From: a virus | Strand: one strand, 5' to 3' | Virus record (IMG/VR): IMGVR_UViG_3300033153_004457 | Location: 7,122 to 71,121 of that record | DNA: 64,000 bases | In this document: in pieces, positions 1-64,000 of the stretch | How positions within the stretch are numbered: position 1 is the stretch's first letter | Layout of the letters: the number at the start of each line of letters is the position of its first letter | Notes under the pieces: generated by a model | What the model saw: the letters and a program-made list of their open reading frames with translations, nothing else | The model's database searches: none | What the model was told of the DNA's origin: nothing | Translations under genes and position numbers: made by a program

Positions 1-220
1 CTTGGCCTCGTAGCATCGTCAGTTCCTGTGCCTTCTTGCCAAGTTCGGTATTGATTTTCTCTTGCAACATAATCATTTCCGAAACGTATAGACGCTCTTT
101 GTCTGCCATGTCCTTCCGCTCCATAAGGAGGGTTCCGAGGGCGTTGCCCTCGAAAATGGCAGGGTTCTTATCGAACTGTAGGAGAAGGGCAGCGACTTGC
201 TTATTCGTAAGGGATTTCAA
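1..220 (-). CDS. Hypothetical protein, partial (runs off window start)
   Basis: Read manually: TTG at 220 after GAGG SD, open to base 1 (MKSLTNKQVAALLLQFDKNP...); not in ORF track. Confidence 0.55.
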   Translation of the reverse strand, partial: MKSLTNKQVAALLLQFDKNPAIFEGNALGTLLMERKDMADKERLYVSEMIMLQEKINTELGKKAQELTMLRGQ

Positions 221-392
221 GTTATCGCCTCAATGGAATGATGTCAATGAAAATGCAACGGGGAGAACCGCATTAAAGCCGCTCTCCCCATCTGCCATTG
301 TCGGCTGTATCATCGCTCCACCCGGTTGCTTTCTGTTCCGAAGAACTTACTCACTCGTTGCTTGTGCTCCACAGCTTCCAGCGACGAAGGAC

Positions 393-421
393 AGATTACC
401 AAGTCTGAGAAAACAAGTCAA
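393..421 (-). promoter_or_regulatory. Sigma70-like promoter
   Basis: TTGACT-17 bp-TAATCT with TG extended -10, directly after the late-operon terminator. Confidence 0.55.
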
Positions 422-424
422 ATA

Positions 425-457
425 AAAAAGAGAGGGCGTGCCGTGTGCCCTCTCTTT
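425..457 (-). terminator. Rho-independent terminator closing the late operon
   Basis: AAAGAGAGGGC...GCCCTCTCTTT stem with a T-run on the minus strand, just after the last lysis gene. Confidence 0.75.
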
Positions 458-493
458 CCTTGCTTACCTAATGTTCGATTCTTTTGGAGCCTT

Positions 494-946
494 TCAGCCT
501 GGTAATTTCAAGGGTTCTTTCTTTGGTCTGAACACCGCCTTCCAATGCTCGAAGAGCGCGACCGCTCCCACGTTGGATGCCATAAGGCCGGCACCTATCG
601 CGGTGAGAATGTCCACGCCTCCTACGATTGATAAAAGGATTCCACCGATGAGTCCCAGGGTAATCAGGATGGCACGTTTAATGACCGCAGAGCGTTCACC
701 GAACCATCCATTACACCAGGGCATTTTCAATACACCGATGACGAGGTTGATACCAACGACGAACAGGACAGCCACGCCACCGGTTCTCCATTGGAAAATG
801 ATCCACTTGGCATGCTCGAACAGGTCGTTCAAGTCCGGCTGCTTTGGCATCACCGGCCTCTCGGCACCGTATCCGAATGTGCTGAACACAAGGAACAACA
901 CGGATGTGCCGAGAAGTGCAAGAAGGGGAATAAACAGTCTCTTCAT
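494..946 (-). CDS. Multi-pass membrane protein, putative holin
   Basis: Several hydrophobic segments, basic C-terminus, adjacent to endolysin. Confidence 0.5.
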   Translation of the reverse strand: MKRLFIPLLALLGTSVLFLVFSTFGYGAERPVMPKQPDLNDLFEHAKWIIFQWRTGGVAVLFVVGINLVIGVLKMPWCNGWFGERSAVIKRAILITLGLIGGILLSIVGGVDILTAIGAGLMASNVGAVALFEHWKAVFRPKKEPLKLPG

Positions 947-954
947 AGAACCTC

Positions 955-1380
955 CTATAGTTTGGGTTTGTATTTCCAGAACGTAAAAACGTCATGTCCT
1001 ACATCACCGTGTATCATTTTCCTTGTCGTGCGTCCATCGCCAACACCGTTAAAGAGGTGACAAAACCAATACAGCTCTTGATCATGGCCGATGAGCGGTA
1101 TGTCGAAACCCTCTCCTGTGAGGTGCGTGGAATTCTCTTTCCCGCCTTCATCTGCATTGTGTCGTCCGCAACGGAACGCACTGATCGGTGAGTACCCGTG
1201 CTGTCGTAGAGCGCGTAGTAATTCGAGCCGCGTTACGCCGTGCATATCAATGACTGTGCGGTCGCAACTGGAATAACTACACTTACAGTCCAGTTCGTAT
1301 GACCAGAAGTGTTCTGTAAGTTGGATGCGTGCGCCCTTTGGTACAACGATCCTGGTGTTTGGCATGTAGAGTGCTGTCAT
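955..1380 (-). CDS. Peptidase M15 (D-Ala-D-Ala carboxypeptidase-like) endolysin
   Basis: LTEHFWSYELDCKC, SAFRCGRHN, STHLTGEGFD and IHGD motifs. Confidence 0.85.
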   Translation of the reverse strand: MTALYMPNTRIVVPKGARIQLTEHFWSYELDCKCSYSSCDRTVIDMHGVTRLELLRALRQHGYSPISAFRCGRHNADEGGKENSTHLTGEGFDIPLIGHDQELYWFCHLFNGVGDGRTTRKMIHGDVGHDVFTFWKYKPKL

Positions 1381-1820
1381 GTGCCGTCCTCTTCTTCGAT
1401 GTCTTGGACTTTCGTTGTGAGCGCGTCGAACTTCTTCTCGAACTTGTCGAGGCGTGAGTGTGCGGCTGCAGCTTGGTCGCCGATCTTCTGTACTTGCAAA
1501 CTGATCGACTTGTCCATGTCATTGAGCTGTTTCAACAGAGCATCATCTTTGTCCTTCAGTTTTTCTTGCAGCGTTTCGTACTTGTCCAAGAGCGCCGCCA
1601 TTCCCTTGTCGTAGCTCTCTTTCATTTTGTCCTGCGTGCTAAGAAAGCGACGAACCGAAAGCCAGAACCAAGGAATGAAAATGATGTTCGCAATCACGGC
1701 TACAACGGTGACTGTGACCATGTACGGTTTCACATCACCGCTCGCGGCCCTGGCTGCTACTGTGGCTGCGAATGTTGACCCGCCTACGATGAGGGCCACC
1801 ATTCCAATAAAATAACGCAT
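1377..1820 (-). CDS. Membrane-anchored coiled-coil protein (lysis cassette)
   Basis: N-terminal hydrophobic stretch, second TM, coiled coil; ATGA overlap with endolysin. Confidence 0.55.
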   Translation of the reverse strand: MRYFIGMVALIVGGSTFAATVAARAASGDVKPYMVTVTVVAVIANIIFIPWFWLSVRRFLSTQDKMKESYDKGMAALLDKYETLQEKLKDKDDALLKQLNDMDKSISLQVQKIGDQAAAAHSRLDKFEKKFDALTTKVQDIEEEDGT

Positions 1821-1838
1821 ACCCGTTTCCTCGTTAGA

Positions 1839-2432
1839 TTAGGGCGCTGTCGGCCAGGTGTATTCGTCGAGGACTAATTCGTCGATTGCGGTTGCGTGTT
1901 CTTCGTCTTCTGCGTGGTCTTTGAAACCTTCGGTTACGTCACGCAGGGCCACCACGTAGTCCTTGACATCGCCTGTATCAACCCGCACCGTGATGGTAAG
2001 GTCATTAACCATCACATCGCTGTCGGCGAATTTGGCGGCTCTGAGAGCGCGTAGCTGATCCAATTTGGCATCGCGTGCGGCGGTCAATTTGGCGGCGGTC
2101 TCGTCCGTGTCCTCGATCACAACCCACTCTTCGATGTGCGCGTAGGTCTCGTCTTCGGGGTCCACGTAAACGGTGTCCTCACCTTCCTTTTCCCATCGTT
2201 CGCTTTTGGTTTGTAGGCCGTTCACTTCGTGATCCAGTTCGCCTGGAATCTCCAAGTGTAGGCAATGGGGCTGCACTGACATGTGACCGAAGTGTTTGCT
2301 CTGCTGGCCCTCGGAAAGCCCGTAGTACGGGGTCTGTGCGCGGTCTGCGTGAACAGATGTGTCGTAGACACTTTCCGCTCTCAGGGGGCCAAGTTCCGAT
2401 TCACTTACTACTGGAAAGATTCCTACGTTCAT
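1839..2432 (-). CDS. Tail fibre assembly chaperone-like protein
   Basis: C-terminal LRALRAAKFADSD...YVVALRDV...WPTAP pattern; follows fibre genes. Confidence 0.55.
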   Translation of the reverse strand: MNVGIFPVVSESELGPLRAESVYDTSVHADRAQTPYYGLSEGQQSKHFGHMSVQPHCLHLEIPGELDHEVNGLQTKSERWEKEGEDTVYVDPEDETYAHIEEWVVIEDTDETAAKLTAARDAKLDQLRALRAAKFADSDVMVNDLTITVRVDTGDVKDYVVALRDVTEGFKDHAEDEEHATAIDELVLDEYTWPTAP

Positions 2433-2469
2433 GTGCTATTCCTCCTATCGCTTGAAAGCGTTCGTGTGT

Positions 2470-3540
2470 TTAAAGCTCTGCGTCTGCTTCGTAAATGCCT
2501 CTTACTTGTAATGACTCCCCAACAGATGGAGCCCAACCAGATATTCCACTCACATAGAAAGCTGCCCCGTCTACCGTTTTGGTTGCGAAACTCGGAGCAT
2601 ATTCAGCAGTTACATTTCCCTTCGTCCACTCCCAAACAGCAGTGAAATCGTCTACTCGCTTGTAGCCAATCATGCCCGGTGCGACTCTCATAGTCGTGGG
2701 GAATTCGAGACTCCCCCAATCAGCAACATTTGCCCCGGTAACAATGACAGAGCCACGGTATAGATTATTGATTTTGACGAAATACCGCTGACACAAAGCA
2801 AGCTCTTGTCCATACGGACGTGGTACGAACGGGGTCGCTGTGTTGCCCGGTTCGAGCTTGACACCCGTGATACGGAATATTGCGGTTGCGCTGTCTGTCC
2901 AATCCACATTGTTCGGTGAACCTACTTGTGCGTTGAGCGGCTCCGTAACCCATTCATCCATCGGCTGTGCGGTTTGTTTATTGGAGCCTACAGCCAGAAC
3001 TATTCCAATAGCAATTCCTATTCCGGTCCATTCGTCCCATACAATTAGCGAATCTGCAAACGGTATAACGATCTCTTTCTTCTCCCACACGTTTGCCTGA
3101 TTGATCGTCATTTCGTGGTAGAATTGTGTGGCCCACGTAGCACCTTTCAAGAACACCGTGTAGATACCGACCTTGGAAGACTTGACCCAGAAGGACAACA
3201 CGCCTGTCTTGTCGTGTAATACTTTCGAGTCATACCCTTCTATGTTGTAGCTGAGGAACACTCTGGAATCGGCACCCGCTGAACCGATCTCTTTGTTTTC
3301 TATTTGTGCCGAACTAGAAAACCCGTCTGGTGCGTCTCCCGAACGAGCGACAATTGGCCTTGTTGAAAATCCGTTGTCCTTCTGATACCAACGAAAACGA
3401 TCTACGGGGTGATGATACTCGGCATCATTCAACGTGAACGAACTGCCCCGTTGTGCAATCCGCATGTCACCGTTGATGATGACGTTGCGGTCCCAATACA
3501 GGGCCTCACGCGGGTCGTGTAGGTTTGCTTGTGCGTCCAT
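2470..3540 (-). CDS. Receptor-binding/fibre head protein, paralog 3
   Basis: RNVIINGDMRIAQRG...ITGVKLEPG...ELALCQRYF...ADAEL signature of carbohydrate-binding-like fibre domains. Confidence 0.75.
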   Translation of the reverse strand: MDAQANLHDPREALYWDRNVIINGDMRIAQRGSSFTLNDAEYHHPVDRFRWYQKDNGFSTRPIVARSGDAPDGFSSSAQIENKEIGSAGADSRVFLSYNIEGYDSKVLHDKTGVLSFWVKSSKVGIYTVFLKGATWATQFYHEMTINQANVWEKKEIVIPFADSLIVWDEWTGIGIAIGIVLAVGSNKQTAQPMDEWVTEPLNAQVGSPNNVDWTDSATAIFRITGVKLEPGNTATPFVPRPYGQELALCQRYFVKINNLYRGSVIVTGANVADWGSLEFPTTMRVAPGMIGYKRVDDFTAVWEWTKGNVTAEYAPSFATKTVDGAAFYVSGISGWAPSVGESLQVRGIYEADAEL

Positions 3541-3556
3541 ATTTTATTTCCTTCTC

Positions 3557-4603
3557 TTAGAAGTCTGCGTCGGCTTCCCAATTGAAACCAATTCTTCCTT
3601 CTCCCGAAGAAGAAGCTCTCCGCATTTGGAACACGACATTATTCAAATTGTAGACGACCCAACTCGCTTCGTTGGAACCCCATCCACCATGGGTTACATT
3701 GTGAACAAGGTCATCCCCGCGTGTCACCGCCCAGAATTCAAAACCCGGTGTCGTTCTCATTGGTATGGGAAAAACGAAACTGTTGGCTATCCTGGCCGGT
3801 AGCGCATCCGAATGGTACACCATCCAAAATCCGCTGGTACTCTTGGCCATTATTTGTAAGTACCGTTGACACAGTGCAAGCTCACTTTGGATGTCCAGGC
3901 CAGCCCTGCGGAACGGTGCTTCTGTGCGGTCTCCTAACAGGAGTTGTGCGCCGCCGAATAGGAATTCGTTGTCAACATGGTCCATGAAGTTGACTTGGTT
4001 TGCTGTCGACCACTTGCTCGTTTCTGGTATCCACTGGCCGGGTGATCCTGTTTGAAAGGCACTTCCGGCCATGAAAGCAATCATGACTTGTACCCCTGTG
4101 CCAGTAGTAACATCCCATACACCATCGGCGTCAAATGTCACCACGAAGTTCTTCCGCACCCACTGATTCAACTCGGACGCTTCGATTACCATTTCAGTCA
4201 CGTATGACCGACTAGATGCGTTCCTAAATGTTACGCCATACGTCCCTTCTTTGTTCGTCTTGACCAGCAAGGAAAGCGTGACTTTCTGGTTTTTCAGATT
4301 CGCAAAATCGTACCCTTCTACCGCTTGATAAAGGGTTTGGAAATCCGACGACCCAACCGAGGCATCTATCACCGTGCAATCAAGTTTCATTGAGTACACG
4401 GAATTGAAACCGCTCAAGCTGAACGGTGGTACGTCAGTCGAACGGGTCCATGTTCGGCTGAATCCCCCTCCGTGTGACTGTTTCCAACGGTCTGCAACGT
4501 AGCCGTTCACCGGCAAACCGCTCGTTCCACGTTGCCAGAAATCCATCATGCCGTTTATGATCCAGTTGCGTTCATGTCGATCAATTCTCGGTGTCAAGCT
4601 CAT
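3557..4603 (-). CDS. Receptor-binding/fibre head protein, paralog 2
   Basis: RNWIINGMMDFWQRG...ELALCQRYL...ADADF. Confidence 0.75.
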   Translation of the reverse strand: MSLTPRIDRHERNWIINGMMDFWQRGTSGLPVNGYVADRWKQSHGGGFSRTWTRSTDVPPFSLSGFNSVYSMKLDCTVIDASVGSSDFQTLYQAVEGYDFANLKNQKVTLSLLVKTNKEGTYGVTFRNASSRSYVTEMVIEASELNQWVRKNFVVTFDADGVWDVTTGTGVQVMIAFMAGSAFQTGSPGQWIPETSKWSTANQVNFMDHVDNEFLFGGAQLLLGDRTEAPFRRAGLDIQSELALCQRYLQIMAKSTSGFWMVYHSDALPARIANSFVFPIPMRTTPGFEFWAVTRGDDLVHNVTHGGWGSNEASWVVYNLNNVVFQMRRASSSGEGRIGFNWEADADF

Positions 4604-5052
4604 ATCAAGCCTCTCCTACCAGATAGATACTTCTTCGTGTTCTGGAAGTTCTTCGACGGTGACATACGTGTACGGTATTGTAGCACTTCCAGTGATAAAT
4701 GAGCCGGTCAGCGAATCAACGTAAAATGTTAAATCCGTTGTCGTCATCTTGTGTATGATACACGCTGAGTGTACTCCGCCGCCAGCGGTCGCGGTATCGG
4801 CATGTCTAATATCGGCTCGTGATATCTCTTCAGAACCGTCCTTAAATTGTAATATAACGTAGTTGTCCCCCGGCTGACACTCGTGTAGGAATTGGCCGTA
4901 AATTCTGTATGTCTTCCCTACTTCCAGCGTGTACGAAAGTTCCGGGATAACTACCGCGTCTGTAGTGTGGTTAGCTGTCAGTTGCTTCTTCTGCCAGCGT
5001 GTCGGTTTTCTAACGAGAGGTAACATGTTGCTCTCCTATGGTGTCAAGCTCA
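4590..5052. repeat. 13-bp direct repeat GGTGTCAAGCTCA (4590-4602 and 5040-5052)
   Basis: Seen directly; 450 bp apart, flanks the 4616-5026 gene. Confidence 0.7.
4616..5026 (-). CDS. Small beta-rich fibre-tip-like protein
   Basis: ORF with SD in fibre cluster; LEVGKTYRI...VTVEEL beta-sandwich-like pattern. Confidence 0.55.
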   Translation of the reverse strand: MLPLVRKPTRWQKKQLTANHTTDAVVIPELSYTLEVGKTYRIYGQFLHECQPGDNYVILQFKDGSEEISRADIRHADTATAGGGVHSACIIHKMTTTDLTFYVDSLTGSFITGSATIPYTYVTVEELPEHEEVSIW

Positions 5053-6349
5053 GGCCCGGTATGTAAATTGGAATCTTGAGTATTCGGCTATAATGATCGC
5101 CCGAATCTGCATTTGAGCCAGACCAGGAACCGTTGTGAACTGTTACTCTGAGATTTCTTTCGACCCCATCTCCGACAAAGAACCACGTCTTGTTAAACGC
5201 CATCTTAACCGGATAAGAGCCATGTGGCTGGTTATCTATTTCAGCCTTAAAGAATCTACCATCTGTTGGGTGATCGTCAACGGTGCTATCTCTCAAATAA
5301 AAGAGAGCGTGAATAAAAGCACCATTCCCTAGTCCAAACATGGTTGTAGATACGGTCCACACATACGCATATCCCACTTCAGGGGTAAATTGATAACGTA
5401 CAAAGTCAGCCGAACCTACACCTACTCCACCGCCCGGTGTAAGTGCTGGCGTTCCTATGCTACTCGTGTTGATTTCTTCTGCCCGCAGTGCATTGAACAG
5501 TCCGTGGTTGATACGGTTCTTCGCCACCTGATCGCCGAACTGCTTCAGGTTCAGGTCGTTCGGAACGCCGTCAAAGTAGCTCGTATCAAGGTCTGAGATT
5601 GCGGCAAGCACGGGAACCATTTGGTCGATCTGTCCTTGCAATACTTCCTGTCGGCTTTCCCATCCGGTTGCCGGTCGCTCTATAATGAGGCCGTTGGAAA
5701 AGACAGCCCACGGTGTATCCTGTGTCGGTGCCTCGTTCATTCGTAACAATGCACCCCATCCATCACCCGCTTCGATCTCCTGGTAGTTCCCGCCACTCGC
5801 GCCGTTCCCAGGATTGCGAAATACTAAAGAGGGTTTCGCGCCGTACATCAAACGCACCTCACCGACTTGCTCTGTAGAGTATCGGTTGATGCGAAACGGT
5901 TTTCCTACGTTGATGTCAGTCTCACCGGCAAGGAGTACACCCGTTGCTACGAGCGCCTGACCGTCGATGGCTTGTACGCCACTTCGTTGAACCGGTTCGA
6001 CCGTTCCAAGAAACACTTCGTCTTGTGCTGCGGTGAAGTCTCGGAACTCGATGCGAGTGTTCGAGGTGATACGGTACGCAAGGTAACGCATCAACTCACC
6101 ACGAAGAGAGCTTACCACTTTCAGGTTCGCCGGGTTCGCCCTGAGAGCCGCGCTTGACAGGACCGCGCCGCTTGGGTTCACGAAGTCGCCGAAGTCCGTT
6201 GGCCTCGTTAGGTTCATCAGGTCGATACCTGTTTCGCCTGCGTTCGCTTGATGTGCGAACTCGACTTTCGATTGCATGAGGCCCGGTGCCTTCTGTGTGC
6301 TCAAGTCCTTCTTTACGAGGGACGTTGGGTTCTTTGTCGTTGCGCTCAT
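5036..6349 (-). CDS. Putative tail fibre/adaptor protein
   Basis: 437 aa ORF with SD in fibre cluster; short coiled-coil segment then beta-rich C-terminus. Confidence 0.55.
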   Translation of the reverse strand: MSATTKNPTSLVKKDLSTQKAPGLMQSKVEFAHQANAGETGIDLMNLTRPTDFGDFVNPSGAVLSSAALRANPANLKVVSSLRGELMRYLAYRITSNTRIEFRDFTAAQDEVFLGTVEPVQRSGVQAIDGQALVATGVLLAGETDINVGKPFRINRYSTEQVGEVRLMYGAKPSLVFRNPGNGASGGNYQEIEAGDGWGALLRMNEAPTQDTPWAVFSNGLIIERPATGWESRQEVLQGQIDQMVPVLAAISDLDTSYFDGVPNDLNLKQFGDQVAKNRINHGLFNALRAEEINTSSIGTPALTPGGGVGVGSADFVRYQFTPEVGYAYVWTVSTTMFGLGNGAFIHALFYLRDSTVDDHPTDGRFFKAEIDNQPHGSYPVKMAFNKTWFFVGDGVERNLRVTVHNGSWSGSNADSGDHYSRILKIPIYIPGLSLTP

Positions 6350-6360
6350 AGTCGCTCCTG

Positions 6361-7182
6361 TTATGCGGAAAGCCGCTTCGCCCAGATAGTTCTTGCTGTA
6401 TCACTCGCGTAGATATTGAAAGTTCCTTGCCCACCTGTCAAGTGGGTCATAGCCATATTGAGATAATAATTTGTCGGTACTGCAAGAATTTGTTTCCTCT
6501 GTGATGTGCATGTTCCGGCGCTGTCAGATGAACACGGATTCGTATTACTCGAAGACCTGTGTAAGAGAGTTCTCGCGAATCCGTCAGCACTACATCCAGG
6601 ATCATTAGACCCGCCAGGTCCGCCGTTAACAGTCCCTAGAGTCATTATTGATCTCATGAATGTCACATCTGCCGGACTATCATATCTGTTCATCTGGGCT
6701 GTCGCCTCGTAGCCCACTATCCAATCACCTGCTGGAATAAGAAGCAGGTGATTATTTCCATTATAGAAGAATCCCAACGACGGATTCGGTTTATAACTTA
6801 GGTCATCTCGATAACTTTCGATATAGACCTGTTCTCTATCGTCTTGGAACACGATCATGATATCTGTTCCGCTTGCGGCAGAATAGAACCCACTGTCCAA
6901 CTTACGCCACACTGTGAACCCCGCAGGACCGCTCGCACTCAAGCTCGCCACGAGGCCCACGTTCCCGCCTTGCTTGACGAAATAAACGTAGTAGCGTTGA
7001 CCACCAACCGAGTACGAACCGTTGTCGATTCCACCGAATCCGCTCACCGCTGTTTGGCACAGCACAGTGGACACGTCGAATTGCTGACCGCCAATGATTG
7101 GAAAAGACGGTCCAATAGAAACCTCCCCCGGCTGTGATAGCACTAGGGGTGCAATGCTTTCAGGTATGAGAACTTGTCCCAT
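6361..7182 (-). CDS. Putative tail fibre-associated protein
   Basis: GGIDNG...YYVYFV...GFTVWRK motif typical of fibre modules. Confidence 0.55.
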   Translation of the reverse strand: MGQVLIPESIAPLVLSQPGEVSIGPSFPIIGGQQFDVSTVLCQTAVSGFGGIDNGSYSVGGQRYYVYFVKQGGNVGLVASLSASGPAGFTVWRKLDSGFYSAASGTDIMIVFQDDREQVYIESYRDDLSYKPNPSLGFFYNGNNHLLLIPAGDWIVGYEATAQMNRYDSPADVTFMRSIMTLGTVNGGPGGSNDPGCSADGFARTLLHRSSSNTNPCSSDSAGTCTSQRKQILAVPTNYYLNMAMTHLTGGQGTFNIYASDTARTIWAKRLSA

Positions 7183-7197
7183 GTGTGTTCTCCTTGT

Positions 7198-8145
7198 TTA
7201 CAATTCTGCGTCTAATGAAAAATGATAACCGGCCACGTCTTCAACCCACACGGCTCTTCCGACGTTCAAAGGCTGCTCTCCGGCAGGAACGATCCACATC
7301 CTACAAGACCTTGTACCCGATTCTGCAATCCCTGCGGAAGTAGAATTTACCCAAGAACCCCATAATTCGACATGTGTCTGCCCGCTGATATGGGCCGTCG
7401 GGGGTATTCTCATTTCTGGATAGCGCAAGGTACCGAAAAACGAATATCCCAGATACATATAACCTGATACGATCATCTCTCCACGGTTTGCGATGCGGTT
7501 GTAATACCGTTTACATAACAAGGCTTCGTCTGCTGTCAACCTTGGTATAAAGGGGGATGGCACCGTTCCAATTTCCACTTTGACACCTGTAAATTCGATG
7601 TAGTCGCCAATGGTAACGGGTGCCAATCCACCTGTTTCAGATGATATCCAAAGGTGGACTTGAACCTGTGTTGCCACTGCACTTAGCGTTACGGGGAGTA
7701 CAAGCCGTTGCCAGCTTTCGTCGCCGGGATGCGTGGTGTCTTTTGGATGTGACGACACGCCATCGCTCAACATCAATCTTGCATACGGTGTGTTTGATTT
7801 GACATATGCTGACACAACAACGGGAAGACCGGCCAACAGATCGTAGTCTTCAATCATCTGTGATGCCCCATTAACAGCATCAAAGGCATCGTCTATCAGT
7901 GCTATCTTTATCGACTTACTACCGGACAGTTGCGGCGGTTGCGCGACAGAGACCTGCTGAATAGAACCATCTTCGCCTATCTCTTTCGTTTTCCATCTAT
8001 CGAGTGAATAAGCACCTTCATTGGCACCCAAAGCACTATCAGTGACAGGACTTGTGTAGTCACCACGCTGTGCGATTCGCATGTCACCGTTGATAATCCA
8101 GTTGTTCCGGTCCCTACCAAGAACCGCCAATAAGTTTCTATCCAT
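7198..8145 (-). CDS. Receptor-binding/fibre head protein, paralog 1
   Basis: NNWIINGDMRIAQRG...FTGVKVEIG...EALLCKRYY...LDAEL. Confidence 0.75.
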   Translation of the reverse strand: MDRNLLAVLGRDRNNWIINGDMRIAQRGDYTSPVTDSALGANEGAYSLDRWKTKEIGEDGSIQQVSVAQPPQLSGSKSIKIALIDDAFDAVNGASQMIEDYDLLAGLPVVVSAYVKSNTPYARLMLSDGVSSHPKDTTHPGDESWQRLVLPVTLSAVATQVQVHLWISSETGGLAPVTIGDYIEFTGVKVEIGTVPSPFIPRLTADEALLCKRYYNRIANRGEMIVSGYMYLGYSFFGTLRYPEMRIPPTAHISGQTHVELWGSWVNSTSAGIAESGTRSCRMWIVPAGEQPLNVGRAVWVEDVAGYHFSLDAEL

Positions 8146-8154
8146 GTCTTGCTC

Positions 8155-10629
8155 CTACGGAGTCAGTTCGTAAATTTCCACTTCGTTCGCATCGTTCACC
8201 GTGATCTCGATCATGGTTCCATCCGGTCGTCGTTGCAATCGACCTCGACCGGCCACACTCATGTCAACGTCTGCATCCATGGAACCCAAGTGATTCGCGG
8301 CTAACAGAGCGCGGTTGAAATCTGAGTTGTCGATTACTCGTCGTACCTCTTCTTCGGTTGCCTGTACGAACCACAAGGTCACGTTGTCCATACCGTAGAA
8401 AGTGTTCACCGGGAACACACACGTTCGACCTTGTGCGCTCCATGCACCGTATCGAATAACCTGCGCGGTCTCGATCACGAACACGGACATCCACTTCGGT
8501 TCGATGAGAAACGGAAGTTCAAATTCATTCAAATTGTCATTCGTGCCATGAAAACGCACCGCGTGAAAGTGTGATGGTTTTTCCAATACGCTCACGGTTC
8601 CGACATCGTAGAAAATACCGTAACCGGCGACCTGATGTGTTCCTGTGGTGCCAGCGTACACACGCACTCGCAAACCTTGCTCATATCCGAGCAAGTTGTA
8701 AATTCCATGTGCACCTACGAAGGATGACCAAGTGGCTCCGTTCCACCCGATAATGGATGGTGAAGGTGCGGCGGCTCCATCGGTTGGAATTAAGACCTCA
8801 TCGACACCATTTACCCACGAGTCTTTATAATCCTGGTCGGTCGAGAAATGAAGGAAATAATCGCCCTCTACGACGAGGTGGGCGCTGTAAACGAGTTCGT
8901 TGGCACCAGCGGCAAGGTCGGCCACAAGTATCGCAGGAGAGGCCCACACGGTCTCTGAGGTATCTGGATCGGTCGCCGTCTTTTTGAGCAAACGGGCGAA
9001 AATTACACCCGCTGGCGTGCCGGTCTTGTTCAGGTGTATTCTTACCTGACTTACAACTCGTGGATTTGCGATGGTTGGAATTTGCTGTGCGATCTGTCCT
9101 GTAGTGATTCCATCGTCGAACCTGAGTGCGCCGGTCGCTTCGCTTAGAGGGTGTTCGGCTACAACTTCGCGGTATTCTTCGACCTCGATCACGCGGCTGA
9201 TAAGTTCGCCCGTTCCGAACAAAGTCCATGTGTCGAGCGGGTCTTCTTCTGCCGAGTCGCCGTTGGCATCGTCGTCCAAGTAGGTGTACAGACGATTGCT
9301 ACCGTCCGCGCTGTCCTTGTACGCTTGTGTCGTTTCGACGAGAAACCAATACGTGCCAGCTTCGAGGCCGTCCGCAATCTCTTCGAGCCAGAGGCCACCG
9401 GAATTCACTTCGTTCACTGATTTCCATCGGCCTGTCCACAGAACGTCTGTCTTGTCTGGTAATCCGGTGTCCTCGCCTACGACCTTGAAACGATAATGAC
9501 CCGCAGGAGAACCGACACGGCCAAGGAACATGCTGCATTTCGTGAATGCCAACGCTCCTGCGAGAGTGAACCTGTAGGCGAGTGATAGCGTGGTTGTCAA
9601 TTGTTCGGTGATGTCTAGGTCGAGGTGTTCACGTATCGTCGCGCCCGTTTCGGCAAAATCTGTACCGAAAGTGTGCTCACCGTACACCGTGTCGGTATCT
9701 TGATGACGCTCTGCAATCATCCGTTGCCAGGTGTTTCCTTGATTCCTGCTTACCTCTGTGAGCGGCTGTGCATCGACCGAACCTTCTTTATAGAACAGGC
9801 TCAATTCGCATCGTTCCAAGATCGAAAGAGCCGTCTTGAATTGGTCGTCCATGTGCTCGATGGATTGCAGATATTCCGGCGCACCTAGAACGTGTTCGAG
9901 GTCGACGGTCTTGTCGATCACGTTGAACTCGCCCGTGAGTACATCGATTTTGGTTTCTTTGTCAGAGCTTATGATATTGGCTGTTGCACGCTCGAAGATG
10001 CTATTTTCTAGTTGGTTTTTCAGGCGTTCGAGAAGTTCGTTCGCGTCACCCGTCCCACCGCCACCGGTTCCACCCATCGGTAGCAACCTGATGTCAGTCT
10101 TTACAGGGGCGACGAATTCCCACACGCCGGGTGTGCTGTTGTTCCGAAGAAGCCACACGAGGCGATGATACGATTCGTCTGTGAAGGCCGGGTAGCCGAC
10201 GAGAAGCGGGTTCGCGTTCGTGACTCCCCAAACCGCGTACCATTTTCCTTTCGGAAGTACGGGCCGAAGCTCGATGCCCATGAGAATGTATTCACTTGCA
10301 GGAACGGCAACGCTTGACGCAGGATCGTTCTCGAAGTCGCCGGTAGTCGCGCCGTCTGCGATGTCCAGTGTACTTTCACCGGGGTCCATTTCGATACCAC
10401 CAAGACGAGGAACCGCTTTCTTGAACGCGGTTTGCATTCCCTGTTCTTTGTTGGTTTCATAATCCTGTTTCGTCGCGGCCTCGATTGTCAACAAGGTGCC
10501 AACGAGCTTCACATCGAACGGGTTGTCCGCGTGCTTCTCTAAGATGGCAAGTTGATTCGACAGGCGTTCGCCCGGTGCAAGGCCGAGCTTTTCGCGTGCG
10601 GTGCGGTCATGTATTTGATGATGTTCCAT
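8155..10629 (-). CDS. Large tail fibre/baseplate-associated protein with two internal beta-sandwich repeats
   Basis: GGTGGGGTG linker; duplicated L.(R/K).G.PAG...P...W...G.Y......YKDS units. Confidence 0.6.
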   Translation of the reverse strand: MEHHQIHDRTAREKLGLAPGERLSNQLAILEKHADNPFDVKLVGTLLTIEAATKQDYETNKEQGMQTAFKKAVPRLGGIEMDPGESTLDIADGATTGDFENDPASSVAVPASEYILMGIELRPVLPKGKWYAVWGVTNANPLLVGYPAFTDESYHRLVWLLRNNSTPGVWEFVAPVKTDIRLLPMGGTGGGGTGDANELLERLKNQLENSIFERATANIISSDKETKIDVLTGEFNVIDKTVDLEHVLGAPEYLQSIEHMDDQFKTALSILERCELSLFYKEGSVDAQPLTEVSRNQGNTWQRMIAERHQDTDTVYGEHTFGTDFAETGATIREHLDLDITEQLTTTLSLAYRFTLAGALAFTKCSMFLGRVGSPAGHYRFKVVGEDTGLPDKTDVLWTGRWKSVNEVNSGGLWLEEIADGLEAGTYWFLVETTQAYKDSADGSNRLYTYLDDDANGDSAEEDPLDTWTLFGTGELISRVIEVEEYREVVAEHPLSEATGALRFDDGITTGQIAQQIPTIANPRVVSQVRIHLNKTGTPAGVIFARLLKKTATDPDTSETVWASPAILVADLAAGANELVYSAHLVVEGDYFLHFSTDQDYKDSWVNGVDEVLIPTDGAAAPSPSIIGWNGATWSSFVGAHGIYNLLGYEQGLRVRVYAGTTGTHQVAGYGIFYDVGTVSVLEKPSHFHAVRFHGTNDNLNEFELPFLIEPKWMSVFVIETAQVIRYGAWSAQGRTCVFPVNTFYGMDNVTLWFVQATEEEVRRVIDNSDFNRALLAANHLGSMDADVDMSVAGRGRLQRRPDGTMIEITVNDANEVEIYELTP

Positions 10630-10632
10630 GCT

Positions 10633-13515
10633 CTACATTCCTTGTGGTTCAAGCCTGAACGTGAAACGTATCTTCTCTGGAAAACTCCTGAGAATCTTCA
10701 CGGTCTTGCTCAAGTCGTTCGTGTCGCCAACCTCTACGAAGTCTTGGCGCATGATTTTCGCACCGGCTCCAAGGTTTACCGTCTGTCCGGTTGCGATTCT
10801 GAATTGCTTGGAACCGTTGACATCCGAGACTGACCCGATGATAGGAAATTCGTTTGAGTCTACATCTACGAAACGGTCTTCCGGTCGTACAAGCCCAAGC
10901 TCTGTTACGTTTGGTACTTCAACGACACCCGTTCCGGTCGTGTACGTGTCCGGGTTGAACGAGGGCGCGATTTCCACGGCTTCTCGTTCGAGTTTTTCGC
11001 CTTCGGTGTGCAAGGTGAGTCGTCCGCTTCCGACCTGATAGTAACGGTCTACGGTGCCGTCTCGTTCGTCTTGCGGAAGGTCCATTGTATCCTCGACGGC
11101 GACCGCTGGTGCAAGGTACGTTTCCTCGTAAGCAAAACCGCCTTCGTGGATGACTGCGTTTGCATGTCCGCTCGTTGCAACCCGTCGACTAAGAGAGGAC
11201 GAGAAACAATCGTGTAATTTGATTGTCTTGTTCTTACCGACACCGACCGCTGTGATACTGTCCAACCGGGTATCATAGAGGTTGCATTCCGATGTCGGGT
11301 TCGTTGCAGTTTTGCCGAAAGTGATACCATTTCCTGAATTCATGAGGACACGGGAAACGGTAAGTTCGTCGGAATTGTTCTGCGACTCGAAGACAATGGA
11401 CCCGCTGTTCACGCGGTTCCGACTGTCCGTTAGGTTGAGTCTGATCCACTGGCCCGCCGCGCCGTGTACGACCTCGATGCAGTTTGTACCGGATGCGAGA
11501 AGTTGGCAACGGTCGATTGTGACTTCCATTCCCTTCGTCGCGCCCGTGTTGTCGATCTTGATGACAGGTCCGGCACCAGTGTTTTGCAAGATCATGTCGA
11601 ACAGTCGAGCTTGCATGTACGAACCGCTCGTGGTGCCATCGAAAGTGATTTCGATGATTGGATCGGCGAGGTTGCCGGTGATTTTATTCTCACCGCCAAG
11701 ACCAAGCCAATTGTAGTTCTTGTTGAATGCGAGTTTCGCCGACACCGTGTAAGCCTTTGGTGCCAGGATTCCCAAGCCGCCATCGGGTGGCCGTATCAAT
11801 GATGCTTTCAATTCGGTTGTGGTGTTGATCCAATTGTACCCGGAAGGAAGGTCCGAGATTTGCCCTATGTCGCCATCCTCTAGGCGCAACACACCGTCTC
11901 GGAATATAAGGATATTGCCATGTGCAATAGCTAGAATCATAATTTGGTTATCGAAATCTCCCAGGTAGTCCGGTCTCAGGTCTCCTTGGTTGAAGACCGC
12001 CTTGGAAAGTTCGAGGTTTGTACGCTGTAACCACGCTCCTTTCGAGGTGGTAAATGCAGACAGGTCAATTGGATTTACACCGTCCCACACAATCACTTTT
12101 TCACCGACCGGTGCGCCGTTTATCAAACCCGTAATTTGGTTTGAATCTGCGTCACCTACGATAATGGAATCTCCATCGTTTAAGTCGCTCGTATCATTTA
12201 CCCAAAGCTCACCGGACGCTGTGCCGTTGATTGTCACCGGTTGCCGTGTCCACAACTTCGTGTAGAGTACATCGTTGTTGGCAATACTTGACTGAGTACC
12301 AGCCGCGATGGAAAACACTCCGCGAAAAGGATTGATGATTTCAAATGCGCTACTCCACTCCATTTCTCCGGTGTCGTAACTCACCTGTCCACCACCACGC
12401 AGAAGGATTCCGTTGCGTTCAAGTTGGTACTTCATGAACTCGGTTAGAATCGAGATGCTACTTGTGATGTTCAGTGGTATTTCAACTTGGTCCGACCAGT
12501 CGAAAGTTGTCGGGCTACTGCCCGCGCCCACACCTATGAAATTACCGAAGTAAGCATAGTATTCATCTGTCCGTAAGTCCTCTGTCGTAATGGTCACACC
12601 GAACAGGAATGACTCGTAATCCGAAGGCTCTACGGAAGGCTCAACACCCTGGCCGAGAGTCCCGGCCAGGGTGATGATATTGTTCCCACTCAACACGAAG
12701 GACGTTGCCGCCACCGTGTATGCACTCAGGTCGTCGGCTGTGCTGATACGGGCGTAACCCGCTCCACCGCTTTCGTCCGCTCCGACTGATACAACAGTTG
12801 TAGTTGTGGGAGACGTTGGAGCCTTATCTACTGTAAGGGTTTGGCCGCCAGTGAAATGTAATTTCAGCTCGTTCGGCACGTCGAAGTAATTGGCTCCACC
12901 GTCATGGTCAAAGGTTACAGACTGCGGCGAAACTACCGCGTCTTCAAATACGTTTCCTGTCGCCTGTGATACAGGGGTTTTCAGCCATACACGGACAGTT
13001 CGACCGGTCTGCGGAATGCTCTTACACACGCCGTTTACATTGAACTGCAAGAGACTGTTGTAATAGCTTGCTGCCAACGGTTCTGCGCGTTCGCCGATCT
13101 GCTCTCTGTTCAGTGAATGCTTGATAACACCCGTTCGCACGTTGATTTCCGTGCCTTCGGGAAGATAGTTGAACCGAATTCCAGAATGATATTTGGTTCC
13201 GAGTAAATTCTCGAATGGAATTTCATCTCGCTTCGTGTCGTCGAGCTTCAGGATTCGACCGTGACCGTCATCAGCTTCGAGCTGTGGCCCGTTGCCATCG
13301 CCTACGGTAGTTTCGCCCGGTGTCAAAAAGCTCACCGTGTCGACCGCTGTACTCACGCCTAGTACGGGATACGTGTAAACGCCAGAGGTCGGTACTAATT
13401 TCTGATGATCTTCCAGAATTAGGTTGTGAATGTAATCCAGGAAATTCGTTGTGATATGTTGCTGAGTAAGGAACTTCTTCAAAAATATAATGACTTTATC
13501 ATAACCTGTACTCAT
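10633..13515 (-). CDS. Main tail fibre/spike protein
   Basis: 960 aa directly after the gpI-like gene; beta-helix-like central/C-terminal region. Confidence 0.65.
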   Translation of the reverse strand: MSTGYDKVIIFLKKFLTQQHITTNFLDYIHNLILEDHQKLVPTSGVYTYPVLGVSTAVDTVSFLTPGETTVGDGNGPQLEADDGHGRILKLDDTKRDEIPFENLLGTKYHSGIRFNYLPEGTEINVRTGVIKHSLNREQIGERAEPLAASYYNSLLQFNVNGVCKSIPQTGRTVRVWLKTPVSQATGNVFEDAVVSPQSVTFDHDGGANYFDVPNELKLHFTGGQTLTVDKAPTSPTTTTVVSVGADESGGAGYARISTADDLSAYTVAATSFVLSGNNIITLAGTLGQGVEPSVEPSDYESFLFGVTITTEDLRTDEYYAYFGNFIGVGAGSSPTTFDWSDQVEIPLNITSSISILTEFMKYQLERNGILLRGGGQVSYDTGEMEWSSAFEIINPFRGVFSIAAGTQSSIANNDVLYTKLWTRQPVTINGTASGELWVNDTSDLNDGDSIIVGDADSNQITGLINGAPVGEKVIVWDGVNPIDLSAFTTSKGAWLQRTNLELSKAVFNQGDLRPDYLGDFDNQIMILAIAHGNILIFRDGVLRLEDGDIGQISDLPSGYNWINTTTELKASLIRPPDGGLGILAPKAYTVSAKLAFNKNYNWLGLGGENKITGNLADPIIEITFDGTTSGSYMQARLFDMILQNTGAGPVIKIDNTGATKGMEVTIDRCQLLASGTNCIEVVHGAAGQWIRLNLTDSRNRVNSGSIVFESQNNSDELTVSRVLMNSGNGITFGKTATNPTSECNLYDTRLDSITAVGVGKNKTIKLHDCFSSSLSRRVATSGHANAVIHEGGFAYEETYLAPAVAVEDTMDLPQDERDGTVDRYYQVGSGRLTLHTEGEKLEREAVEIAPSFNPDTYTTGTGVVEVPNVTELGLVRPEDRFVDVDSNEFPIIGSVSDVNGSKQFRIATGQTVNLGAGAKIMRQDFVEVGDTNDLSKTVKILRSFPEKIRFTFRLEPQGM

Positions 13516-13536
13516 TGATCGCTCCGTAGAATTCCG

Positions 13537-15408
13537 CTATAATAACGGGTTTGGATTTATCCTATCACTTTCCAGTGGCATTTGGAACATCTCAGTTTCA
13601 GAACACCACAGCTCACTTCCCGTGGGTGCGTATAGTGCAAGCGTTCCCTTGGTAAAGTTTGCGTCATCCGCGATAAACAAGGGATTGGAATCTAAGAAGG
13701 CCCGTAAGGTAACAATGCCAGTGTCTTCGTTCTCGATACAGGATACCATAAGCATGTAATACGAAGTGTAGAGTGGAAGGTTTGCCGGTTCCACGTCAAC
13801 CTCGACCGGTGGTGCAAGGTCCGAACGCACGCCCGCAACGGACTTTTCAAAGTATGCCATTCTCGTGTCCGAGTCCAATCTGTACGCGTAAAAATTGTTC
13901 TCATCTTGTACCAAAAAACGCAATTCGATTTCATGTCCCGCACGAATCGAACATCGGAATTGCGAAAGGTAATTTGTCCAATCGCTGGCACCGCCTACCT
14001 GGACGTGTTCGAGTGAACTCTCATTCAAGTGCAAGACCTTGAGACCGTCAACGTCTTCGACGAAAGCAGAACCTTGTATGGTCGTGAACTGCCCTTTCCC
14101 GAACTCGAAATCATCGTAGAAGTCGATGTACCGCGTGTTCAAGCGTTCACTCGAAGGTCGCATCAAATTCAGCAGCCTTTGTGTTAGCTGTCTGTCTAGC
14201 GTTCCATCGTCTACAACTCGAATGTCCATCTGGAATTCGTCAAGCTCTTCGGCTCGATATTCGAGGAAATTGGTTGCCGGGTGTACGATTGTGGCTTGCG
14301 TCACATCATAGCGTGCGTCCTTTGTAACGCGGAGTGCATCGAGGCCACCCCACATTCCACCCGCACCTATTTGGTCCGAGCCTACGAAGACATCGGCCAA
14401 ATTATTGATGTTCGCTCTGACGAAACCACCGTTCAGGGCTTCGTTTACGATCCGCGTTTCGTCGACCCAAATTGACGTTTCGCCGTTCAACCCTACCAGC
14501 CAATCGACGACCCACGCGACCTTGTGCCACGCATCGTCGTCGAGGTCGACCCCTGCGGGTATCGTATTGAATTGAATGATCGTGCCATCTGAAATCGTGT
14601 ACGTGATTTCGTTGTTTGCGGTATCGATCAGTAAACTTACCTCACGACCAAGAACCGTGTCGGCCTGATAGAACAGGTGTTTGCTCCATTCCTTGCTTGT
14701 GCGTATCTGTCCCTCGATTGTATGACCGTTCGACCAATCGAAATGTGACTTTCCAGGAAACCGCATGTAGAAATCATTCATGCGTAGGAAATAATCACTC
14801 TGAGAAAATGGACCGCCTTCCATGAAAGCGTGATACCCGTGCGGCTGGCCTTCGTTGCGGTACTCGCTACCGTCGTTCAGATTTTGCTCTTCAAATTGAA
14901 GCAACATGAGAGCCGCGCCTTCTGTCGATTGCTCTGTCCAACCCGGTAGAGAGATGATCCAAGCGTCTTCGCCAAGCTGTTCTTCTCCGATGGCTTTCTC
15001 ACCGACGACCATACGGTAGTCGAACCAATTGAAGATTCTGGAATTGAAACCGGTGAAGAGCCGAATGATATTTGCAAAGCCAAGCTCGATACCTTTCTGT
15101 CTCCACAGCGGCACAGCGAGTAGAATGATTTTACGAAGGTCGTCAACCGCGAGACCTTGTGTGATGTTGTCCAGTTCCTTCGTTAGTCCTACGATGTCCT
15201 TCAGATAGTAAAGTAATTCCTCTGGGCACTTCTCAGGATCGAAGATTTCAGGCAACGCTAACAAGGCTGTCATGTGGTCTTCCCACACTTGCTGTGGCCC
15301 TTGTAGATAGCGTTCTACAAAGTTATCTTCCGCTTCGTCCGGCACACGAATTGGCTTGTGCAGGAACTTGAAAATATCATGCGGAAAGTTCGGATCAATT
15401 TTTGACAT
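13537..15408 (-). CDS. Baseplate wedge protein (P2 gpI-like) with LamG/concanavalin-like insertion
   Basis: DPEKCPEELLYYL...LRKII...WRQKG; WHKVAWV...GGLDALRVTKDARY LamG motif. Confidence 0.75.
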   Translation of the reverse strand: MSKIDPNFPHDIFKFLHKPIRVPDEAEDNFVERYLQGPQQVWEDHMTALLALPEIFDPEKCPEELLYYLKDIVGLTKELDNITQGLAVDDLRKIILLAVPLWRQKGIELGFANIIRLFTGFNSRIFNWFDYRMVVGEKAIGEEQLGEDAWIISLPGWTEQSTEGAALMLLQFEEQNLNDGSEYRNEGQPHGYHAFMEGGPFSQSDYFLRMNDFYMRFPGKSHFDWSNGHTIEGQIRTSKEWSKHLFYQADTVLGREVSLLIDTANNEITYTISDGTIIQFNTIPAGVDLDDDAWHKVAWVVDWLVGLNGETSIWVDETRIVNEALNGGFVRANINNLADVFVGSDQIGAGGMWGGLDALRVTKDARYDVTQATIVHPATNFLEYRAEELDEFQMDIRVVDDGTLDRQLTQRLLNLMRPSSERLNTRYIDFYDDFEFGKGQFTTIQGSAFVEDVDGLKVLHLNESSLEHVQVGGASDWTNYLSQFRCSIRAGHEIELRFLVQDENNFYAYRLDSDTRMAYFEKSVAGVRSDLAPPVEVDVEPANLPLYTSYYMLMVSCIENEDTGIVTLRAFLDSNPLFIADDANFTKGTLALYAPTGSELWCSETEMFQMPLESDRINPNPLL

Positions 15409-15410
15409 AA

Positions 15411-17870
15411 TCAGCTCACCGATACGTTGATGTTACCTGGGAACGGAAGCTCACGAAGTGCAAGCGGTACGTCCGCTGCGGGTGTCGTGATAACAATGTT
15501 CTTGATGTTCACCGGGTCGACCTCGTTGATGACAGTGAAGAGTAATGCAACCCGTACATACTCTGTCGTGTCGACCGTCGAGAAGTTCCAACGTGATGTC
15601 GTGCCGTCGCTGTACTTGGCTTCCGGGTTGAGATAATTCTGTAGAGCGTTTTCGATTTCGGTCTTGTTTCCACCCTGCGTGCTGGCCGTTACGTCGATGA
15701 CTCGTTTCGTATAATTGACGACCGTTACCTCATGGTTTGCCAAGAGAACGCCCTTGATACCAAGGGTTTTGTCTCCGTTGAAATACCGTTCGACTTCCAG
15801 CCGTTCATTCACAGAGAGTTGATTTCCACCTTGACCTACGACGATCAGTTCGATGGTTTTGGGGCCGAAGGTTTCTTCGATTGCCTGTGCACGAGAGATG
15901 AGTTTCGAGCCGGTCGAGGTCGTGTAATTCTCGGCAAGGTATTCGATGTCGCTCGTGGTGATACCGCGTTCCAAAACGCGGATAGAGGCCGGACCTTCGA
16001 TCTTTACACGCGCCAGGTCTTCGGGTGTGCTCCCTTCCTTAGCGACCCATCCAGAGGCTTGACGTGGGTTCCAAATGCGATTCACGAAACCGATGCCGGC
16101 CTTGTTGACCGTGATCGTTTCGGCTCCTACGTTGCCGTCTACGTCCGCTCCTGTGCGATATTCCACGCGCACATTATCGACACCGGGTGCGGGTATTTTC
16201 CCACGGATACCATCGCCGAACTTGATAATCACGGTGTCGTCCGCTTTGATGTCTACCGTGTAATCCTTGCTGTTATTGTTTGACGAGAGGAAATTGTCTT
16301 TCTCTGACCAAGCCGTAAAGCCCGTTCCCTCGTCGATCTCAACGACGAGTGAGCCTTGAATGAGAGGGCCAAACGAGAGTGTAAATTCTTGGTTCTTCGC
16401 ACCGTCAGAGCTTCCAAGTGGATTCTCTGTACGAAACTGTCCCTGCGTTTGATCTGTCTTCAGATATTGTGCGGCATCATCGATTCGTATTCGGTCAATT
16501 GCTGCACTCGTCGGCGTACTAACAGAGACGATTCGGTATCTCAGGAAATAGCCGTTGTAGAGGGAGTTCAGGGTTTGCTTGTACCATTGAGAGGTGAGCG
16601 TTTCGGGTAACTCATACGTGACCGCTTCGTCAATGGTCATGTTTCCGGTGCCGTCGATCAGGTCTTCCAGAGGTTGCCAGAGAGAGCCAATCACGTAATC
16701 ATCAGCGGTCGTACTCGGTGAGCTTTGACCGAGAAGGCCACGAGTTTCGATGTAATTTACACCGCTGTCGTAGAAGCTGATAGCGTTCTCGAAAACGGAT
16801 GTCTCCTGTAACTTAACCTGGACAACGGTTCCGCTGTAGTCTGTACCAGCCGGTAACAGGCTCGACACATCGACACGGAGTTTCGAGCCGAGGTTTGAAA
16901 CCGCGTTCGGTGTATCATCTTCCAGTTCACCATCGAAATATTCCCACACGCCTGTGATACCACTTGCCGGTGTGTCGAAAACGAAAGTGAGCTTGTCTTG
17001 TTGAATGTGTTTGTGCGCGATGTAAAGTGCATCGCCTACCTTGGGGTCTGCGAATACTGTGAACGGCGCTGCATCCGTGTTGGCCTGTCCTGCATAGTTT
17101 ACCGAGTACGTTCCATCGCTCACTTCGAGGTTGTCCGTTGCACCGTCATTCTCGACCATAATCATTGTCGTGGTGTCGTCGAGGTTGACGAGATTCACTT
17201 GGTTGCCTGTTACGAGCGCAAGTATCTTTCCATCAATGGACGTGTCCGTACTGGTATTCACTGCGTCTGCGATGTTCTGTGCGGTATCGGCCATCGTAAC
17301 ACCCGCGACGAAATCAACACCGTACACGAATGTAACGGTATTGATTTTGAATGAATCGCCAATGTCGAACACATTATCGATCACTCGCACGACGGCTGCA
17401 GCCCACGAGAAAACGTAGCTCACTTGGTCGGTGCGGTCTATGGTGTGGTCGTCGTCCGATTCGTAAATGATCTGCGGCGTTTCTTCCGTTTCCTCGTTAG
17501 CCGATTGGCTGTACTGCGGCACGAATTGTACGGTTGATGTGAAGACCTTGGACAGTTCGTAAATCACCGGCACGCTTGCGGGTGACGCTTGTGCCAGCTT
17601 GTACCCGATGAGACGTAACTGAAGCCGAACCGACTCCAAGAGCTTCGCGGTTGGAAGCAAACTTTCGTTCGCCACCACGTCGAGAAGAACATGGCTGTAA
17701 TGTCCGACCAGAGCGAAGGCCCGCTCAAGTTGGACATACGGTTCGTATTGGTTCTCGTCAGTAATTTCCGGTGCGTTCTGTCTCCTGTATTGAATCAAGA
17801 GTTTCAGAATGTCAGGATAATACAGACTCGAATAATCAATGGTTGGAACTTCTACGAGTTGTCCTGCCAT
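15411..17870 (-). CDS. Baseplate J/gp6-like wedge protein
   Basis: IDY...APEITD...ANESLLPTA; GSSDGAKNQEF; IKFGDGIRGKIP; GNVGAETI. Confidence 0.8.
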   Translation of the reverse strand: MAGQLVEVPTIDYSSLYYPDILKLLIQYRRQNAPEITDENQYEPYVQLERAFALVGHYSHVLLDVVANESLLPTAKLLESVRLQLRLIGYKLAQASPASVPVIYELSKVFTSTVQFVPQYSQSANEETEETPQIIYESDDDHTIDRTDQVSYVFSWAAAVVRVIDNVFDIGDSFKINTVTFVYGVDFVAGVTMADTAQNIADAVNTSTDTSIDGKILALVTGNQVNLVNLDDTTTMIMVENDGATDNLEVSDGTYSVNYAGQANTDAAPFTVFADPKVGDALYIAHKHIQQDKLTFVFDTPASGITGVWEYFDGELEDDTPNAVSNLGSKLRVDVSSLLPAGTDYSGTVVQVKLQETSVFENAISFYDSGVNYIETRGLLGQSSPSTTADDYVIGSLWQPLEDLIDGTGNMTIDEAVTYELPETLTSQWYKQTLNSLYNGYFLRYRIVSVSTPTSAAIDRIRIDDAAQYLKTDQTQGQFRTENPLGSSDGAKNQEFTLSFGPLIQGSLVVEIDEGTGFTAWSEKDNFLSSNNNSKDYTVDIKADDTVIIKFGDGIRGKIPAPGVDNVRVEYRTGADVDGNVGAETITVNKAGIGFVNRIWNPRQASGWVAKEGSTPEDLARVKIEGPASIRVLERGITTSDIEYLAENYTTSTGSKLISRAQAIEETFGPKTIELIVVGQGGNQLSVNERLEVERYFNGDKTLGIKGVLLANHEVTVVNYTKRVIDVTASTQGGNKTEIENALQNYLNPEAKYSDGTTSRWNFSTVDTTEYVRVALLFTVINEVDPVNIKNIVITTPAADVPLALRELPFPGNINVSVS

Positions 17871-17881
17871 ATGCGTATCTC

Positions 17882-18277
17882 CTACTTACCTAGTCCGAGT
17901 GAGCTAACAGGCTCATCGAAGTCCAGTGGATTTCCAGTTTCAAGATTCATGTACTCGAACGCAACGTGCATTTCCTCTACCTGTGAATCCTGTTCAAACA
18001 CGGGGTCGAGGTCGATACCAGGAGGTAGTATTTTCATGCGTCCCATCAGCGGTTTCAATACCCGCGTGATTTCTTCTTCGATGTCACTCTTGCTGGCCTT
18101 GTCGTTGATACGAAAAACCATCTTAGGCTGAATGCCGAGGTCTTGGAATGGGTTGTCATCGTCGCCTTCTTGCAACGCCTGTAGAATGAGCTTGTGCAGT
18201 TGCGCGTCACTGTTTTCGATCTTCGCACCGCCGCCCTTGTTGACGGTCATCGGTATTGAAAGTCCTGTAACTGTCAT
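17882..18277 (-). CDS. Baseplate gp25/gpW-like protein
   Basis: Size, GLSIPM N-terminus, position upstream of baseplate J. Confidence 0.6.
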   Translation of the reverse strand: MTVTGLSIPMTVNKGGGAKIENSDAQLHKLILQALQEGDDDNPFQDLGIQPKMVFRINDKASKSDIEEEITRVLKPLMGRMKILPPGIDLDPVFEQDSQVEEMHVAFEYMNLETGNPLDFDEPVSSLGLGK

Positions 18278-18279
18278 GC

Positions 18280-18465
18280 CTAACCCCTTTGCTCACTGGC
18301 CTTGCGGGCTTCATAATGTTCTTGACAGAGGAACAGTTTTGTGGCTGCAATCGTGGTATCAGCGTTTGCCCTTTTCATAATATACTCTTTTTTCGTCTGT
18401 GTGCTCAAGGACTTTCCACAATCGTGGCACGTCCATTCCTCTGTCCATTTGAGTTTACCTACCAT
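18280..18465 (-). CDS. Small Cys/His (Zn-ribbon-like) protein
   Basis: WTCHDCGK...LCQEH; fills the gap in the operon, with SD. Confidence 0.5.
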   Translation of the reverse strand: MVGKLKWTEEWTCHDCGKSLSTQTKKEYIMKRANADTTIAATKLFLCQEHYEARKASEQRG

Positions 18466-18473
18466 GTCCGTTC

Positions 18474-19094
18474 CTAACTTAATGTACCGTCACCTTGTCC
18501 GGTCCCTGGTACAACGGGCGCACCCGGTGGTACTGGTGAACCTGTAATGACTACGTTCCCTATCGCGTTGTCTAACGAAGCTGCCAACGTGTCTCCGATG
18601 ATCTCGGCAATGTCCGGCCAACTGTCGCCGACGAACCCCGCGAGAATACCCGCGCTCTTGATCGCCTCTCCCATCGCCGTTCCATCCACCACGATTGAAC
18701 CGGCTTCGAGAATGCCACCGCCCGCGAAGACGAAAGACTTTGGCGGTGCGTGTACCGTGCTGAGTAACGCGAGTGCTATTTCGAGTACCCACGACTGAGC
18801 AACCGCATCGCAGATGTCCGGTAAGCTATCCGCTTCGGGCGTTGCGGCGAGTGCGATTTGTAGAGCACTGAACAGATCAGCCGAAATGGCAGAATCCGAA
18901 ACGCCCGAAAGACCTACACCCGTTCCAACGCCCGCGCCCGGTGTCGAGCCTGTATCAGATGTGGTAAACGGTTTCCCTACGAGGTTATCGATTGCACCGT
19001 CACCGACAGACGAACAGATATCAGGCCACGAGTCGCCTGGAAAGGCTCCAATGCCTTGCATCGTGTTCGCCATGTTCGCGCCGGTCATCGGCAT
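18474..19094 (-). CDS. Gly/Ala-rich spike-associated protein with three internal repeats
   Basis: GDSWPDIC / ADSLPDIC / GDSWPDIA repeats; GTGQGDGTLS end. Confidence 0.55.
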   Translation of the reverse strand: MPMTGANMANTMQGIGAFPGDSWPDICSSVGDGAIDNLVGKPFTTSDTGSTPGAGVGTGVGLSGVSDSAISADLFSALQIALAATPEADSLPDICDAVAQSWVLEIALALLSTVHAPPKSFVFAGGGILEAGSIVVDGTAMGEAIKSAGILAGFVGDSWPDIAEIIGDTLAASLDNAIGNVVITGSPVPPGAPVVPGTGQGDGTLS

Positions 19095-19095
19095 A

Positions 19096-19500
19096 TTATT
19101 TCTCTCCCATTTCTTCGAGCTTCGCCCATAGAGCTTTGATCTCTGGCATCAACGGTTGTAGGTCTTCGTGACATACATCTCGTTGAATCTTTTCGACACC
19201 GACCACAAGCCGAATCACGAAACATCTTTCTTGCAGGTCTTTCAACTTTGGCATTTGAACAATTTCGACCTTGCCGGTATTGATGTTCTGTCGTTTCTGC
19301 GGCACCGTAACGGAAACTTTCTGCGGGTGTTCCTTCATCTCTACGAGCGGCATACCAGGCTTCTTGGGGTCTTCCAAGAACTTGCCGTCCTTGTCCGTTA
19401 CGGGTGTCGGAACCTTTACTTTCTTGATTTCAAAAACCGGTTCCGTCTGCGGGTTTATATACGTGCGTTTACCACACTTGTCACAATTCCATTTATTCAT
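19096..19500 (-). CDS. Zn-ribbon-like protein
   Basis: WNCDKCGK...DVCHED; start moved to 19500 (ATGA overlap). Confidence 0.55.
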   Translation of the reverse strand: MNKWNCDKCGKRTYINPQTEPVFEIKKVKVPTPVTDKDGKFLEDPKKPGMPLVEMKEHPQKVSVTVPQKRQNINTGKVEIVQMPKLKDLQERCFVIRLVVGVEKIQRDVCHEDLQPLMPEIKALWAKLEEMGEK

Positions 19501-20444
19501 GCAAGTAATGCCCTCCATGTTTCGGCTGCTTGCGCGTTTGGTCCACCGCCCATGTACAGTGCCATCATCGTGTAGTTATTGAAAGAGAGGCCCGACAAGA
19601 CTTGATCTTTCAGTTCCTTTTTAATCAGAGCTGTTCCACCTGGACCTAGTGGTACATTCAGAAACCACACGCCAGCCATTTCATCCAAGCTACCGATGAG
19701 GTCGACAATCGCTTGCAAGGCAACGATACGAGCGTTCAGGTCGTCTATCTTCTTCTGCAATGCGTCAATCAATTTTGTCATTACATCGTCGGCAACCAAC
19801 ATGTAGCCTTTGATGAGTGCGAGTGTTTCGCCCATGTCTTTCTGCAACTGTCCGATGTATTCAATTTGGTTGAACTTGAAGCTCGACCAATCGGGGTTGA
19901 AAGAGCGTGTCTTCGGGTTCTGTGCCAGCTCGACACGTTGAATGAGAATTTCAAACTCTTTCGTTTTCCAGAACACACCGAGCTTTTTCAATATCTCGTA
20001 AAAGAGAATGATGTCCGGTGCGGTTATCAGTAGACCGAACGCGGCTACGTTTGCACCGTCTGAGAAGATGGGCCTTTGCTCGTCGCCGGTATCATCGAAA
20101 GAGTTGACTGCGAAGTTGATTGCCTGTGCCGGTGTGACCTTTGGTATTCCGAGTTTGTCGATTGTTAAACCGCGCCGGTTCACGTTGAACGGTGTTACAA
20201 ATAACTCGAAGACACCCGCGCCGAATAAATCGTTCATGAGGTTTTCGAGTTCGGTTACGAGCGCGGACATGATCGCTTTGAATAGGTCAGAACCCGCTTG
20301 GTAGTAAATCTTTACGATGTCCAACGCATCGGAAATGATACCAAGTGTAGTTGCCACCGAATTCCCGGCGACCGTTAAATCAGCCAGTATCGCCTGAACC
20401 TCTGGTGGTAGCGGCGGTGCTAGGTCTACTTGCTGCCATGACAT
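19497..20444 (-). CDS. Hypothetical baseplate-region protein
   Basis: 315 aa ORF in operon, helical/coiled-coil. Confidence 0.6.
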   Translation of the reverse strand: MSWQQVDLAPPLPPEVQAILADLTVAGNSVATTLGIISDALDIVKIYYQAGSDLFKAIMSALVTELENLMNDLFGAGVFELFVTPFNVNRRGLTIDKLGIPKVTPAQAINFAVNSFDDTGDEQRPIFSDGANVAAFGLLITAPDIILFYEILKKLGVFWKTKEFEILIQRVELAQNPKTRSFNPDWSSFKFNQIEYIGQLQKDMGETLALIKGYMLVADDVMTKLIDALQKKIDDLNARIVALQAIVDLIGSLDEMAGVWFLNVPLGPGGTALIKKELKDQVLSGLSFNNYTMMALYMGGGPNAQAAETWRALLA

Positions 20445-20571
20445 TTATCAGTCTCCTAAGTTTATATGTACCATCCTCGACCTCGTGATTTCTTATCTTC
20501 ACTAGGCCGTCACGGATTCGTTCCAATGACCCTTTTAGTTTCGTTGCTTTCAATCCTTTTTTCCAACCCAT
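20380..20571 (-). CDS. Small basic hypothetical protein
   Basis: Starts 1 nt after the spike stop; overlaps the next gene by 65 bp. Confidence 0.35.
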   Translation of the reverse strand: MGWKKGLKATKLKGSLERIRDGLVKIRNHEVEDGTYKLRRLINVMAASRPSTAATTRGSGDTG

Positions 20572-20572
20572 A

Positions 20573-21715
20573 TCAGCCCGCTAAGAGAGTCGGTACACCG
20601 ATGTGCGGTGCGCCTGTTATAGTGTCCACGATTGGTGCCGTGAGGTTCGTAAGAACCTGTCCAAGCGGTGCGCCCAAGGTGATTGTCGTTCCAAGCATGA
20701 TGACATTTCCCGCAGGATCGACAGCCATATTTCCCAATGGATTTCCAGCGAGAAATGTACCCGCTTGCGTTTGCAAAGTCATCGCACCCGCAATCAAATT
20801 CACGAGGTATTGGCCCGCAAGAATTTGAACCTCTTCGCCTACGGTTGCAATGGTTGTCTTCCGTCCGAGTCCGACTGTACGCTCTTCCGTACCGGCAATC
20901 AGATCGGCACGATTGCCACCGACCGTTGAGTTTCGGTTCGAGATGATCGATTCGCTTTTACTACCGCCACACGTTTCGGCAATACCGCCGCCTACACTTA
21001 CCTCTTTCGAGCCGCTGATATTTTGCGTGACCAACCCGTACTCTTGGTTTACCTCACCGCCCACAGAGTCTAGGCGTGTACCATCCGTTGTGATTTCTTC
21101 TCCACCATAATAGTGGCGTGTACTCTTGCCTCTTATTTCTACGACCTCATCTTTCACTACACGTCGAGTGAAATTACCACTCGTCCACCACACGAAGTCC
21201 CTGTAGAAAGAGAACGCCGCCAGCTTGTCCACTTCGATTTCGAGATCACCGCGAACGCCCATCAGGAAATCTGAATAAGGATCAATATCGAAACCTGTAC
21301 CGCCCGTGTGTCTCAGGCGTACCAGCTCTTCATTCAAAGTGTCGTCGAATAAGAATTGATGTCTGGCCCGTGTGATCCACCCTTTCCGATTCGGGTAATT
21401 GATTTTGAACTCATCATCAAGCGGCGTGTCTGGATTGTACCACGAGGCCAGCACACGAGGTCGCGGGTTGTCCAGCTCTTCGTCAAGCTCAATGAGAAGA
21501 CTGTCACCGACTTCGGGAACCCAAAATTGGCCGATGGTTCCAAACGGTGGGTCCGCTGGTAATGGGTACTCACCGTCGAGCAACGTGTTCGCCTCGAAGT
21601 AAACACCACCGCGTAACGTGTCCGCACTAACAGAGGAAGTCTGTTCGGCGCTTGTCTTGCCGCTTGCCTTTTCGACATTTCTCGTTACGATTCCGATGTG
21701 GTATTCTTTCGCCAT
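20573..21715 (-). CDS. Baseplate central spike (gpV/gp5/VgrG C-terminal-like)
   Basis: OB-fold motif FWVPEVGDSLLIE, HQFLFDD, beta-strand repeats (VGG/IAG), C-terminal DTITGAPH. Confidence 0.8.
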   Translation of the reverse strand: MAKEYHIGIVTRNVEKASGKTSAEQTSSVSADTLRGGVYFEANTLLDGEYPLPADPPFGTIGQFWVPEVGDSLLIELDEELDNPRPRVLASWYNPDTPLDDEFKINYPNRKGWITRARHQFLFDDTLNEELVRLRHTGGTGFDIDPYSDFLMGVRGDLEIEVDKLAAFSFYRDFVWWTSGNFTRRVVKDEVVEIRGKSTRHYYGGEEITTDGTRLDSVGGEVNQEYGLVTQNISGSKEVSVGGGIAETCGGSKSESIISNRNSTVGGNRADLIAGTEERTVGLGRKTTIATVGEEVQILAGQYLVNLIAGAMTLQTQAGTFLAGNPLGNMAVDPAGNVIMLGTTITLGAPLGQVLTNLTAPIVDTITGAPHIGVPTLLAG

Positions 21716-22947
21716 TATGCGCTTTCCTCAAGTAACACCCGTCGAGCTTCGATGTGGGTGTTGTAACCATTTTCGTCGAATATGTGTCGGACCTTTTTGA
21801 AATAATATCGTCCGTTGAAGAATGCCCCAAGACCCGCGAACGTGTGGACCTGGCGAGACTTCAGAAGAGCGTTACCGTTGACACGCCCGTTGCCATTGAT
21901 GAAATCCCTTGCGATCTTCTTCATGTGTAGGATCAGATATTTCTTCGCGTCCTCCGCATTATTGAAGACCTTCTTAGAAATGATTTCTACCGTCTCTCCG
22001 AAAGCCTTCTGTGTCATCGCCGCACCAGATATTGCAGCGTCCTTCTTTAGAAGCGTGTCGGCATTTGCGCCGCCAAATTTGATGTCTTTTTGCTTCTTCA
22101 TGAAGTCGTCCATCGACAATGTGACATCGATTTTCTTGTTCGATACCTTGTCGAATGCAACGACTTTGTATTTCGTGAACTGCGTTGCGAGGGAAAGTTT
22201 CGGCTTAAAACCCCGCAGTACAGCCGTCATGGGCTTTGGAACTGTGAATGATTGCTCGACATCGAAGGGCGTGTCGCCTTCACCGTGCTCGAACGTAAAG
22301 AGCGGTTTGCTTTGGTCTGTCGGTGGCTCGAAGAACAGCTCGAAACGTTTCTGTTTGAAATCGTACTTGCTATAGACATCGAAACTGTTCAATTTGGCAA
22401 TCTCTTGCAAGAAAGCGAGGTCAGTGGTTCCACGCTTCTGCGTGCGTATCTTCTTGCTCGTCGTCTTGCGGATACCACGGTTCAAAGCCGAATCGGTTTG
22501 CGAAACAATCATGTTCCACTTGATTCCATAATTCTGCACAATTTGATGATCCGAAATTCCCTTGTGGATTTCTCCCTTTTCGCTTTTCGGTATCGAGAGC
22601 TTGTGGAGGTGGTCGTAACAGGTGATAGCGAGCTTTGGAGGCCCGGTTTCAGGAAAATCGGGGTCTAGGTCGACTATATAAGCCGAGCCGATGTAGTCGA
22701 TTTGGTCGCCGTACCCGCCGCGCAAAGTAACGATATTTCCGGGCGCGAAAAGTTTCATATTGATAACGTCCGCACTGATACCGCCTATGACCGGCTTGCT
22801 GTACTCCAAATTGATTTTCATCGAAGACACTTTGTCGCTTTCGTCCTCGAACTCTACACTCTTAATCATGCTGTAGAAGTCCGGCGCGAGAGCTTCGCCA
22901 TTGATCTTCAATTCGTAATTCGGTGCAAATAAATCAGCTTGTGGCAT
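21715..22947 (-). CDS. Baseplate hub (late control D/gpD-like)
   Basis: QKRGTTDLAFLQEIAK, GLGAFFNGRYYFKKVRH motifs. Confidence 0.85.
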   Translation of the reverse strand: MPQADLFAPNYELKINGEALAPDFYSMIKSVEFEDESDKVSSMKINLEYSKPVIGGISADVINMKLFAPGNIVTLRGGYGDQIDYIGSAYIVDLDPDFPETGPPKLAITCYDHLHKLSIPKSEKGEIHKGISDHQIVQNYGIKWNMIVSQTDSALNRGIRKTTSKKIRTQKRGTTDLAFLQEIAKLNSFDVYSKYDFKQKRFELFFEPPTDQSKPLFTFEHGEGDTPFDVEQSFTVPKPMTAVLRGFKPKLSLATQFTKYKVVAFDKVSNKKIDVTLSMDDFMKKQKDIKFGGANADTLLKKDAAISGAAMTQKAFGETVEIISKKVFNNAEDAKKYLILHMKKIARDFINGNGRVNGNALLKSRQVHTFAGLGAFFNGRYYFKKVRHIFDENGYNTHIEARRVLLEESA

Positions 22948-22955
22948 TCAAATTC

Positions 22956-23879
22956 CTACACGAAAATAGTTTTGTTCGTTCCTCTGAGTGCGAATTGATC
23001 TGAAATTACTTGTCGATTTACAAGTGCGTCTTTCAGGAATTCGCTCTGCGGTGTTACGTCAACACCGGCCAGGTCCACAGCGTCCACAAGGTCGATGATG
23101 TCACCCGTTTCGAGTGCAGATTTTATCTGGCTGAGAGGTTGTTGGTAATACACTCTTCGGAGTACATCGCCTGATAGAGCGTCCTCGTACTCGATGCGTG
23201 CGATTTCTTCAAAGGTCTGTCCTTGCTTGATGACCATACGCTTTCCCTTGCTGTGAAGAGAAGCGTTTGGAATGTTGATCTTTCCCAAGCTATTTGAGAT
23301 ACCCGCCGCCGCTAAAGCAATTCCAAGACCCGTCTTTATCAACGATGCAACGGTCATTCCATCTTGTTTCGTGGGTAACTCTTCGATGACTTCGAGTGCC
23401 ATGTTGAAGGTCGCACCGCGAATTGCACCGCTGTCTCTGCGAGGTCTGTCGTAAACGATTCCACCGGGCGACTTGACAAAGCACATCATGGCTATTTCGG
23501 TTCCGGCCTGGAAGCGAAAGATTGGAGCGCGTTTCAGAGCGGGGTCACGCTTGGCGAAACTCTTGAGTTGTCTGATACCGGTCTTCACGTTCTTCAGTGT
23601 ATTCGTTGCGAAGATGCGAGCCTTGAAAGTCGTGGTATCACCGCTTCCTCCGAGGTATTTCTTGCTCGTTTCGTCCTTGTTCAAAGATCCATCATTCGAG
23701 ATACGCGCACCGATATTTTCCGTCACATCTTCGGCGACGAATTGACCGATGAACTCTGTACCCGGTGGGTCGAGCATTTTCAAACGCCACACGTCATGAC
23801 CCGCGCCGTATGGATCAATTCCTACGGATTGTAGTGCAGCTCCTACCGCTGCAATCTTTGAAAGTATTGCTACCATCAA
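22956..23879 (-). CDS. Tail tube initiator / LysM-like baseplate protein
   Basis: After tape measure; VIKQGQTFEEIARIEY LysM-like motif. Confidence 0.6.
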   Translation of the reverse strand: MMVAILSKIAAVGAALQSVGIDPYGAGHDVWRLKMLDPPGTEFIGQFVAEDVTENIGARISNDGSLNKDETSKKYLGGSGDTTTFKARIFATNTLKNVKTGIRQLKSFAKRDPALKRAPIFRFQAGTEIAMMCFVKSPGGIVYDRPRRDSGAIRGATFNMALEVIEELPTKQDGMTVASLIKTGLGIALAAAGISNSLGKINIPNASLHSKGKRMVIKQGQTFEEIARIEYEDALSGDVLRRVYYQQPLSQIKSALETGDIIDLVDAVDLAGVDVTPQSEFLKDALVNRQVISDQFALRGTNKTIFV

Positions 23880-26800
23880 TCCTCCCCGTAGCCCTGTTGT
23901 GAGCTACTTTCAGCCGCTACTGAGCTTGTTTGTTTTCCGCTCTTGTTCGCGCTGTGCCGAGCCTTCTTGCTCATGTACGATGCCAGGTCGTCACCATCGA
24001 TTTGCACTTTCACGCTTACGTCGGTCTGACCGCCGCCGCCACCAGGGACGTTCGCGGTAACACTGACTTTCGGAGGTGTCGCCGCCGCTGTTTTTCCTCC
24101 AAGGAACTCTTCTCCAATTCCCTTTGAGGCCAACGACTGTCCACCAGGAGAGCCGGGAACTGGTGCAGTACCAGCACCCGCGCCCGCGCCCGCAAAGGCC
24201 GGTGTAAGGCCACCACCGCCGCCAGGAACAGTTTCAGCACCACCGAAACCGAAGAAAGAAAGTGCTCCTTTGATTTTACTCAGAGGTCCACCGGCAACCT
24301 TCTGTATCCAATCGTGGGCACGCCTTAAAACGCCAATCACTTTTTCCCACTTGTCCGAGACAAACGAAGCCACACTTTTCAAACCACCCATGAGGGTTTC
24401 ATTGTTCAGCATGAAATTCTTTATTCCGGTTGTGACTGAATTGAATGCCAAGATGAAGCCGCCTTCGATCCATGATGCAATGTTTTTCAAATTCGTCCAT
24501 AATGCGTTGGCTCTCTGACTCACCCAATCAAAGCCCTCTCCCACGAGCGTTCCAGCCTTACCTAACCAACCCATGGCGGTTTTGGCTTCGTCCGTTCCCA
24601 TCGCGAGGGTGTACAATTCGTTCGCAAGGAATTTCGTAACCTCCCATACCAATTGGAACACACCGACGATGAGCTGACCCGCAACCGCCGCCGCATCAAG
24701 CGCCCAACCTAGACCGCTCCATGCGGCCTTGAAACCGCGTATGACAAGGAGACCAACATCAACGAGGAAGCCGAACAACCCTGCCCACACTCTGAAGCCG
24801 AACGATGCAGCCGTTGCAATTCCACCTAGTACGGTTCCGACAACTTGACCGTACAATTTGAAAAATCCACCGCTCTCTCCAACTTTGATGTCGAGCGCGT
24901 TCAAGGCTTCAATCACGGTTCCCTTTAGATCGTTCCACGCGGGTATCAAATTCGATTTGATGATCTTCCAAAACGGCGTAAACGATTCAACGACCGCGCT
25001 TACATATTCCTCTACAGAGCGAGCGTACCAGGCGATAGCATCGAGTATCCATGAGAGCGGGCGCACTATGCTGTTCGTAATGATGCCGCCTACATCGCCC
25101 ATCACAGAACCCATATCATTGAACGTTTTCGAGGTGTCCTGTGCGCCGGTTTTCAAAAGGCTGAATATTTCCATGAAGGTGGTTTTCAGATTTTCCCACG
25201 CTGGCACGATTATGTTTTTCACGTTTTGCCACATCGGTCGCCACGCGGTCATGAAGCCATCTACGAATGAAATTGCGGCTTTCTTGATGCCGCTCCAACC
25301 TCCCATGACCTTGTACAGAATGTAACCGAGAGCGGCGACACCCGCGACAATCAAGCCGATTGGACTAATGAGAAGCAGGAATGCAGCTTTGAGAAAACCG
25401 ACAGCGGCAATTACACCGGTTATCGCAGGGGCAATGAAAAACATCAAGCCGCCGAAAGCGAGTAGCGGTGGCCCGATGATCGCAAGCGCACCGCCTAGTA
25501 CGACAAGGATTTTACCGACCAAGCGGAGAGTACCCGAACTCTTATCCAGCGAACTGAAGAACTTCTTGGCCGATGTCATGATGAAACCGAAAGTCTCTTT
25601 CAGCGAGTTCATACCATCGACCAGGCCGAGAACAAAATCACCGTAGCCCGTTTTCATAACGGCCTTCTGCGAATCGTCCCATTTCTTTACCGGTGTGTTT
25701 ATCGCGGAAAGCGCGGCTGCAAGGCTTGACAGAGGATCGGTGATGAGCTTTCCAATTTCCCGAAACCCTCCCATCGTTTTGAACATTTTGCCAAGTTGAA
25801 GTACAACCGCGCTACTTGCGGATTTGAGTATTTGAAATGTACCCCATAGGTTGTCGGTCATGGTCGCGTATTGCCGTGACGCTTCACCCGCACCCTCGGT
25901 CGACTTCTTGATTCCTATGAACAGGTCGTTGAGGTCCGAACCCGCGTCTGTCATGTTCTTCATTGCGAACATACTTCTCTGTCCACGAATTCCGAACAGC
26001 TCTGAAATCGCTGCGGCCTTGTCCGTTTCCTTGTGGAACTTTCCCATGCCTTTCGACACCATTGCAATGATCTTGTCGAGACCGATCAGTTTGCCGCTCT
26101 TCGTATGGAACTGTTCCATCGAGAGTCCCATTTTTGAGAGTACGGCTTTGGCTTTCGCTGTCGGTTTCGAGAGCTTGTTCATCATATTGACAACGGATGT
26201 ACCGGCCATCGAACCCTTGATACCAGCGTTCGCCAGAGCGCCAAACGTACCGATGATTTGCTCGATGGGTATGTTCATGTTCGCAAGCGCACCACCACCA
26301 AACGTGATCGCTTGTCCAAGTTGTTCGATACTGGTATTGGAATTCGCCTGCGCGAATGCCATCATATCTGCAAGTTTGATTGCCTGTGTCGTCCGGTCGC
26401 CATACTGTTTCAGCGCGGGTGATAATGCGGACATGTTGTCCGTAATGATATCACTCGCTTTGGCAAGGTCCAGATTTCCGGCCGCAGCGGTCTTCAGTAT
26501 GGTAGGCAGAACGCCTATCGCATCCTTCGCCTTGAAACCCGCGAGGGCAAGGAACTCTAGGCCCTCCGCTGCTTGCTGTGATGTGAAGATGGTTTCGCGG
26601 CCCATCTTCTGAGCCGCGCCCGCAAGTGCATCGTAGCTCTCCTGACCGTCTGCCATCTTCGACACGACACTTGACATTTGCTTTTCAAATTTCATGTACG
26701 AATTAACAGCAACCCCAACACCCGCTGCTATCACGGTTCCCATCATAGCAATACGCATGCCGCTCGATGCCATTGAACGAGCGTGTCTACCCGCGCTTTG

Positions 26801-26902
26801 AAGGTTGGTCTTGAATGTGTTGACTTGTTTGCCAGCACGATTCAAAGCCCCTTGCATACCGGGGCTTGAAAACCGTAAGACTGCTGATAAATCGAATGCC
26901 AT
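23876..26902 (-). CDS. Tape measure protein (TP901 family)
   Basis: FEKQMSSV, ETIFTSQQAAEGLEFLALAG, GIKGSMAGT, Trp/Phe-periodic helical repeats. Confidence 0.95.
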   Translation of the reverse strand: MAFDLSAVLRFSSPGMQGALNRAGKQVNTFKTNLQSAGRHARSMASSGMRIAMMGTVIAAGVGVAVNSYMKFEKQMSSVVSKMADGQESYDALAGAAQKMGRETIFTSQQAAEGLEFLALAGFKAKDAIGVLPTILKTAAAGNLDLAKASDIITDNMSALSPALKQYGDRTTQAIKLADMMAFAQANSNTSIEQLGQAITFGGGALANMNIPIEQIIGTFGALANAGIKGSMAGTSVVNMMNKLSKPTAKAKAVLSKMGLSMEQFHTKSGKLIGLDKIIAMVSKGMGKFHKETDKAAAISELFGIRGQRSMFAMKNMTDAGSDLNDLFIGIKKSTEGAGEASRQYATMTDNLWGTFQILKSASSAVVLQLGKMFKTMGGFREIGKLITDPLSSLAAALSAINTPVKKWDDSQKAVMKTGYGDFVLGLVDGMNSLKETFGFIMTSAKKFFSSLDKSSGTLRLVGKILVVLGGALAIIGPPLLAFGGLMFFIAPAITGVIAAVGFLKAAFLLLISPIGLIVAGVAALGYILYKVMGGWSGIKKAAISFVDGFMTAWRPMWQNVKNIIVPAWENLKTTFMEIFSLLKTGAQDTSKTFNDMGSVMGDVGGIITNSIVRPLSWILDAIAWYARSVEEYVSAVVESFTPFWKIIKSNLIPAWNDLKGTVIEALNALDIKVGESGGFFKLYGQVVGTVLGGIATAASFGFRVWAGLFGFLVDVGLLVIRGFKAAWSGLGWALDAAAVAGQLIVGVFQLVWEVTKFLANELYTLAMGTDEAKTAMGWLGKAGTLVGEGFDWVSQRANALWTNLKNIASWIEGGFILAFNSVTTGIKNFMLNNETLMGGLKSVASFVSDKWEKVIGVLRRAHDWIQKVAGGPLSKIKGALSFFGFGGAETVPGGGGGLTPAFAGAGAGAGTAPVPGSPGGQSLASKGIGEEFLGGKTAAATPPKVSVTANVPGGGGGQTDVSVKVQIDGDDLASYMSKKARHSANKSGKQTSSVAAESSSQQGYGED

Positions 26903-26904
26903 CG

Positions 26905-27111
26905 TTACCCCTTTGAGCCTTTGTTAATGGCTTCTTTCTCTTCCCTCAGTTGCCGTTGCAACCGCTTGAGCCACCATGCGCGTTCTTTAGGAGTCATAGC
27001 ATTGACACGAGAATCTGTCATTCCGTCGATGTGGTAATAAAGCTGAAACTCTTCATCCCAAATATCTTCCTCTGACCTCAGATTTGAGGTAGGGAAGAAG
27101 CACCGAAAAAA
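26905..27111 (-). CDS. -1 frameshift extension of tail assembly chaperone (GT product)
   Basis: T TTT TTC heptamer at 27105-27111; the -1 frame opens one codon before it and runs to TAA 26905 (...EEDIWDEEFQLYYH...ERAWWLKRLQRQ). Confidence 0.8.
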   Translation of the reverse strand, partial: FFRCFFPTSNLRSEEDIWDEEFQLYYHIDGMTDSRVNAMTPKERAWWLKRLQRQLREEKEAINKGSKG

Positions 27112-27929
27112 TGGTCATAACTCCAATCTAACGCATGATTGAACTTGAACCTACACTTCGGGCATTCTATTTCCTGTCTGATCGCAGGACCGGCGTTGTG
27201 CGCGGCTAATACCCGTTGCGTTCGTTCGAGGTCCGTCTTCTTGATCTTGTCGACAATTTCCTGTGGGTCCAAGAACCCGCTGAACCCTTCGGAACCGTCG
27301 ATGTGATTCTTCAGGGTGTATATTTTCGTTTCGGCTTCGTCGTTTGCCGTTTCGAGGTCCATCTTTTCCATGATGTCCCAGAGGCCAACTTTCAATTTCA
27401 AATTGTCAATAAGCTGTTCGCCCTTGGCAAGTGTGATCGGCTTGACGAGCTTGTAAATCACGTGGTCTGGCCATTCTCCACACTTGCAATCTACGTCGAG
27501 GTGTCCGAGATTTGCGATGAATTCGTTTTCGCGTTTCCTGCAATTCGGACACTGAAAACCCAACGTCACATGTTCACCCATCTCGTGGAAACGCAGATAG
27601 AAGTACATGTACAGAGGATTCGCCAACCTCATTTGGTTGAGCGCCAATATTTTCATCTTGTCTTCCATACCGTGGAAGTCGATGCCGTTCAAGCGGTCCA
27701 AGAGAAGCATGAGAACCTGACTAACGAAGTAGCCCATGTTCGGATTCTTCTCTTTGATTTTCGCAATCTTTTTTTCTTCGGGTGTACCCCATTCGATGAA
27801 GGTGAAATACTGGTCAGTCTTTCCCTTTTCATGAACAGGTAATTGGTTTCCCAATTCGGCCAGAGTGGTTTTCGGAAAGGTCGCTTCGGTGCTCTTGTTT
27901 TCTACCTTCGTCTGTGTCTCTTTGGACAT
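27078..27929 (-). CDS. Tail assembly chaperone (two CxxC motifs)
   Basis: Between tube and TMP; CPNC and CPKC; ends DHFF at the slippery site. Confidence 0.75.
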   Translation of the reverse strand: MSKETQTKVENKSTEATFPKTTLAELGNQLPVHEKGKTDQYFTFIEWGTPEEKKIAKIKEKNPNMGYFVSQVLMLLLDRLNGIDFHGMEDKMKILALNQMRLANPLYMYFYLRFHEMGEHVTLGFQCPNCRKRENEFIANLGHLDVDCKCGEWPDHVIYKLVKPITLAKGEQLIDNLKLKVGLWDIMEKMDLETANDEAETKIYTLKNHIDGSEGFSGFLDPQEIVDKIKKTDLERTQRVLAAHNAGPAIRQEIECPKCRFKFNHALDWSYDHFFGASSLPQI

Positions 27930-28037
27930 CGTGCGTTCCTCCTATTCACTGATAGTGAAAGAAACTATGTTGCATGAACAGGAGAACCAGTACAGGCTTA
28001 GAGCGTTACCGGTTCTCCTGCGAGAATCTGTCGACCG

Positions 28038-28481
28038 TTAGGCCGGTAGCATTTCGTCAACCCAGAACGTGTACTCGTTCGCGGCGACTTCACCTTCGTT
28101 GCTCATCGCGACATCCGGTGTCTTGCGCTTGGAACATTTCATTCCCAGAAGCGTGTATGTCTTGGCGACATTATCACCGATTGTCTTGTAGTTCATGGTT
28201 CCGACCTTCTCGTAGTCCGGTGATACGGGGTCTTTCCCCTGTTCATACCAGATATCGCACGCGGCGATTTCTGCCGTGTGATGCAGCGGAACTTTCGCTG
28301 TGAACTCGAAAGGTTTACTTTGCCCGCCGCTCTGTTTCGTGCGGTCTGGCATATCGACCATTTCGGTTTCTTCCTCGAACCCGCTCACCTCGATGAACGT
28401 GATTTTCGGAAGCGTGACAACTTCGAGTTCGTACTTGTTGTCAGCCGCGTGGTCGGGGTTGATTTGGTTCTTCAGTGTCAT
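28038..28481 (-). CDS. Tail tube protein (T4 gp19-like)
   Basis: FIEVSGFEEETE motif, size, follows sheath. Confidence 0.85.
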   Translation of the reverse strand: MTLKNQINPDHAADNKYELEVVTLPKITFIEVSGFEEETEMVDMPDRTKQSGGQSKPFEFTAKVPLHHTAEIAACDIWYEQGKDPVSPDYEKVGTMNYKTIGDNVAKTYTLLGMKCSKRKTPDVAMSNEGEVAANEYTFWVDEMLPA

Positions 28482-28552
28482 GTGTCCAACCTCCGTTTAG
28501 GGTTTGCTAAGAGGGTTCTCAGAGCTTCCAAGAACCCGCTTCACCGACCGCG

Positions 28553-30823
28553 TTATTCCGCCCGGTCGAAAATACCTTGTTTTGAAATCGTGATGATGAA
28601 ACGTTCCACGGTGTCTGCGAGCCACAATGAAATCTCGGCGAACATGTCACCCGCCGCTCTCGTTTCTCTCGTGTTGGTTTCTTCGTCGAGCTTGATGATT
28701 GCGGCTTCGTTCAAGTCCTTTCCTTGTAAGGCCCGTTTCTTCAGCTCCGGTCTGAAATAACTCTTGAGCGCACTGAGAGCTTTCTTGTCGTTGACCGGAT
28801 CGTTGATCGCCCAAATGATCCAATCGAAATTCTCACGCAGATCGTTTTCGTAGTGGCTCATCAGCTCTCGTTGGTGTTTGAACTTCCAAGTCGAGTCCAC
28901 CCACAAGGTCCGGTCGCCATGATGTATGGCGTTTCCGTTTTTGAACTTGATGAGTGCGATTCCGTGCGGGTTGAGTGCTTCGTGATCCAACGTGCGGTCG
29001 CCTGTCGGCAATTTCACGATGTCCGGAAACGTGACTTCGAGGCCAGCCGCCGCTTTGTGGTAGCCGTCCCAATTCTTTGCCATGAGAGCTTCGCGCCCGT
29101 GAATTCCACCGGTCGCCGGTACGAGCTTGAAACCGCCTTGCTTGACCGGGTGCTGAATGTACTTCCACGATGGAAAGGTACAAACGCCCATGTCATTGCG
29201 TCCTACGGTTTCGTTGCAGAACTCGATGGCACCTTCTTCGGTGGTCACGTTCGATGGAATTTCGTAACGGAACTGGTAATTCCTTCCTTCCGCATACTCG
29301 ACGGCTGCGGCCTGGACTGTGCCAGAGCTGATACCGGGAACTGCGATTTTGACAAGACCTTTTCCTTGGTCTTCGAGGTTATTGATGAGACACGTTTCGG
29401 GGTCGAGTGCATTGATGAACGTGTTGTCGTTCACGCCTACCAGACCGTCGTAACCGCTTCCGGCTTCTTGTGGGTACGCAACGCGGAACTCTTTTCCCGC
29501 CGCCGCAACGCCAAGCATTTCCGAACCGGTCTTGACCGTGATCGTGTTGATGGTATTCGCTACGATCTTGAAACGACTGCGGCGGTTGTCTTCTACGTTC
29601 GGGTAGAGGAAACCACTGACCAGCACGCTTGGCACCAGAGGCCGTACATGAACAACGATTTCGTCGGCTGCGACGAATGGTGTTCCACCGGCTGCAATGG
29701 TGAAGCCAAGAGTGAAATCGTTCGGTGCTACATAGGGTGTGCCAACGGTTGCATCGGGTAGCGCACCGAGTGCCGTACTCACAACGTCGAATGTCGTTGC
29801 GTCTTGCGCGGTCAATGTCAACACGTCCGGTTGAACATCGCCACCGTAAGTGAAAGTGCCAACCGTTCCATCACCCGTGTTACCAGGATTCAGAACGATG
29901 GTTTCGATGTCGAAATCCAACACGGTGTCGGTCAGATCGGTGGACACTCCGTAGGTGTTCGCCGGTCGAATGACAGGACTGATACCACCGGTCCATACGT
30001 CTTCGAGAATGACATACTCGTTGTTGCCGTCATCGTTGACGATGCCAAGGTAGTAGTTGTCCGCGTCTGGATCACTGCTCAAGTCTTCGTAGTTGAGCAC
30101 GCGCACACCGTCGAGATAAACTTCCAAACCCCATTCGGTCGTCGGATTTTGCAATCCATCTTTGATGAGAATTCCGAAAGCCTTGTCATCGTTGAGCATA
30201 GTCAACGTCCACGCTTCATCGCTCGATGCGGCGTAATCCGTTACCATGTCTTCGTCCGCTGTCACGGTGACAATGCCGTCTACATCGTTCGTGATGACCT
30301 TGTACGCTTTGCCAGGAATCGCAGCGAAACGTAAGAGAGCGCCCTTGAACTCGTCCTCTAACATGACCGTGTCGGTATCGAAAGTGATAGTCGTGAGGCC
30401 ACCGCCACCGAACACAACGTCGAAGAGCTTCTGGTATTTACCTCCCCATCGTCCACCGTTGTTTGCAAGACACTTGATGACTTGCGGATTCACGCCGCTG
30501 AGTTTTCGCCCGTACAAGTACGTGAACGCTTGAACTTCCGTGCCGTCTGTGATGCGGTTGTAATAGACCTCACCCGCGCCGCGTGAGCGACGGTAGAAGT
30601 CGAAAGCCACATCCGGTACATACGATTCGTCAATGTACGAACCGCACCGGGCGAGGAATTGTGTTCGTGTTCCTGCGCGAATGAGTTTTTCCGTTGAGCC
30701 GCGTTCCAAGGCACCGACGTATGAAGTGGTTCCGAGCTTGCCTTTCGCAATCTGCTTTTCACCTTCTTCTTCGATCAGCCCTACGCCAGCCCCTTGTACC
30801 GGTCCATATCTTCTTCGTGCCAT
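28553..30823 (-). CDS. Contractile tail sheath protein
   Basis: YVGALERG, VPATGGIHG, HKAAAG, LNPHGI, GDRTL, ERFIITISK. Confidence 0.92.
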   Translation of the reverse strand: MARRRYGPVQGAGVGLIEEEGEKQIAKGKLGTTSYVGALERGSTEKLIRAGTRTQFLARCGSYIDESYVPDVAFDFYRRSRGAGEVYYNRITDGTEVQAFTYLYGRKLSGVNPQVIKCLANNGGRWGGKYQKLFDVVFGGGGLTTITFDTDTVMLEDEFKGALLRFAAIPGKAYKVITNDVDGIVTVTADEDMVTDYAASSDEAWTLTMLNDDKAFGILIKDGLQNPTTEWGLEVYLDGVRVLNYEDLSSDPDADNYYLGIVNDDGNNEYVILEDVWTGGISPVIRPANTYGVSTDLTDTVLDFDIETIVLNPGNTGDGTVGTFTYGGDVQPDVLTLTAQDATTFDVVSTALGALPDATVGTPYVAPNDFTLGFTIAAGGTPFVAADEIVVHVRPLVPSVLVSGFLYPNVEDNRRSRFKIVANTINTITVKTGSEMLGVAAAGKEFRVAYPQEAGSGYDGLVGVNDNTFINALDPETCLINNLEDQGKGLVKIAVPGISSGTVQAAAVEYAEGRNYQFRYEIPSNVTTEEGAIEFCNETVGRNDMGVCTFPSWKYIQHPVKQGGFKLVPATGGIHGREALMAKNWDGYHKAAAGLEVTFPDIVKLPTGDRTLDHEALNPHGIALIKFKNGNAIHHGDRTLWVDSTWKFKHQRELMSHYENDLRENFDWIIWAINDPVNDKKALSALKSYFRPELKKRALQGKDLNEAAIIKLDEETNTRETRAAGDMFAEISLWLADTVERFIITISKQGIFDRAE

Positions 30824-30854
30824 AACTTATCCTCCCAAAGATAAGATTGATGTT

Positions 30855-32336
30855 TTAATTTGTAGTCATGCTTCTTTGAAAGTTCCCAACCAATGAAACA
30901 TCTTCCGGCTCTCCAAGATAAGATAACACACGATGAACCGTGAAGCTACCCGTATGGGTTTGCACGTCCGACACGTTTGCCTTGTTGATACTGCTAAACG
31001 TGTCTTTCGAGCTTATGGAATAGGGTATATCCAAGCCTCTCGATGTAATGTATTTATTCTTACGAAAAAAGCGGTGAAGTGCTTCGCCTAACCTTTTCTG
31101 GTCAGTCGGCGAACTCGTAAAGACTGCATACTCAAATATTATGTTGTCCATAGCAGGCGATTTCAAACGAACCCCTGACAAAGTTAACTTGTCTTTCACA
31201 AAGTCCAATTGCCTTGCACCATCCTGTCCTTGGTCCTCCTTCCGTATTCGTTCAAAGACTAAAGAGGGCGTGCGATTGACCTCATAGAAATCTTCTTTAG
31301 TATTGACCGCGATTTCTGGAAAATACCGCAACTTTATTTCGATGATACTACCCGCTGGTTTCACACCGTCGAGCTGTAAAACGCCAGGATCGAAACCGCC
31401 ACCTTCTCTCGGTGTTCCTTTGGTATAAGCGGTTGCAATATTCTTCGTTCGTGTCGGGTCTGTAGATATGTCATAAACAATTTCGTAGTCTGTGAAATTG
31501 TAACCTTCGTTTTCCAATTTGTACGTGTCCGCGAAATTGATTTGATCGGTATCGGCCTGTAATTGAATGTTGATCTGTGCCGTTACTTCCAAGGCTTGTT
31601 CGATTGTCGGAATCACACTTTCATAAATGATGTCTTCCAGGAATTCAATATCGAACAGGCCGAGAAGTTTCAGTTCTCTCACGTAAGGCGTGTACCGGTC
31701 GTCAGAGGTCTTCAAATTAACATCGAAGCGAATGCCCTTGCCGAAACTTGCAATGTCCAAGTCTTCAATATGACGGTTAATTTGCCAAATTGTGTTCCAC
31801 GTTGTCTCGTCGCCAAGTTCCCAATCTCCACTTACTCGATTCCAGTACCAAATGTCATCGCTCGTATCGACGAGGTGGAGGCCGACTGAGCAACGAGAGC
31901 GGAGACCCACGGCCAACCCCTCGGCAAGCTCCGCACCGTCGTCTACGACGATCTTACCGCTATTGAAGCCGGTGATAGTAGCGAAGCCGTCACCCTGGAA
32001 AATTACGTCACCGATTTTCGGTGTGAGAATTGTGCTGTACGTGAACTCCGCTCCTACCTTGTCAGAGAGCGTCACAGGATATTGCTTGAAATCGTCCTCG
32101 GTCGTTCCCCATTCCACGTCAGCCTTGAGCCAACTAAGAAGGGCTTGCGGTGTCGTCTCGCGTGTACGCACGTACAAGTCCGAGTCCGTTGGAAACACGA
32201 GACTCACGGCCTTGAGCTGTATCACTGAGCTTGCCGGGTTCTCTGCGTTCAATCGAACTTTCCCGATGCTCTTTAGCTCCGTGTCATCGCGGGCGCGTTC
32301 GTCGAACAGCCAATATTTGATGAGTTTCGTAATCAT
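30855..32336 (-). CDS. Putative tail terminator/neck protein
   Basis: Directly upstream of sheath; start moved to MITKLIKY (ATGA overlap). Confidence 0.55.
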   Translation of the reverse strand: MITKLIKYWLFDERARDDTELKSIGKVRLNAENPASSVIQLKAVSLVFPTDSDLYVRTRETTPQALLSWLKADVEWGTTEDDFKQYPVTLSDKVGAEFTYSTILTPKIGDVIFQGDGFATITGFNSGKIVVDDGAELAEGLAVGLRSRCSVGLHLVDTSDDIWYWNRVSGDWELGDETTWNTIWQINRHIEDLDIASFGKGIRFDVNLKTSDDRYTPYVRELKLLGLFDIEFLEDIIYESVIPTIEQALEVTAQINIQLQADTDQINFADTYKLENEGYNFTDYEIVYDISTDPTRTKNIATAYTKGTPREGGGFDPGVLQLDGVKPAGSIIEIKLRYFPEIAVNTKEDFYEVNRTPSLVFERIRKEDQGQDGARQLDFVKDKLTLSGVRLKSPAMDNIIFEYAVFTSSPTDQKRLGEALHRFFRKNKYITSRGLDIPYSISSKDTFSSINKANVSDVQTHTGSFTVHRVLSYLGEPEDVSLVGNFQRSMTTN

Positions 32337-32857
32337 AGTTTCCCGTGCTTCTTTAGTACCTTTTTGAGTTCCATTCTCACGCGGGCGACGAGGACCGCTT
32401 GCACCTTGCGATCTTCCCACACGTTACCAAGAAACGGACGTGGTGGAATTCTGATAACCACTCGTCGGCCTCTGTTGTCAATGACGGTAAAGGTTCCACC
32501 CTCGTGTAGAATCGGAATGACTTTGAAGAGTGTACTCTTACCATCACTTGTCGCCTGATCTTTCAGGAAGCCGATTTCGTATGTGAGCTTCCGAATCTGT
32601 TTCTGGTGCAGGGACTTTATCATGCGTCCTTTGTCAATCAGAACGCGGCTGTGTCCCTTCTTCGCTATGGTGTACGGAGCGTTTTCGACATACTGTCCAG
32701 CGTCGATTCGTCTTCGTACTTCTGCGACGAGAAACAATGCACCCCACTTGAGAGCCTTGTTGACCGCCTGTTCCAACTCACCATTCCAGTTGAATTGTAG
32801 AAACCTTTCAATCGATTTCCAATCCCTACCGAAAATGATGTTGCCCTGCATTGCCAC
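32333..32857 (-). CDS. Virion morphogenesis/tail completion protein
   Basis: NAPYTIAKKG...LIDKGRM...HEGG...IPPRPFL. Confidence 0.8.
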   Translation of the reverse strand: MAMQGNIIFGRDWKSIERFLQFNWNGELEQAVNKALKWGALFLVAEVRRRIDAGQYVENAPYTIAKKGHSRVLIDKGRMIKSLHQKQIRKLTYEIGFLKDQATSDGKSTLFKVIPILHEGGTFTVIDNRGRRVVIRIPPRPFLGNVWEDRKVQAVLVARVRMELKKVLKKHGKL

Positions 32858-32860
32858 ACG

Positions 32861-33286
32861 TCAATTCCTATCTTGAAAATCCCACCGCTCCAAAGTGAAA
32901 CCGACACCCTCATAGTGTGCGGCGTTCTTGAAACCCTGTAGGAAGAATTTACAATCTGTCCATTCCACGTCCGGTATACCATAACCTACTATTCGGTCGT
33001 TCTTTTCCAAGACTTTACCAAGCTCCTGTAAGTCCACTTTGCGAACGATTATGTAGCCATCGGTATCGATGACATTTCCTGCGAGTTCGCGTGGCATATG
33101 CGGTGCGCTCGTTGACTCCCGTGATACCTCGGTCTTGCCAAAGAACACTTGAGCTTGAATGCGAAACGTAGATTGGTACGCCACGAAAGTTGACGAGGCC
33201 CGTTTCGCATTCGAGTATTGCGTTTTGGCCTGGTCGACCTTGGCAACCTCGATGAAAATTGGGTTCAGTAAATTTGGTATCGTCAT
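32861..33286 (-). CDS. Head closure/stopper-like protein
   Basis: Synteny; start moved to MTIPNLLNP (ATGA overlap). Confidence 0.55.
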   Translation of the reverse strand: MTIPNLLNPIFIEVAKVDQAKTQYSNAKRASSTFVAYQSTFRIQAQVFFGKTEVSRESTSAPHMPRELAGNVIDTDGYIIVRKVDLQELGKVLEKNDRIVGYGIPDVEWTDCKFFLQGFKNAAHYEGVGFTLERWDFQDRN

Positions 33287-34209
33287 GCTTTCACACTCAC
33301 GTAAGGTCTCGGTACACTCGGCATCGTGCCGCCCATGGCAATCGGTGCCTTGTACATTTGAATGATGCGGTCCATTTCTGGATCGCCGCTCATTCTCGTT
33401 TGTATCTGTGCGCCCGCAGTTTCCTCGACGGTATCCCATTCGATTTCGTGCAGGTCGGTTTTTTCTTTCTTCTTTTGTTGTGCGGAAGATTCGAGCGGGT
33501 TGCGGTCGAGGGTGAGCTGTCGCGCTGCCCATCGGCCTGTCAGCCATCGGATGGCATCGGGTGTGCTGCCATCTTCTTCGAGAAAACCCCATGAACCTTC
33601 CAAAACGGACGTGTACCCCTTCACGAAAAACCGCGTGGTATGAGAGTTCTCGAAGATCGAAGTGCCACCGGTAACGAGCATGATTTTCGGGTTGCGTCTG
33701 TCGTCCGGTAGTGTCCGACTGTCGAACACTTTGTACTCGTCGGTTATCAATTCGATTTCACTGTTGAGAATGAAACTTGTTATCTCGATGATCGGCACGC
33801 AGAAATGAAACATCGGTGTGTTGTTACCCTCGATGTTCACGGGTGACAGCGTGCGCTTGTTGAACCACTGGCCCGTCCAAAGGTCAACCCTCTGCATTGC
33901 GAACGACCGAAGTATTGTCAGCTCTTCGATGGTTTTCGTGCTGCGGAAAATCATCGCATCGCCGTTCTCGAAATTGGTTGCGTCTTCTAGCTCGACCTTG
34001 GTTGCACTTGGAATCGCCGCAACACGCTGTGCGTAAACGCCCTGCGTTACGATGTCATTCACCGCAGGGGCAAACGTGTGGTCCGCGTGGTCAAACGTGT
34101 TCACGGTCTTGTTAGATAGCGTGAGCTTGCTCTTATAGCTAACGAAGGTCGACGGGAAGAGTTGCAAGAGCAAGCCTTGATATGTGATGTATGCACCTTC
34201 ATTGTCCAT
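33283..34209 (-). CDS. Head-tail adaptor-like protein
   Basis: VDLWTGQWF...GSWGF...TPDAIR...SGDPEMDRIIQMYK. Confidence 0.65.
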   Translation of the reverse strand: MDNEGAYITYQGLLLQLFPSTFVSYKSKLTLSNKTVNTFDHADHTFAPAVNDIVTQGVYAQRVAAIPSATKVELEDATNFENGDAMIFRSTKTIEELTILRSFAMQRVDLWTGQWFNKRTLSPVNIEGNNTPMFHFCVPIIEITSFILNSEIELITDEYKVFDSRTLPDDRRNPKIMLVTGGTSIFENSHTTRFFVKGYTSVLEGSWGFLEEDGSTPDAIRWLTGRWAARQLTLDRNPLESSAQQKKKEKTDLHEIEWDTVEETAGAQIQTRMSGDPEMDRIIQMYKAPIAMGGTMPSVPRPYVSVKA

Positions 34210-34236
34210 TATATGACTCCGTTTCAGAGTTATTGC

Positions 34237-34737
34237 TTATGCAATTTTCCAACAGAGGACCGCCATTCTCATTCTGGTAACTTCCCTGAGATCGTCTTTT
34301 ACCACCATCTTCACGAGGTCGCTATCTTCACTACGGCCTTCCATCTGAATGCCCTCACCGAATACCAGTGAACCTGCATAGTAATCATCTTCGTTTAAGA
34401 AACCAGCGGAACCGTTGCCAATGTTTCTGTCTATCGGAAACAACATGAGCAAGTCGGTGTTGTCCACTACGTCTGTCACTTTGGAGTCACAGCAGTTTAC
34501 CCGCATGACCAACTTCAAACCGTTGGTTAGCTTGCTTTCCAGCGCGGCAAATTTATTGTGCATCATGTCGCCGTCATCGAGCAAGAAAAAGAAGAGGCGT
34601 TCGAGATTCCACATTTCACCTTCGGGCGGTTCCCATTTGAATGTGATGGTGGCTTCTACCGAGCCTTCCACGTTCATTTCTTTGGAACCGGAATTCTCTA
34701 GGTACGCCCATTCGTAAATTCTATTATGTTCGATCAT
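34237..34737 (-). CDS. Hypothetical structural protein, paralog of 34740 C-terminal domain
   Basis: Shared NV.GS...FK...LTNG...V.D(D/N)L motifs. Confidence 0.6.
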   Translation of the reverse strand: MIEHNRIYEWAYLENSGSKEMNVEGSVEATITFKWEPPEGEMWNLERLFFFLLDDGDMMHNKFAALESKLTNGLKLVMRVNCCDSKVTDVVDNTDLLMLFPIDRNIGNGSAGFLNEDDYYAGSLVFGEGIQMEGRSEDSDLVKMVVKDDLREVTRMRMAVLCWKIA

Positions 34738-34739
34738 AC

Positions 34740-35885
34740 CTATTCCTCGAAAAATCCAACGGCGCTTACTCTTATTCTACCAATGGCCGACAGGTTATCT
34801 TGCACCGTTACAATGATCTCATCCGGTGTTCCAAATGTCCCAATCTTCCGAATGAAGAACGGGCGTGCGAACACCGCAACAAGGGAGTAAGCCGACTGAC
34901 CAACCAAATCGAATTTCGATCCTGCGCCGAACGCGAACTGGTGATGTATGTCTTCCGTAACTTTCAGCGTTTCATCGTATTCAAGATTCCCGTCGCTCCT
35001 GATCTGGAACATGTGTCCGTTGGTCAGTGCGGTGACTTTGATATACTTGTTAGCCCCAATTGAGAAGGCGTTCGTCGTCGCCTCGAAACGTAATTCCGTG
35101 ACGATGAAATCCTTCTCATTGTTTGCTATGTATTTCGGGTTGTTCGATAACTTGAATATTCTCGGTGCACCTAAACTGCCAACCACATTCTGTTCAATGT
35201 TTTCGTCCACTTCCATTAGCTCTAAATGGATCGGAGGACGACCGGTTTCGATGACTCCAATTTCTCCTGTGACATTGATTGTACCCTTACGACAGTCGAG
35301 CGGGTGCGGAAAGATGGCAAGTGCAATCGGTCGGTCAATGAACGTATCGAATGCAAGTGTGGTGTCAATATTGCCGGTGGTGAAGTGCTGAACGTCATTG
35401 GAATCGGGCCGTAGAGTTTGGATGAGTTTGGCTTGCAAACAGACAAGGTGGCTGGCCCTTGGTACAGACGCTTCGTACAGGGCGCTGAAATTCCCGTCCG
35501 CTTTCAGGTCGTCGCGGTGTTGTTTCGCCAGGTCGTTGTCGTCGAGGTGTCCCGCTGTCCGTGTGGTCGTTACATCGATACTGTCGTCTGGAATGTACGT
35601 TCGCATCGTGTCGCCGATGTCGCCGATGTCGTGTACTTCTATCCAGGTGTAAGGAAAGACGACCTCTCCCAGAAGGCTTTCTACCACCGCTTTTGCGGAG
35701 GTCTGCAAACGGCGCACGCCTTCATCTAAGAAAACGTCAGCGGTATGAACGCCGTCACGCCCTAGTAGTTGGGCTTGCGTGGCGAGTGCGAATTTACTGT
35801 CCGCACGCTGTACCACTGCGGCAACGTTACCGGTTGGCCCGTATATGGCTACTATTCCCTCAACTAATGTGAGCTTCGTACTCAT
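34740..35885 (-). CDS. Hypothetical structural protein
   Basis: 381 aa ORF in operon with SD. Confidence 0.65.
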   Translation of the reverse strand: MSTKLTLVEGIVAIYGPTGNVAAVVQRADSKFALATQAQLLGRDGVHTADVFLDEGVRRLQTSAKAVVESLLGEVVFPYTWIEVHDIGDIGDTMRTYIPDDSIDVTTTRTAGHLDDNDLAKQHRDDLKADGNFSALYEASVPRASHLVCLQAKLIQTLRPDSNDVQHFTTGNIDTTLAFDTFIDRPIALAIFPHPLDCRKGTINVTGEIGVIETGRPPIHLELMEVDENIEQNVVGSLGAPRIFKLSNNPKYIANNEKDFIVTELRFEATTNAFSIGANKYIKVTALTNGHMFQIRSDGNLEYDETLKVTEDIHHQFAFGAGSKFDLVGQSAYSLVAVFARPFFIRKIGTFGTPDEIIVTVQDNLSAIGRIRVSAVGFFEE

Positions 35886-35894
35886 GTCATCCCT

Positions 35895-36275
35895 TTATGG
35901 CAACGGGCACGCGGGCGAGTCCTCACGTACAATCGTTGTCTCGAAGTCATCCACAAAGATACCGGTACGATTGATAACCGTTGTGATGGTTGCTATCAGT
36001 GTCGTTCCGAGTGCTTGGTCGAAGACCTCTGTTTCTACCTCGTCTACGAAAATACCCATTCTGCTGATTTCCGTACTCGCTCTGAGTTTCGCTTTCGTGT
36101 TGTCCTCATACCAATCGATTCGAGCAACCCAAATTCCAGAGCGTATGACTTCCTCGAACCCGGACCCGTGGATGTACTCTTCCAGATCACTAAGTATCTG
36201 GTCGAGGTACGCTCCACGAGCCGCAGAGGGCAAGAGGTGTAGGTCATGTTGAATGCGGTCGCTGTCTGTGCTCAT
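35895..36275 (-). CDS. Hypothetical protein
   Basis: Coupled ORF with internal R.GI(F/W)V repeats. Confidence 0.55.
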   Translation of the reverse strand: MSTDSDRIQHDLHLLPSAARGAYLDQILSDLEEYIHGSGFEEVIRSGIWVARIDWYEDNTKAKLRASTEISRMGIFVDEVETEVFDQALGTTLIATITTVINRTGIFVDDFETTIVREDSPACPLP

Positions 36276-37555
36276 TACCTGTCCACATTTTCCATCGGCT
36301 CACGGTAGTCGATGACAAGCTCTTCCGAGCATTTCGGTGGCACCTTCATCCGGTTCTGTTCGTTCGTTCGGATATGCAGGGAAACCCATTTGTATCCGGT
36401 GTTCACGATCAGGTTGTTATAGATTTGTGGAATCTCGGCATAGTCGCCCGTGCCGTCGTTCGCACCAGCGGCCAGAGCGGTCGGTCCAAACGGCGCTACC
36501 ACACCGCTTCCATCGCCACCCCATTGGGCTTGCAGAATGCGTTTCACGTCTGCGTCTGCGTTCAGTGCTGCCGCGATTTCTGCCGCTGTCGCTGCGCCTG
36601 TGTTGTCATTGATCGTGATGACATACCCTGTGCTGTACTTGCCTGTGACCACGATGGTGAAACCCGCGCCCGCTGCGACTTCCACGGTCGTCAGGTCGCC
36701 AGCGGTTCCGAGAATCATGCTGGTGAACTTGAGCGAATCGTCGTCACCGGGGTAAGTTCCTTGTTCGAGGAACGACCTTGTACCGGCTGTTCCAAGCCGC
36801 AAGCGGCCAGAGTCCAACCAGAGTTTCGAGCTTCCGAAACGGAACAGATTGTCAACGTCGAACACTGTGAACGAGCCGTCACCGGTTCCGATGTATTCGT
36901 TTTCAATCGGTCGGTCGATTTCGTCGATGCGTTCTTGGTTGCGCCAGATCGCCTCTTGGACAGTGATGTCCTGCGAAATGAACAGCGGGTTCGCCGCAAG
37001 CGAATCGGGGTTCGTGGTGAGCGTGACGGATGCCAGGTTGTTCGCTTCGTCCGCGTTCGGGTTGACCGCTTGTACGGTCACATCGTCAACGACCAAACCG
37101 TCGTCATCTTGGATGTCGAACTTGTCGCCCGGTCGGATGAAGGAAACGTCTGCAACGTAATAGATTCCTTGCCCGCCGCTGATGTCTTGTGACAAGATCG
37201 GTTCACGAATTCGGAAATTGACTTCGCCGGAAAACTTCCGCTTGTACAAACGGTCGATGGATTGCTGTGCACTCAGGATGGTCTGGCAAAGAATGTACGG
37301 CGTTTGTCCTGCGGGTAAGCCCGTGGTATCAACCGCTGCATCGAGTGTGAGTGAGAGGCCGGGGTCAATCGCATCGACTGTCCGGTTGTCGTCGATGACA
37401 CTGACGATACAGCCTTTCGCGTCGACCGCGACCACATCGACGGTATCACCTTCCTCGAAATACCATGTCCCTTCGACAAGTAACTTGTCGTCATTCGCCG
37501 GGGTCGTGTTCTCGACCATTAACGGCGTGTTTACTCTTCCTGCCCATTTTTGCAT
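36275..37555 (-). CDS. Hypothetical structural protein with sheath-insert-like domain
   Basis: TAAEIAAALNAD...GDGSGVV...LAAGANDG segment. Confidence 0.6.
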   Translation of the reverse strand: MQKWAGRVNTPLMVENTTPANDDKLLVEGTWYFEEGDTVDVVAVDAKGCIVSVIDDNRTVDAIDPGLSLTLDAAVDTTGLPAGQTPYILCQTILSAQQSIDRLYKRKFSGEVNFRIREPILSQDISGGQGIYYVADVSFIRPGDKFDIQDDDGLVVDDVTVQAVNPNADEANNLASVTLTTNPDSLAANPLFISQDITVQEAIWRNQERIDEIDRPIENEYIGTGDGSFTVFDVDNLFRFGSSKLWLDSGRLRLGTAGTRSFLEQGTYPGDDDSLKFTSMILGTAGDLTTVEVAAGAGFTIVVTGKYSTGYVITINDNTGAATAAEIAAALNADADVKRILQAQWGGDGSGVVAPFGPTALAAGANDGTGDYAEIPQIYNNLIVNTGYKWVSLHIRTNEQNRMKVPPKCSEELVIDYREPMENVDR

Positions 37556-37556
37556 T

Positions 37557-38009
37557 TCACGTACCTCCCTTGGTATTGAAAGTTATTCGCCTGTCGTATG
37601 TCACCTCCAAAGTTTCAAAGCCGTTGGGAGGCGTGTGTAGCCCTATGTATACGTTTGGTGACAGGATTAAAGTGAATCCTTGCCGGTCCAACTTTTCCAA
37701 ATAATGAATTCCACTTACAAGTTTATCACCTCCGAGCCATACACTCAAACTACCAGGTATGAATTCGTGTGTCGTGTCGTACTCAAGATTGTCACAGTCC
37801 TTCGTTCCGATTGGTATTTCAGTGACAGGAATGCCAACTTTTGAAAAGTACGATTCCAAAACAAATTGAAGATTCTGTTTATCTCCAAGTTCAAGTATCT
37901 CAGCATCGAGCACGCCGTTCGTATAGTGCAGCTGGAATATAATTTCCCGCGCTCTATGAATGAGTTCTGCATGACAGTCTTGTATGTCACAGCATCCACC
38001 ACAACTCAA
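37557..38009 (-). CDS. Hypothetical structural protein (beta-sandwich-like)
   Basis: FIPGSLSVWLGG...PPNGFETLEVTY; Cys-rich N-terminus; TTG start. Confidence 0.55.
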   Translation of the reverse strand: MSCGGCCDIQDCHAELIHRAREIIFQLHYTNGVLDAEILELGDKQNLQFVLESYFSKVGIPVTEIPIGTKDCDNLEYDTTHEFIPGSLSVWLGGDKLVSGIHYLEKLDRQGFTLILSPNVYIGLHTPPNGFETLEVTYDRRITFNTKGGT

Positions 38010-38022
38010 GGTACGACCTCTC

Positions 38023-38637
38023 CTACGGGAAGACTAGCTGGTCGTCCCTGTTTATCAAGTTAAACGGATCGACCACTTCATACGTGTACGTGCGGACGAT
38101 CTGTACTGTTTTTCCTTCTAGTGCATTTATACCGGCTGATTCCGCAGTCCATTGAGTCAGCCTGTAAACGCCGTCTATCTCGGTCCACACGTAATCCTTT
38201 TCAACATCGTCGGCACATAAAATAAGTAGTTTCAGATTCCGTTCCGAAAGTGCCGTTGAGACTTGCGCGTTAATCGACCCGTCAGGGTTGACCCACATGT
38301 CGTAACCGGAACGACTGTGAACGATTGCACGCTTGGAACGCTTGGTAATGGCCGATCTCTCGTCCCAAGCGTTGACTTCTATTTCGGCACCGGCAGAGTT
38401 AGAACAGTACAGCCAAATGCGGTACTCTTCTACGCCCTCTAGTTCAATGCCTTCGTGGTGCCAGGGGATACGGCCTTGAATGTCTCGACCGTTGAAAGAG
38501 TAAAAGACATCATAGAGGTCGGACAAGTTCAAGAGCAATAGGCTCTCCATCGTCCGCCCGAAAGTCCATGTGGGCTGTGCTGTAAAGGCCGTGTTGGACA
38601 CGACCTTTACATCATAAAAGTGTCCTGAACGTGCCAC
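38023..38637 (-). CDS. Hypothetical structural protein
   Basis: GTG start with GGAGG SD; VNPDGSIN motif. Confidence 0.55.
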   Translation of the reverse strand: MARSGHFYDVKVVSNTAFTAQPTWTFGRTMESLLLLNLSDLYDVFYSFNGRDIQGRIPWHHEGIELEGVEEYRIWLYCSNSAGAEIEVNAWDERSAITKRSKRAIVHSRSGYDMWVNPDGSINAQVSTALSERNLKLLILCADDVEKDYVWTEIDGVYRLTQWTAESAGINALEGKTVQIVRTYTYEVVDPFNLINRDDQLVFP

Positions 38638-38653
38638 GGTTCCTCCCCGTGGG

Positions 38654-39037
38654 TCACGGCAGGGCGACTACGAAAAACTTCTGATCCACTGTGACGTTGA
38701 TCTTTACATCTGCGTCATCGTGTGCGCCTTGCGCGGGTGCCCAGTTCTCACCGGCTGGCACATACGAAGGAACGATCAGTACGTGAGTCGGTACAACCGC
38801 TGCACCATCGGCGTCAACGAGTCCGTGCGTCACGTCTTCTTCATTCCCCGTACCCGTTTGTTCGGCAGACACGAACAGGCTGTCCTGTTTCAGTGCCAGA
38901 CCAGCCGCGAGGGCTGCGGCTACTGTTACCGTATCAGATTTCTCGTTCAGCGTTTCCGCAAGAATTGGTTCGGCAGCGTCACGCGTACCGCTCGTCGTAT
39001 TTCTTCCACCATCGAAATGGTTTTCGTTGAGAGTCAT
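38654..39037 (-). CDS. Putative head decoration protein
   Basis: Small beta-rich protein, VTHGL...VPTHVLIVP; near capsid gene. Confidence 0.45.
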   Translation of the reverse strand: MTLNENHFDGGRNTTSGTRDAAEPILAETLNEKSDTVTVAAALAAGLALKQDSLFVSAEQTGTGNEEDVTHGLVDADGAAVVPTHVLIVPSYVPAGENWAPAQGAHDDADVKINVTVDQKFFVVALP

Positions 39038-39067
39038 ATGAAACCCCTCCCTAAGAAGGCTTGTGGG

Positions 39068-39376
39068 TTAACTGGTTGTCGCAATGACCTCGATGTCCGC
39101 GCCGTCTTTCCGAACGTACCAGACGTTCTTCGATGACTCGTTGAACTCGAAATCGTACTGCAACGCGTTCATGTCCGCTTCCGGTTTAGGTAGCACGAAG
39201 GCCACGTCCTTACCGTCCAGAGATACTTCCAGGTTTTCCGTGCTTCCTTGCTTGACAATGAACTTGATACGCATCACGTCAAAGCCGAAATCCATGGGAG
39301 TCCAATCAGCATCGCTTGCGGGCGAACCCCGGAACGCCTTGATGCTCGTGTTTCCTACTGGTCCTGTCATAGCCAT
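39068..39376 (-). CDS. Hypothetical beta-rich protein
   Basis: Resembles the N-terminal domain of 38023-38637. Confidence 0.5.
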   Translation of the reverse strand: MAMTGPVGNTSIKAFRGSPASDADWTPMDFGFDVMRIKFIVKQGSTENLEVSLDGKDVAFVLPKPEADMNALQYDFEFNESSKNVWYVRKDGADIEVIATTS

Positions 39377-39381
39377 CGGCG

Positions 39382-39738
39382 TTACCCCTCACTCGGTTTG
39401 AAACGTTGCTTGCCTACCTTCTTCGCGTCGATGCGTGCCATCTTAGGCCGGTTGCCAAAATAAACCGTCAAGGAGAGGCGAACGTCATCAATGTAAACGA
39501 TGACACGTTCTCCCATCGGACCCTTTTCCCCTTCGAGTAATTCGGCGGCAAATGACACTTGCCGAAACCTTTTCGGTTGCGGTATCGTGTGCCAGTGCTT
39601 GTTGTGTAAGACCCCTATACCAGTGATCCCACGCATGAAGTCTTTGTCCTTGCAACTTCGTTTCCAAGCCTCCGCTTCGTCCTCGTCGGTGAGGTCGAAT
39701 GAAAGTGTTCTCCCGTCCTTTCGGTTCACTTTTATCAA
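39382..39738 (-). CDS. Hypothetical protein
   Basis: TTG start with AGGAG SD. Confidence 0.55.
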   Translation of the reverse strand: MIKVNRKDGRTLSFDLTDEDEAEAWKRSCKDKDFMRGITGIGVLHNKHWHTIPQPKRFRQVSFAAELLEGEKGPMGERVIVYIDDVRLSLTVYFGNRPKMARIDAKKVGKQRFKPSEG

Positions 39739-39782
39739 CTGTAACGCTCCTAAGCAAACAAGGAACCTTCCAAATTACCGGC

Positions 39783-40241
39783 TCACTTTCCCTTTCCTTT
39801 GGATGAGCTTACCGGTGGTTTGTCTTTCTCTTTGTCGCCCGCAGAGCCTTTCACTTCCGACGTTTCCGTTTCGGTCGTTTTCGGTTTCACTGCAACAGGA
39901 GACTTCGATTTCTTCGGGTCTTGGAATTTCGCCTTGGGTTTTCTCGCACCCATTGCGACGGCTCCTGCCGACTGCCTCTTAGTCTCCTTGGGCTTTCTCT
40001 TCTTACTTTTGATCTGCCGTTTGTCCGTCGTGAGTGCCACGAAACGAATATCTGTGCGGTTCAATTTGAGCCACGCAATTTCCGCTTCTCCGAGTTTCTT
40101 GACCGATCTTGGCGTCAAGTGTAGTGCGCCCTCGAAAGTGCGCTCGATGCCATTCTTCTTATCGACCTTGATACTCTTCGGTAGCTCGACGGTTTCGGCG
40201 ACAGTTCCCAGGTATTGAACTTGTGTCGTTACCACGGTCAA
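39783..40241 (-). CDS. Lys-rich hypothetical protein
   Basis: ORF with GGAGG SD. Confidence 0.55.
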   Translation of the reverse strand: MTVVTTQVQYLGTVAETVELPKSIKVDKKNGIERTFEGALHLTPRSVKKLGEAEIAWLKLNRTDIRFVALTTDKRQIKSKKRKPKETKRQSAGAVAMGARKPKAKFQDPKKSKSPVAVKPKTTETETSEVKGSAGDKEKDKPPVSSSKGKGK

Positions 40242-40247
40242 CCTCCG

Positions 40248-40769
40248 TCATCGTTTACGTTTTGTACCGGGTCGCGCCCTACCCCTTGCTCTTGGCTTTG
40301 ATTTTGCCTTCGCTTTGGGTTTGGCTTTGGAGGTCGCAACGGGCGTGGATGCTGGCGTGGCTGTGGTGGCTTCCTTTGCGTCGAGAACTTCTACGCCCTC
40401 GTCGTCGTCGTCGTCGTTGCCATCACTTGCCGTTTCATCCGCGCCGCTTTCGTCGTCGTTGCCGGTGCTTTCCTCATCGCCTGTGCTGCCCGTGTCGTCG
40501 TCCTGACCGTCTTCCGTATCAGGTACGGTTGCCCGTGCAGCCGGTTCGATGTTCGATGCATCGACTTCGTTCGACTTTCGCGTCGGTCGTTTTTCCAAGA
40601 TTGCGCGTTCGGCAAGCTCGATATGAAAGCAACCAGCATCCTGGTATTTCTTGAGCTGACTTTCGTACTTGTCGAACGCCCTATGGTTCTTGACACTTTC
40701 CCCATCGGGAAAAGTATGACTACGCTGCGATTGACTCAATGTGACCTTGTACTTGTTTTCTCGTTCCAT
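40248..40769 (-). CDS. Low-complexity protein (acidic tract, basic tail)
   Basis: First gene after capsid; AAGGAG SD. Confidence 0.55.
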   Translation of the reverse strand: MERENKYKVTLSQSQRSHTFPDGESVKNHRAFDKYESQLKKYQDAGCFHIELAERAILEKRPTRKSNEVDASNIEPAARATVPDTEDGQDDDTGSTGDEESTGNDDESGADETASDGNDDDDDEGVEVLDAKEATTATPASTPVATSKAKPKAKAKSKPRARGRARPGTKRKR

Positions 40770-40830
40770 TTGTGCTCCTTGCCAATTATGGGTTCACGTT
40801 TATGCCGCGCCAGGTTGGAACAAAGGAACA

Positions 40831-42036
40831 TCAACCGAGACCGAGGTTCTTGCCCCAAACGATGGCTTCGTCATTTTCGATTTGGAAATCGACTTTCGCC
40901 GTGATCGCGTATTGATTCATACCCTTGAAGATTTCACGGTCCTTCTCGATTGTGACATCGAGGCCGACTGCAACAATCAAATTCTGATGTTGGCCGAGCA
41001 TGATTTGGCTTTCGCCTTGGAACGTGATCTTGACCGTGGCTCCTGCACCGATTGCGCCACCGTTGTCACGAGTGATCGTGCCGTTGACGTAATCCATATG
41101 GTAGTCGACACCCTCGACATACGGTGCGATGGGAACGCCACCGACACTGATCGGTACGACGATTTCGCTACCGGAAACGAGGTTCTTGAAACCGTCGAGC
41201 GGGATGATATCCACTGCGGTCAGAGCCTTGTGGAGTGTGACGTTCGGTGTGGTTCCCAGAAGCGGAACACGTTCGAGCGGGACACCGAAAGGAGTTTGCG
41301 CGTTGCGACTGTTCAGAGCTTCGTCACCGACTTGTGAAGGCCGGGTGGAAACGCGCTGACGGTATTTCTGTTCCGTGTTGGTTGCCAGCCAGATTCGCAT
41401 CATGTCCAAAAAGCGTTTGTACTTTTCGGGCATCGCTTCGATCATTTGCGAGAATTGTGGCGAACCGACATTGGCACCACCGAAGTCCACGACTTGACCG
41501 GAGCGTGCATATTTCAGCCAACCGTCGCCCATGGCAAGCAGGGAATCCTTGACTGCCAAGGTGCTTGAGCCGCCATCCAGAATGTCTTCCTCGAAGACGG
41601 CAGGACCGAGAGTGTCACCGTGAAGTGCCATTGTCTCGATGTCGTTGCCGAGTTGCGTGGCGAACATCCTGATGATGTGGTCTTCCACGTCCTGGCCTTC
41701 GATGTTGATGCGGCTGAAATTGTCTCCGATCTCGACCGGAACCATGATCTCCTTCGGCTGCAAGGTGATCTTGGAAGTGTTGACACCGCGCCGCACACCG
41801 GGGTCACGCCCTTCGGCCTTGGGCACTGCTGCCCTACGTCCGATGTGGATTTTGTCGATGTCCATTTTCTCATTCGTGAAACGCACCGTGCGAGCGCGGT
41901 TCTTCAAACCTGTCAGGTCGAACACATAGTCGATGAATTTGTTTGCCTGAACGGGATTCAATTTTCCCGCCGCCGCAATCGTATCAGCCGTGTTCTGGGC
42001 CTTCCTTACGAGTTCCTCATTGGTCAACGTTGCCAT
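40831..42036 (-). CDS. Major capsid protein (HK97 fold, XkdG/P2-family-like)
   Basis: GKLNPVQANKFIDYVFD, QLGNDIETMALHGD, DGWLK, KVDFQIEN.EAIV; start at MATLTNEEL (GGAGG 7 nt upstream). Confidence 0.9.
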   Translation of the reverse strand: MATLTNEELVRKAQNTADTIAAAGKLNPVQANKFIDYVFDLTGLKNRARTVRFTNEKMDIDKIHIGRRAAVPKAEGRDPGVRRGVNTSKITLQPKEIMVPVEIGDNFSRINIEGQDVEDHIIRMFATQLGNDIETMALHGDTLGPAVFEEDILDGGSSTLAVKDSLLAMGDGWLKYARSGQVVDFGGANVGSPQFSQMIEAMPEKYKRFLDMMRIWLATNTEQKYRQRVSTRPSQVGDEALNSRNAQTPFGVPLERVPLLGTTPNVTLHKALTAVDIIPLDGFKNLVSGSEIVVPISVGGVPIAPYVEGVDYHMDYVNGTITRDNGGAIGAGATVKITFQGESQIMLGQHQNLIVAVGLDVTIEKDREIFKGMNQYAITAKVDFQIENDEAIVWGKNLGLG

Positions 42037-42112
42037 TTTCATTCCTCCGTGTAAACGGTTTACAAGTGTATTCAAAACATGAACGGCAGAGCTTCAGCAT
42101 TGCAATCCGTTG

Positions 42113-43231
42113 TCAGAGTTGCAAGATATTCCCGAACATGGACGGTGCGTTTTTCTCGACGGTCGTGCTGTCCGCACCTTCGCCTTGTGGGTTGCCGGGT
42201 TCGTCCTCGACTTCGCCGAGACGTTTTTCGAGCGCCGTAATGGTCACGTCTTTCGCGGCCAGCTTCTCATCGAAACTCTTCTCGACGGCTTCGAGCCGCT
42301 TGTTGATGATGGCTTCCACATCTGTGGTCGCGGGCGTTTCCGTGGTCGCTGCTGCTGCGCCTTCTGCGGGCGTTGTAGCGGCTTCTGGTGTGGTCTTGTC
42401 TGCGTCTGTCGCGGTTGTTCCCTCTGCGGGTTTCTTCGCGTCCAGAGCCTTCTGAAGCTCGGCAATCTTGACATCTTTTTCAGCCAACTTGTCGTCGAAC
42501 TTCTTCTCTACCACTGCGATCTTTTCGTTGACCAGTTTTTCCACTTCAGTCGCTTGTGCGTTGTCCGTGGTCGTGCTGGTGCCTTCTGTCGTGACTTGCT
42601 TGCTCACACTTGCCTCCGTGTCATCGTTTGTGTCGAACTCATCCAGAAAATCGTTGAGTTGCTTCTGTATGCCACGCAGTTTCTTGAGACGTTTTCCGGA
42701 AATCTTTTTCCCGGCTTTCGCAACGTGCTCGATTACTGCAACGGCTGCATCAGCGGCTTCATCGGTTTCTTTGTCCGACATTCGTTTGAGAATTCCAACA
42801 GACCCGTCAACGCCCACACTGAAGTGAGCCCATGATTGACCGAGTGACGATTCCTCGAAGATACCTTTGTCGTTCACCTTGTAAGTGAAACGCCAATCGT
42901 TCTCATCCATCGTGAAACTGCCAATCGTATCGTCTGAAATGCCTTGCGCTCTGAAGAACTTCTTCACATCTTCTTCTGTCGGAAATTCATCCTTCCAGAA
43001 GTCGAGCTTGTAGACCGCTAGAGCAAGGCGCTTTTCAACGGGAATGTCCTTGAGTCGTTTCATGACCTCGGTTTCGAGCGCATCCGTTTTCTCTTTCGTC
43101 GGTGCGTTCGGGTCACGTTTGACCACGAGGTAATCACGCTCATTGGTAGCCGAATCGACTAAGGAAACTTCGCGCGGCCTGATGTTGGTCAGCTTGCGCG
43201 GACCATGATCTTTGTCAACTTCTTTGGCCAT
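42113..43231 (-). CDS. Capsid scaffold protein
   Basis: REVSLVDSATN N-terminus, duplicated coiled coil (VEK.FD.KLA.KDV.I..L), directly upstream of MCP. Confidence 0.7.
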   Translation of the reverse strand: MAKEVDKDHGPRKLTNIRPREVSLVDSATNERDYLVVKRDPNAPTKEKTDALETEVMKRLKDIPVEKRLALAVYKLDFWKDEFPTEEDVKKFFRAQGISDDTIGSFTMDENDWRFTYKVNDKGIFEESSLGQSWAHFSVGVDGSVGILKRMSDKETDEAADAAVAVIEHVAKAGKKISGKRLKKLRGIQKQLNDFLDEFDTNDDTEASVSKQVTTEGTSTTTDNAQATEVEKLVNEKIAVVEKKFDDKLAEKDVKIAELQKALDAKKPAEGTTATDADKTTPEAATTPAEGAAAATTETPATTDVEAIINKRLEAVEKSFDEKLAAKDVTITALEKRLGEVEDEPGNPQGEGADSTTVEKNAPSMFGNILQL

Positions 43232-43244
43232 TGTTGCTCCTAAA

Positions 43245-44183
43245 TCAATCGTTGTTTAGACTTTCCACTTGAGCGACACCACCTATTGAAAAACCCGTTA
43301 GCTCTTCGGTCTGAGCTTGTTCCCACAAGTCATCATCGTGCAGACGTATCTTTAGAAGCCAAGTTCCTTTTTTGATCTTGCGCTTCGTCCCGTCCGCCTT
43401 GGTAACGCTGAATGCTACCGGAGCTAAAAATGTTTCGAGTACACTTACTTGGTCGTCAATGAGGGTTTCGTGCATCAGCCCAATGGAACCGTTTGACTGC
43501 TCCATCCAGTAGTGAGCGGCCTTCTTGATGTCGACTGCGGCGTAAATGTCTTCTTCCGCATCGAACTCATTCGGCACCAGAACTTCACCGTAAACGATGC
43601 GCTCTTCTTCGTCTTCCGCTTTGAAAATTGGAACGTAAAAAGAAACGTCACACACCTCGACCGTACCGTCAGGAACTTCTCTTCGCTTGACGAGCGTGGT
43701 ATTCAGGCGTGATCGCATTTTTGAAACTTGTGAAGTGCTGTCGTCCACCACCGCAATAAGATCATTAACAGCTACGTCTTTGACCTGCATATGTGGTTCG
43801 GAAAGGGAGATGATAATCTCAAGGATTGCCTTGAATAAATCGAACCGCTCAGAGAATGCATCTTTCAATGCGGTGAGCTGTTCGTCGGTTGGTCCGCTTG
43901 AGAGTACGAGTTCACCTTGATCTTGGATGTTATCGAAGTTCGTTTCCTGTTCGTCTCGCAAAATTCCAACCATCGCAACTACACCCGCGTCCAAATCAAA
44001 TGACTGAAACAGGGGAGCGATGAAACGGTTTTTCGCAAGTTGCAAATAGTCAATGTTACCTCGCAAGTCCAACACGGAAGACGTGTTGTACTCGTTGTCC
44101 AACATCCACTTCTCGGTGACAGTGCGGTCTTCAAAGAACTCTTTGGAAAACCTTACACTATGTATTCCTAAGCGTGCCGTCAT
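43245..44183 (-). CDS. XkdF-like prohead protease
   Basis: RIVYGEVLVP, IKKAAHYWM, IGLMH, GTWLL, LTGFSIGG; start moved to MTARLG. Confidence 0.85.
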   Translation of the reverse strand: MTARLGIHSVRFSKEFFEDRTVTEKWMLDNEYNTSSVLDLRGNIDYLQLAKNRFIAPLFQSFDLDAGVVAMVGILRDEQETNFDNIQDQGELVLSSGPTDEQLTALKDAFSERFDLFKAILEIIISLSEPHMQVKDVAVNDLIAVVDDSTSQVSKMRSRLNTTLVKRREVPDGTVEVCDVSFYVPIFKAEDEEERIVYGEVLVPNEFDAEEDIYAAVDIKKAAHYWMEQSNGSIGLMHETLIDDQVSVLETFLAPVAFSVTKADGTKRKIKKGTWLLKIRLHDDDLWEQAQTEELTGFSIGGVAQVESLNND

Positions 44184-44190
44184 GGTGTCC

Positions 44191-44508
44191 CTACTCTGTG
44201 GCGATGAACCAAAATTCGTCGTCGGCCTTGTTGACAGCATCGGTTGTTCCGACCTTGAAGCCGTAAGCGCCGTCTCGAATGGCTTCTTCATCCAAGAATG
44301 TGATTCCCTCTCCTGCGGTCATGGCCGATTGCGTACCGTCCGTGATGGTTTTCTCGCCACCGTCTGTCATGCCTTCCATCGCTTCGCCCGACATGTGTGA
44401 TGTCTTGTTGACAACCTTCACATGGCGTGGTGCGAAATCGAGCGGGATGGTTTGCTCGGCACCGGTGCCTTTGAATGACCCCGTGGTTTTCAGAACTCCG
44501 CTTCCCAT
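44191..44508 (-). CDS. Small beta-rich putative capsid cement/decoration protein
   Basis: TGSFKGTGA.Q.I.LDFAPRHVKV pattern; AGGAG SD. Confidence 0.5.
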   Translation of the reverse strand: MGSGVLKTTGSFKGTGAEQTIPLDFAPRHVKVVNKTSHMSGEAMEGMTDGGEKTITDGTQSAMTAGEGITFLDEEAIRDGAYGFKVGTTDAVNKADDEFWFIATE

Positions 44509-44576
44509 AATGGTGCTCCTTTAAAATTGGTTTACTGAAAAGTATTCCCAAATAACTCTGGAAAATACACTATTTC

Positions 44577-45560
44577 TCATGCCATGTCCACGTAACATTC
44601 ACATCTGAAATGGAATGATGGCAGTCTTGGCTTTCCGTCGTTCAATAGTTTCTCGGCTGCGGCCTCTTTGGCGGGCGAGTTCGCACCTGGCACGTCGAAA
44701 TGGAATGAAGGCTGTGCGGCTTTCAAGTCCTCTTTCGTTTCAGCGTTCAGCATTTTTTCCAGATGGTTCAAGCCGCGACGAACCGTGAACTCTTGACCGT
44801 CCATGCTGATACAGCCAATACATGTCCGGTTCGTCTTGAGACTGCGAACGACATACCGCATAGCGCCCGCGTCATTCATGGCGTACAGCGAAGACGATGT
44901 ACGCGAAAACTGAGCCTGTGTTTCTGCCAAGCCGCTGAAATATTGTCCAGCCGTTCCACGGAAACCCGGTGGTATCACTTTGCTCTCAAGAGCACCGGGT
45001 TTCAAGCGAAAGGCTTTCTCCAAGTCCTTCTTTACTGCGACACCCGTTTCTTCCAGGGTAAGACCGCGCTCGAACACGTTGACCCGCACGCTTTCTGCGA
45101 CGGTCGCCTGTACACTTTCCGAGTAAAACGAAGCGGTGGACCAACCCGTTTGCCGCTCGATGGCTGCAATGGCTTCTGTGTCGGCTTCAGACCAGAAACC
45201 GATGCCAATTTTCGGTGCCTTTTTGGCTTTCTCTACAGCCTTTAATTTCATACGTTTGATGGCATCGACTTTCGCGAAGCGGTACAGGTATTCTATGTCC
45301 GCTGAAATTCGCTCTTCGACGTTGCCTTGGAACTGGCCCATACGTTTATCTACCCTTGCTAAGAAAGCGTTGACAGCCGACTTCGTGCGCTTCAGTTTTC
45401 CGGCTTGCTTTATCAGCGGAAGGGCCAAGTCACGCCATTCAGATGTGAGGTAAAGACCAAGGGCAGGTATGACGGTTGTATCCTTCGGCTCTCTCTTCTT
45501 CCTTTTATCGACGAGTATAGCAAATATCTTTAATGTTTTCAATCGGTCTTGTACGTTCAT
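44577..45560 (-). CDS. Head morphogenesis protein (SPP1 gp7/Mu F-like)
   Basis: RTCIGCISMDG and PSFHFRCEC motifs. Confidence 0.8.
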   Translation of the reverse strand: MNVQDRLKTLKIFAILVDKRKKREPKDTTVIPALGLYLTSEWRDLALPLIKQAGKLKRTKSAVNAFLARVDKRMGQFQGNVEERISADIEYLYRFAKVDAIKRMKLKAVEKAKKAPKIGIGFWSEADTEAIAAIERQTGWSTASFYSESVQATVAESVRVNVFERGLTLEETGVAVKKDLEKAFRLKPGALESKVIPPGFRGTAGQYFSGLAETQAQFSRTSSSLYAMNDAGAMRYVVRSLKTNRTCIGCISMDGQEFTVRRGLNHLEKMLNAETKEDLKAAQPSFHFDVPGANSPAKEAAAEKLLNDGKPRLPSFHFRCECYVDMA

Positions 45561-45575
45561 ACCTGTACGGCCCTC

Positions 45576-46730
45576 TTACCATTTGCCAGAAAGTGCCAGC
45601 TTTTTGATTTTCTCGAAATCGTTCCTGTCGGCCATGTCTTTTCCAAGGAACTTTTTGACCTTTACGAAGTTTCTACCGACGAACCTTACCATCGCAGAAA
45701 ACTCTTCTGGGCTACTTCCAAACATACCTATTTGGAAATCAAAACAGTTAATAAAATCGACAGGACCGGCTCGTAATGTGAATAACTTCTTAGCGTAAAG
45801 ATGCCACCCTTTCGCTGTACCGCCCGTCTCTAGGTTCCTGTAGATCATCGGTTTCACTTTATGATTATGATTTTTGGTAATGACATTCAGTCGATGCCAG
45901 ATTTCTTCCGGCGTATCATTGAAACCGTAAAGCATATACCAACGGCCTTCGCTTTTCATTCCGTGTTTCGTTATCAGGTCCAAAGTCTTGGTAGCGGCTT
46001 TCTCTACACCTTTACTGTCCCAAGAAAACCGAACAACCGGTATTTGTTGTCGGTGTCTTTTGAACAATTCGACAAAGCGTTCATCCTTCGCGAACATTCT
46101 ACAATCGAGTCCTTGGTTGAAATCGATTGTCATTCCACGCTTGGTCAGTTCGGCTAGAACGCCCTCTACCCAATCGTAACCGCATGCCAGTATGTTATTG
46201 TCCATCGAAATAAAATGCGTGTGGCCTGGTGCCAAATAGTTTTTCCAGTGCTCATTCTTGTACAGTTTGCCTTCTATTTTCGGCACGACACACCACGGAC
46301 ATTTCCGAGTGCAGCCACGAGAGGTAAAACCAAATGAGAAGTCCATACCTAATGCCTCGTAGCAGGGCGTCTCATGCTCGAACTCAGATTGGAGGCCCGT
46401 AATTACTTCCGCACCGGGAACGTGTTGCTCGAACAGTTCTGGTTTCAGGGTAGCCGTCACACCTCCGATTTTGATTTTCGCTTTTTTGAACTTGCTCTGA
46501 AAGGACCGGATGTAGCCGATGTCCTTTTCCAGATTGAAAAGAAAGATCGGAGAAAAACAAATCTCGTCCGGTACGAAATTCTTAGGTGTCCTCTTGCACG
46601 AGGTAATTCTTACATCGTTACCGATTCTCTTTTCATACGAATACAGTTTGAGCAGACCGAGTGGTGATGGGAACTGCATTCCCTTGCTCTTCGTTGAGTG
46701 ATCGAGATGTACTAACAGAGTCTTTGTCAT
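45576..46730 (-). CDS. Radical SAM protein with B12-binding-like N-terminus, copy B
   Basis: SPLGLLKL, IKIGG, TSRGCTRKCPWC (CxxxCxxC), MDNN, YMLYGF. Confidence 0.85.
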   Translation of the reverse strand: MTKTLLVHLDHSTKSKGMQFPSPLGLLKLYSYEKRIGNDVRITSCKRTPKNFVPDEICFSPIFLFNLEKDIGYIRSFQSKFKKAKIKIGGVTATLKPELFEQHVPGAEVITGLQSEFEHETPCYEALGMDFSFGFTSRGCTRKCPWCVVPKIEGKLYKNEHWKNYLAPGHTHFISMDNNILACGYDWVEGVLAELTKRGMTIDFNQGLDCRMFAKDERFVELFKRHRQQIPVVRFSWDSKGVEKAATKTLDLITKHGMKSEGRWYMLYGFNDTPEEIWHRLNVITKNHNHKVKPMIYRNLETGGTAKGWHLYAKKLFTLRAGPVDFINCFDFQIGMFGSSPEEFSAMVRFVGRNFVKVKKFLGKDMADRNDFEKIKKLALSGKW

Positions 46731-46739
46731 TCGCTTCCC

Positions 46740-47888
46740 TTACCATTTACCAGAGTTTGCCAGCTCTCTGATTCTCTTGAAATCGTGCTCGTCGGCCAGA
46801 TCCTTTCCGATGTACTTTTTGACCTTCGCGTGATTCCTACCGACGAATTTCATTAGGTTCATGAATTCTTCAAAGTCCTTTCCGAACAGACCTCTCTGGA
46901 AATCGAAACAGTTGATGATGTCAACAGGACCGGCTCTCAGGGTGAACAACTTTTTGGCGTGCGAGTACCAACCGGTTGGAGCCTTACCCGTTGTCAAGTC
47001 TCTGTAGATCATCGGCTTGACTTTGTGTCCATAGTCGGTGATAGTTTTTATTCTATTCCAGATTTCTTCCGGCGTGTCTTTGAAACCGTAAAGCATATAC
47101 CATCGACCTTCGCCGCTGTACTTGTGAGACTTCATCATTTTCAAAGTCTCAAGAGCGGCCTTTGACGAGGCTTTGCTGTCCCACGCAAACCTGATGATGG
47201 GCATATGTTTCTTATACTTTTTGAAAACTTTGATGAAGCCTTCGTCTTTTACGAACAGCCTACAATCCAACGCTTGATTGAAATCGACTGTCATGTTTCT
47301 TTCTGACATCTCGGATAGAACTTCTTCCATCCACTCTGGCCCGCACGCGAGAACGTTGTTATCTATCGCGATGAAATGCTTGTGACCCGGTGCCAAAGCG
47401 TTCTTCCATTTTTCGTTCGTGTAAATCTTACCTTCGATTTTTGGAACGACACACCACGGGCATTTTCTGACGCATCCACGCGATGTAAAACCGAAAGAGA
47501 AATCCATTCCCATCGCCTCGTAACAAGGCGTTTCATCGTCAAACTCAGGCTGAAGGCCGGTGAATATTTCGGCCTCTGGAATGTGCTCTTTGAAAAGCTC
47601 TGGTCTCATGGTAGCCATTACGCCACCGATTTTGATTTTCGCTTTCTTGAACCTGTTCTGGAAAGCGCGAATGTAACCGATGTCCTTTTCTGCATTGAAC
47701 AGGAACAGCGGTGAGAAGCAAATCTCATCGGGCGTGAAATCCTTCGGCGTTATTTTACACGAAGTGATCCGCACGTCATCGCCAAGCCGCTTCCGGTACG
47801 AGTACAGTTTGAGTAGGCCAAGCGGCGATGGAACTTGCATGCGCTTGCTCTTCGTCGAGTGGTCAAGGTGTACTAACAAGGTCTTCAC
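46740..47888 (-). CDS. Radical SAM protein with B12-binding-like N-terminus, copy A
   Basis: TSRGCVRKCPWC; start moved to GTG 47888 (GTGA overlap, GGAG SD, aligns with copy B start). Confidence 0.85.
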   Translation of the reverse strand: MKTLLVHLDHSTKSKRMQVPSPLGLLKLYSYRKRLGDDVRITSCKITPKDFTPDEICFSPLFLFNAEKDIGYIRAFQNRFKKAKIKIGGVMATMRPELFKEHIPEAEIFTGLQPEFDDETPCYEAMGMDFSFGFTSRGCVRKCPWCVVPKIEGKIYTNEKWKNALAPGHKHFIAIDNNVLACGPEWMEEVLSEMSERNMTVDFNQALDCRLFVKDEGFIKVFKKYKKHMPIIRFAWDSKASSKAALETLKMMKSHKYSGEGRWYMLYGFKDTPEEIWNRIKTITDYGHKVKPMIYRDLTTGKAPTGWYSHAKKLFTLRAGPVDIINCFDFQRGLFGKDFEEFMNLMKFVGRNHAKVKKYIGKDLADEHDFKRIRELANSGKW

Positions 47889-48496
47889 TTTTCGCTCCGT
47901 AGCAAGTCGAGGACTTTTTGCCATGGGTCCGGTTTTCGTTTTTCCAATTCGGCTTCGATGTCTTGTACGAGGTCCGCAGGAATGTCGAGAATCTTACCCG
48001 TATCAGTACCGAAGATTGAAACGTCTGTCGGGTTCATACCATCGTTTTCCAGCGTTTTCTTCATCTCGTCAAGATCGATGTCCGAGAAGTCGAACGATTC
48101 CATCACCTCGTCGAAGTCGAGCTTTGCGTCTTTCATGTAGTCCGTGAGGCTTGTGTCGGACATCTTTCCGTACTGACTTGTGATTGCAAGTAGCTTGTGC
48201 TTCGCCTCTTTCATGGACTTCGCTTCTACCCATATCACGGGGAGCTTTGGAACTTCGTGTCCCTCTTCGCCTAGACGCGCAATGGTTCTATGGCGTTGAT
48301 GTCCGTCGAGCAAATAATGTTTTCCAGCATTACGCCAGATAAAAAACGGTGCCGAGAAACCGTACTTGAGAATTTCCTTACTGAGCTTTTCGTAATTCTC
48401 TTCCGACAGGCTTTTCAATTCACCCTGGAATGGCACCATTTCGTCGAGGGCGAGTACGTCCGCGCCCTTGCATTTGATTCTGATTTTCGTTGTCAT
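47885..48496 (-). CDS. ParB/Srx N-terminal domain protein
   Basis: LSKEILKYGFSAPFFIW...LLDGHQR motif; coupled to portal stop. Confidence 0.8.
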   Translation of the reverse strand: MTTKIRIKCKGADVLALDEMVPFQGELKSLSEENYEKLSKEILKYGFSAPFFIWRNAGKHYLLDGHQRHRTIARLGEEGHEVPKLPVIWVEAKSMKEAKHKLLAITSQYGKMSDTSLTDYMKDAKLDFDEVMESFDFSDIDLDEMKKTLENDGMNPTDVSIFGTDTGKILDIPADLVQDIEAELEKRKPDPWQKVLDLLRSEK

Positions 48497-50301
48497 TTTT
48501 CAACCTCGTCGTCTGGAAATTGGGCAGATGGATGTATGAGCGCATCGGCCAGCGGGTCGATGCCAAGCTCGATACCAAGGCTATGCAACAGTATCTTCTC
48601 GATCTTCTCGAATGCGTTACCGTCATCGGCCTTTGCTACCGGTTGCTTTGGCACTTGTCCGGAATTCGGTGCGACCGTTCCCGTTTGTTGGTTTCCTGCT
48701 GTAGCTCCTGCGAGACCGACGAGAGTAAGGGAAAGTGGAATGTCAGGATCGAAACCGTGTTTGTCTTTGTCGTATTTCGGTATCTCACGTCCGAGAACAT
48801 CGCTCATAACTTCGACTGCGAGATTCGGAGATACCGCGCCCGCCTTGTCGGTTCCAAGAATCTTCACAAGGTCTTGGTCGTTCGTGACGTTCGCGCTGTT
48901 CGACTTGAACGTGTGGTGCTTCATGTTGAATTCGGTTCGCAAGAAACGATTCATCCATACATCGAAGTCACCGCGCTCTGGGCTGAACACTTGCTCATCC
49001 GCGAGCTTCCGGCTTTCCTGTGCGGTCGAGCGGTTGTAGTCTTCCGACTTGCCAACGAAGATCGGGGGCAACCGAAAAGACCGGCGTACCTTTTCGCCGT
49101 TGTTCTTGTCGTAATCCTGAAAGAGTTGGTCTTCTTTCTGTGCGCCCGACACATCTTTGATTTCCATCTTCATCGTGCCGGGGTTGATCTGTCCTTCTTC
49201 TGCGGGTTCGGCCTCGATGATAAGGACGCTTGAGCGGTTACTGTTGCCCGCTACACGGGTTTCGATGAACTCTTCGACACGCTTTACACTGTCGCCTGTG
49301 AGCTGTCCGTTAGACACCAAGATAATCATGGAAGGAATGTTATTGTTCTCGAACGTCACGAAGTTGATTTCGTCCGCGCTTCGGGAACCGTATATGCTAA
49401 AGAGGTTTCCGATGAATCGCGGTAAGCAATACGGCGTTCGCGATGACTTGATGGCACCGAAAGTCTTGGCCGAATTCGCATACGGCTTGCTCACTTTCGT
49501 GCCGTCTTTCAGTGTTCCGTTCGTGACGGCTTGACCGGTCTTCGGGTCGATGTCCCGTGGGTCTCCCCACTCTTTCAAATAAACAATTTTCTCGGCTACC
49601 TTGTGTGCGATGCGACGAAAACGTTTCTTGAAACGCCGCTCTTCCATTTTCTTGGTAGACTTGTTGTAATACTTGATACGAGCTTCCGTGAACTCCTTGT
49701 CCATCTTGGTCCAGCGGGCAAGGTGCGGTTCGATTCGCATCAAGGAACTCACACCGGCTTTCTTAGCATACGGTATGATTTCCCACCAGCCATCACCCGT
49801 CTCTTCGGTGTCCTGGCGTGTCATCTTTCTCAGCTTGGTAATGTCCTCGTCGAAGTTCACGTTGTCGAGAAACCCTTCGAGGTTTCCACGCTCTGCTAGA
49901 ACTTCCTTTTTGATCGCAGCGGTTCTTTCGGCTTCGTCCATGGCCGTCTCTACCAGGCGATACCCGAACCCGTCGATGTTCGTAACCATCGCATCAACGC
50001 ACTGTCCAAGCTCTGTATTATTTTCACGAAGCGTGGAAAGGTGGAGCGTCGGGTACGGTGGGTGAATGATATTGCCGTGACCGCTGAACGCCGGGTCTTG
50101 CTCCATCTGTTGTGATTGCTCTTCGCCAAGCGCCCTGACAATGGTGGCTTTCAGAACCTTCATGTTTTCGTGACTTTGCTTGGAACCGCTACCCGCTACT
50201 TTACCGACTGCGGTTACGCTTCCCTTTGATGCGCTGTCGACCTTTGCTGGTACGGCTGACGCCGATAGTTTCGCCGGTGCTGGTTTCGTTTTTCGAGCCA
50301 T
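48493..50301 (-). CDS. Portal protein (PBSX-like)
   Basis: TGDGWWEI, FENNNIPSMIILVSNG, FRLPPIFVGKSEDYNRSTA; start moved to MARKTKP. Confidence 0.9.
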   Translation of the reverse strand: MARKTKPAPAKLSASAVPAKVDSASKGSVTAVGKVAGSGSKQSHENMKVLKATIVRALGEEQSQQMEQDPAFSGHGNIIHPPYPTLHLSTLRENNTELGQCVDAMVTNIDGFGYRLVETAMDEAERTAAIKKEVLAERGNLEGFLDNVNFDEDITKLRKMTRQDTEETGDGWWEIIPYAKKAGVSSLMRIEPHLARWTKMDKEFTEARIKYYNKSTKKMEERRFKKRFRRIAHKVAEKIVYLKEWGDPRDIDPKTGQAVTNGTLKDGTKVSKPYANSAKTFGAIKSSRTPYCLPRFIGNLFSIYGSRSADEINFVTFENNNIPSMIILVSNGQLTGDSVKRVEEFIETRVAGNSNRSSVLIIEAEPAEEGQINPGTMKMEIKDVSGAQKEDQLFQDYDKNNGEKVRRSFRLPPIFVGKSEDYNRSTAQESRKLADEQVFSPERGDFDVWMNRFLRTEFNMKHHTFKSNSANVTNDQDLVKILGTDKAGAVSPNLAVEVMSDVLGREIPKYDKDKHGFDPDIPLSLTLVGLAGATAGNQQTGTVAPNSGQVPKQPVAKADDGNAFEKIEKILLHSLGIELGIDPLADALIHPSAQFPDDEVEK

Positions 50302-50381
50302 GCTTTTCTCCGTCGTTGGTGTTCCCGTCGTGAACATTCAAATTACATTTAGGATACATCGCTTTCTGACATCCTTCAATA

Positions 50382-51869
50382 TCATATTACGCCGAACGTT
50401 TTTCGTGGCTTTCTCATTCGCAGGAACGACCCCATTACCGCGAAGTCCAGAGCGTCGAACTCATCGTCGTGTTCCGCGTCTGGAAATGCTATCAAGTTAT
50501 CTGTAAACTCAGCCACGCCGTATTTTGGAAAGTACATGAGGCCGTTCTCGAACTTGGCAGAGAGCCGCCACGCCCGTACCACCTTGTCCTTGTGGGTCCA
50601 GAACGGTTTCACTGGTACGTCTGTCAACGCTGCAAGAATTTGAGCTTGCGAATCCTGGTACGCGTTCGATTCGATGAAGACCCGTAACGGGTGGTACTGG
50701 TCGCTCTTCTGTCTTATCTTCGAGAAGGTCTGCAAGAAAGACAGGCGTTCGTGGAACATGTCGATCAGAAACATTTGACCGAATTCGTTTTTACCAATTG
50801 TCGCAATCGCAACGAAATCGGCACTTTCCTTTTGAGATATGGCGAGGTCAACGCCCATGAAAATACGAAGGTCCGGTGGTATGATTTCATAGTGTTTGAT
50901 GTGCTCATACTTGAATATTTTACCTTCCATTCCATCGGTATTGTTCTGATAGCCCGCATCGAAGATGATCTTGCCAGACGTGCGCCGCTTGGCCTTCAGC
51001 CATTCGATACTCAACTTTTCTTCCCAAATCGATTCGCCGTTCGGTCGTATCGCCGGGTAGATATTGTAAACGAAATCCATTTCGCTTGGATTGCTAATCG
51101 GCATGCGCTTACCGTCTTCACCTCTAACGGAGGAAACGGAAATCAGGTACTCGTACAGGTCGTTCGGGTAATACCGTGTACCATGACCCCACATCCGGCC
51201 ACCGGGTTCGAGTGTCGGGTCGAGAACTTTGAGATACCATATGCGGAGTTTTTCGCGCTGCAATTCGGTGCGCGAATTCTCTTCGTCTACGAGGTCGTCG
51301 AACAGTATCAAATCATAGTGACGACCGACGACAGCGCCGCCAACACCGAGACACGTAATGTTCGATTCCTTTGCGAAGATTTTACGTTCCTTGACGTTGA
51401 TCTCATCGTTGGACCACTTGTTACCCTTCATGTTGCCGAACATCATGATAAACTTTTCATTCGATTCCATGTGATTGACAATCTCACGCAGGAATACTTC
51501 GGCTTGGGTTTGAGTGTTCGACGATATGAGGATTCGTATATTTGGGTTTCTCAGTAGCTCGTAGAGGGCGCGTGCTGCAACGAGTGCAGTTGATTTACCA
51601 ACACCACGAGGTGCGAGTACGAGTGTTCTGTAATGCCTTTCCTGTCTGCGGAGCATGAGGCGGTGGCACTGTGCTACCTGATAGCCAAGGACTTCCTTCA
51701 TCAATATACATACGCGCTCATACGCCGGGATGTCATCGCCTAGTATCAGGTCGCGTAGCTCATCGACTTCGGCAGAGCGCAACATATTTAATGCGCGTTC
51801 GTCCTCTTCTCTTTCTTCAAGTGCCTTGTCGATGTCGGGCGCTTGCTCTGTGTCGTGCGCCTCACTCAT
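50382..51869 (-). CDS. terL: Terminase large subunit
   Basis: Walker A APRGVGKS, Walker B LILFDD, GTRY, GVDLA, HDDEFDA nuclease motifs. Confidence 0.93.
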   Translation of the reverse strand: MSEAHDTEQAPDIDKALEEREEDERALNMLRSAEVDELRDLILGDDIPAYERVCILMKEVLGYQVAQCHRLMLRRQERHYRTLVLAPRGVGKSTALVAARALYELLRNPNIRILISSNTQTQAEVFLREIVNHMESNEKFIMMFGNMKGNKWSNDEINVKERKIFAKESNITCLGVGGAVVGRHYDLILFDDLVDEENSRTELQREKLRIWYLKVLDPTLEPGGRMWGHGTRYYPNDLYEYLISVSSVRGEDGKRMPISNPSEMDFVYNIYPAIRPNGESIWEEKLSIEWLKAKRRTSGKIIFDAGYQNNTDGMEGKIFKYEHIKHYEIIPPDLRIFMGVDLAISQKESADFVAIATIGKNEFGQMFLIDMFHERLSFLQTFSKIRQKSDQYHPLRVFIESNAYQDSQAQILAALTDVPVKPFWTHKDKVVRAWRLSAKFENGLMYFPKYGVAEFTDNLIAFPDAEHDDEFDALDFAVMGSFLRMRKPRKTFGVI

Positions 51870-52066
51870 GTGCGAATTTCCACCTTCTCCAAACGCTTGC
51901 CAAGCGCGGCGTTCAGCAGACCACTGAGTGTGATTCTACCGTTCGTCTTGCCGTCTTTCGCAAGCTGATTGTTCTTGATGGTAACGTATAACATCGCCTT
52001 GTTCTTTAGGTCGATGTCCATGTTGAATGTGGTGGGTACTGTTTTATTCCCCTTGGCCCTTGTCAT
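51866..52066 (-). CDS. Ribbon-helix-helix-like DNA-binding protein
   Basis: TTFNMDIDLK...TLSGLLNAAL; GGAGG SD; coupled to terL. Confidence 0.5.
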   Translation of the reverse strand: MTRAKGNKTVPTTFNMDIDLKNKAMLYVTIKNNQLAKDGKTNGRITLSGLLNAALGKRLEKVEIRT

Positions 52067-52163
52067 TGTTTCCTCCATTCGTATTGCCGTATGTAGATAA
52101 ATACAGCAATAGAATGTGGAATGTCAAGGAGAGTGTTTCACGGTGGGCTGTGACGCGGGAGTA

Positions 52164-52200
52164 CCGGTCGACCTCGCCATGCACTAACGAGGTCGACCGG
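52164..52200. repeat. Perfect 13-bp inverted repeat (CCGGTCGACCTCG-11 nt-CGAGGTCGACCGG)
   Basis: Seen directly, intergenic at the middle/late boundary. Confidence 0.8.
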
Positions 52201-52213
52201 AGAGAGGAACCGC

Positions 52214-52678
52214 CTAGAATTCGATAGGCGGTAACATGGCTGGTGGTAGGTGCTTTGCGAGACTTACGAAATTGTGAATGAATTGTCTTGCGTGCTCTTC
52301 CGTTGCGTACAAGGTGCTGGTCAGGTCGTAGCGGTCGACACCGACACGTTCGCCGCGCCTGATGGCGGGCCAGTGTGGGACCGCTTCGGGTTTCTCGTAG
52401 AGCTTCCAGTGGTGTCGCTCTGCATCGAAGGTGCGGACGTGTGATTTACCAATCACGCATCGGTCGCGGTTCTTCATCGTCCTACCCCACTTGAGAGCCC
52501 AACCGTACACCTTGCCGCCGCTGAACCCTATGATGTGGACGATGGAACCGTTTTCGCTGACGGCATCGAATTCGTGTTTGTTCATCTCCCATATGAAGCC
52601 GAGAGGAACCCACGTTTCGTCGTTGCCAAGGTTATACTTTTCTTGAATCGAATCTGTGTTCACGTTGCCTCCTTTCAT
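52214..52678 (-). CDS. Hypothetical protein
   Basis: Coupled to ligase stop; true start may be a few codons downstream. Confidence 0.55.
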   Translation of the reverse strand: MKGGNVNTDSIQEKYNLGNDETWVPLGFIWEMNKHEFDAVSENGSIVHIIGFSGGKVYGWALKWGRTMKNRDRCVIGKSHVRTFDAERHHWKLYEKPEAVPHWPAIRRGERVGVDRYDLTSTLYATEEHARQFIHNFVSLAKHLPPAMLPPIEF

Positions 52679-54459
52679 AGCATTGCGAGAAATTCGTCTT
52701 CGGTGATGACTTGTACGTTTGCGGCGGTCGCCTTCTTGAGCTTGCTACCAGGCTTTTGCCCAACGATGAGGTAGTCCAGAGACTTACCGAAACCTTTCGG
52801 TTCGCCACCGTGTTCTCGTATGAGTCCTTCGTAGTGCGAGCGCGGTTCTCGAAGCGAACCGGTGATGCAGAACTTGAGGCCGGTGAGCTTCTGTTCTCCA
52901 CGGTGTTCGGTGCGGCCTGTGGTCCCTAGTGAAGCGAGGGTTTCAACGGTCGGTAACTTGAGCCGCAAACCCGTCCACATCCGTTCGGCCAAGGTGTCTC
53001 CGATACCGTCGAGCTTTTCGAGGTCGATTTGAGAGAGCTTGTAGAGGTCTTGAAACGTCTCACACTTGTGAGCCTTGATTGCGTAGTTCCAAACGGTCGA
53101 GCCGATTTCTTGGACGTTCAGAGCGCCCATGAACACGTCGAGTGGAATCTCTTTGAACACCTGAAAGGCAAGGATTTTACGAGCCGTGTGAACGCTGACA
53201 CTACAGGCGTGCATCACATCGCGGTCGGTCAGATTGTAGAGCTTCAGGAGGTCGCCGTAACCCTTACTTGGACAGTCAATACCCGAACACCGAAGGAACG
53301 CACCCTCTCGTTTAGTGGGACCGCTACAGATAGGACACTCCGTAGGAACGAGGTCCATCACATCGTACAGGGTGCGCTCTTCTTCCTCTGCCGTGAGACT
53401 GCGTTCGACGTGCGGTATGACATCACCTCTACGGCTTACTATCACCCGATCACCGGGTATGATTTTCATCTTCTCCATGCTGTTCAAGTTGTGCAGTGTC
53501 GGTCGCTTCACTGTTACGCCAAGGTCGACCGGTTCGATTACTGCCATAGGGGTCATGGTCCCGTGAGTTCCTTCCATACTCCACTCGATTTCGTTGAGCG
53601 TGGTTTCGGCTTCTTGGTAAGGGAACTTGACACAGACCTTGAAGCGCGGCCTCTTCTGGTTGTCGTGTCCAAGCTCGACCTGATGAGTTGCACCGTCAAC
53701 GCACAGCACCAGGCCGTCCACATCGAAGTTGATTTCGGCCCGCATGTCAAGTGCCTTGCCGTATTGATACACAAGCTCTTCAAAGGTATGGATAACGCTG
53801 TATTCCACGTACAAGAAGCCGAACGCGTTCAGGTCGTCGAATACCTTTTTCTCGTTCCTCTCTATGCCGTCATAGATACCGTAATACATGAGGGTGAGAT
53901 ATTTGCAGTTCCTACCGTCGAGCGCCTTCGCAGCGCCACACGCTCCGTTCCGCTTGTTCGCATATGGGTTGCGGTCCATCGTCTCACCGATGTACGAATC
54001 GTAATCATCCTGTGTCATAACGATTTCAGCGGACAGGTCGCCGGTCATCGGTCTGTCAAGTTTCGGCCTTACGTTCTGCATCTTCAGGACGTTCCGCGTG
54101 ATGTCTTCACCGTACTCTTCATCGCCCTTGGTAACGGCTCTCACAAGGTTCCCGTGGTTATAGGTCAGTCGAATGCTGATACCATCGTACTTCCAACTCC
54201 CTGTCAGTAGCGGCGTTCCGGCCTTCGAGTACCACACGCGAAGCGCGGTGAAGTCTTGGTTTCCCTCGTCGTCGAAGGTCGGAACCTTGTCCAGCGAAGC
54301 CATCGGCCTTTCGTGCTTCGCCTTCTCCCACGGGGAGTTCAGAGGAATGGTTGAACTATTTGCGTTTGCGCCGTACCGCTTGTCGTACTCCTGATCGGTC
54401 ATGATCGGCTTTTCCTCTGCGTATGCGTTGTCTGCGTCTTTCTTTTTTACGAATCCCAT
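52675..54459 (-). CDS. ligA: NAD-dependent DNA ligase
   Basis: DQEYD, PMASLDK, KYDG, DGLVL, TLHN, RRGDVIP, CPIC...C...C Zn finger, C-terminal BRCT. Confidence 0.93.
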   Translation of the reverse strand: MGFVKKKDADNAYAEEKPIMTDQEYDKRYGANANSSTIPLNSPWEKAKHERPMASLDKVPTFDDEGNQDFTALRVWYSKAGTPLLTGSWKYDGISIRLTYNHGNLVRAVTKGDEEYGEDITRNVLKMQNVRPKLDRPMTGDLSAEIVMTQDDYDSYIGETMDRNPYANKRNGACGAAKALDGRNCKYLTLMYYGIYDGIERNEKKVFDDLNAFGFLYVEYSVIHTFEELVYQYGKALDMRAEINFDVDGLVLCVDGATHQVELGHDNQKRPRFKVCVKFPYQEAETTLNEIEWSMEGTHGTMTPMAVIEPVDLGVTVKRPTLHNLNSMEKMKIIPGDRVIVSRRGDVIPHVERSLTAEEEERTLYDVMDLVPTECPICSGPTKREGAFLRCSGIDCPSKGYGDLLKLYNLTDRDVMHACSVSVHTARKILAFQVFKEIPLDVFMGALNVQEIGSTVWNYAIKAHKCETFQDLYKLSQIDLEKLDGIGDTLAERMWTGLRLKLPTVETLASLGTTGRTEHRGEQKLTGLKFCITGSLREPRSHYEGLIREHGGEPKGFGKSLDYLIVGQKPGSKLKKATAANVQVITEDEFLAML

Positions 54460-54554
54460 CGTCGTCTACTCCTATCATTGATTTGATTTGTCCGAACCAT
54501 CCTTCGTGCGGCTTACCGCAGAGGTCGCAGAACGGTTCGATTGTAAAAACATGT

Positions 54555-55070
54555 TCACAGCTCATGCGTTTCTCCGTAGTCGATGCGGTAGCGAGTTCCC
54601 CGCGTTCCCTTGTGCTGCATCCGTTTCATCAGTTCGACCTCTGCGCGTTTCCGCACGAGGTCTTCCCAACCGGGCGTTCGCTCGATGTCCTTGATGTCCA
54701 GTAGAAAGAAATGTCGACCGAACGCGTGAACGATTACGGCCTCACCTCGAACAACTTGAGCTTTCTGTTTCAGTGTCATGTTACAGCCCGAATATTTCAC
54801 ACCGTCTACGCGCACCCGCGCACCCGCACGCGAGCGCATGCGAGGTGCTATGTTCTCTTCTTTAGTCCGCTGTGCTTTGTGTGCTTCGGCTCTGTCGAGC
54901 GTTTCGATTCTGGCCCGTTGCTCGTTGGTGAGTTCGTCGCCGGTCGCTTCAACCTCGTCGTAAAAGTCATCTAAGAAAGGAACCGTTTTACCTATCGGGT
55001 TGATGAGCGAACCGCCGCAGTCTAGACTTACGAAGAGCTTACCGCTTCTGCGGTTTCTGTAAAAGTCCAC
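54555..55070 (-). CDS. Hypothetical protein
   Basis: GTG start with AGGAG SD. Confidence 0.55.
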   Translation of the reverse strand: MDFYRNRRSGKLFVSLDCGGSLINPIGKTVPFLDDFYDEVEATGDELTNEQRARIETLDRAEAHKAQRTKEENIAPRMRSRAGARVRVDGVKYSGCNMTLKQKAQVVRGEAVIVHAFGRHFFLLDIKDIERTPGWEDLVRKRAEVELMKRMQHKGTRGTRYRIDYGETHEL

Positions 55071-55079
55071 ACCGCTCTC

Positions 55080-55406
55080 CTATTCGCTGTCGTCTGTGAT
55101 CCCCTTGCGCCTTATGTTGCAGTCGTTCAGGTCGACCGTCCAATCGGGCACGTATTCGCGTGTCGAGAATCCTTGGTTGAGCCAGAGTCCACCGTTCATG
55201 ACTGTCGGGTGATGTTTCTGATCGAACACGATTGCCTGTCGCGTGATGTAAAGGCCGGTGTCCTTACTTACATGCGGATAACCGCCAACCTCGACCACGT
55301 TGTCGAAATCCGGTATGGCCTTTTCGTACAGGCCGATGGTGTAATCCCGTTGATGTTCGGCCTTCTCAAACACTTCGTCTATCTGTTCTTTGGTTAGGTT
55401 CGCCAT
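55080..55406 (-). CDS. Hypothetical protein
   Basis: Start moved to MANLTKEQ (GGGAG SD). Confidence 0.6.
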   Translation of the reverse strand: MANLTKEQIDEVFEKAEHQRDYTIGLYEKAIPDFDNVVEVGGYPHVSKDTGLYITRQAIVFDQKHHPTVMNGGLWLNQGFSTREYVPDWTVDLNDCNIRRKGITDDSE

Positions 55407-55427
55407 GTCGTTCTCCCGCGAGGGCGC

Positions 55428-55449
55428 ACGCGGGCGCATGCGCCCGCGT
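55428..55449. repeat. Perfect 22-bp palindrome ACGCGGGCGCATGCGCCCGCGT
   Basis: Seen directly, intergenic. Confidence 0.85.
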
Positions 55450-55460
55450 ATGACCTCTTG

Positions 55461-56321
55461 TTAGGCTGCAATTCTCATGTCCTCGAATTGCCTGTCGATC
55501 TTCTGACCGTACTGGATTCGTGCGTCTATGCTTTCGACGTTGTGTGTGATAACCGCTGTCATCACGTTGTAAAAATCGTATTGCGACTTGTGTTCGACCT
55601 GTCCTTCAATGCTCACACCAGCATGAACCCACGCTTCTGCTTTCTCCAAATGTTTCAGAGGGATGATTTTTTCTTCCTTCCACTCGCCGATCTGTTCTAT
55701 CATGGCGGCGGGTAGCATTGGGACTTCTTCGTATCGTTTGAACCGCTCTACGAACTGGTCACGATAGAAGTGAATTCCGTCTTCAACCAAGCGGCTGATT
55801 TCGTCAAGCTCTACACCCTTTGTGTGTCGGTGATAATAGCCGCCTTCGCGGTCCATACTCACCATTCCGTTTGTACAGATAAGCCGCTCGCCACCGTATA
55901 TCACACGAAAGCCGGTCGAGCCATCATAGCTGTTATCGGCGAACAATTTGAACCGCACGACATCACCGACTTTCGGAGTGATCGGTTCTTCGATTCCTGG
56001 GAACGAATAGTCCATGTGGATTCTCGCACCGTCATTGTAGCTCAACAGTTTTTCCTTGTATTCAATTCCGAGCTTGTCGAGCGCACCGTGTATGCGGTGG
56101 ATGATTTCGTCGTGTTGAATGATGTGATATTTCGGTGTGACAATGTTGAACACTCGGCTGTCCTCCATGTCCACCACCGCGTTCCATCCTTCGAGAGCTG
56201 CACCGATGTCATTGATTTTTGCGATGTCCACGAGCTTGGCTTTCGGGACTTGAATCAATGAGGTCTTCTCTTGTCCGGGTTGCACTACAGGCGTGATGTC
56301 GATTATGTTGTTTTCTGCCAT
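55461..56321 (-). CDS. DUF932 family protein
   Basis: KYHIIQHDE, NSYDGSTG, RLICTNGMV, HRH; start moved to MAENNII. Confidence 0.85.
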   Translation of the reverse strand: MAENNIIDITPVVQPGQEKTSLIQVPKAKLVDIAKINDIGAALEGWNAVVDMEDSRVFNIVTPKYHIIQHDEIIHRIHGALDKLGIEYKEKLLSYNDGARIHMDYSFPGIEEPITPKVGDVVRFKLFADNSYDGSTGFRVIYGGERLICTNGMVSMDREGGYYHRHTKGVELDEISRLVEDGIHFYRDQFVERFKRYEEVPMLPAAMIEQIGEWKEEKIIPLKHLEKAEAWVHAGVSIEGQVEHKSQYDFYNVMTAVITHNVESIDARIQYGQKIDRQFEDMRIAA

Positions 56322-56475
56322 GTCGTTTTTCCTCCTTGGGGTTGATGTGTCTGGCGAGCGCGTCCACCATGCCCTGTCGTGTATCACTTGAGGCCGTAAG
56401 GCCAGCGAGACTAACGAGGGCGCGTAATGTTTCGTCGCTCTGACTTTCGATGTCGTTCATTGTCGGTCTACTCAT
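56209..56475 (-). CDS. Small helical protein (Rho-N/SAP-like)
   Basis: LRALVSLAGL...RQGMVDAL; ATGA-coupled upstream but overlaps the DUF932 start. Confidence 0.35.
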   Translation of the reverse strand: MSRPTMNDIESQSDETLRALVSLAGLTASSDTRQGMVDALARHINPKEEKRHGRKQHNRHHACSATRTREDLIDSSPESQARGHRKNQ

Positions 56476-56747
56476 GCTGTTTTCCTTTGCGGTGTGCTCA
56501 CCGTGTGCATGGTCAGCATATCGTAGAAGCCGCGACGAACGCGAGGTTTGGGTTCTGGTGAGTGTTCAAAGTAATAGCGTGCGACCTGTTTAGAATCGCG
56601 TGGCTCGACCTGAACGACCGGGTTGATGAGCTTGCACCCTTCGCGATAGGTGAGGACGCCAAACACGCCGTAACACCGCTCACAAAAGAATACACCGCTC
56701 GAACCAGGCTTGGCCGTACCCTCTCCTTTACATAACGGACAGTTCAT
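56472..56747 (-). CDS. Zn-ribbon protein
   Basis: MNCPLC...CERC. Confidence 0.55.
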   Translation of the reverse strand: MNCPLCKGEGTAKPGSSGVFFCERCYGVFGVLTYREGCKLINPVVQVEPRDSKQVARYYFEHSPEPKPRVRRGFYDMLTMHTVSTPQRKTA

Positions 56748-56767
56748 ATGGAGCCTTCTCAGACGCG

Positions 56768-56794
56768 AAAAAGGGAGCGCGAACGCTCCCTTTT
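56768..56794 (-). terminator. Rho-independent terminator
   Basis: AAAAGGGAGCG-TTCG-CGCTCCCTTTTT. Confidence 0.85.
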
Positions 56795-56829
56795 CAAGTC
56801 CTGTTGTCTGTGGTTCAATACATACGGCT

Positions 56830-57525
56830 CTACTTTACGGTCGAGGCCACGAGCTTCGCATTCAGTGCGGCGGTCTTTCCTTTGACCACATTCAGAGCGT
56901 CCATCAACTCAGTACGCTCTGTTTCGAGTTCGGCCAGTTCGTCCATGAGCGGCTTGTTCTCTTCTGTCCCGATGAGTTCGAGCCATGATTTTTCGCTTAC
57001 CAGGTTCGCTTCGATGACTTCGAGGGTGTCCGACTGTTCGACATAGGACACGACCGGTTGAACGCTCATGGGGTCTTCTACAGCGGCGGTCTTGAGGACT
57101 TCGAGAGCTTTGTCGAAACCCTCGACCGTTGCGACCTTGAATCGATCTGCTTTGATATTCTTGATGAAAATCACGACCGTTGCGGTTGTCATGTCGATCA
57201 TTCGATTTCCCGGTTTGAACCCCTTTTTGGCTCTGAACGTTCTGACCTCTCGCCATTGCTGGCGGGTGATATCTGTCATTTTGCCGGTGTAAGTCGCAGG
57301 GTCGAATTTCTCGCCGGTCGCGGTCTCTTCATTATGCTTTGCGGCGGCGGTCGCCAGTTGCTCGTCAGCGGTCGGTTGAGCGGTCTCGGTCTCGGTCTCG
57401 GTCTCGGTCGTCGTTTCAGCGGCGGCGGTCTCGGTCGTCGTTTGAGCGGCTTTGGTCGCCAGGTCAGCGGCGGCGGTCGGTTTCGCCTGTGGTGCGGGTT
57501 TCAGTTTGGTGGTTTTTCTGCTCAT
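56830..57525 (-). CDS. Early hypothetical protein (Ala/Thr/Glu-rich N-terminus, coiled-coil C-terminus)
   Basis: AAGGAG SD, own promoter and terminator; GAGACC tandem repeats encode ETETET. Confidence 0.7.
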   Translation of the reverse strand: MSRKTTKLKPAPQAKPTAAADLATKAAQTTTETAAAETTTETETETETAQPTADEQLATAAAKHNEETATGEKFDPATYTGKMTDITRQQWREVRTFRAKKGFKPGNRMIDMTTATVVIFIKNIKADRFKVATVEGFDKALEVLKTAAVEDPMSVQPVVSYVEQSDTLEVIEANLVSEKSWLELIGTEENKPLMDELAELETERTELMDALNVVKGKTAALNAKLVASTVK

Positions 57526-57674
57526 GTCGTCTATCTCCTTTTAGGGTTGACTTGAAATCGTCCCATCAAGCGGCCTCTGGTCGTCGTGAGACGGTCTAGG
57601 CTCTGAAAGCGGCCACTCGTCGGGGTCTAAAGATAATCGGCTCTGAGCGCCCTCACGAGGACGAACAGAGCGTG

Positions 57675-57703
57675 TATATACCGTGGTTTAAATGGTATGT
57701 CAA
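57675..57703 (-). promoter_or_regulatory. Sigma70-like promoter
   Basis: TTGACA-17 bp-TATATA with AT-rich upstream. Confidence 0.65.
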
Positions 57704-57742
57704 ATTTATTCGAGAGAGGGTTTAACCCACTGTTTTCAAACG

Positions 57743-57777
57743 AAAAAAAAGACGCTCCAAATGGAGCGTCTTTCTTT
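57743..57777 (-). terminator. Rho-independent terminator
   Basis: AAAGACGCTCCA-TT-TGGAGCGTC followed by T8. Confidence 0.85.
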
Positions 57778-57799
57778 ATCGAGCTGTGTTGTCTGGCGT

Positions 57800-58588
57800 T
57801 CATGCGGCGGCTTGGTTGTAGGTGTCGGCGAGCTTGTTGTAAGCGGCGGTCGCGTTGTCGGTGTCGGTGAGACACGCTTGCACGGAGAGTTTCAGTTGAG
57901 CGGCACGGGCGAAGGTCGAGCGGCGCAAACCACTGTTCGTTGGGAGCTTCTGAGCGACTGTGTGCAAGCGGTCGATGCAGGTTTCGAGGTCTGTGATGGC
58001 TTTGTCTTGGCCGTCAAGAAGATTGATGAGAGTAGAGAGCTTGCGACCGGTGAGGTTTGCGGCGGCGGCTTCGATGCGGTCGGTGATGCGGTCGTGTTGA
58101 GCGTTGACGGCTTCGAGCGTTTGGCGTGCTTTGCGCTCTGCGACGAGGTGTTGATTGACGAGAAGGTATGCAGCGAAGCCGATTTCGTTGAGCGTGCGAG
58201 CTGTGAGGTCCGTACCATCGACCGTAAAGCAACCGGGTTTCTGTTGAGTGATCGAAACGCCCCATTTTTCGTTGTTGTAATGGCCGTTGCCATCGGAGAC
58301 GACTGACAACCGGCCTTCGTGGCCGATTTTATAGGTCGTGGCGGCGGGTGCGGCGGGTGCGACAGGGGCAACGGGTGCGGCGGCGGCGGCTTGGGCGGCG
58401 GTGCGCTTGGCGACGATATTGTGGTAGAACTTGTTGAGGCCAGCGAAATCGGACTTGGACACATCGGAGCGGTCGCGGAAGTTGTAGCGTGCGAGGACTT
58501 CCAACCAGAGAATCATGTGGAGAATGGCGACGAAACGTGGTGGGTTGCTGATGAGGGTTGCGACTGTGTAGGCTTTGCGGGTTGTCAT
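57800..58588 (-). CDS. Early hypothetical protein
   Basis: Start moved to MTTRKAY (AAGGAG SD); the ORF-track TTG is the promoter -35. Confidence 0.7.
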   Translation of the reverse strand: MTTRKAYTVATLISNPPRFVAILHMILWLEVLARYNFRDRSDVSKSDFAGLNKFYHNIVAKRTAAQAAAAAPVAPVAPAAPAATTYKIGHEGRLSVVSDGNGHYNNEKWGVSITQQKPGCFTVDGTDLTARTLNEIGFAAYLLVNQHLVAERKARQTLEAVNAQHDRITDRIEAAAANLTGRKLSTLINLLDGQDKAITDLETCIDRLHTVAQKLPTNSGLRRSTFARAAQLKLSVQACLTDTDNATAAYNKLADTYNQAAA

Positions 58589-58655
58589 TGTGAAACTCCT
58601 TGGTTTGTGGCCCGTTGGCCGTTTTGTTGTCGTTTGCTCTCTCGACTGTACTTCT

Positions 58656-58684
58656 ATTATACCAAGCCTAGATTGTAATGTCAA
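58656..58684 (-). promoter_or_regulatory. Perfect consensus sigma70 promoter
   Basis: TTGACA-17 bp-TATAAT with TG extended -10. Confidence 0.9.
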
Positions 58685-58789
58685 TCATACAAAGTCGATA
58701 GGGTATGGAAATCGTACAAACGGGTGTTATCCCTTGGGTTTTTCACGTTCCAAAAATGGAAGAAATGCTAGAAGAATGCAGGCTTTCGG

Positions 58790-59020
58790 CTAGTTATCGG
58801 CTGTGGTACATGACTGGCAATAGTTTACGAGGTCTTCATATGGGATACCCGTGCAGCGGTGGAGTGACACGAGGGTACTTACTTTTATATCCGTGTTCTT
58901 CCCGTTTACCAACGAGTTGATGTGGTTATAAGAAACCCCAACACTACGCGCTAGGCTCTCTTGACTGGAATTGTTCCTATTGAGCCAGGAACGGAGCGGA
59001 TTGAATGACGGTTTTCCCAT
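58790..59020 (-). CDS. Cro/CI-type HTH regulator
   Basis: SQESLARSVGVSYNHINSLVNGK...STLVSL. Confidence 0.8.
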   Translation of the reverse strand: MGKPSFNPLRSWLNRNNSSQESLARSVGVSYNHINSLVNGKNTDIKVSTLVSLHRCTGIPYEDLVNYCQSCTTADN

Positions 59021-59068
59021 GGTCTCTGTCCTCCGTGTCTATCAGCCTTCACAGGCGATGAAAAGGAC

Positions 59069-59097
59069 ATGATACCCTATCGACAATGCAAAATCAA
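59069..59097 (-). promoter_or_regulatory. Leftward promoter for HTH gene
   Basis: TTGATT-17 bp-TATCAT. Confidence 0.6.
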
Positions 59098-59180
59098 CCC
59101 AATACTTTCGACGGGCCAGAAAGCCTTGTGTCGCCCTAGTATCAACCCGTTCAAGACCTCTCGAAAAGTATAATTTTAGG

Positions 59181-59209
59181 TTGACTATACAATATATATA
59201 GGGTATCAT
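59181..59209 (+). promoter_or_regulatory. Rightward promoter for beta-clamp operon
   Basis: TTGACT-17 bp-TATCAT. Confidence 0.7.
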
Positions 59210-59290
59210 TTCCCGATTGCTTTCGTGTGACACTAAACAGGAAAGCGAATGATGTAACACAATGACGAACTAATGAAAGGACAGAACGAA

Positions 59291-60496
59291 ATGGGATTCG
59301 TAAAGAAATCACCAACCTCGAACGACAATCCAGAAAAACAGCTCTTGGCAGTCGTGAGCCGCATGGCACTAGGCGAAGCTCTAGCCGGTGCGGTTCTCGT
59401 GAAAGAAGCGATGCGTATTCATATCCTCGGTGATGTCGATGGCTTAACGGTTGTGGCCGATACGCCTTCCGGTTCTATGTTGACCTACACCGAAACCATC
59501 GAAGCGGAGAACACCGGCAAGGGCCGTACAGCGGTGGACACAAAGCTATTGACCACTTACGTCAAAGCTCTTCCGAAGGGTGGAACCGTTGAGCTGTCCC
59601 TGACACAGAGCGATAAACTGAGAATCGAACACAGCGATGGGCCGAAGACCGATCTGAACACCGTCGAACTCGAAGAGCCTGAACTCATTCCTATTCGTGG
59701 CGGTCTTGCGGTCGTCGATGTGAAGGCGTTCAATCTGGCAATCGACCAAGTTCTGTTCTCCGTTAGCACGGACGAAAGCAGACCCTATTGTACGGGTGTC
59801 TTTTTTGAACCCGGTGATGGTCTGGTGAAACTGGTCACGACCGATGGACACCGGCTTTCCTCGAAAGACTTACCGCTCACTCTTGGCAATTTCGGAGAGA
59901 ACGGAATCGTACCCGAACCGTTGTTAAAGCTCACAGCCAAGGCGTTCAAGGGCAATGTCGCAATCGGAATGCAAGTCACGATAGACGAAGAGGAAAAGTT
60001 CGACATCGAAACCAAACAGAACAAGACGGTCGAGTACGAGGTCAAGTGGTTCGTTGTGACCAATGGTAAACGGACAGTGTACACGAAAACGATTGTAGGT
60101 AAGTTCCCGAATTACAACTGCGTGATACCTGATCCAAGTCGCTGCAAGGGAGCACAGGCCGACAAGAAAGCATTGCTCGACTGTATCCCGCGCTTGAAGG
60201 TGACTGCAGACGATAATATGAACATACGTTTCTTCTTCAACCGCTCCGAACTCACCCTCAAGACAAACGATCCAGACAGGGGAACGAGTACCGAATACAT
60301 CGACCTCGTGAACTCGACCTTCGATGAATGCCTGTTGGGTTACAACCTCGTTTACCTCACCGATGCACTCAAACACATCAAAGGTAGAACGGTGAAACTC
60401 GAATCGACGGAGTGTGGACGGCAACCGCTGCGAATAACTGATACGAGCGATGACACGGTTCTCTATGTTCTCATGCCGGTGCGAATCGTAGTCTAA
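59291..60496 (+). CDS. dnaN: DNA polymerase III beta sliding clamp homologue
   Basis: FSVSTDESRPYCTGV, VTTDGHRLS, GKFPNY..VIP, GYN..YL.DAL, YVLMPVR; start at MGFVKK (AAAGGA SD). Confidence 0.92.
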   Translation: MGFVKKSPTSNDNPEKQLLAVVSRMALGEALAGAVLVKEAMRIHILGDVDGLTVVADTPSGSMLTYTETIEAENTGKGRTAVDTKLLTTYVKALPKGGTVELSLTQSDKLRIEHSDGPKTDLNTVELEEPELIPIRGGLAVVDVKAFNLAIDQVLFSVSTDESRPYCTGVFFEPGDGLVKLVTTDGHRLSSKDLPLTLGNFGENGIVPEPLLKLTAKAFKGNVAIGMQVTIDEEEKFDIETKQNKTVEYEVKWFVVTNGKRTVYTKTIVGKFPNYNCVIPDPSRCKGAQADKKALLDCIPRLKVTADDNMNIRFFFNRSELTLKTNDPDRGTSTEYIDLVNSTFDECLLGYNLVYLTDALKHIKGRTVKLESTECGRQPLRITDTSDDTVLYVLMPVRIVV

Positions 60497-60510
60497 GAAG
60501 GGAGCGTGAA

Positions 60511-60894
60511 ATGATCGACATCCACGACCTTACAGATGGTGACATTGTACGCAACTGCAAAAGCAATCTGGCCTATGTCGTCCACTGTCAGGACGGTAAC
60601 GCCGATACCCTGTTAGTGAGAACGACACGGTTACAGGCCAACACCATTGACAAATGGGAGACACCGCAGGGTGGGCCGGTCCCACTGAACATGCTGAAAC
60701 TCTTGCAGATCGGCGACACGCTCTATCATCGAGAGTCGAGCCGAACGAGAATCCCCTATGTGATGGTTAACTACCAAGGGAAAGAGCCGATCATGGTTCG
60801 CATACTCCGCGTCAACTTCGAGAGTCATTGGGATTTGGTATGCAAGAGTAAATTCATGAACGGGCGATGGGTCCGACCGAAAGGATGGAACTGA
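60511..60894 (+). CDS. Hypothetical protein (two SH3-like repeats)
   Basis: LTDGDIVRN / LQIGDTLYH duplicated pattern; SD present. Confidence 0.55.
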   Translation: MIDIHDLTDGDIVRNCKSNLAYVVHCQDGNADTLLVRTTRLQANTIDKWETPQGGPVPLNMLKLLQIGDTLYHRESSRTRIPYVMVNYQGKEPIMVRILRVNFESHWDLVCKSKFMNGRWVRPKGWN

Positions 60895-61112
60895 TGAATG
60901 GATATGCAATCATACACGGCCTGTGTATCACCTGCGGCAAGCCTATTTCGTTTCACCCTCATAAGGTTCCGAGCGTTCGTGTTGGCGGTGAAAGAGAACC
61001 GGTTTGCCGCACATGTATTGAGAAGGCGAACCCCGAACGAATCAAGAACGGCCTCGAACCGATCACAATCCAAGACGGCGCGTATGGAGCGTGCAGAGAG
61101 GAAGAGTTATGA
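60894..61112 (+). CDS. Small Zn-finger protein
   Basis: CITC...CRTC; TGATG coupling. Confidence 0.6.
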   Translation: MNGYAIIHGLCITCGKPISFHPHKVPSVRVGGEREPVCRTCIEKANPERIKNGLEPITIQDGAYGACREEEL

Positions 61113-61678
61113 GCGGCAAACATTTCCTGAAACGCTGTAGAGCCTGTCAGAAGCCGATGGGCCAGTTTCAACAACCGGCGACCGAGTACGAAATCGTGTG
61201 GGGCGTATGCGATGAGTGTAGGCTGTCAGGCGTGTATATCCCGCAACTCAAGGACAACGAGGTCCACTGTTCGTTCTGCGGCAAGCCTACCGACTACACC
61301 GGAACCCGCTTGTGCAATCCGTGTTGGGAAAGCGAGAAGGGTTTGGACACCTGGCTACGATACCCGGAAGCAAGGCATCACACGTCGAAACTACTTCGTC
61401 AGCACATCGACATCAACGTAGACCAATTCGTAATTTTCAGCCGTGACCACATCGCAGAGTACAACCGAGTGCAGACCGTTCACAAGCGGGTCTTGATGCT
61501 ACTCGATGAGCGGGAAGAGGCCGAACGAGAGAGTCATTGGGAGCACGACAACGCTATAAGAGCCAGTTGGTATTCCGAACTCGTCGACCGTCTTGCAGAA
61601 GTCATGAAGTGGGAACCCCGCAAGAGGCATGCTGTACCCGCACCAGAGAGGAAAGGAGAACCAAATGGTCAAGCGTGA
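61109..61678 (+). CDS. Cys-rich Zn-finger protein
   Basis: Four CxxC motifs; ATGA coupling. Confidence 0.6.
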   Translation: MSGKHFLKRCRACQKPMGQFQQPATEYEIVWGVCDECRLSGVYIPQLKDNEVHCSFCGKPTDYTGTRLCNPCWESEKGLDTWLRYPEARHHTSKLLRQHIDINVDQFVIFSRDHIAEYNRVQTVHKRVLMLLDEREEAERESHWEHDNAIRASWYSELVDRLAEVMKWEPRKRHAVPAPERKGEPNGQA

Positions 61679-62348
61679 AGTCACATTCCACGTCACCGCG
61701 AACCTCAAAGAGCTTATGGGACAGGACATGCAAGGCATGGACGAGGACGAAAAGGAAGCCTACGCAAGCGGAATCGGCAAACGATATTTCATGCTGTGCG
61801 AAGAGCTTCAGAAGTTCAAGGCCGGTTCTGAACGGTATCATTTCGCAATGGCTCTCATCGAGAAAGCCTTTGATGGCAAGTCTAAGAAGGATTGGCCGTG
61901 TAAGAAGGGTTGCTGCGAATGCTGTAAAATGTTGGTCACTATCTCGTGGAGCGAAGCCGCGATGCTGGCCGATTACATGTTACGCCTACGGCAGACCGCA
62001 CCGCAGATGGCAATGATAACTATCAGTGAACTCCTTGCTATGCGCCGCCTACCGCGTGACCCCGACGATTGGTATGGACTTCCAGAAGGCGACCGGACTT
62101 GTCCTTTCTTAGATGAACGCCGTGGCCTCTGTCGCGTGTACGCAAACCGTCCGCTTGCTTGTCGCTCGTACTACGTTATCACAGACCCTTCGCTCTGCGA
62201 GTTGAAGAAAGAGAAAACGGTTGTCGGCGTGGTCGGGAATGCACTGGTCGAGCTTCTGTTCTCCGCTCTGAACAAGGTCGAGGGAACCGGCTCGATGGCT
62301 GACATGATTGTACGAGAGCTTGGACACAAGGGAGGTTTGGTATCATGA
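61665..62348 (+). CDS. YkgJ/CxxCxxCC cysteine-cluster protein
   Basis: CKKGCCECC, CPFL, CRVYANRPLACR; start MVKREV (AAGGAG SD). Confidence 0.88.
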   Translation: MVKREVTFHVTANLKELMGQDMQGMDEDEKEAYASGIGKRYFMLCEELQKFKAGSERYHFAMALIEKAFDGKSKKDWPCKKGCCECCKMLVTISWSEAAMLADYMLRLRQTAPQMAMITISELLAMRRLPRDPDDWYGLPEGDRTCPFLDERRGLCRVYANRPLACRSYYVITDPSLCELKKEKTVVGVVGNALVELLFSALNKVEGTGSMADMIVRELGHKGGLVS

Positions 62349-62785
62349 ACACGAGAGAAACAGAAAACGCAATTCTCAACCTCGCAAGACGGACGACCGA
62401 CACCGGTTTCAACGTCCGATTGCTCACTCAGCTCTACGGAGTAAATCGAGACAAAGCGTGGTCCCTCCTCAGTCGGATGGTTAAGGCCGGTGCCTTGATA
62501 AGTCCCAAGCGCGGCCTCTATCAGCTCCCAAAGGGCGTTGAGCAAGGCAACCTCAGAGCCTCCAAGGAATTTTTCGAGAAAGCCTTTGAGGGTTATGACG
62601 TGCCGAAAGACCTCCGAACCGCATCCGAACGAATCGTTGCATCATATGGTATCAGAGGGATATGCGACCCGATGTACATCACGAATGTCATCGCGAACGA
62701 AATCGGACGTGGTGACGGCCAAGGCAATTTTTATTCGGACATCGAAGCCTGGAAAGACGCTCTGCAACAGAAACACAAGGACTGA
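62345..62785 (+). CDS. Hypothetical protein with winged-helix-like N-terminus
   Basis: LSRMVKAGALI...RGLYQL. Confidence 0.5.
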   Translation: MNTRETENAILNLARRTTDTGFNVRLLTQLYGVNRDKAWSLLSRMVKAGALISPKRGLYQLPKGVEQGNLRASKEFFEKAFEGYDVPKDLRTASERIVASYGIRGICDPMYITNVIANEIGRGDGQGNFYSDIEAWKDALQQKHKD

Positions 62786-62786
62786 C

Positions 62787-63518
62787 ATGCCATACCTCCA
62801 AATCACTACCGTCTGTAACATGACGTGCGCTCACTGCTGCTTCGATTGTAGCCCGGTCGGTGAACATATGCCATACGATGTGTGGAAACGCATTCTAGAA
62901 ATCAGCCCGGTCTATGTCACCATCGGTGGCGGCGAACCGACATGCCACCCACACTTCTGGGACATGCTGTACGAAGCTCTGGACGCGGGTAAGCAAGTAT
63001 GGATGACGACGAATGGCAAGCGTACTGATGACGCTCTGCGACTTGCCGAAGAGGTACACCACCGCAAGAACAAGCTCACCGTCCTACTCTCGCAAGACCA
63101 ATACCATGAACACGTTGACATGGAAGTGATCGAGGCGTTCGACCAAAAGTCTTTCGACGTGGACATAGAGAGGAATCAAGTAGCCCTCATCCGTAACAAA
63201 TACATCGGTATCAACGGCGCGGGCAACAAAAGCCTTGTACGCACAGGGCGTTCCGAGCGCGGCGACGAAACGAAATGTATCTGTCCGACGAATATGGTGA
63301 AACCGAATGGCGACGTTCACGAATGTGGATGCATCGGCGCGAAACGCCTTGGTAGCGTGATGCTCACGATGCCAAAGTTCATTCCTTTGCCGGGTGAATT
63401 CGACGAAATGCCAGACATAAACCTCACATACGAACGGCCTATCGATTACCTTGGCGGTGCCTCGTGTAGCTTCGGACTCGAAACCACATTCAAATCGAAA
63501 GAGGAAAAACACATATGA
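62787..63518 (+). CDS. Radical SAM protein with twitch/SPASM-like C-terminus
   Basis: CNMTCAHCC, GGGEPT, TTNG, C...VKPNGDVHEC; start moved to MPYLQITT. Confidence 0.88.
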   Translation: MPYLQITTVCNMTCAHCCFDCSPVGEHMPYDVWKRILEISPVYVTIGGGEPTCHPHFWDMLYEALDAGKQVWMTTNGKRTDDALRLAEEVHHRKNKLTVLLSQDQYHEHVDMEVIEAFDQKSFDVDIERNQVALIRNKYIGINGAGNKSLVRTGRSERGDETKCICPTNMVKPNGDVHECGCIGAKRLGSVMLTMPKFIPLPGEFDEMPDINLTYERPIDYLGGASCSFGLETTFKSKEEKHI

Positions 63519-63724
63519 GAAAACCCAAAGTGCATGTCGACGAACAACGGAACAACCGCATCGCTCTCGTTGTGCTGTGCGGCAGACGCAACACACCGCG
63601 AATGAAAACGACAACCAATCCCAAAACCGCAACGTGTCTAAGCTGTCTTATATCTCACCACAAGCGAAACCGGGAACACCTTGCGATGCACGCAGAGGGA
63701 AACCTATTCGCCAACTATCAATGA
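63515..63724 (+). CDS. Small hypothetical protein
   Basis: ATGA coupling; LCG...TCLSC. Confidence 0.5.
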   Translation: MRKPKVHVDEQRNNRIALVVLCGRRNTPRMKTTTNPKTATCLSCLISHHKRNREHLAMHAEGNLFANYQ

Positions 63725-63732
63725 GGTGAAAT

Positions 63733-64000
63733 ATGAAACCCGTCACCCTACTTCGTAACACGGTCTTGCGGGCGATAGATGAAGCCGCTGAGACGACCCA
63801 TTGCCCGCACGCTAGAGCCGCCGCTAAAGAGGTCCACGGGCTTTTCTCGACCTCGACCGGCAACCGCTTCGAGGTCGGTCTCGTAATCGCTAGGATCGCA
63901 GAGGCCGCCGCAGCAAACCAGCACCTCGAAACCGCAGAAGAGGCAAACCTTGAACGAGCCGTAGCAGAGGCGAAAGCCGATGCACTCGAAGGGAGCGATG
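63733..64000 (+). CDS. Hypothetical protein, partial
   Basis: GAGGTG SD, ATG 63733, open to window end (MKPVTLLRNT...). Confidence 0.55.
   Translation, partial: MKPVTLLRNTVLRAIDEAAETTHCPHARAAAKEVHGLFSTSTGNRFEVGLVIARIAEAAAANQHLETAEEANLERAVAEAKADALEGSD

Follow-up and report, generated by a model that had tools for sequence, protein, structure and literature searches.

Three consecutive genes of an uncultured tailed phage, encoding a ParB-like protein and two diverged paralogous radical SAM (rSAM) enzymes, may constitute a ParB-assisted, B12-type rSAM DNA-modifying module with subfunctionalised paralogs. This proposal is based on gene context and predicted folds, and we consider that it has about an even chance of being correct. 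The genes lie within a stretch of 64,000 nucleotides (hereafter the window), in a block of packaging and head genes (Table 1). No published description of a system combining a ParB protein with twin B12-type rSAM enzymes was found in the literature.

Table 1. Genes of the locus and its flanks, with positions in the window and the evidence for each assignment
Feature	Position	Strand	Evidence
Terminase large subunit (TerL)	50382..51869	-	phrog_38 E 1.9e-87; Terminase_6N + Terminase_6C (Pfam) above cut-offs; flank upstream of operon
Portal, 614 aa	48493..50337	-	phrog_12 E 1.1e-21; Pfam Phage_portal 27.6 bits, under 39.1 cut-off
ParB/Srx-fold protein, 203 aa	47885..48496	-	phrog_498, phrog_620, AF2 model + Foldseek
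rSAM copy A, 382 aa (GTG start)	46740..47888	-	phrog_9298 E 7.1e-41; AF2 model
rSAM copy B, 384 aa	45576..46730	-	phrog_9298 E 9.2e-39; paralog of A
MuF/SPP1-gp7-like head morphogenesis protein, 327 aa	44577..45560	-	downstream flank; Atlas features + structure

Five genes, in the order portal, ParB-like, rSAM A, rSAM B and MuF-like, are tightly packed on the minus strand. A preliminary description of this DNA had proposed that three genes interrupt the portal-gp7 adjacency and that two of them are coupled to the stop of the preceding gene; all three are minus-strand ORFs, and reading of the junction sequences confirmed that the portal TGA overlaps the ATG of the ParB-like gene (ATGA) and that the TGA of the latter overlaps the GTG at 47888 (GTGA). 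The remaining gaps, also read from the window, are 9 nt between copies A and B and 15 nt between copy B and the MuF-like gene. For copy A, the first ATG at 47924 would give an alternative ORF of 394 aa (46740-47924); the GTG start yields a protein of the same length as the database entry P0001 and aligns with the starts of copy B and of the relatives. The two rSAM genes had also been described as AT-richer than their flanks: their GC content is indeed lower (46.8% for copy A and 44.8% for copy B vs 50.9% for the window; 0.43-0.48 along the profile vs 0.49-0.53 in the flanks), but the difference is modest. The identities of the flanking TerL, portal and MuF-like genes are supported. For the MuF-like protein, Atlas features reach 0.96 to Phage_Mu_F-bearing clusters and the TM value is 0.71 to a PF04233 cluster; its sole profile match is a weak one to TIGR01641 (E 0.047), and the PHROG search returned no match.

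The assignment of the ParB-like protein, made initially from the sequence alone, is backed both by PHROGs (phrog_498, the N-terminal part of a DNA methyltransferase, E 8.9e-12; phrog_620, ParB-like, E 2.9e-10) and by its fold. The AF2 model (pLDDT 82.8) has as best Foldseek matches Noc, KorB, ParB, PadC, pNOB8 ParB-N and sulfiredoxin (probability 1.00, best E 1.7e-5). Its N-terminal domain (residues ~1-125) is basic, of the NTP-binding type and carries a DGHQR motif; past it, short helices and a helical, acidic tail (pI 4.05) make up the rest of the model, and a helix-turn-helix domain was not recognised. The Pfam scan gave no PF02195 (ParB_N) match at E <= 0.01, and TIGR00180 scored 15.8 bits, under its 58.45 cut-off. 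The protein is a divergent member of the ParB/Srx (ParB-CTPase fold) group. PHROG and Pfam scans of the 71-kb genome detected no ParA-like gene. In the homologues P0126, P0129 and P0144 the ParB-like part is followed by an N6/N4 methyltransferase bearing DPPY, and PADLOC matched the protein to the N-terminal part of MTase_II (E 1.2e-5); with phrog_498, these sequence matches place the ParB domain among those that occur as fusions with DNA methyltransferases. The same genome scans revealed neither a DNA methyltransferase nor a base-priming enzyme of the hmU or hmC pathway, which counts against a DNA-modifying module.

Copies A and B align end to end, as proposed, with 266 of 383 positions identical (69%), a single gap and E=0. 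Both retain the CxxxCxxC motif, at C139/C143/C146 in A (382-aa numbering) and C140/C144/C147 in B, and these cysteines are invariant in alignments of 71 and of 25 relatives, taken among the matches listed. The Pfam Radical_SAM profile (PF04055) scores 17.1 bits on A and 16.7 on B, under its 29.5 cut-off, and is matched at E <= 0.01 by 44 of the 71 relatives among the matches listed; the family, for which we know of no earlier description, is a divergent branch of the radical SAM superfamily. It has invariant motifs of its own in the alignments of relatives (DNN, NQ..D and D237), and PADLOC returned no match for the rSAM proteins of the window.

The AF2 model of copy A (pLDDT 93.9) displays an N-terminal B12-binding-like Rossmann domain, an rSAM barrel harbouring C139/C143/C146 and a helical C-terminal domain. 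In VIA-align, the full-length model matched MgmA (Z 21.4), AprD4 (20.6), CysS (18.4), TsrM and OxsB (17.7 each), with TokK also among the matches. Residues ~140-340 match rSAM cores including PFL-AE, viperin, QueE and LipA at Z 9.4-10.5, which is consistent with a partial TIM-barrel core, while the N-terminal domain alone (residues ~10-130) reaches Z 10.5-10.9 with the B12-binding domains of AerR and photocobilin. B12-binding domains carry an SxL...GG signature with a spacing of 26-28 residues; in copy A, S59-P-L61 and G88-G89 are 26 residues apart, S59, G88 and G89 do not vary among the 25 aligned sequences, and the motif lacks its DxHxxG part. The Pfam B12-binding profile PF02310 is matched by 42 of the 71 relatives among the matches listed (best E 5.3e-11), with no match at E <= 0.01 in the two proteins of the window. 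The fold matches, the profile in the relatives and the conserved spacing uphold the class-B-like, B12-type architecture that had been put forward, and from this modelled architecture we infer that A and B may bind cobalamin and act as methylases. Two of these matches count against the DNA-modifying module: MgmA, with the highest Z, is a protein methylase, and AprD4, the second, is a cobalamin-free dehydratase having this fold.

The methylthiotransferases MiaB, RimO and MtaB, whose substrates are RNA or protein, score nearly as high (Z 18-18.6 over ~310 residues), and MtaB is ranked first by Foldseek. The enzymes could accordingly modify tRNA or rRNA, as do MiaB/RimO-family or Cfr-type methylases, and thereby reprogramme host translation; the basic character of both proteins (pI 9.31 for A and 9.40 for B), which extends over all three domains, would suit RNA and lends slight support to DNA modification as well. 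Outside CxxxCxxC, however, no cysteine is invariant or nearly so in the 71 or the 25 relatives, and a methylthiotransferase was rejected: since the N-terminal domain has no conserved cysteine, the auxiliary cluster that defines these enzymes is absent. The NCBIfam profiles TIGR00089 and TIGR01125 reach only 12-15 bits vs cut-offs of 251-357, the C-terminal domain of the AF2 model is helical and without TRAM-like strands, and the gene contexts described below relate to DNA and not to translation. An RNA substrate is, among the alternatives that we considered, the one to which we assign the lowest probability.

The twin enzymes are both maintained by selection. Synonymous differences between A and B are saturated (pS 0.75) with a dN of 0.20, and identity by codon position (1/2/3) is 75/87/50%; saturation at synonymous sites combined with this dN value implies purifying selection on both copies. 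Copy A keeps 59 and copy B 57 of the 62 family-conserved columns. The rSAM tree groups A and B as sisters (100% local support), and a tandem rSAM duplicate was found at no other locus among those examined. The differences between the copies are concentrated in the C-terminal half, which suggests that the paralogs most likely differ in the sequence context or position they recognise, or perform successive steps; successive steps or a putative heterodimer had been suggested in the preliminary description.

Gene neighbourhoods were surveyed among the matches listed, so that the counts are samples of the family and not a census; neighbouring genes come from a crude ORF caller, and many labels are those of one annotated representative per BLAST cluster. 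Copies A and B fall inside a 30-row clade with 100% local support. In all four distinct loci of this clade for which context is available (the window, L166, L084 and L002, the same as L003), a ParB-like gene lies directly upstream of the rSAM gene on the same strand with overlapping ends, and at three of the four the pair is located just before the terminase genes. The pairing has been kept at these loci while the enzymes diverged to 36-49% identity. Elsewhere, among the matches listed, a ParB-like gene is directly upstream in 4 of 9 rows of a second rSAM clade, once in the largest phage clade (59 rows) and in 9 of 157 other loci family-wide, a minority pattern. The survey of ParB and rSAM pairs that had been suggested gives a conserved overlapping pair in the clade of the window and a minority arrangement outside it. 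Packaging coupling, as initially envisaged, stands for this clade, where the pair is near packaging genes, and does not extend to the family, whose phage copies mostly adjoin DNA methyltransferase or DNA-metabolism genes and whose cellular copies lie in defence-type operons. A DNA methyltransferase domain occurs within two genes of the rSAM gene at 18 of 75 phage loci among the matches listed (those of L001-L080 having a called rSAM; L038, L039 and L040 are identical). Other recurrent neighbours in this sample are PAPS reductase (3 loci), ThyX (3) and DUF4406, which is nucleoside-deoxyribosyltransferase-like (4).

The ParB partners are far more diverged than their enzymes: that of the window shares 21% identity with that of L166 (E 8e-7) and gives no significant match to that of L084, which may reflect replacement of the partner instead of joint inheritance. 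ParB sequences that can barely be aligned between related loci, together with the many family members having no ParB neighbour among the matches listed, could also mean that the genes are unrelated passengers, with the ParB-like protein working in packaging, in partition or as a nuclease and the rSAM genes forming an independent moron. Standalone ParB-like and accessory genes are indeed common near phage terminase genes. We regard this as very improbable given that the overlapping adjacency has survived at every clade locus with context despite the divergence of the enzymes, and that a second branch of the ParB superfamily, DpdB/DndB-like, independently adjoins the cellular enzymes.

The position of the genes in the window, between the portal and MuF-like genes and inside the head-gene block, is what could be expected if a virion protein (portal, MuF-like, scaffold or capsid) were modified post-translationally during head assembly. 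The B12-type rSAM methylases MgmA, a glutamine methylase and our top structural match, and Mmp10 both modify methyl-coenzyme M reductase. In the nearest relatives, however, the pair is upstream of the small terminase gene and outside the head genes, elsewhere the family is found in replication, DNA-modification and defence contexts without head genes, and the ParB partner belongs to the kind known as fusions with methyltransferases. There is no indication of a virion protein as the target, an option that the preliminary description had offered alongside DNA, and we hold such a role to be quite unlikely.

Cellular relatives lead back to DNA modification. In a metagenome survey of 80 loci (neighbours within four genes of the rSAM gene, among the matches listed), a DpdB/DndB-like gene of the ParB superfamily was present at 10 loci, directly downstream in 10/10; a PbeC/DndD-like ATPase was found at 10, PbeA at 5, a Type IIG methylase-nuclease at 12 and a MORC-like HATPase_c_3 protein at 6+4. 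At the named-genome loci with a called rSAM (73 of 80, among the matches listed; neighbour labels transferred by BLAST), MORC-like proteins were present at 18, DndB-like at 13, ParB-like at 8 and PbeC-like at 8. Operon partners of the cellular enzymes include PbeA-like (E 8e-210), PbeC/DndD-like (E 2e-71) and DpdB/DndB-like (E 7e-32) proteins; PHROG and Pfam scans found no PbeA (HKD-helicase), PbeC/DndD (ABC ATPase) or DndE-like gene in the window. The link of the family is with DNA modification and defence, not with packaging.

Some neighbours would also suit an enzyme acting on free nucleotides or another small molecule instead of polymeric DNA. ThyX and DUF4406, and the dGTP/dATP diphosphohydrolase-like gene that adjoins the enzyme at L050, together with the structural match to AprD4, are compatible with pre-replicative nucleotide modification, with an AprD4-like cobalamin-free dehydration, or with the making or destruction of a signalling or antiviral nucleotide, the ParB-fold protein being the NTP-binding or NTP-hydrolysing partner. 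Proteins of this fold bind CTP, ATP or GTP according to the consulted part of PMC12704722. On the other side, the strongest recurring partners (methyltransferases, DpdB/DndB-like proteins, PbeA/PbeC, Type IIG enzymes and MORC-like ATPases) act on DNA, and no nucleotide-metabolism gene adjoins the cassette among the called ORFs or in the genome scan of the phage in the window. We consider a small-molecule substrate unlikely.

For the DNA-modifying module, we propose the following scenario. The three proteins would be expressed within the late operon for packaging and head formation. The ParB-fold protein would act as an adaptor or activator engaging double-stranded DNA, in the manner of the ParB partners of phage thymine dioxygenases and of the ParB domain of ParB-methyltransferase fusions, and would pass the DNA to the class-B-like rSAM enzyme. 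There, a [4Fe-4S] cluster held by C139/C143/C146 would cleave SAM to a 5'-deoxyadenosyl radical able to abstract a hydrogen from a base or sugar carbon, and cobalamin in the N-terminal Rossmann domain would deliver a methyl or other alkyl group. The resulting C-alkylated nucleotide could shield the packaged genome from host nucleases. The paralogs, arising from a lineage-specific duplication and both retained, would most likely serve two sequence contexts or positions, or two successive steps.

A broader reading is possible although doubtful: the whole rSAM family might be an unrecognised class of DNA-modifying enzymes of the cobalamin type, placing a C-linked alkyl mark where ordinary methyltransferases cannot reach and guided by ParB-superfamily partners (ParB-like in phages, DpdB/DndB-like in cells). 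In this view the mark would tell cells, through their Pbe-like, MORC-like and Type IIG-linked defence systems, what is 'self', and phages would have acquired both writer and ParB partner as a means of masking their own genomes; the twins would write two marks or act in two contexts.

Among the closest known systems are the 5mYOX phage thymine dioxygenases, which, in the consulted sections of O'Toole et al. (PNAS 2026, PMC13229309), need a cognate ParB-like activator on dsDNA and form partner-specific pairs. As there, a phage ParB-fold protein without an obvious DNA-binding domain is encoded beside a DNA-modifying enzyme, in our case a candidate one; the resemblance is in organisation only, their enzyme being an Fe(II)/2-oxoglutarate dioxygenase and ours a radical SAM protein. 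Phage ParB_N-N6/N4 DNA methyltransferase fusions (phrog_498) were surveyed by Kaljevic et al. (2025, PMC12704722), in whose main text, as far as consulted, 'Radical SAM' does not appear. The ParB domain of the window matches the N-terminal part of such fusion proteins, to which some of its homologues also belong, and the niche beside terminase genes is the same; unlike them, the protein is standalone and followed by a B12-type rSAM enzyme in place of an S_N2 methyltransferase.

The class B enzymes MgmA (9ccb), TsrM (6wte), CysS (9n1d), OxsB (5ul4) and TokK (7kdy), as well as AprD4 (6fd2), share with copy A the two-domain core (Z 12-21) and CxxxCxxC, but identity is 10-15%, the enzyme of the window has 382 aa vs chains of 417-730 residues, and its invariant motifs are its own. 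To our knowledge, the substrates of the known class B members are small molecules, peptides or proteins, and DNA is not among them. As of 2021, the consulted part of Lee et al. (NAR 2021, PMC8989533) counts two radical SAM enzymes with DNA as their substrate: spore photoproduct lyase and gp53 of Pseudomonas phage M6. The latter, an SPL-like isomerase of thymidine hypermodification, is presented there as the first known case of an rSAM enzyme that introduces a DNA modification. Like the proteins described here, gp53 is a phage radical SAM enzyme, and it acts on DNA post-replication; unlike them, it falls in the spore-photoproduct-lyase-like branch of rSAM enzymes, lacks a B12-type domain and takes an already hypermodified base as substrate. 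A tblastn search of phage records with the enzyme of the window matched 16 records, M6 not among them. Finally, PbeABCD / CxC-ABC-ATPase-DndE systems and Dnd/Dpd modules with the ParB-superfamily partners DndB and DpdB are described in PMC10853773, whose consulted text contains neither 'B12' nor 'cobalamin' and mentions radical SAM once, for DndC. The cellular relatives of our enzymes occupy the expected position of the modification module in such operons, whereas the known modification partners of Pbe/Dnd-type systems are phosphorothioation or cytosine methylation.

Taken together, gene context and predicted fold make a ParB-guided rSAM DNA writer a well-founded candidate. If true, a writer of this B12 type would represent a new chemistry among DNA modifications, would extend the role of ParB-like activators from dioxygenases to a second enzyme superfamily, and would reveal the so far missing modification component in several uncharacterised operons of defence type, which occur in methanogens, Bathyarchaeia, Dehalococcoidia, Acidobacteriota and other lineages. 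How such an enzyme selects its target could then be studied in the twin paralogs, as a natural experiment.

The ParB-like gene and the twin B12-type radical SAM (rSAM) genes, hereafter A and B, lie in a window covering 64 kb of the 71,121-bp single-contig genome of a contractile-tailed phage (sheath, baseplate and tape-measure genes are present), which encodes its own primase, DnaB-type helicase, NAD-dependent ligase and sliding-clamp-like protein. The tight coupling announced in the preliminary description is borne out by the sequence: the TGA of the portal gene overlaps the ATG of the ParB-like gene, whose own TGA overlaps a GTG at position 47888. Started from this GTG, A is 382 amino acids long, as in its database entry, and fits the alignment with B and the relatives; an ATG 36 nt further upstream is a conceivable alternative start. 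Only 9 nt separate A from B and 15 nt separate B from the 327-aa flanking gene, which profile searches barely detect and which is followed by an XkdF-type protease fusion and the major capsid gene. A scan of positions 44000-52500 for promoter-like sites (8, against 7.0 +/- 2.6 expected from shuffled sequence) and terminator-like sites (13, against 10.3 +/- 3.6) gave no sign of a separate transcription unit; since neither count rises above the shuffled expectation, we read the ParB-like gene, A and B as part of the late operon. Elsewhere in the window, three paralogous tail-fibre genes match the C-terminal third of phrog_4492 (E 9e-42, 7e-35 and 2e-32) and may encode alternative receptor-binding proteins.

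Coordinates and assignments of the window features discussed in the text
Feature	Position	Strand	Remarks
TerL	50382-51869	-	First in the listed gene order
Portal	48493-50337	-	Between TerL and the ParB-like gene
ParB-like gene, 203 aa	47885-48496	-	Between portal and rSAM A
rSAM A	46740-47888/47924	-	Between the ParB-like gene and rSAM B
rSAM B	45576-46730	-	Between rSAM A and the 327-aa gene
327-aa gene, MuF/gp7-like	44577-45560	-	Language-model features and predicted structure
XkdF-type protease fusion, 348 aa	43245-44291	-	PF14550, E 4e-26, last 125 residues only
372-aa protein, probably scaffold	42113-43231	-	Long Ala/Thr/Glu-rich repeats; next gene after the XkdF-type fusion
Tail-fibre paralog	2470-3540	-	
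Tail-fibre paralog	3557-4603	-	
Tail-fibre paralog	7198-8145	-	
407-aa protein	59273-60496	+	DNA polymerase processivity factor phrog_947, E 2e-51; residues 164-292, RusA-like resolvase family phrog_3007, E 4e-11
CxxCxxCC (PF03692) metal-binding protein	61629-62348	+	Precedes the third rSAM gene
Third rSAM gene	62538-63518	+	

Both enzymes match phrog_9298 strongly (E about 1e-41 and 1e-39) and the Pfam Radical_SAM profile only below threshold. The large protein collection yielded 127 relatives, and Pfam matches at E <= 0.01 were obtained among the aligned relatives for Radical_SAM in 44 of 71 and for the B12-binding domain in 42 of 71. When solved structures were searched with the single protein only a chance-level match was returned (MecA, E 0.43), and the family profile gave weak matches restricted to the surroundings of the cluster motif (RimO 0.0094, MgmA 0.045), where the NCBIfam matches of 12-15 bits also fall; PADLOC returned no match for the two window rSAMs and five cellular ones. 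A was modeled with AlphaFold2 on the family alignment (pLDDT 93.9, pTM 0.89) as a Rossmann-like domain (residues about 14-130), an rSAM barrel starting at the cluster motif and a helical C-terminal domain. The closest structural neighbours obtained with Foldseek and VIA-align were the cobalamin-dependent glutamine methylase MgmA (Z 21.4), AprD4 (20.6), CysS (18.4), the methylthiotransferases MiaB, MtaB and RimO (about 18), TsrM and OxsB (17.7 each) and TokK (12.4). The N-terminal domain alone resembles the B12-binding domains of AerR and photocobilin (Z about 10.5-10.9), so that the fold matches and the Pfam results on relatives uphold the B12-type Rossmann domain first proposed from the N-terminal motifs.

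Also retained across the family are S-x-L and G-G, 26 residues apart, which make up the C-terminal portion of the classical B12-binding signature. Apart from those of CxxxCxxC, the aligned family conserves no cysteine, which rules out an auxiliary cluster of the methylthiotransferase type; assignment to the methylthiotransferases, whose conserved N-terminal cysteines are missing here, was rejected. On the strength of the fold matches, the B12-binding domain of the relatives, the S-x-L ... G-G pair and the lack of further conserved cysteines, we place A and B in a branch of class-B architecture that is both divergent and compact. Cobalamin binding by the two is likely; AprD4, whose fold is the same, lacks cobalamin and is a warning against assuming the cofactor in A and B.

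A and B share 69% identity across an alignment of 383 residues that contains one gap, and they are mutual sisters with 100% local support in a FastTree phylogeny of 186 family members, for which local support is the only measure. Their synonymous sites are saturated (pS 0.75) while dN is 0.20, and identity at the three codon positions is 75, 87 and 50%, from which we conclude that the duplication is old and that both copies have been held under purifying selection; neutral evolution of one copy, which the preliminary description would have counted against its reading, is not what the dN/dS comparison returned. Of 62 columns conserved to at least 75% in the other 69 family members, 59 are intact in A and 57 in B, and three departures are common to both. 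Non-synonymous divergence between the copies rises from pN 0.10-0.13 in the N-terminal third to 0.21-0.25 in the C-terminal half, and their GC content (A 46.8%, B 44.8%) is somewhat below that of the window (50.9%). Among the matches listed, no tandem duplicate occurs in the other phage or metagenome loci (157 with a called rSAM), where L019 has a single rSAM gene split in two, or in the named-genome loci (73 with a called rSAM), where L202 carries a further copy one gene away on the other strand. The third rSAM gene of the window passes the Pfam Radical_SAM threshold (E 2e-9) and has partial matches to PADLOC pVip (viperin; E 5e-11); it was rejected as a relative of A and B (BLASTP E 0.14).

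The ParB-like protein does not reach the cut-offs of the curated ParB profiles. It matches phrog_620 (ParB-like, E 3e-10), phrog_498 (E 9e-12), which covers the N-terminal part of ParB-methyltransferase fusions, and the N-terminal part of the PADLOC Type II methyltransferase model; among 38 homologues of similar length, three (P0126, P0129 and P0144) continue into an N6/N4 methyltransferase with a DPPY motif. Its model (pLDDT 82.8) matches Noc, KorB, ParB, PadC and sulfiredoxin, and its basic N-terminal domain is followed by an acidic C-terminal stretch of 78 residues (pI 4.05). A predicted complex with A scored 0.00 in a run without controls and weighs neither for nor against an interaction.

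To survey the pairing, ORFs called in the collected loci were searched with an iterated profile, with three ParB-like proteins as its seeds, which replaced a profile built only from homologues of the window protein that was too narrow and missed locus L084. Single-protein queries of IMG/VR had returned only L164 (a 5.3-kb fragment of the same phage), L166 (the contig of relative P0003) and one distant locus, L165. Among the matches listed, a ParB-like gene lies directly upstream of the rSAM gene on the same strand in 9 of the 157 other loci, and these cases are concentrated on the rSAM tree. The clade of A and B (30 rows, 100% local support) includes four distinct loci with visible context, namely the window, L166, L084 and L002/L003 taken as one (enzyme identities of 49, 42 and 36% for the last three), and in all four the ParB-like gene is upstream with overlapping ends. 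The pair is followed in L166 by the genes for the small terminase, large terminase, portal and capsid protease, in L084 by those for the small terminase and a DNA methyltransferase, and in L002/L003 by those for an HTH protein and the large terminase; in the window, by contrast, the cassette comes after the portal and not before the terminase, and it contains the duplication. Divergence is far greater among the ParB partners than among the enzymes, with 21% identity between those of the window and L166 and no significant BLASTP match between those of the window and L084. In a second clade, 4 of 9 rows have an upstream ParB-like gene. They include L015:5399-8982, with the order ParB-like gene, rSAM, 492-aa family-2 glycosyltransferase and small-terminase-like HTH protein, an arrangement hinting that the mark may be elaborated further with a sugar. 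The link to packaging genes put forward in the preliminary description thus stands as a conserved cassette within the lineage of the window, and does not extend to the family at large.

The family at large points to DNA rather than to packaging. IMG/VR contains at least 481 relatives, and for 75 phage loci the two genes on each side of the rSAM (285 proteins) were compared with Pfam. A DNA methyltransferase domain (N6_N4, D12, C5, MT-A70 or Dam) was found in 18 of the 75, three identical copies included, most often directly upstream of the rSAM; PAPS reductase and ThyX were each found in three loci and DUF4406 (nucleoside-deoxyribosyltransferase-like) in four, other neighbours being terminase genes, RusA, primases and polymerases. 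Early and DNA-metabolism genes surround the rSAM gene in the named phages, namely Marinitoga camini virus 1, LoVEphage, a Methanomassiliicoccales virus and Clostridium phage phiCT453B. In L041:6031-8712 the family rSAM is followed by two genes passing the Pfam Radical_SAM threshold (E 3e-10 and 1e-12), making three rSAM genes in a row.

Neighbours within four genes of the rSAM were also clustered by BLAST in 80 metagenome loci, among the matches listed, using a simple ORF caller and one annotated representative per cluster for the labels. A DpdB/DndB-like protein of the ParB superfamily lies directly downstream in 10 of the 80 (PADLOC DpdB E 7e-32, Pfam DndB E 7e-22); the other clusters are a PbeC/DndD-like ATPase (10, E 2e-71), a PbeA-like HKD-helicase (5, E 8e-210), a Schlafen/AlbA_2 protein (7, Pfam), a Type IIG methylase-nuclease (12, 1191 bits), MORC-like HATPase_c_3 proteins (6 and 4, Pfam) and a Mokosh-like helicase set (4, PADLOC). 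The typical operon reads PbeA, a small ORF, PbeC, a Schlafen/AlbA_2 or PbeD-like protein, rSAM and DpdB/DndB-like protein (L116, L118, L122, L125, L127, L135, L146, L190, L207, L213, L214 and others) and resembles a Pbe-type system in which the rSAM and a ParB-superfamily protein would serve as the modification module. According to PMC10853773, Pbe-type systems otherwise carry genes for phosphorothioation or cytosine methylation, whose place the cellular rSAM occupies. Two branches of the ParB superfamily therefore adjoin the enzyme in two settings, phage and cellular. In the 73 named-genome loci listed, labels transferred by BLAST gave MORC-like (18), DndB-like (13), ParB-like (8) and PbeC-like (8) neighbours within four genes, and the hosts listed include Methanosarcinales, Methanoculleus, Methanoperedens, Bathyarchaeia, Dehalococcoidia, Acidobacteriota and Nitrospirota. 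The MORC-like protein, of about 600 aa and directly upstream of the rSAM, forms a recurrent two-gene unit in many archaeal and bacterial genomes (L104, L114, L117, L119, L124, L171, L177, L185-L187, L192, L198, L201, L209, L219). In the Type IIG context (L088, L091, L094, L098-L100, L102, L107, L191), two proteins (about 370 and 569 aa), of which the longer weakly matches MADS mad8, precede a 1077-aa methylase-nuclease, sometimes a 468-aa protein, and the rSAM.

The most economical reading of these gene neighbourhoods is that the family modifies DNA. Three papers offer precedents: on double-stranded DNA, a thymine dioxygenase requires its cognate phage ParB-like protein, which lacks a DNA-binding domain (PMC13229309), ParB-methyltransferase fusions are enriched in phages (PMC12704722), and M6 gp53, an rSAM of a different branch from the A/B family, acts on DNA (PMC8989533). 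Against it, MgmA, the best structural match, modifies a protein, RNA and protein are the targets of the methylthiotransferases, whose scores are nearly equal, few members of the rSAM family as a whole have an adjacent ParB-like gene, and the phage genome has no recognisable methyltransferase or base-priming enzyme. A virion protein would also suit as target of A and B, the cassette sitting among head genes.

If DNA is the substrate, the rSAM would write, in cells, the self mark of restriction-type systems, and in phages this writer, in some cases accompanied by a ParB-fold adaptor, would shield the phage genome as orphan methyltransferases do. Here, the ParB-like protein would present double-stranded DNA to A and B, each of which would use its cluster and SAM to generate a 5'-deoxyadenosyl radical; cobalamin would then pass an alkyl group, methyl or another, to a base or sugar carbon. 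Differing mainly in their C-terminal half, the paralogs could handle different contexts or successive steps, and co-expression with the packaging genes would mark DNA about to be packaged. Beyond gene context, fold and selection, we infer these steps.

In the published literature searched we found neither this rSAM family described nor any account of its association with ParB, DndB or Pbe genes. ParB-fold partners are already known from phage DNA-modification modules, with which the module of the window would belong. The window contributes a retained tandem duplication, a displaced position after the portal, and a link between the phage cassette and cellular operons that are Pbe-like, MORC-like or Type IIG-linked; the chemistry of the module has a real chance of being categorically new.
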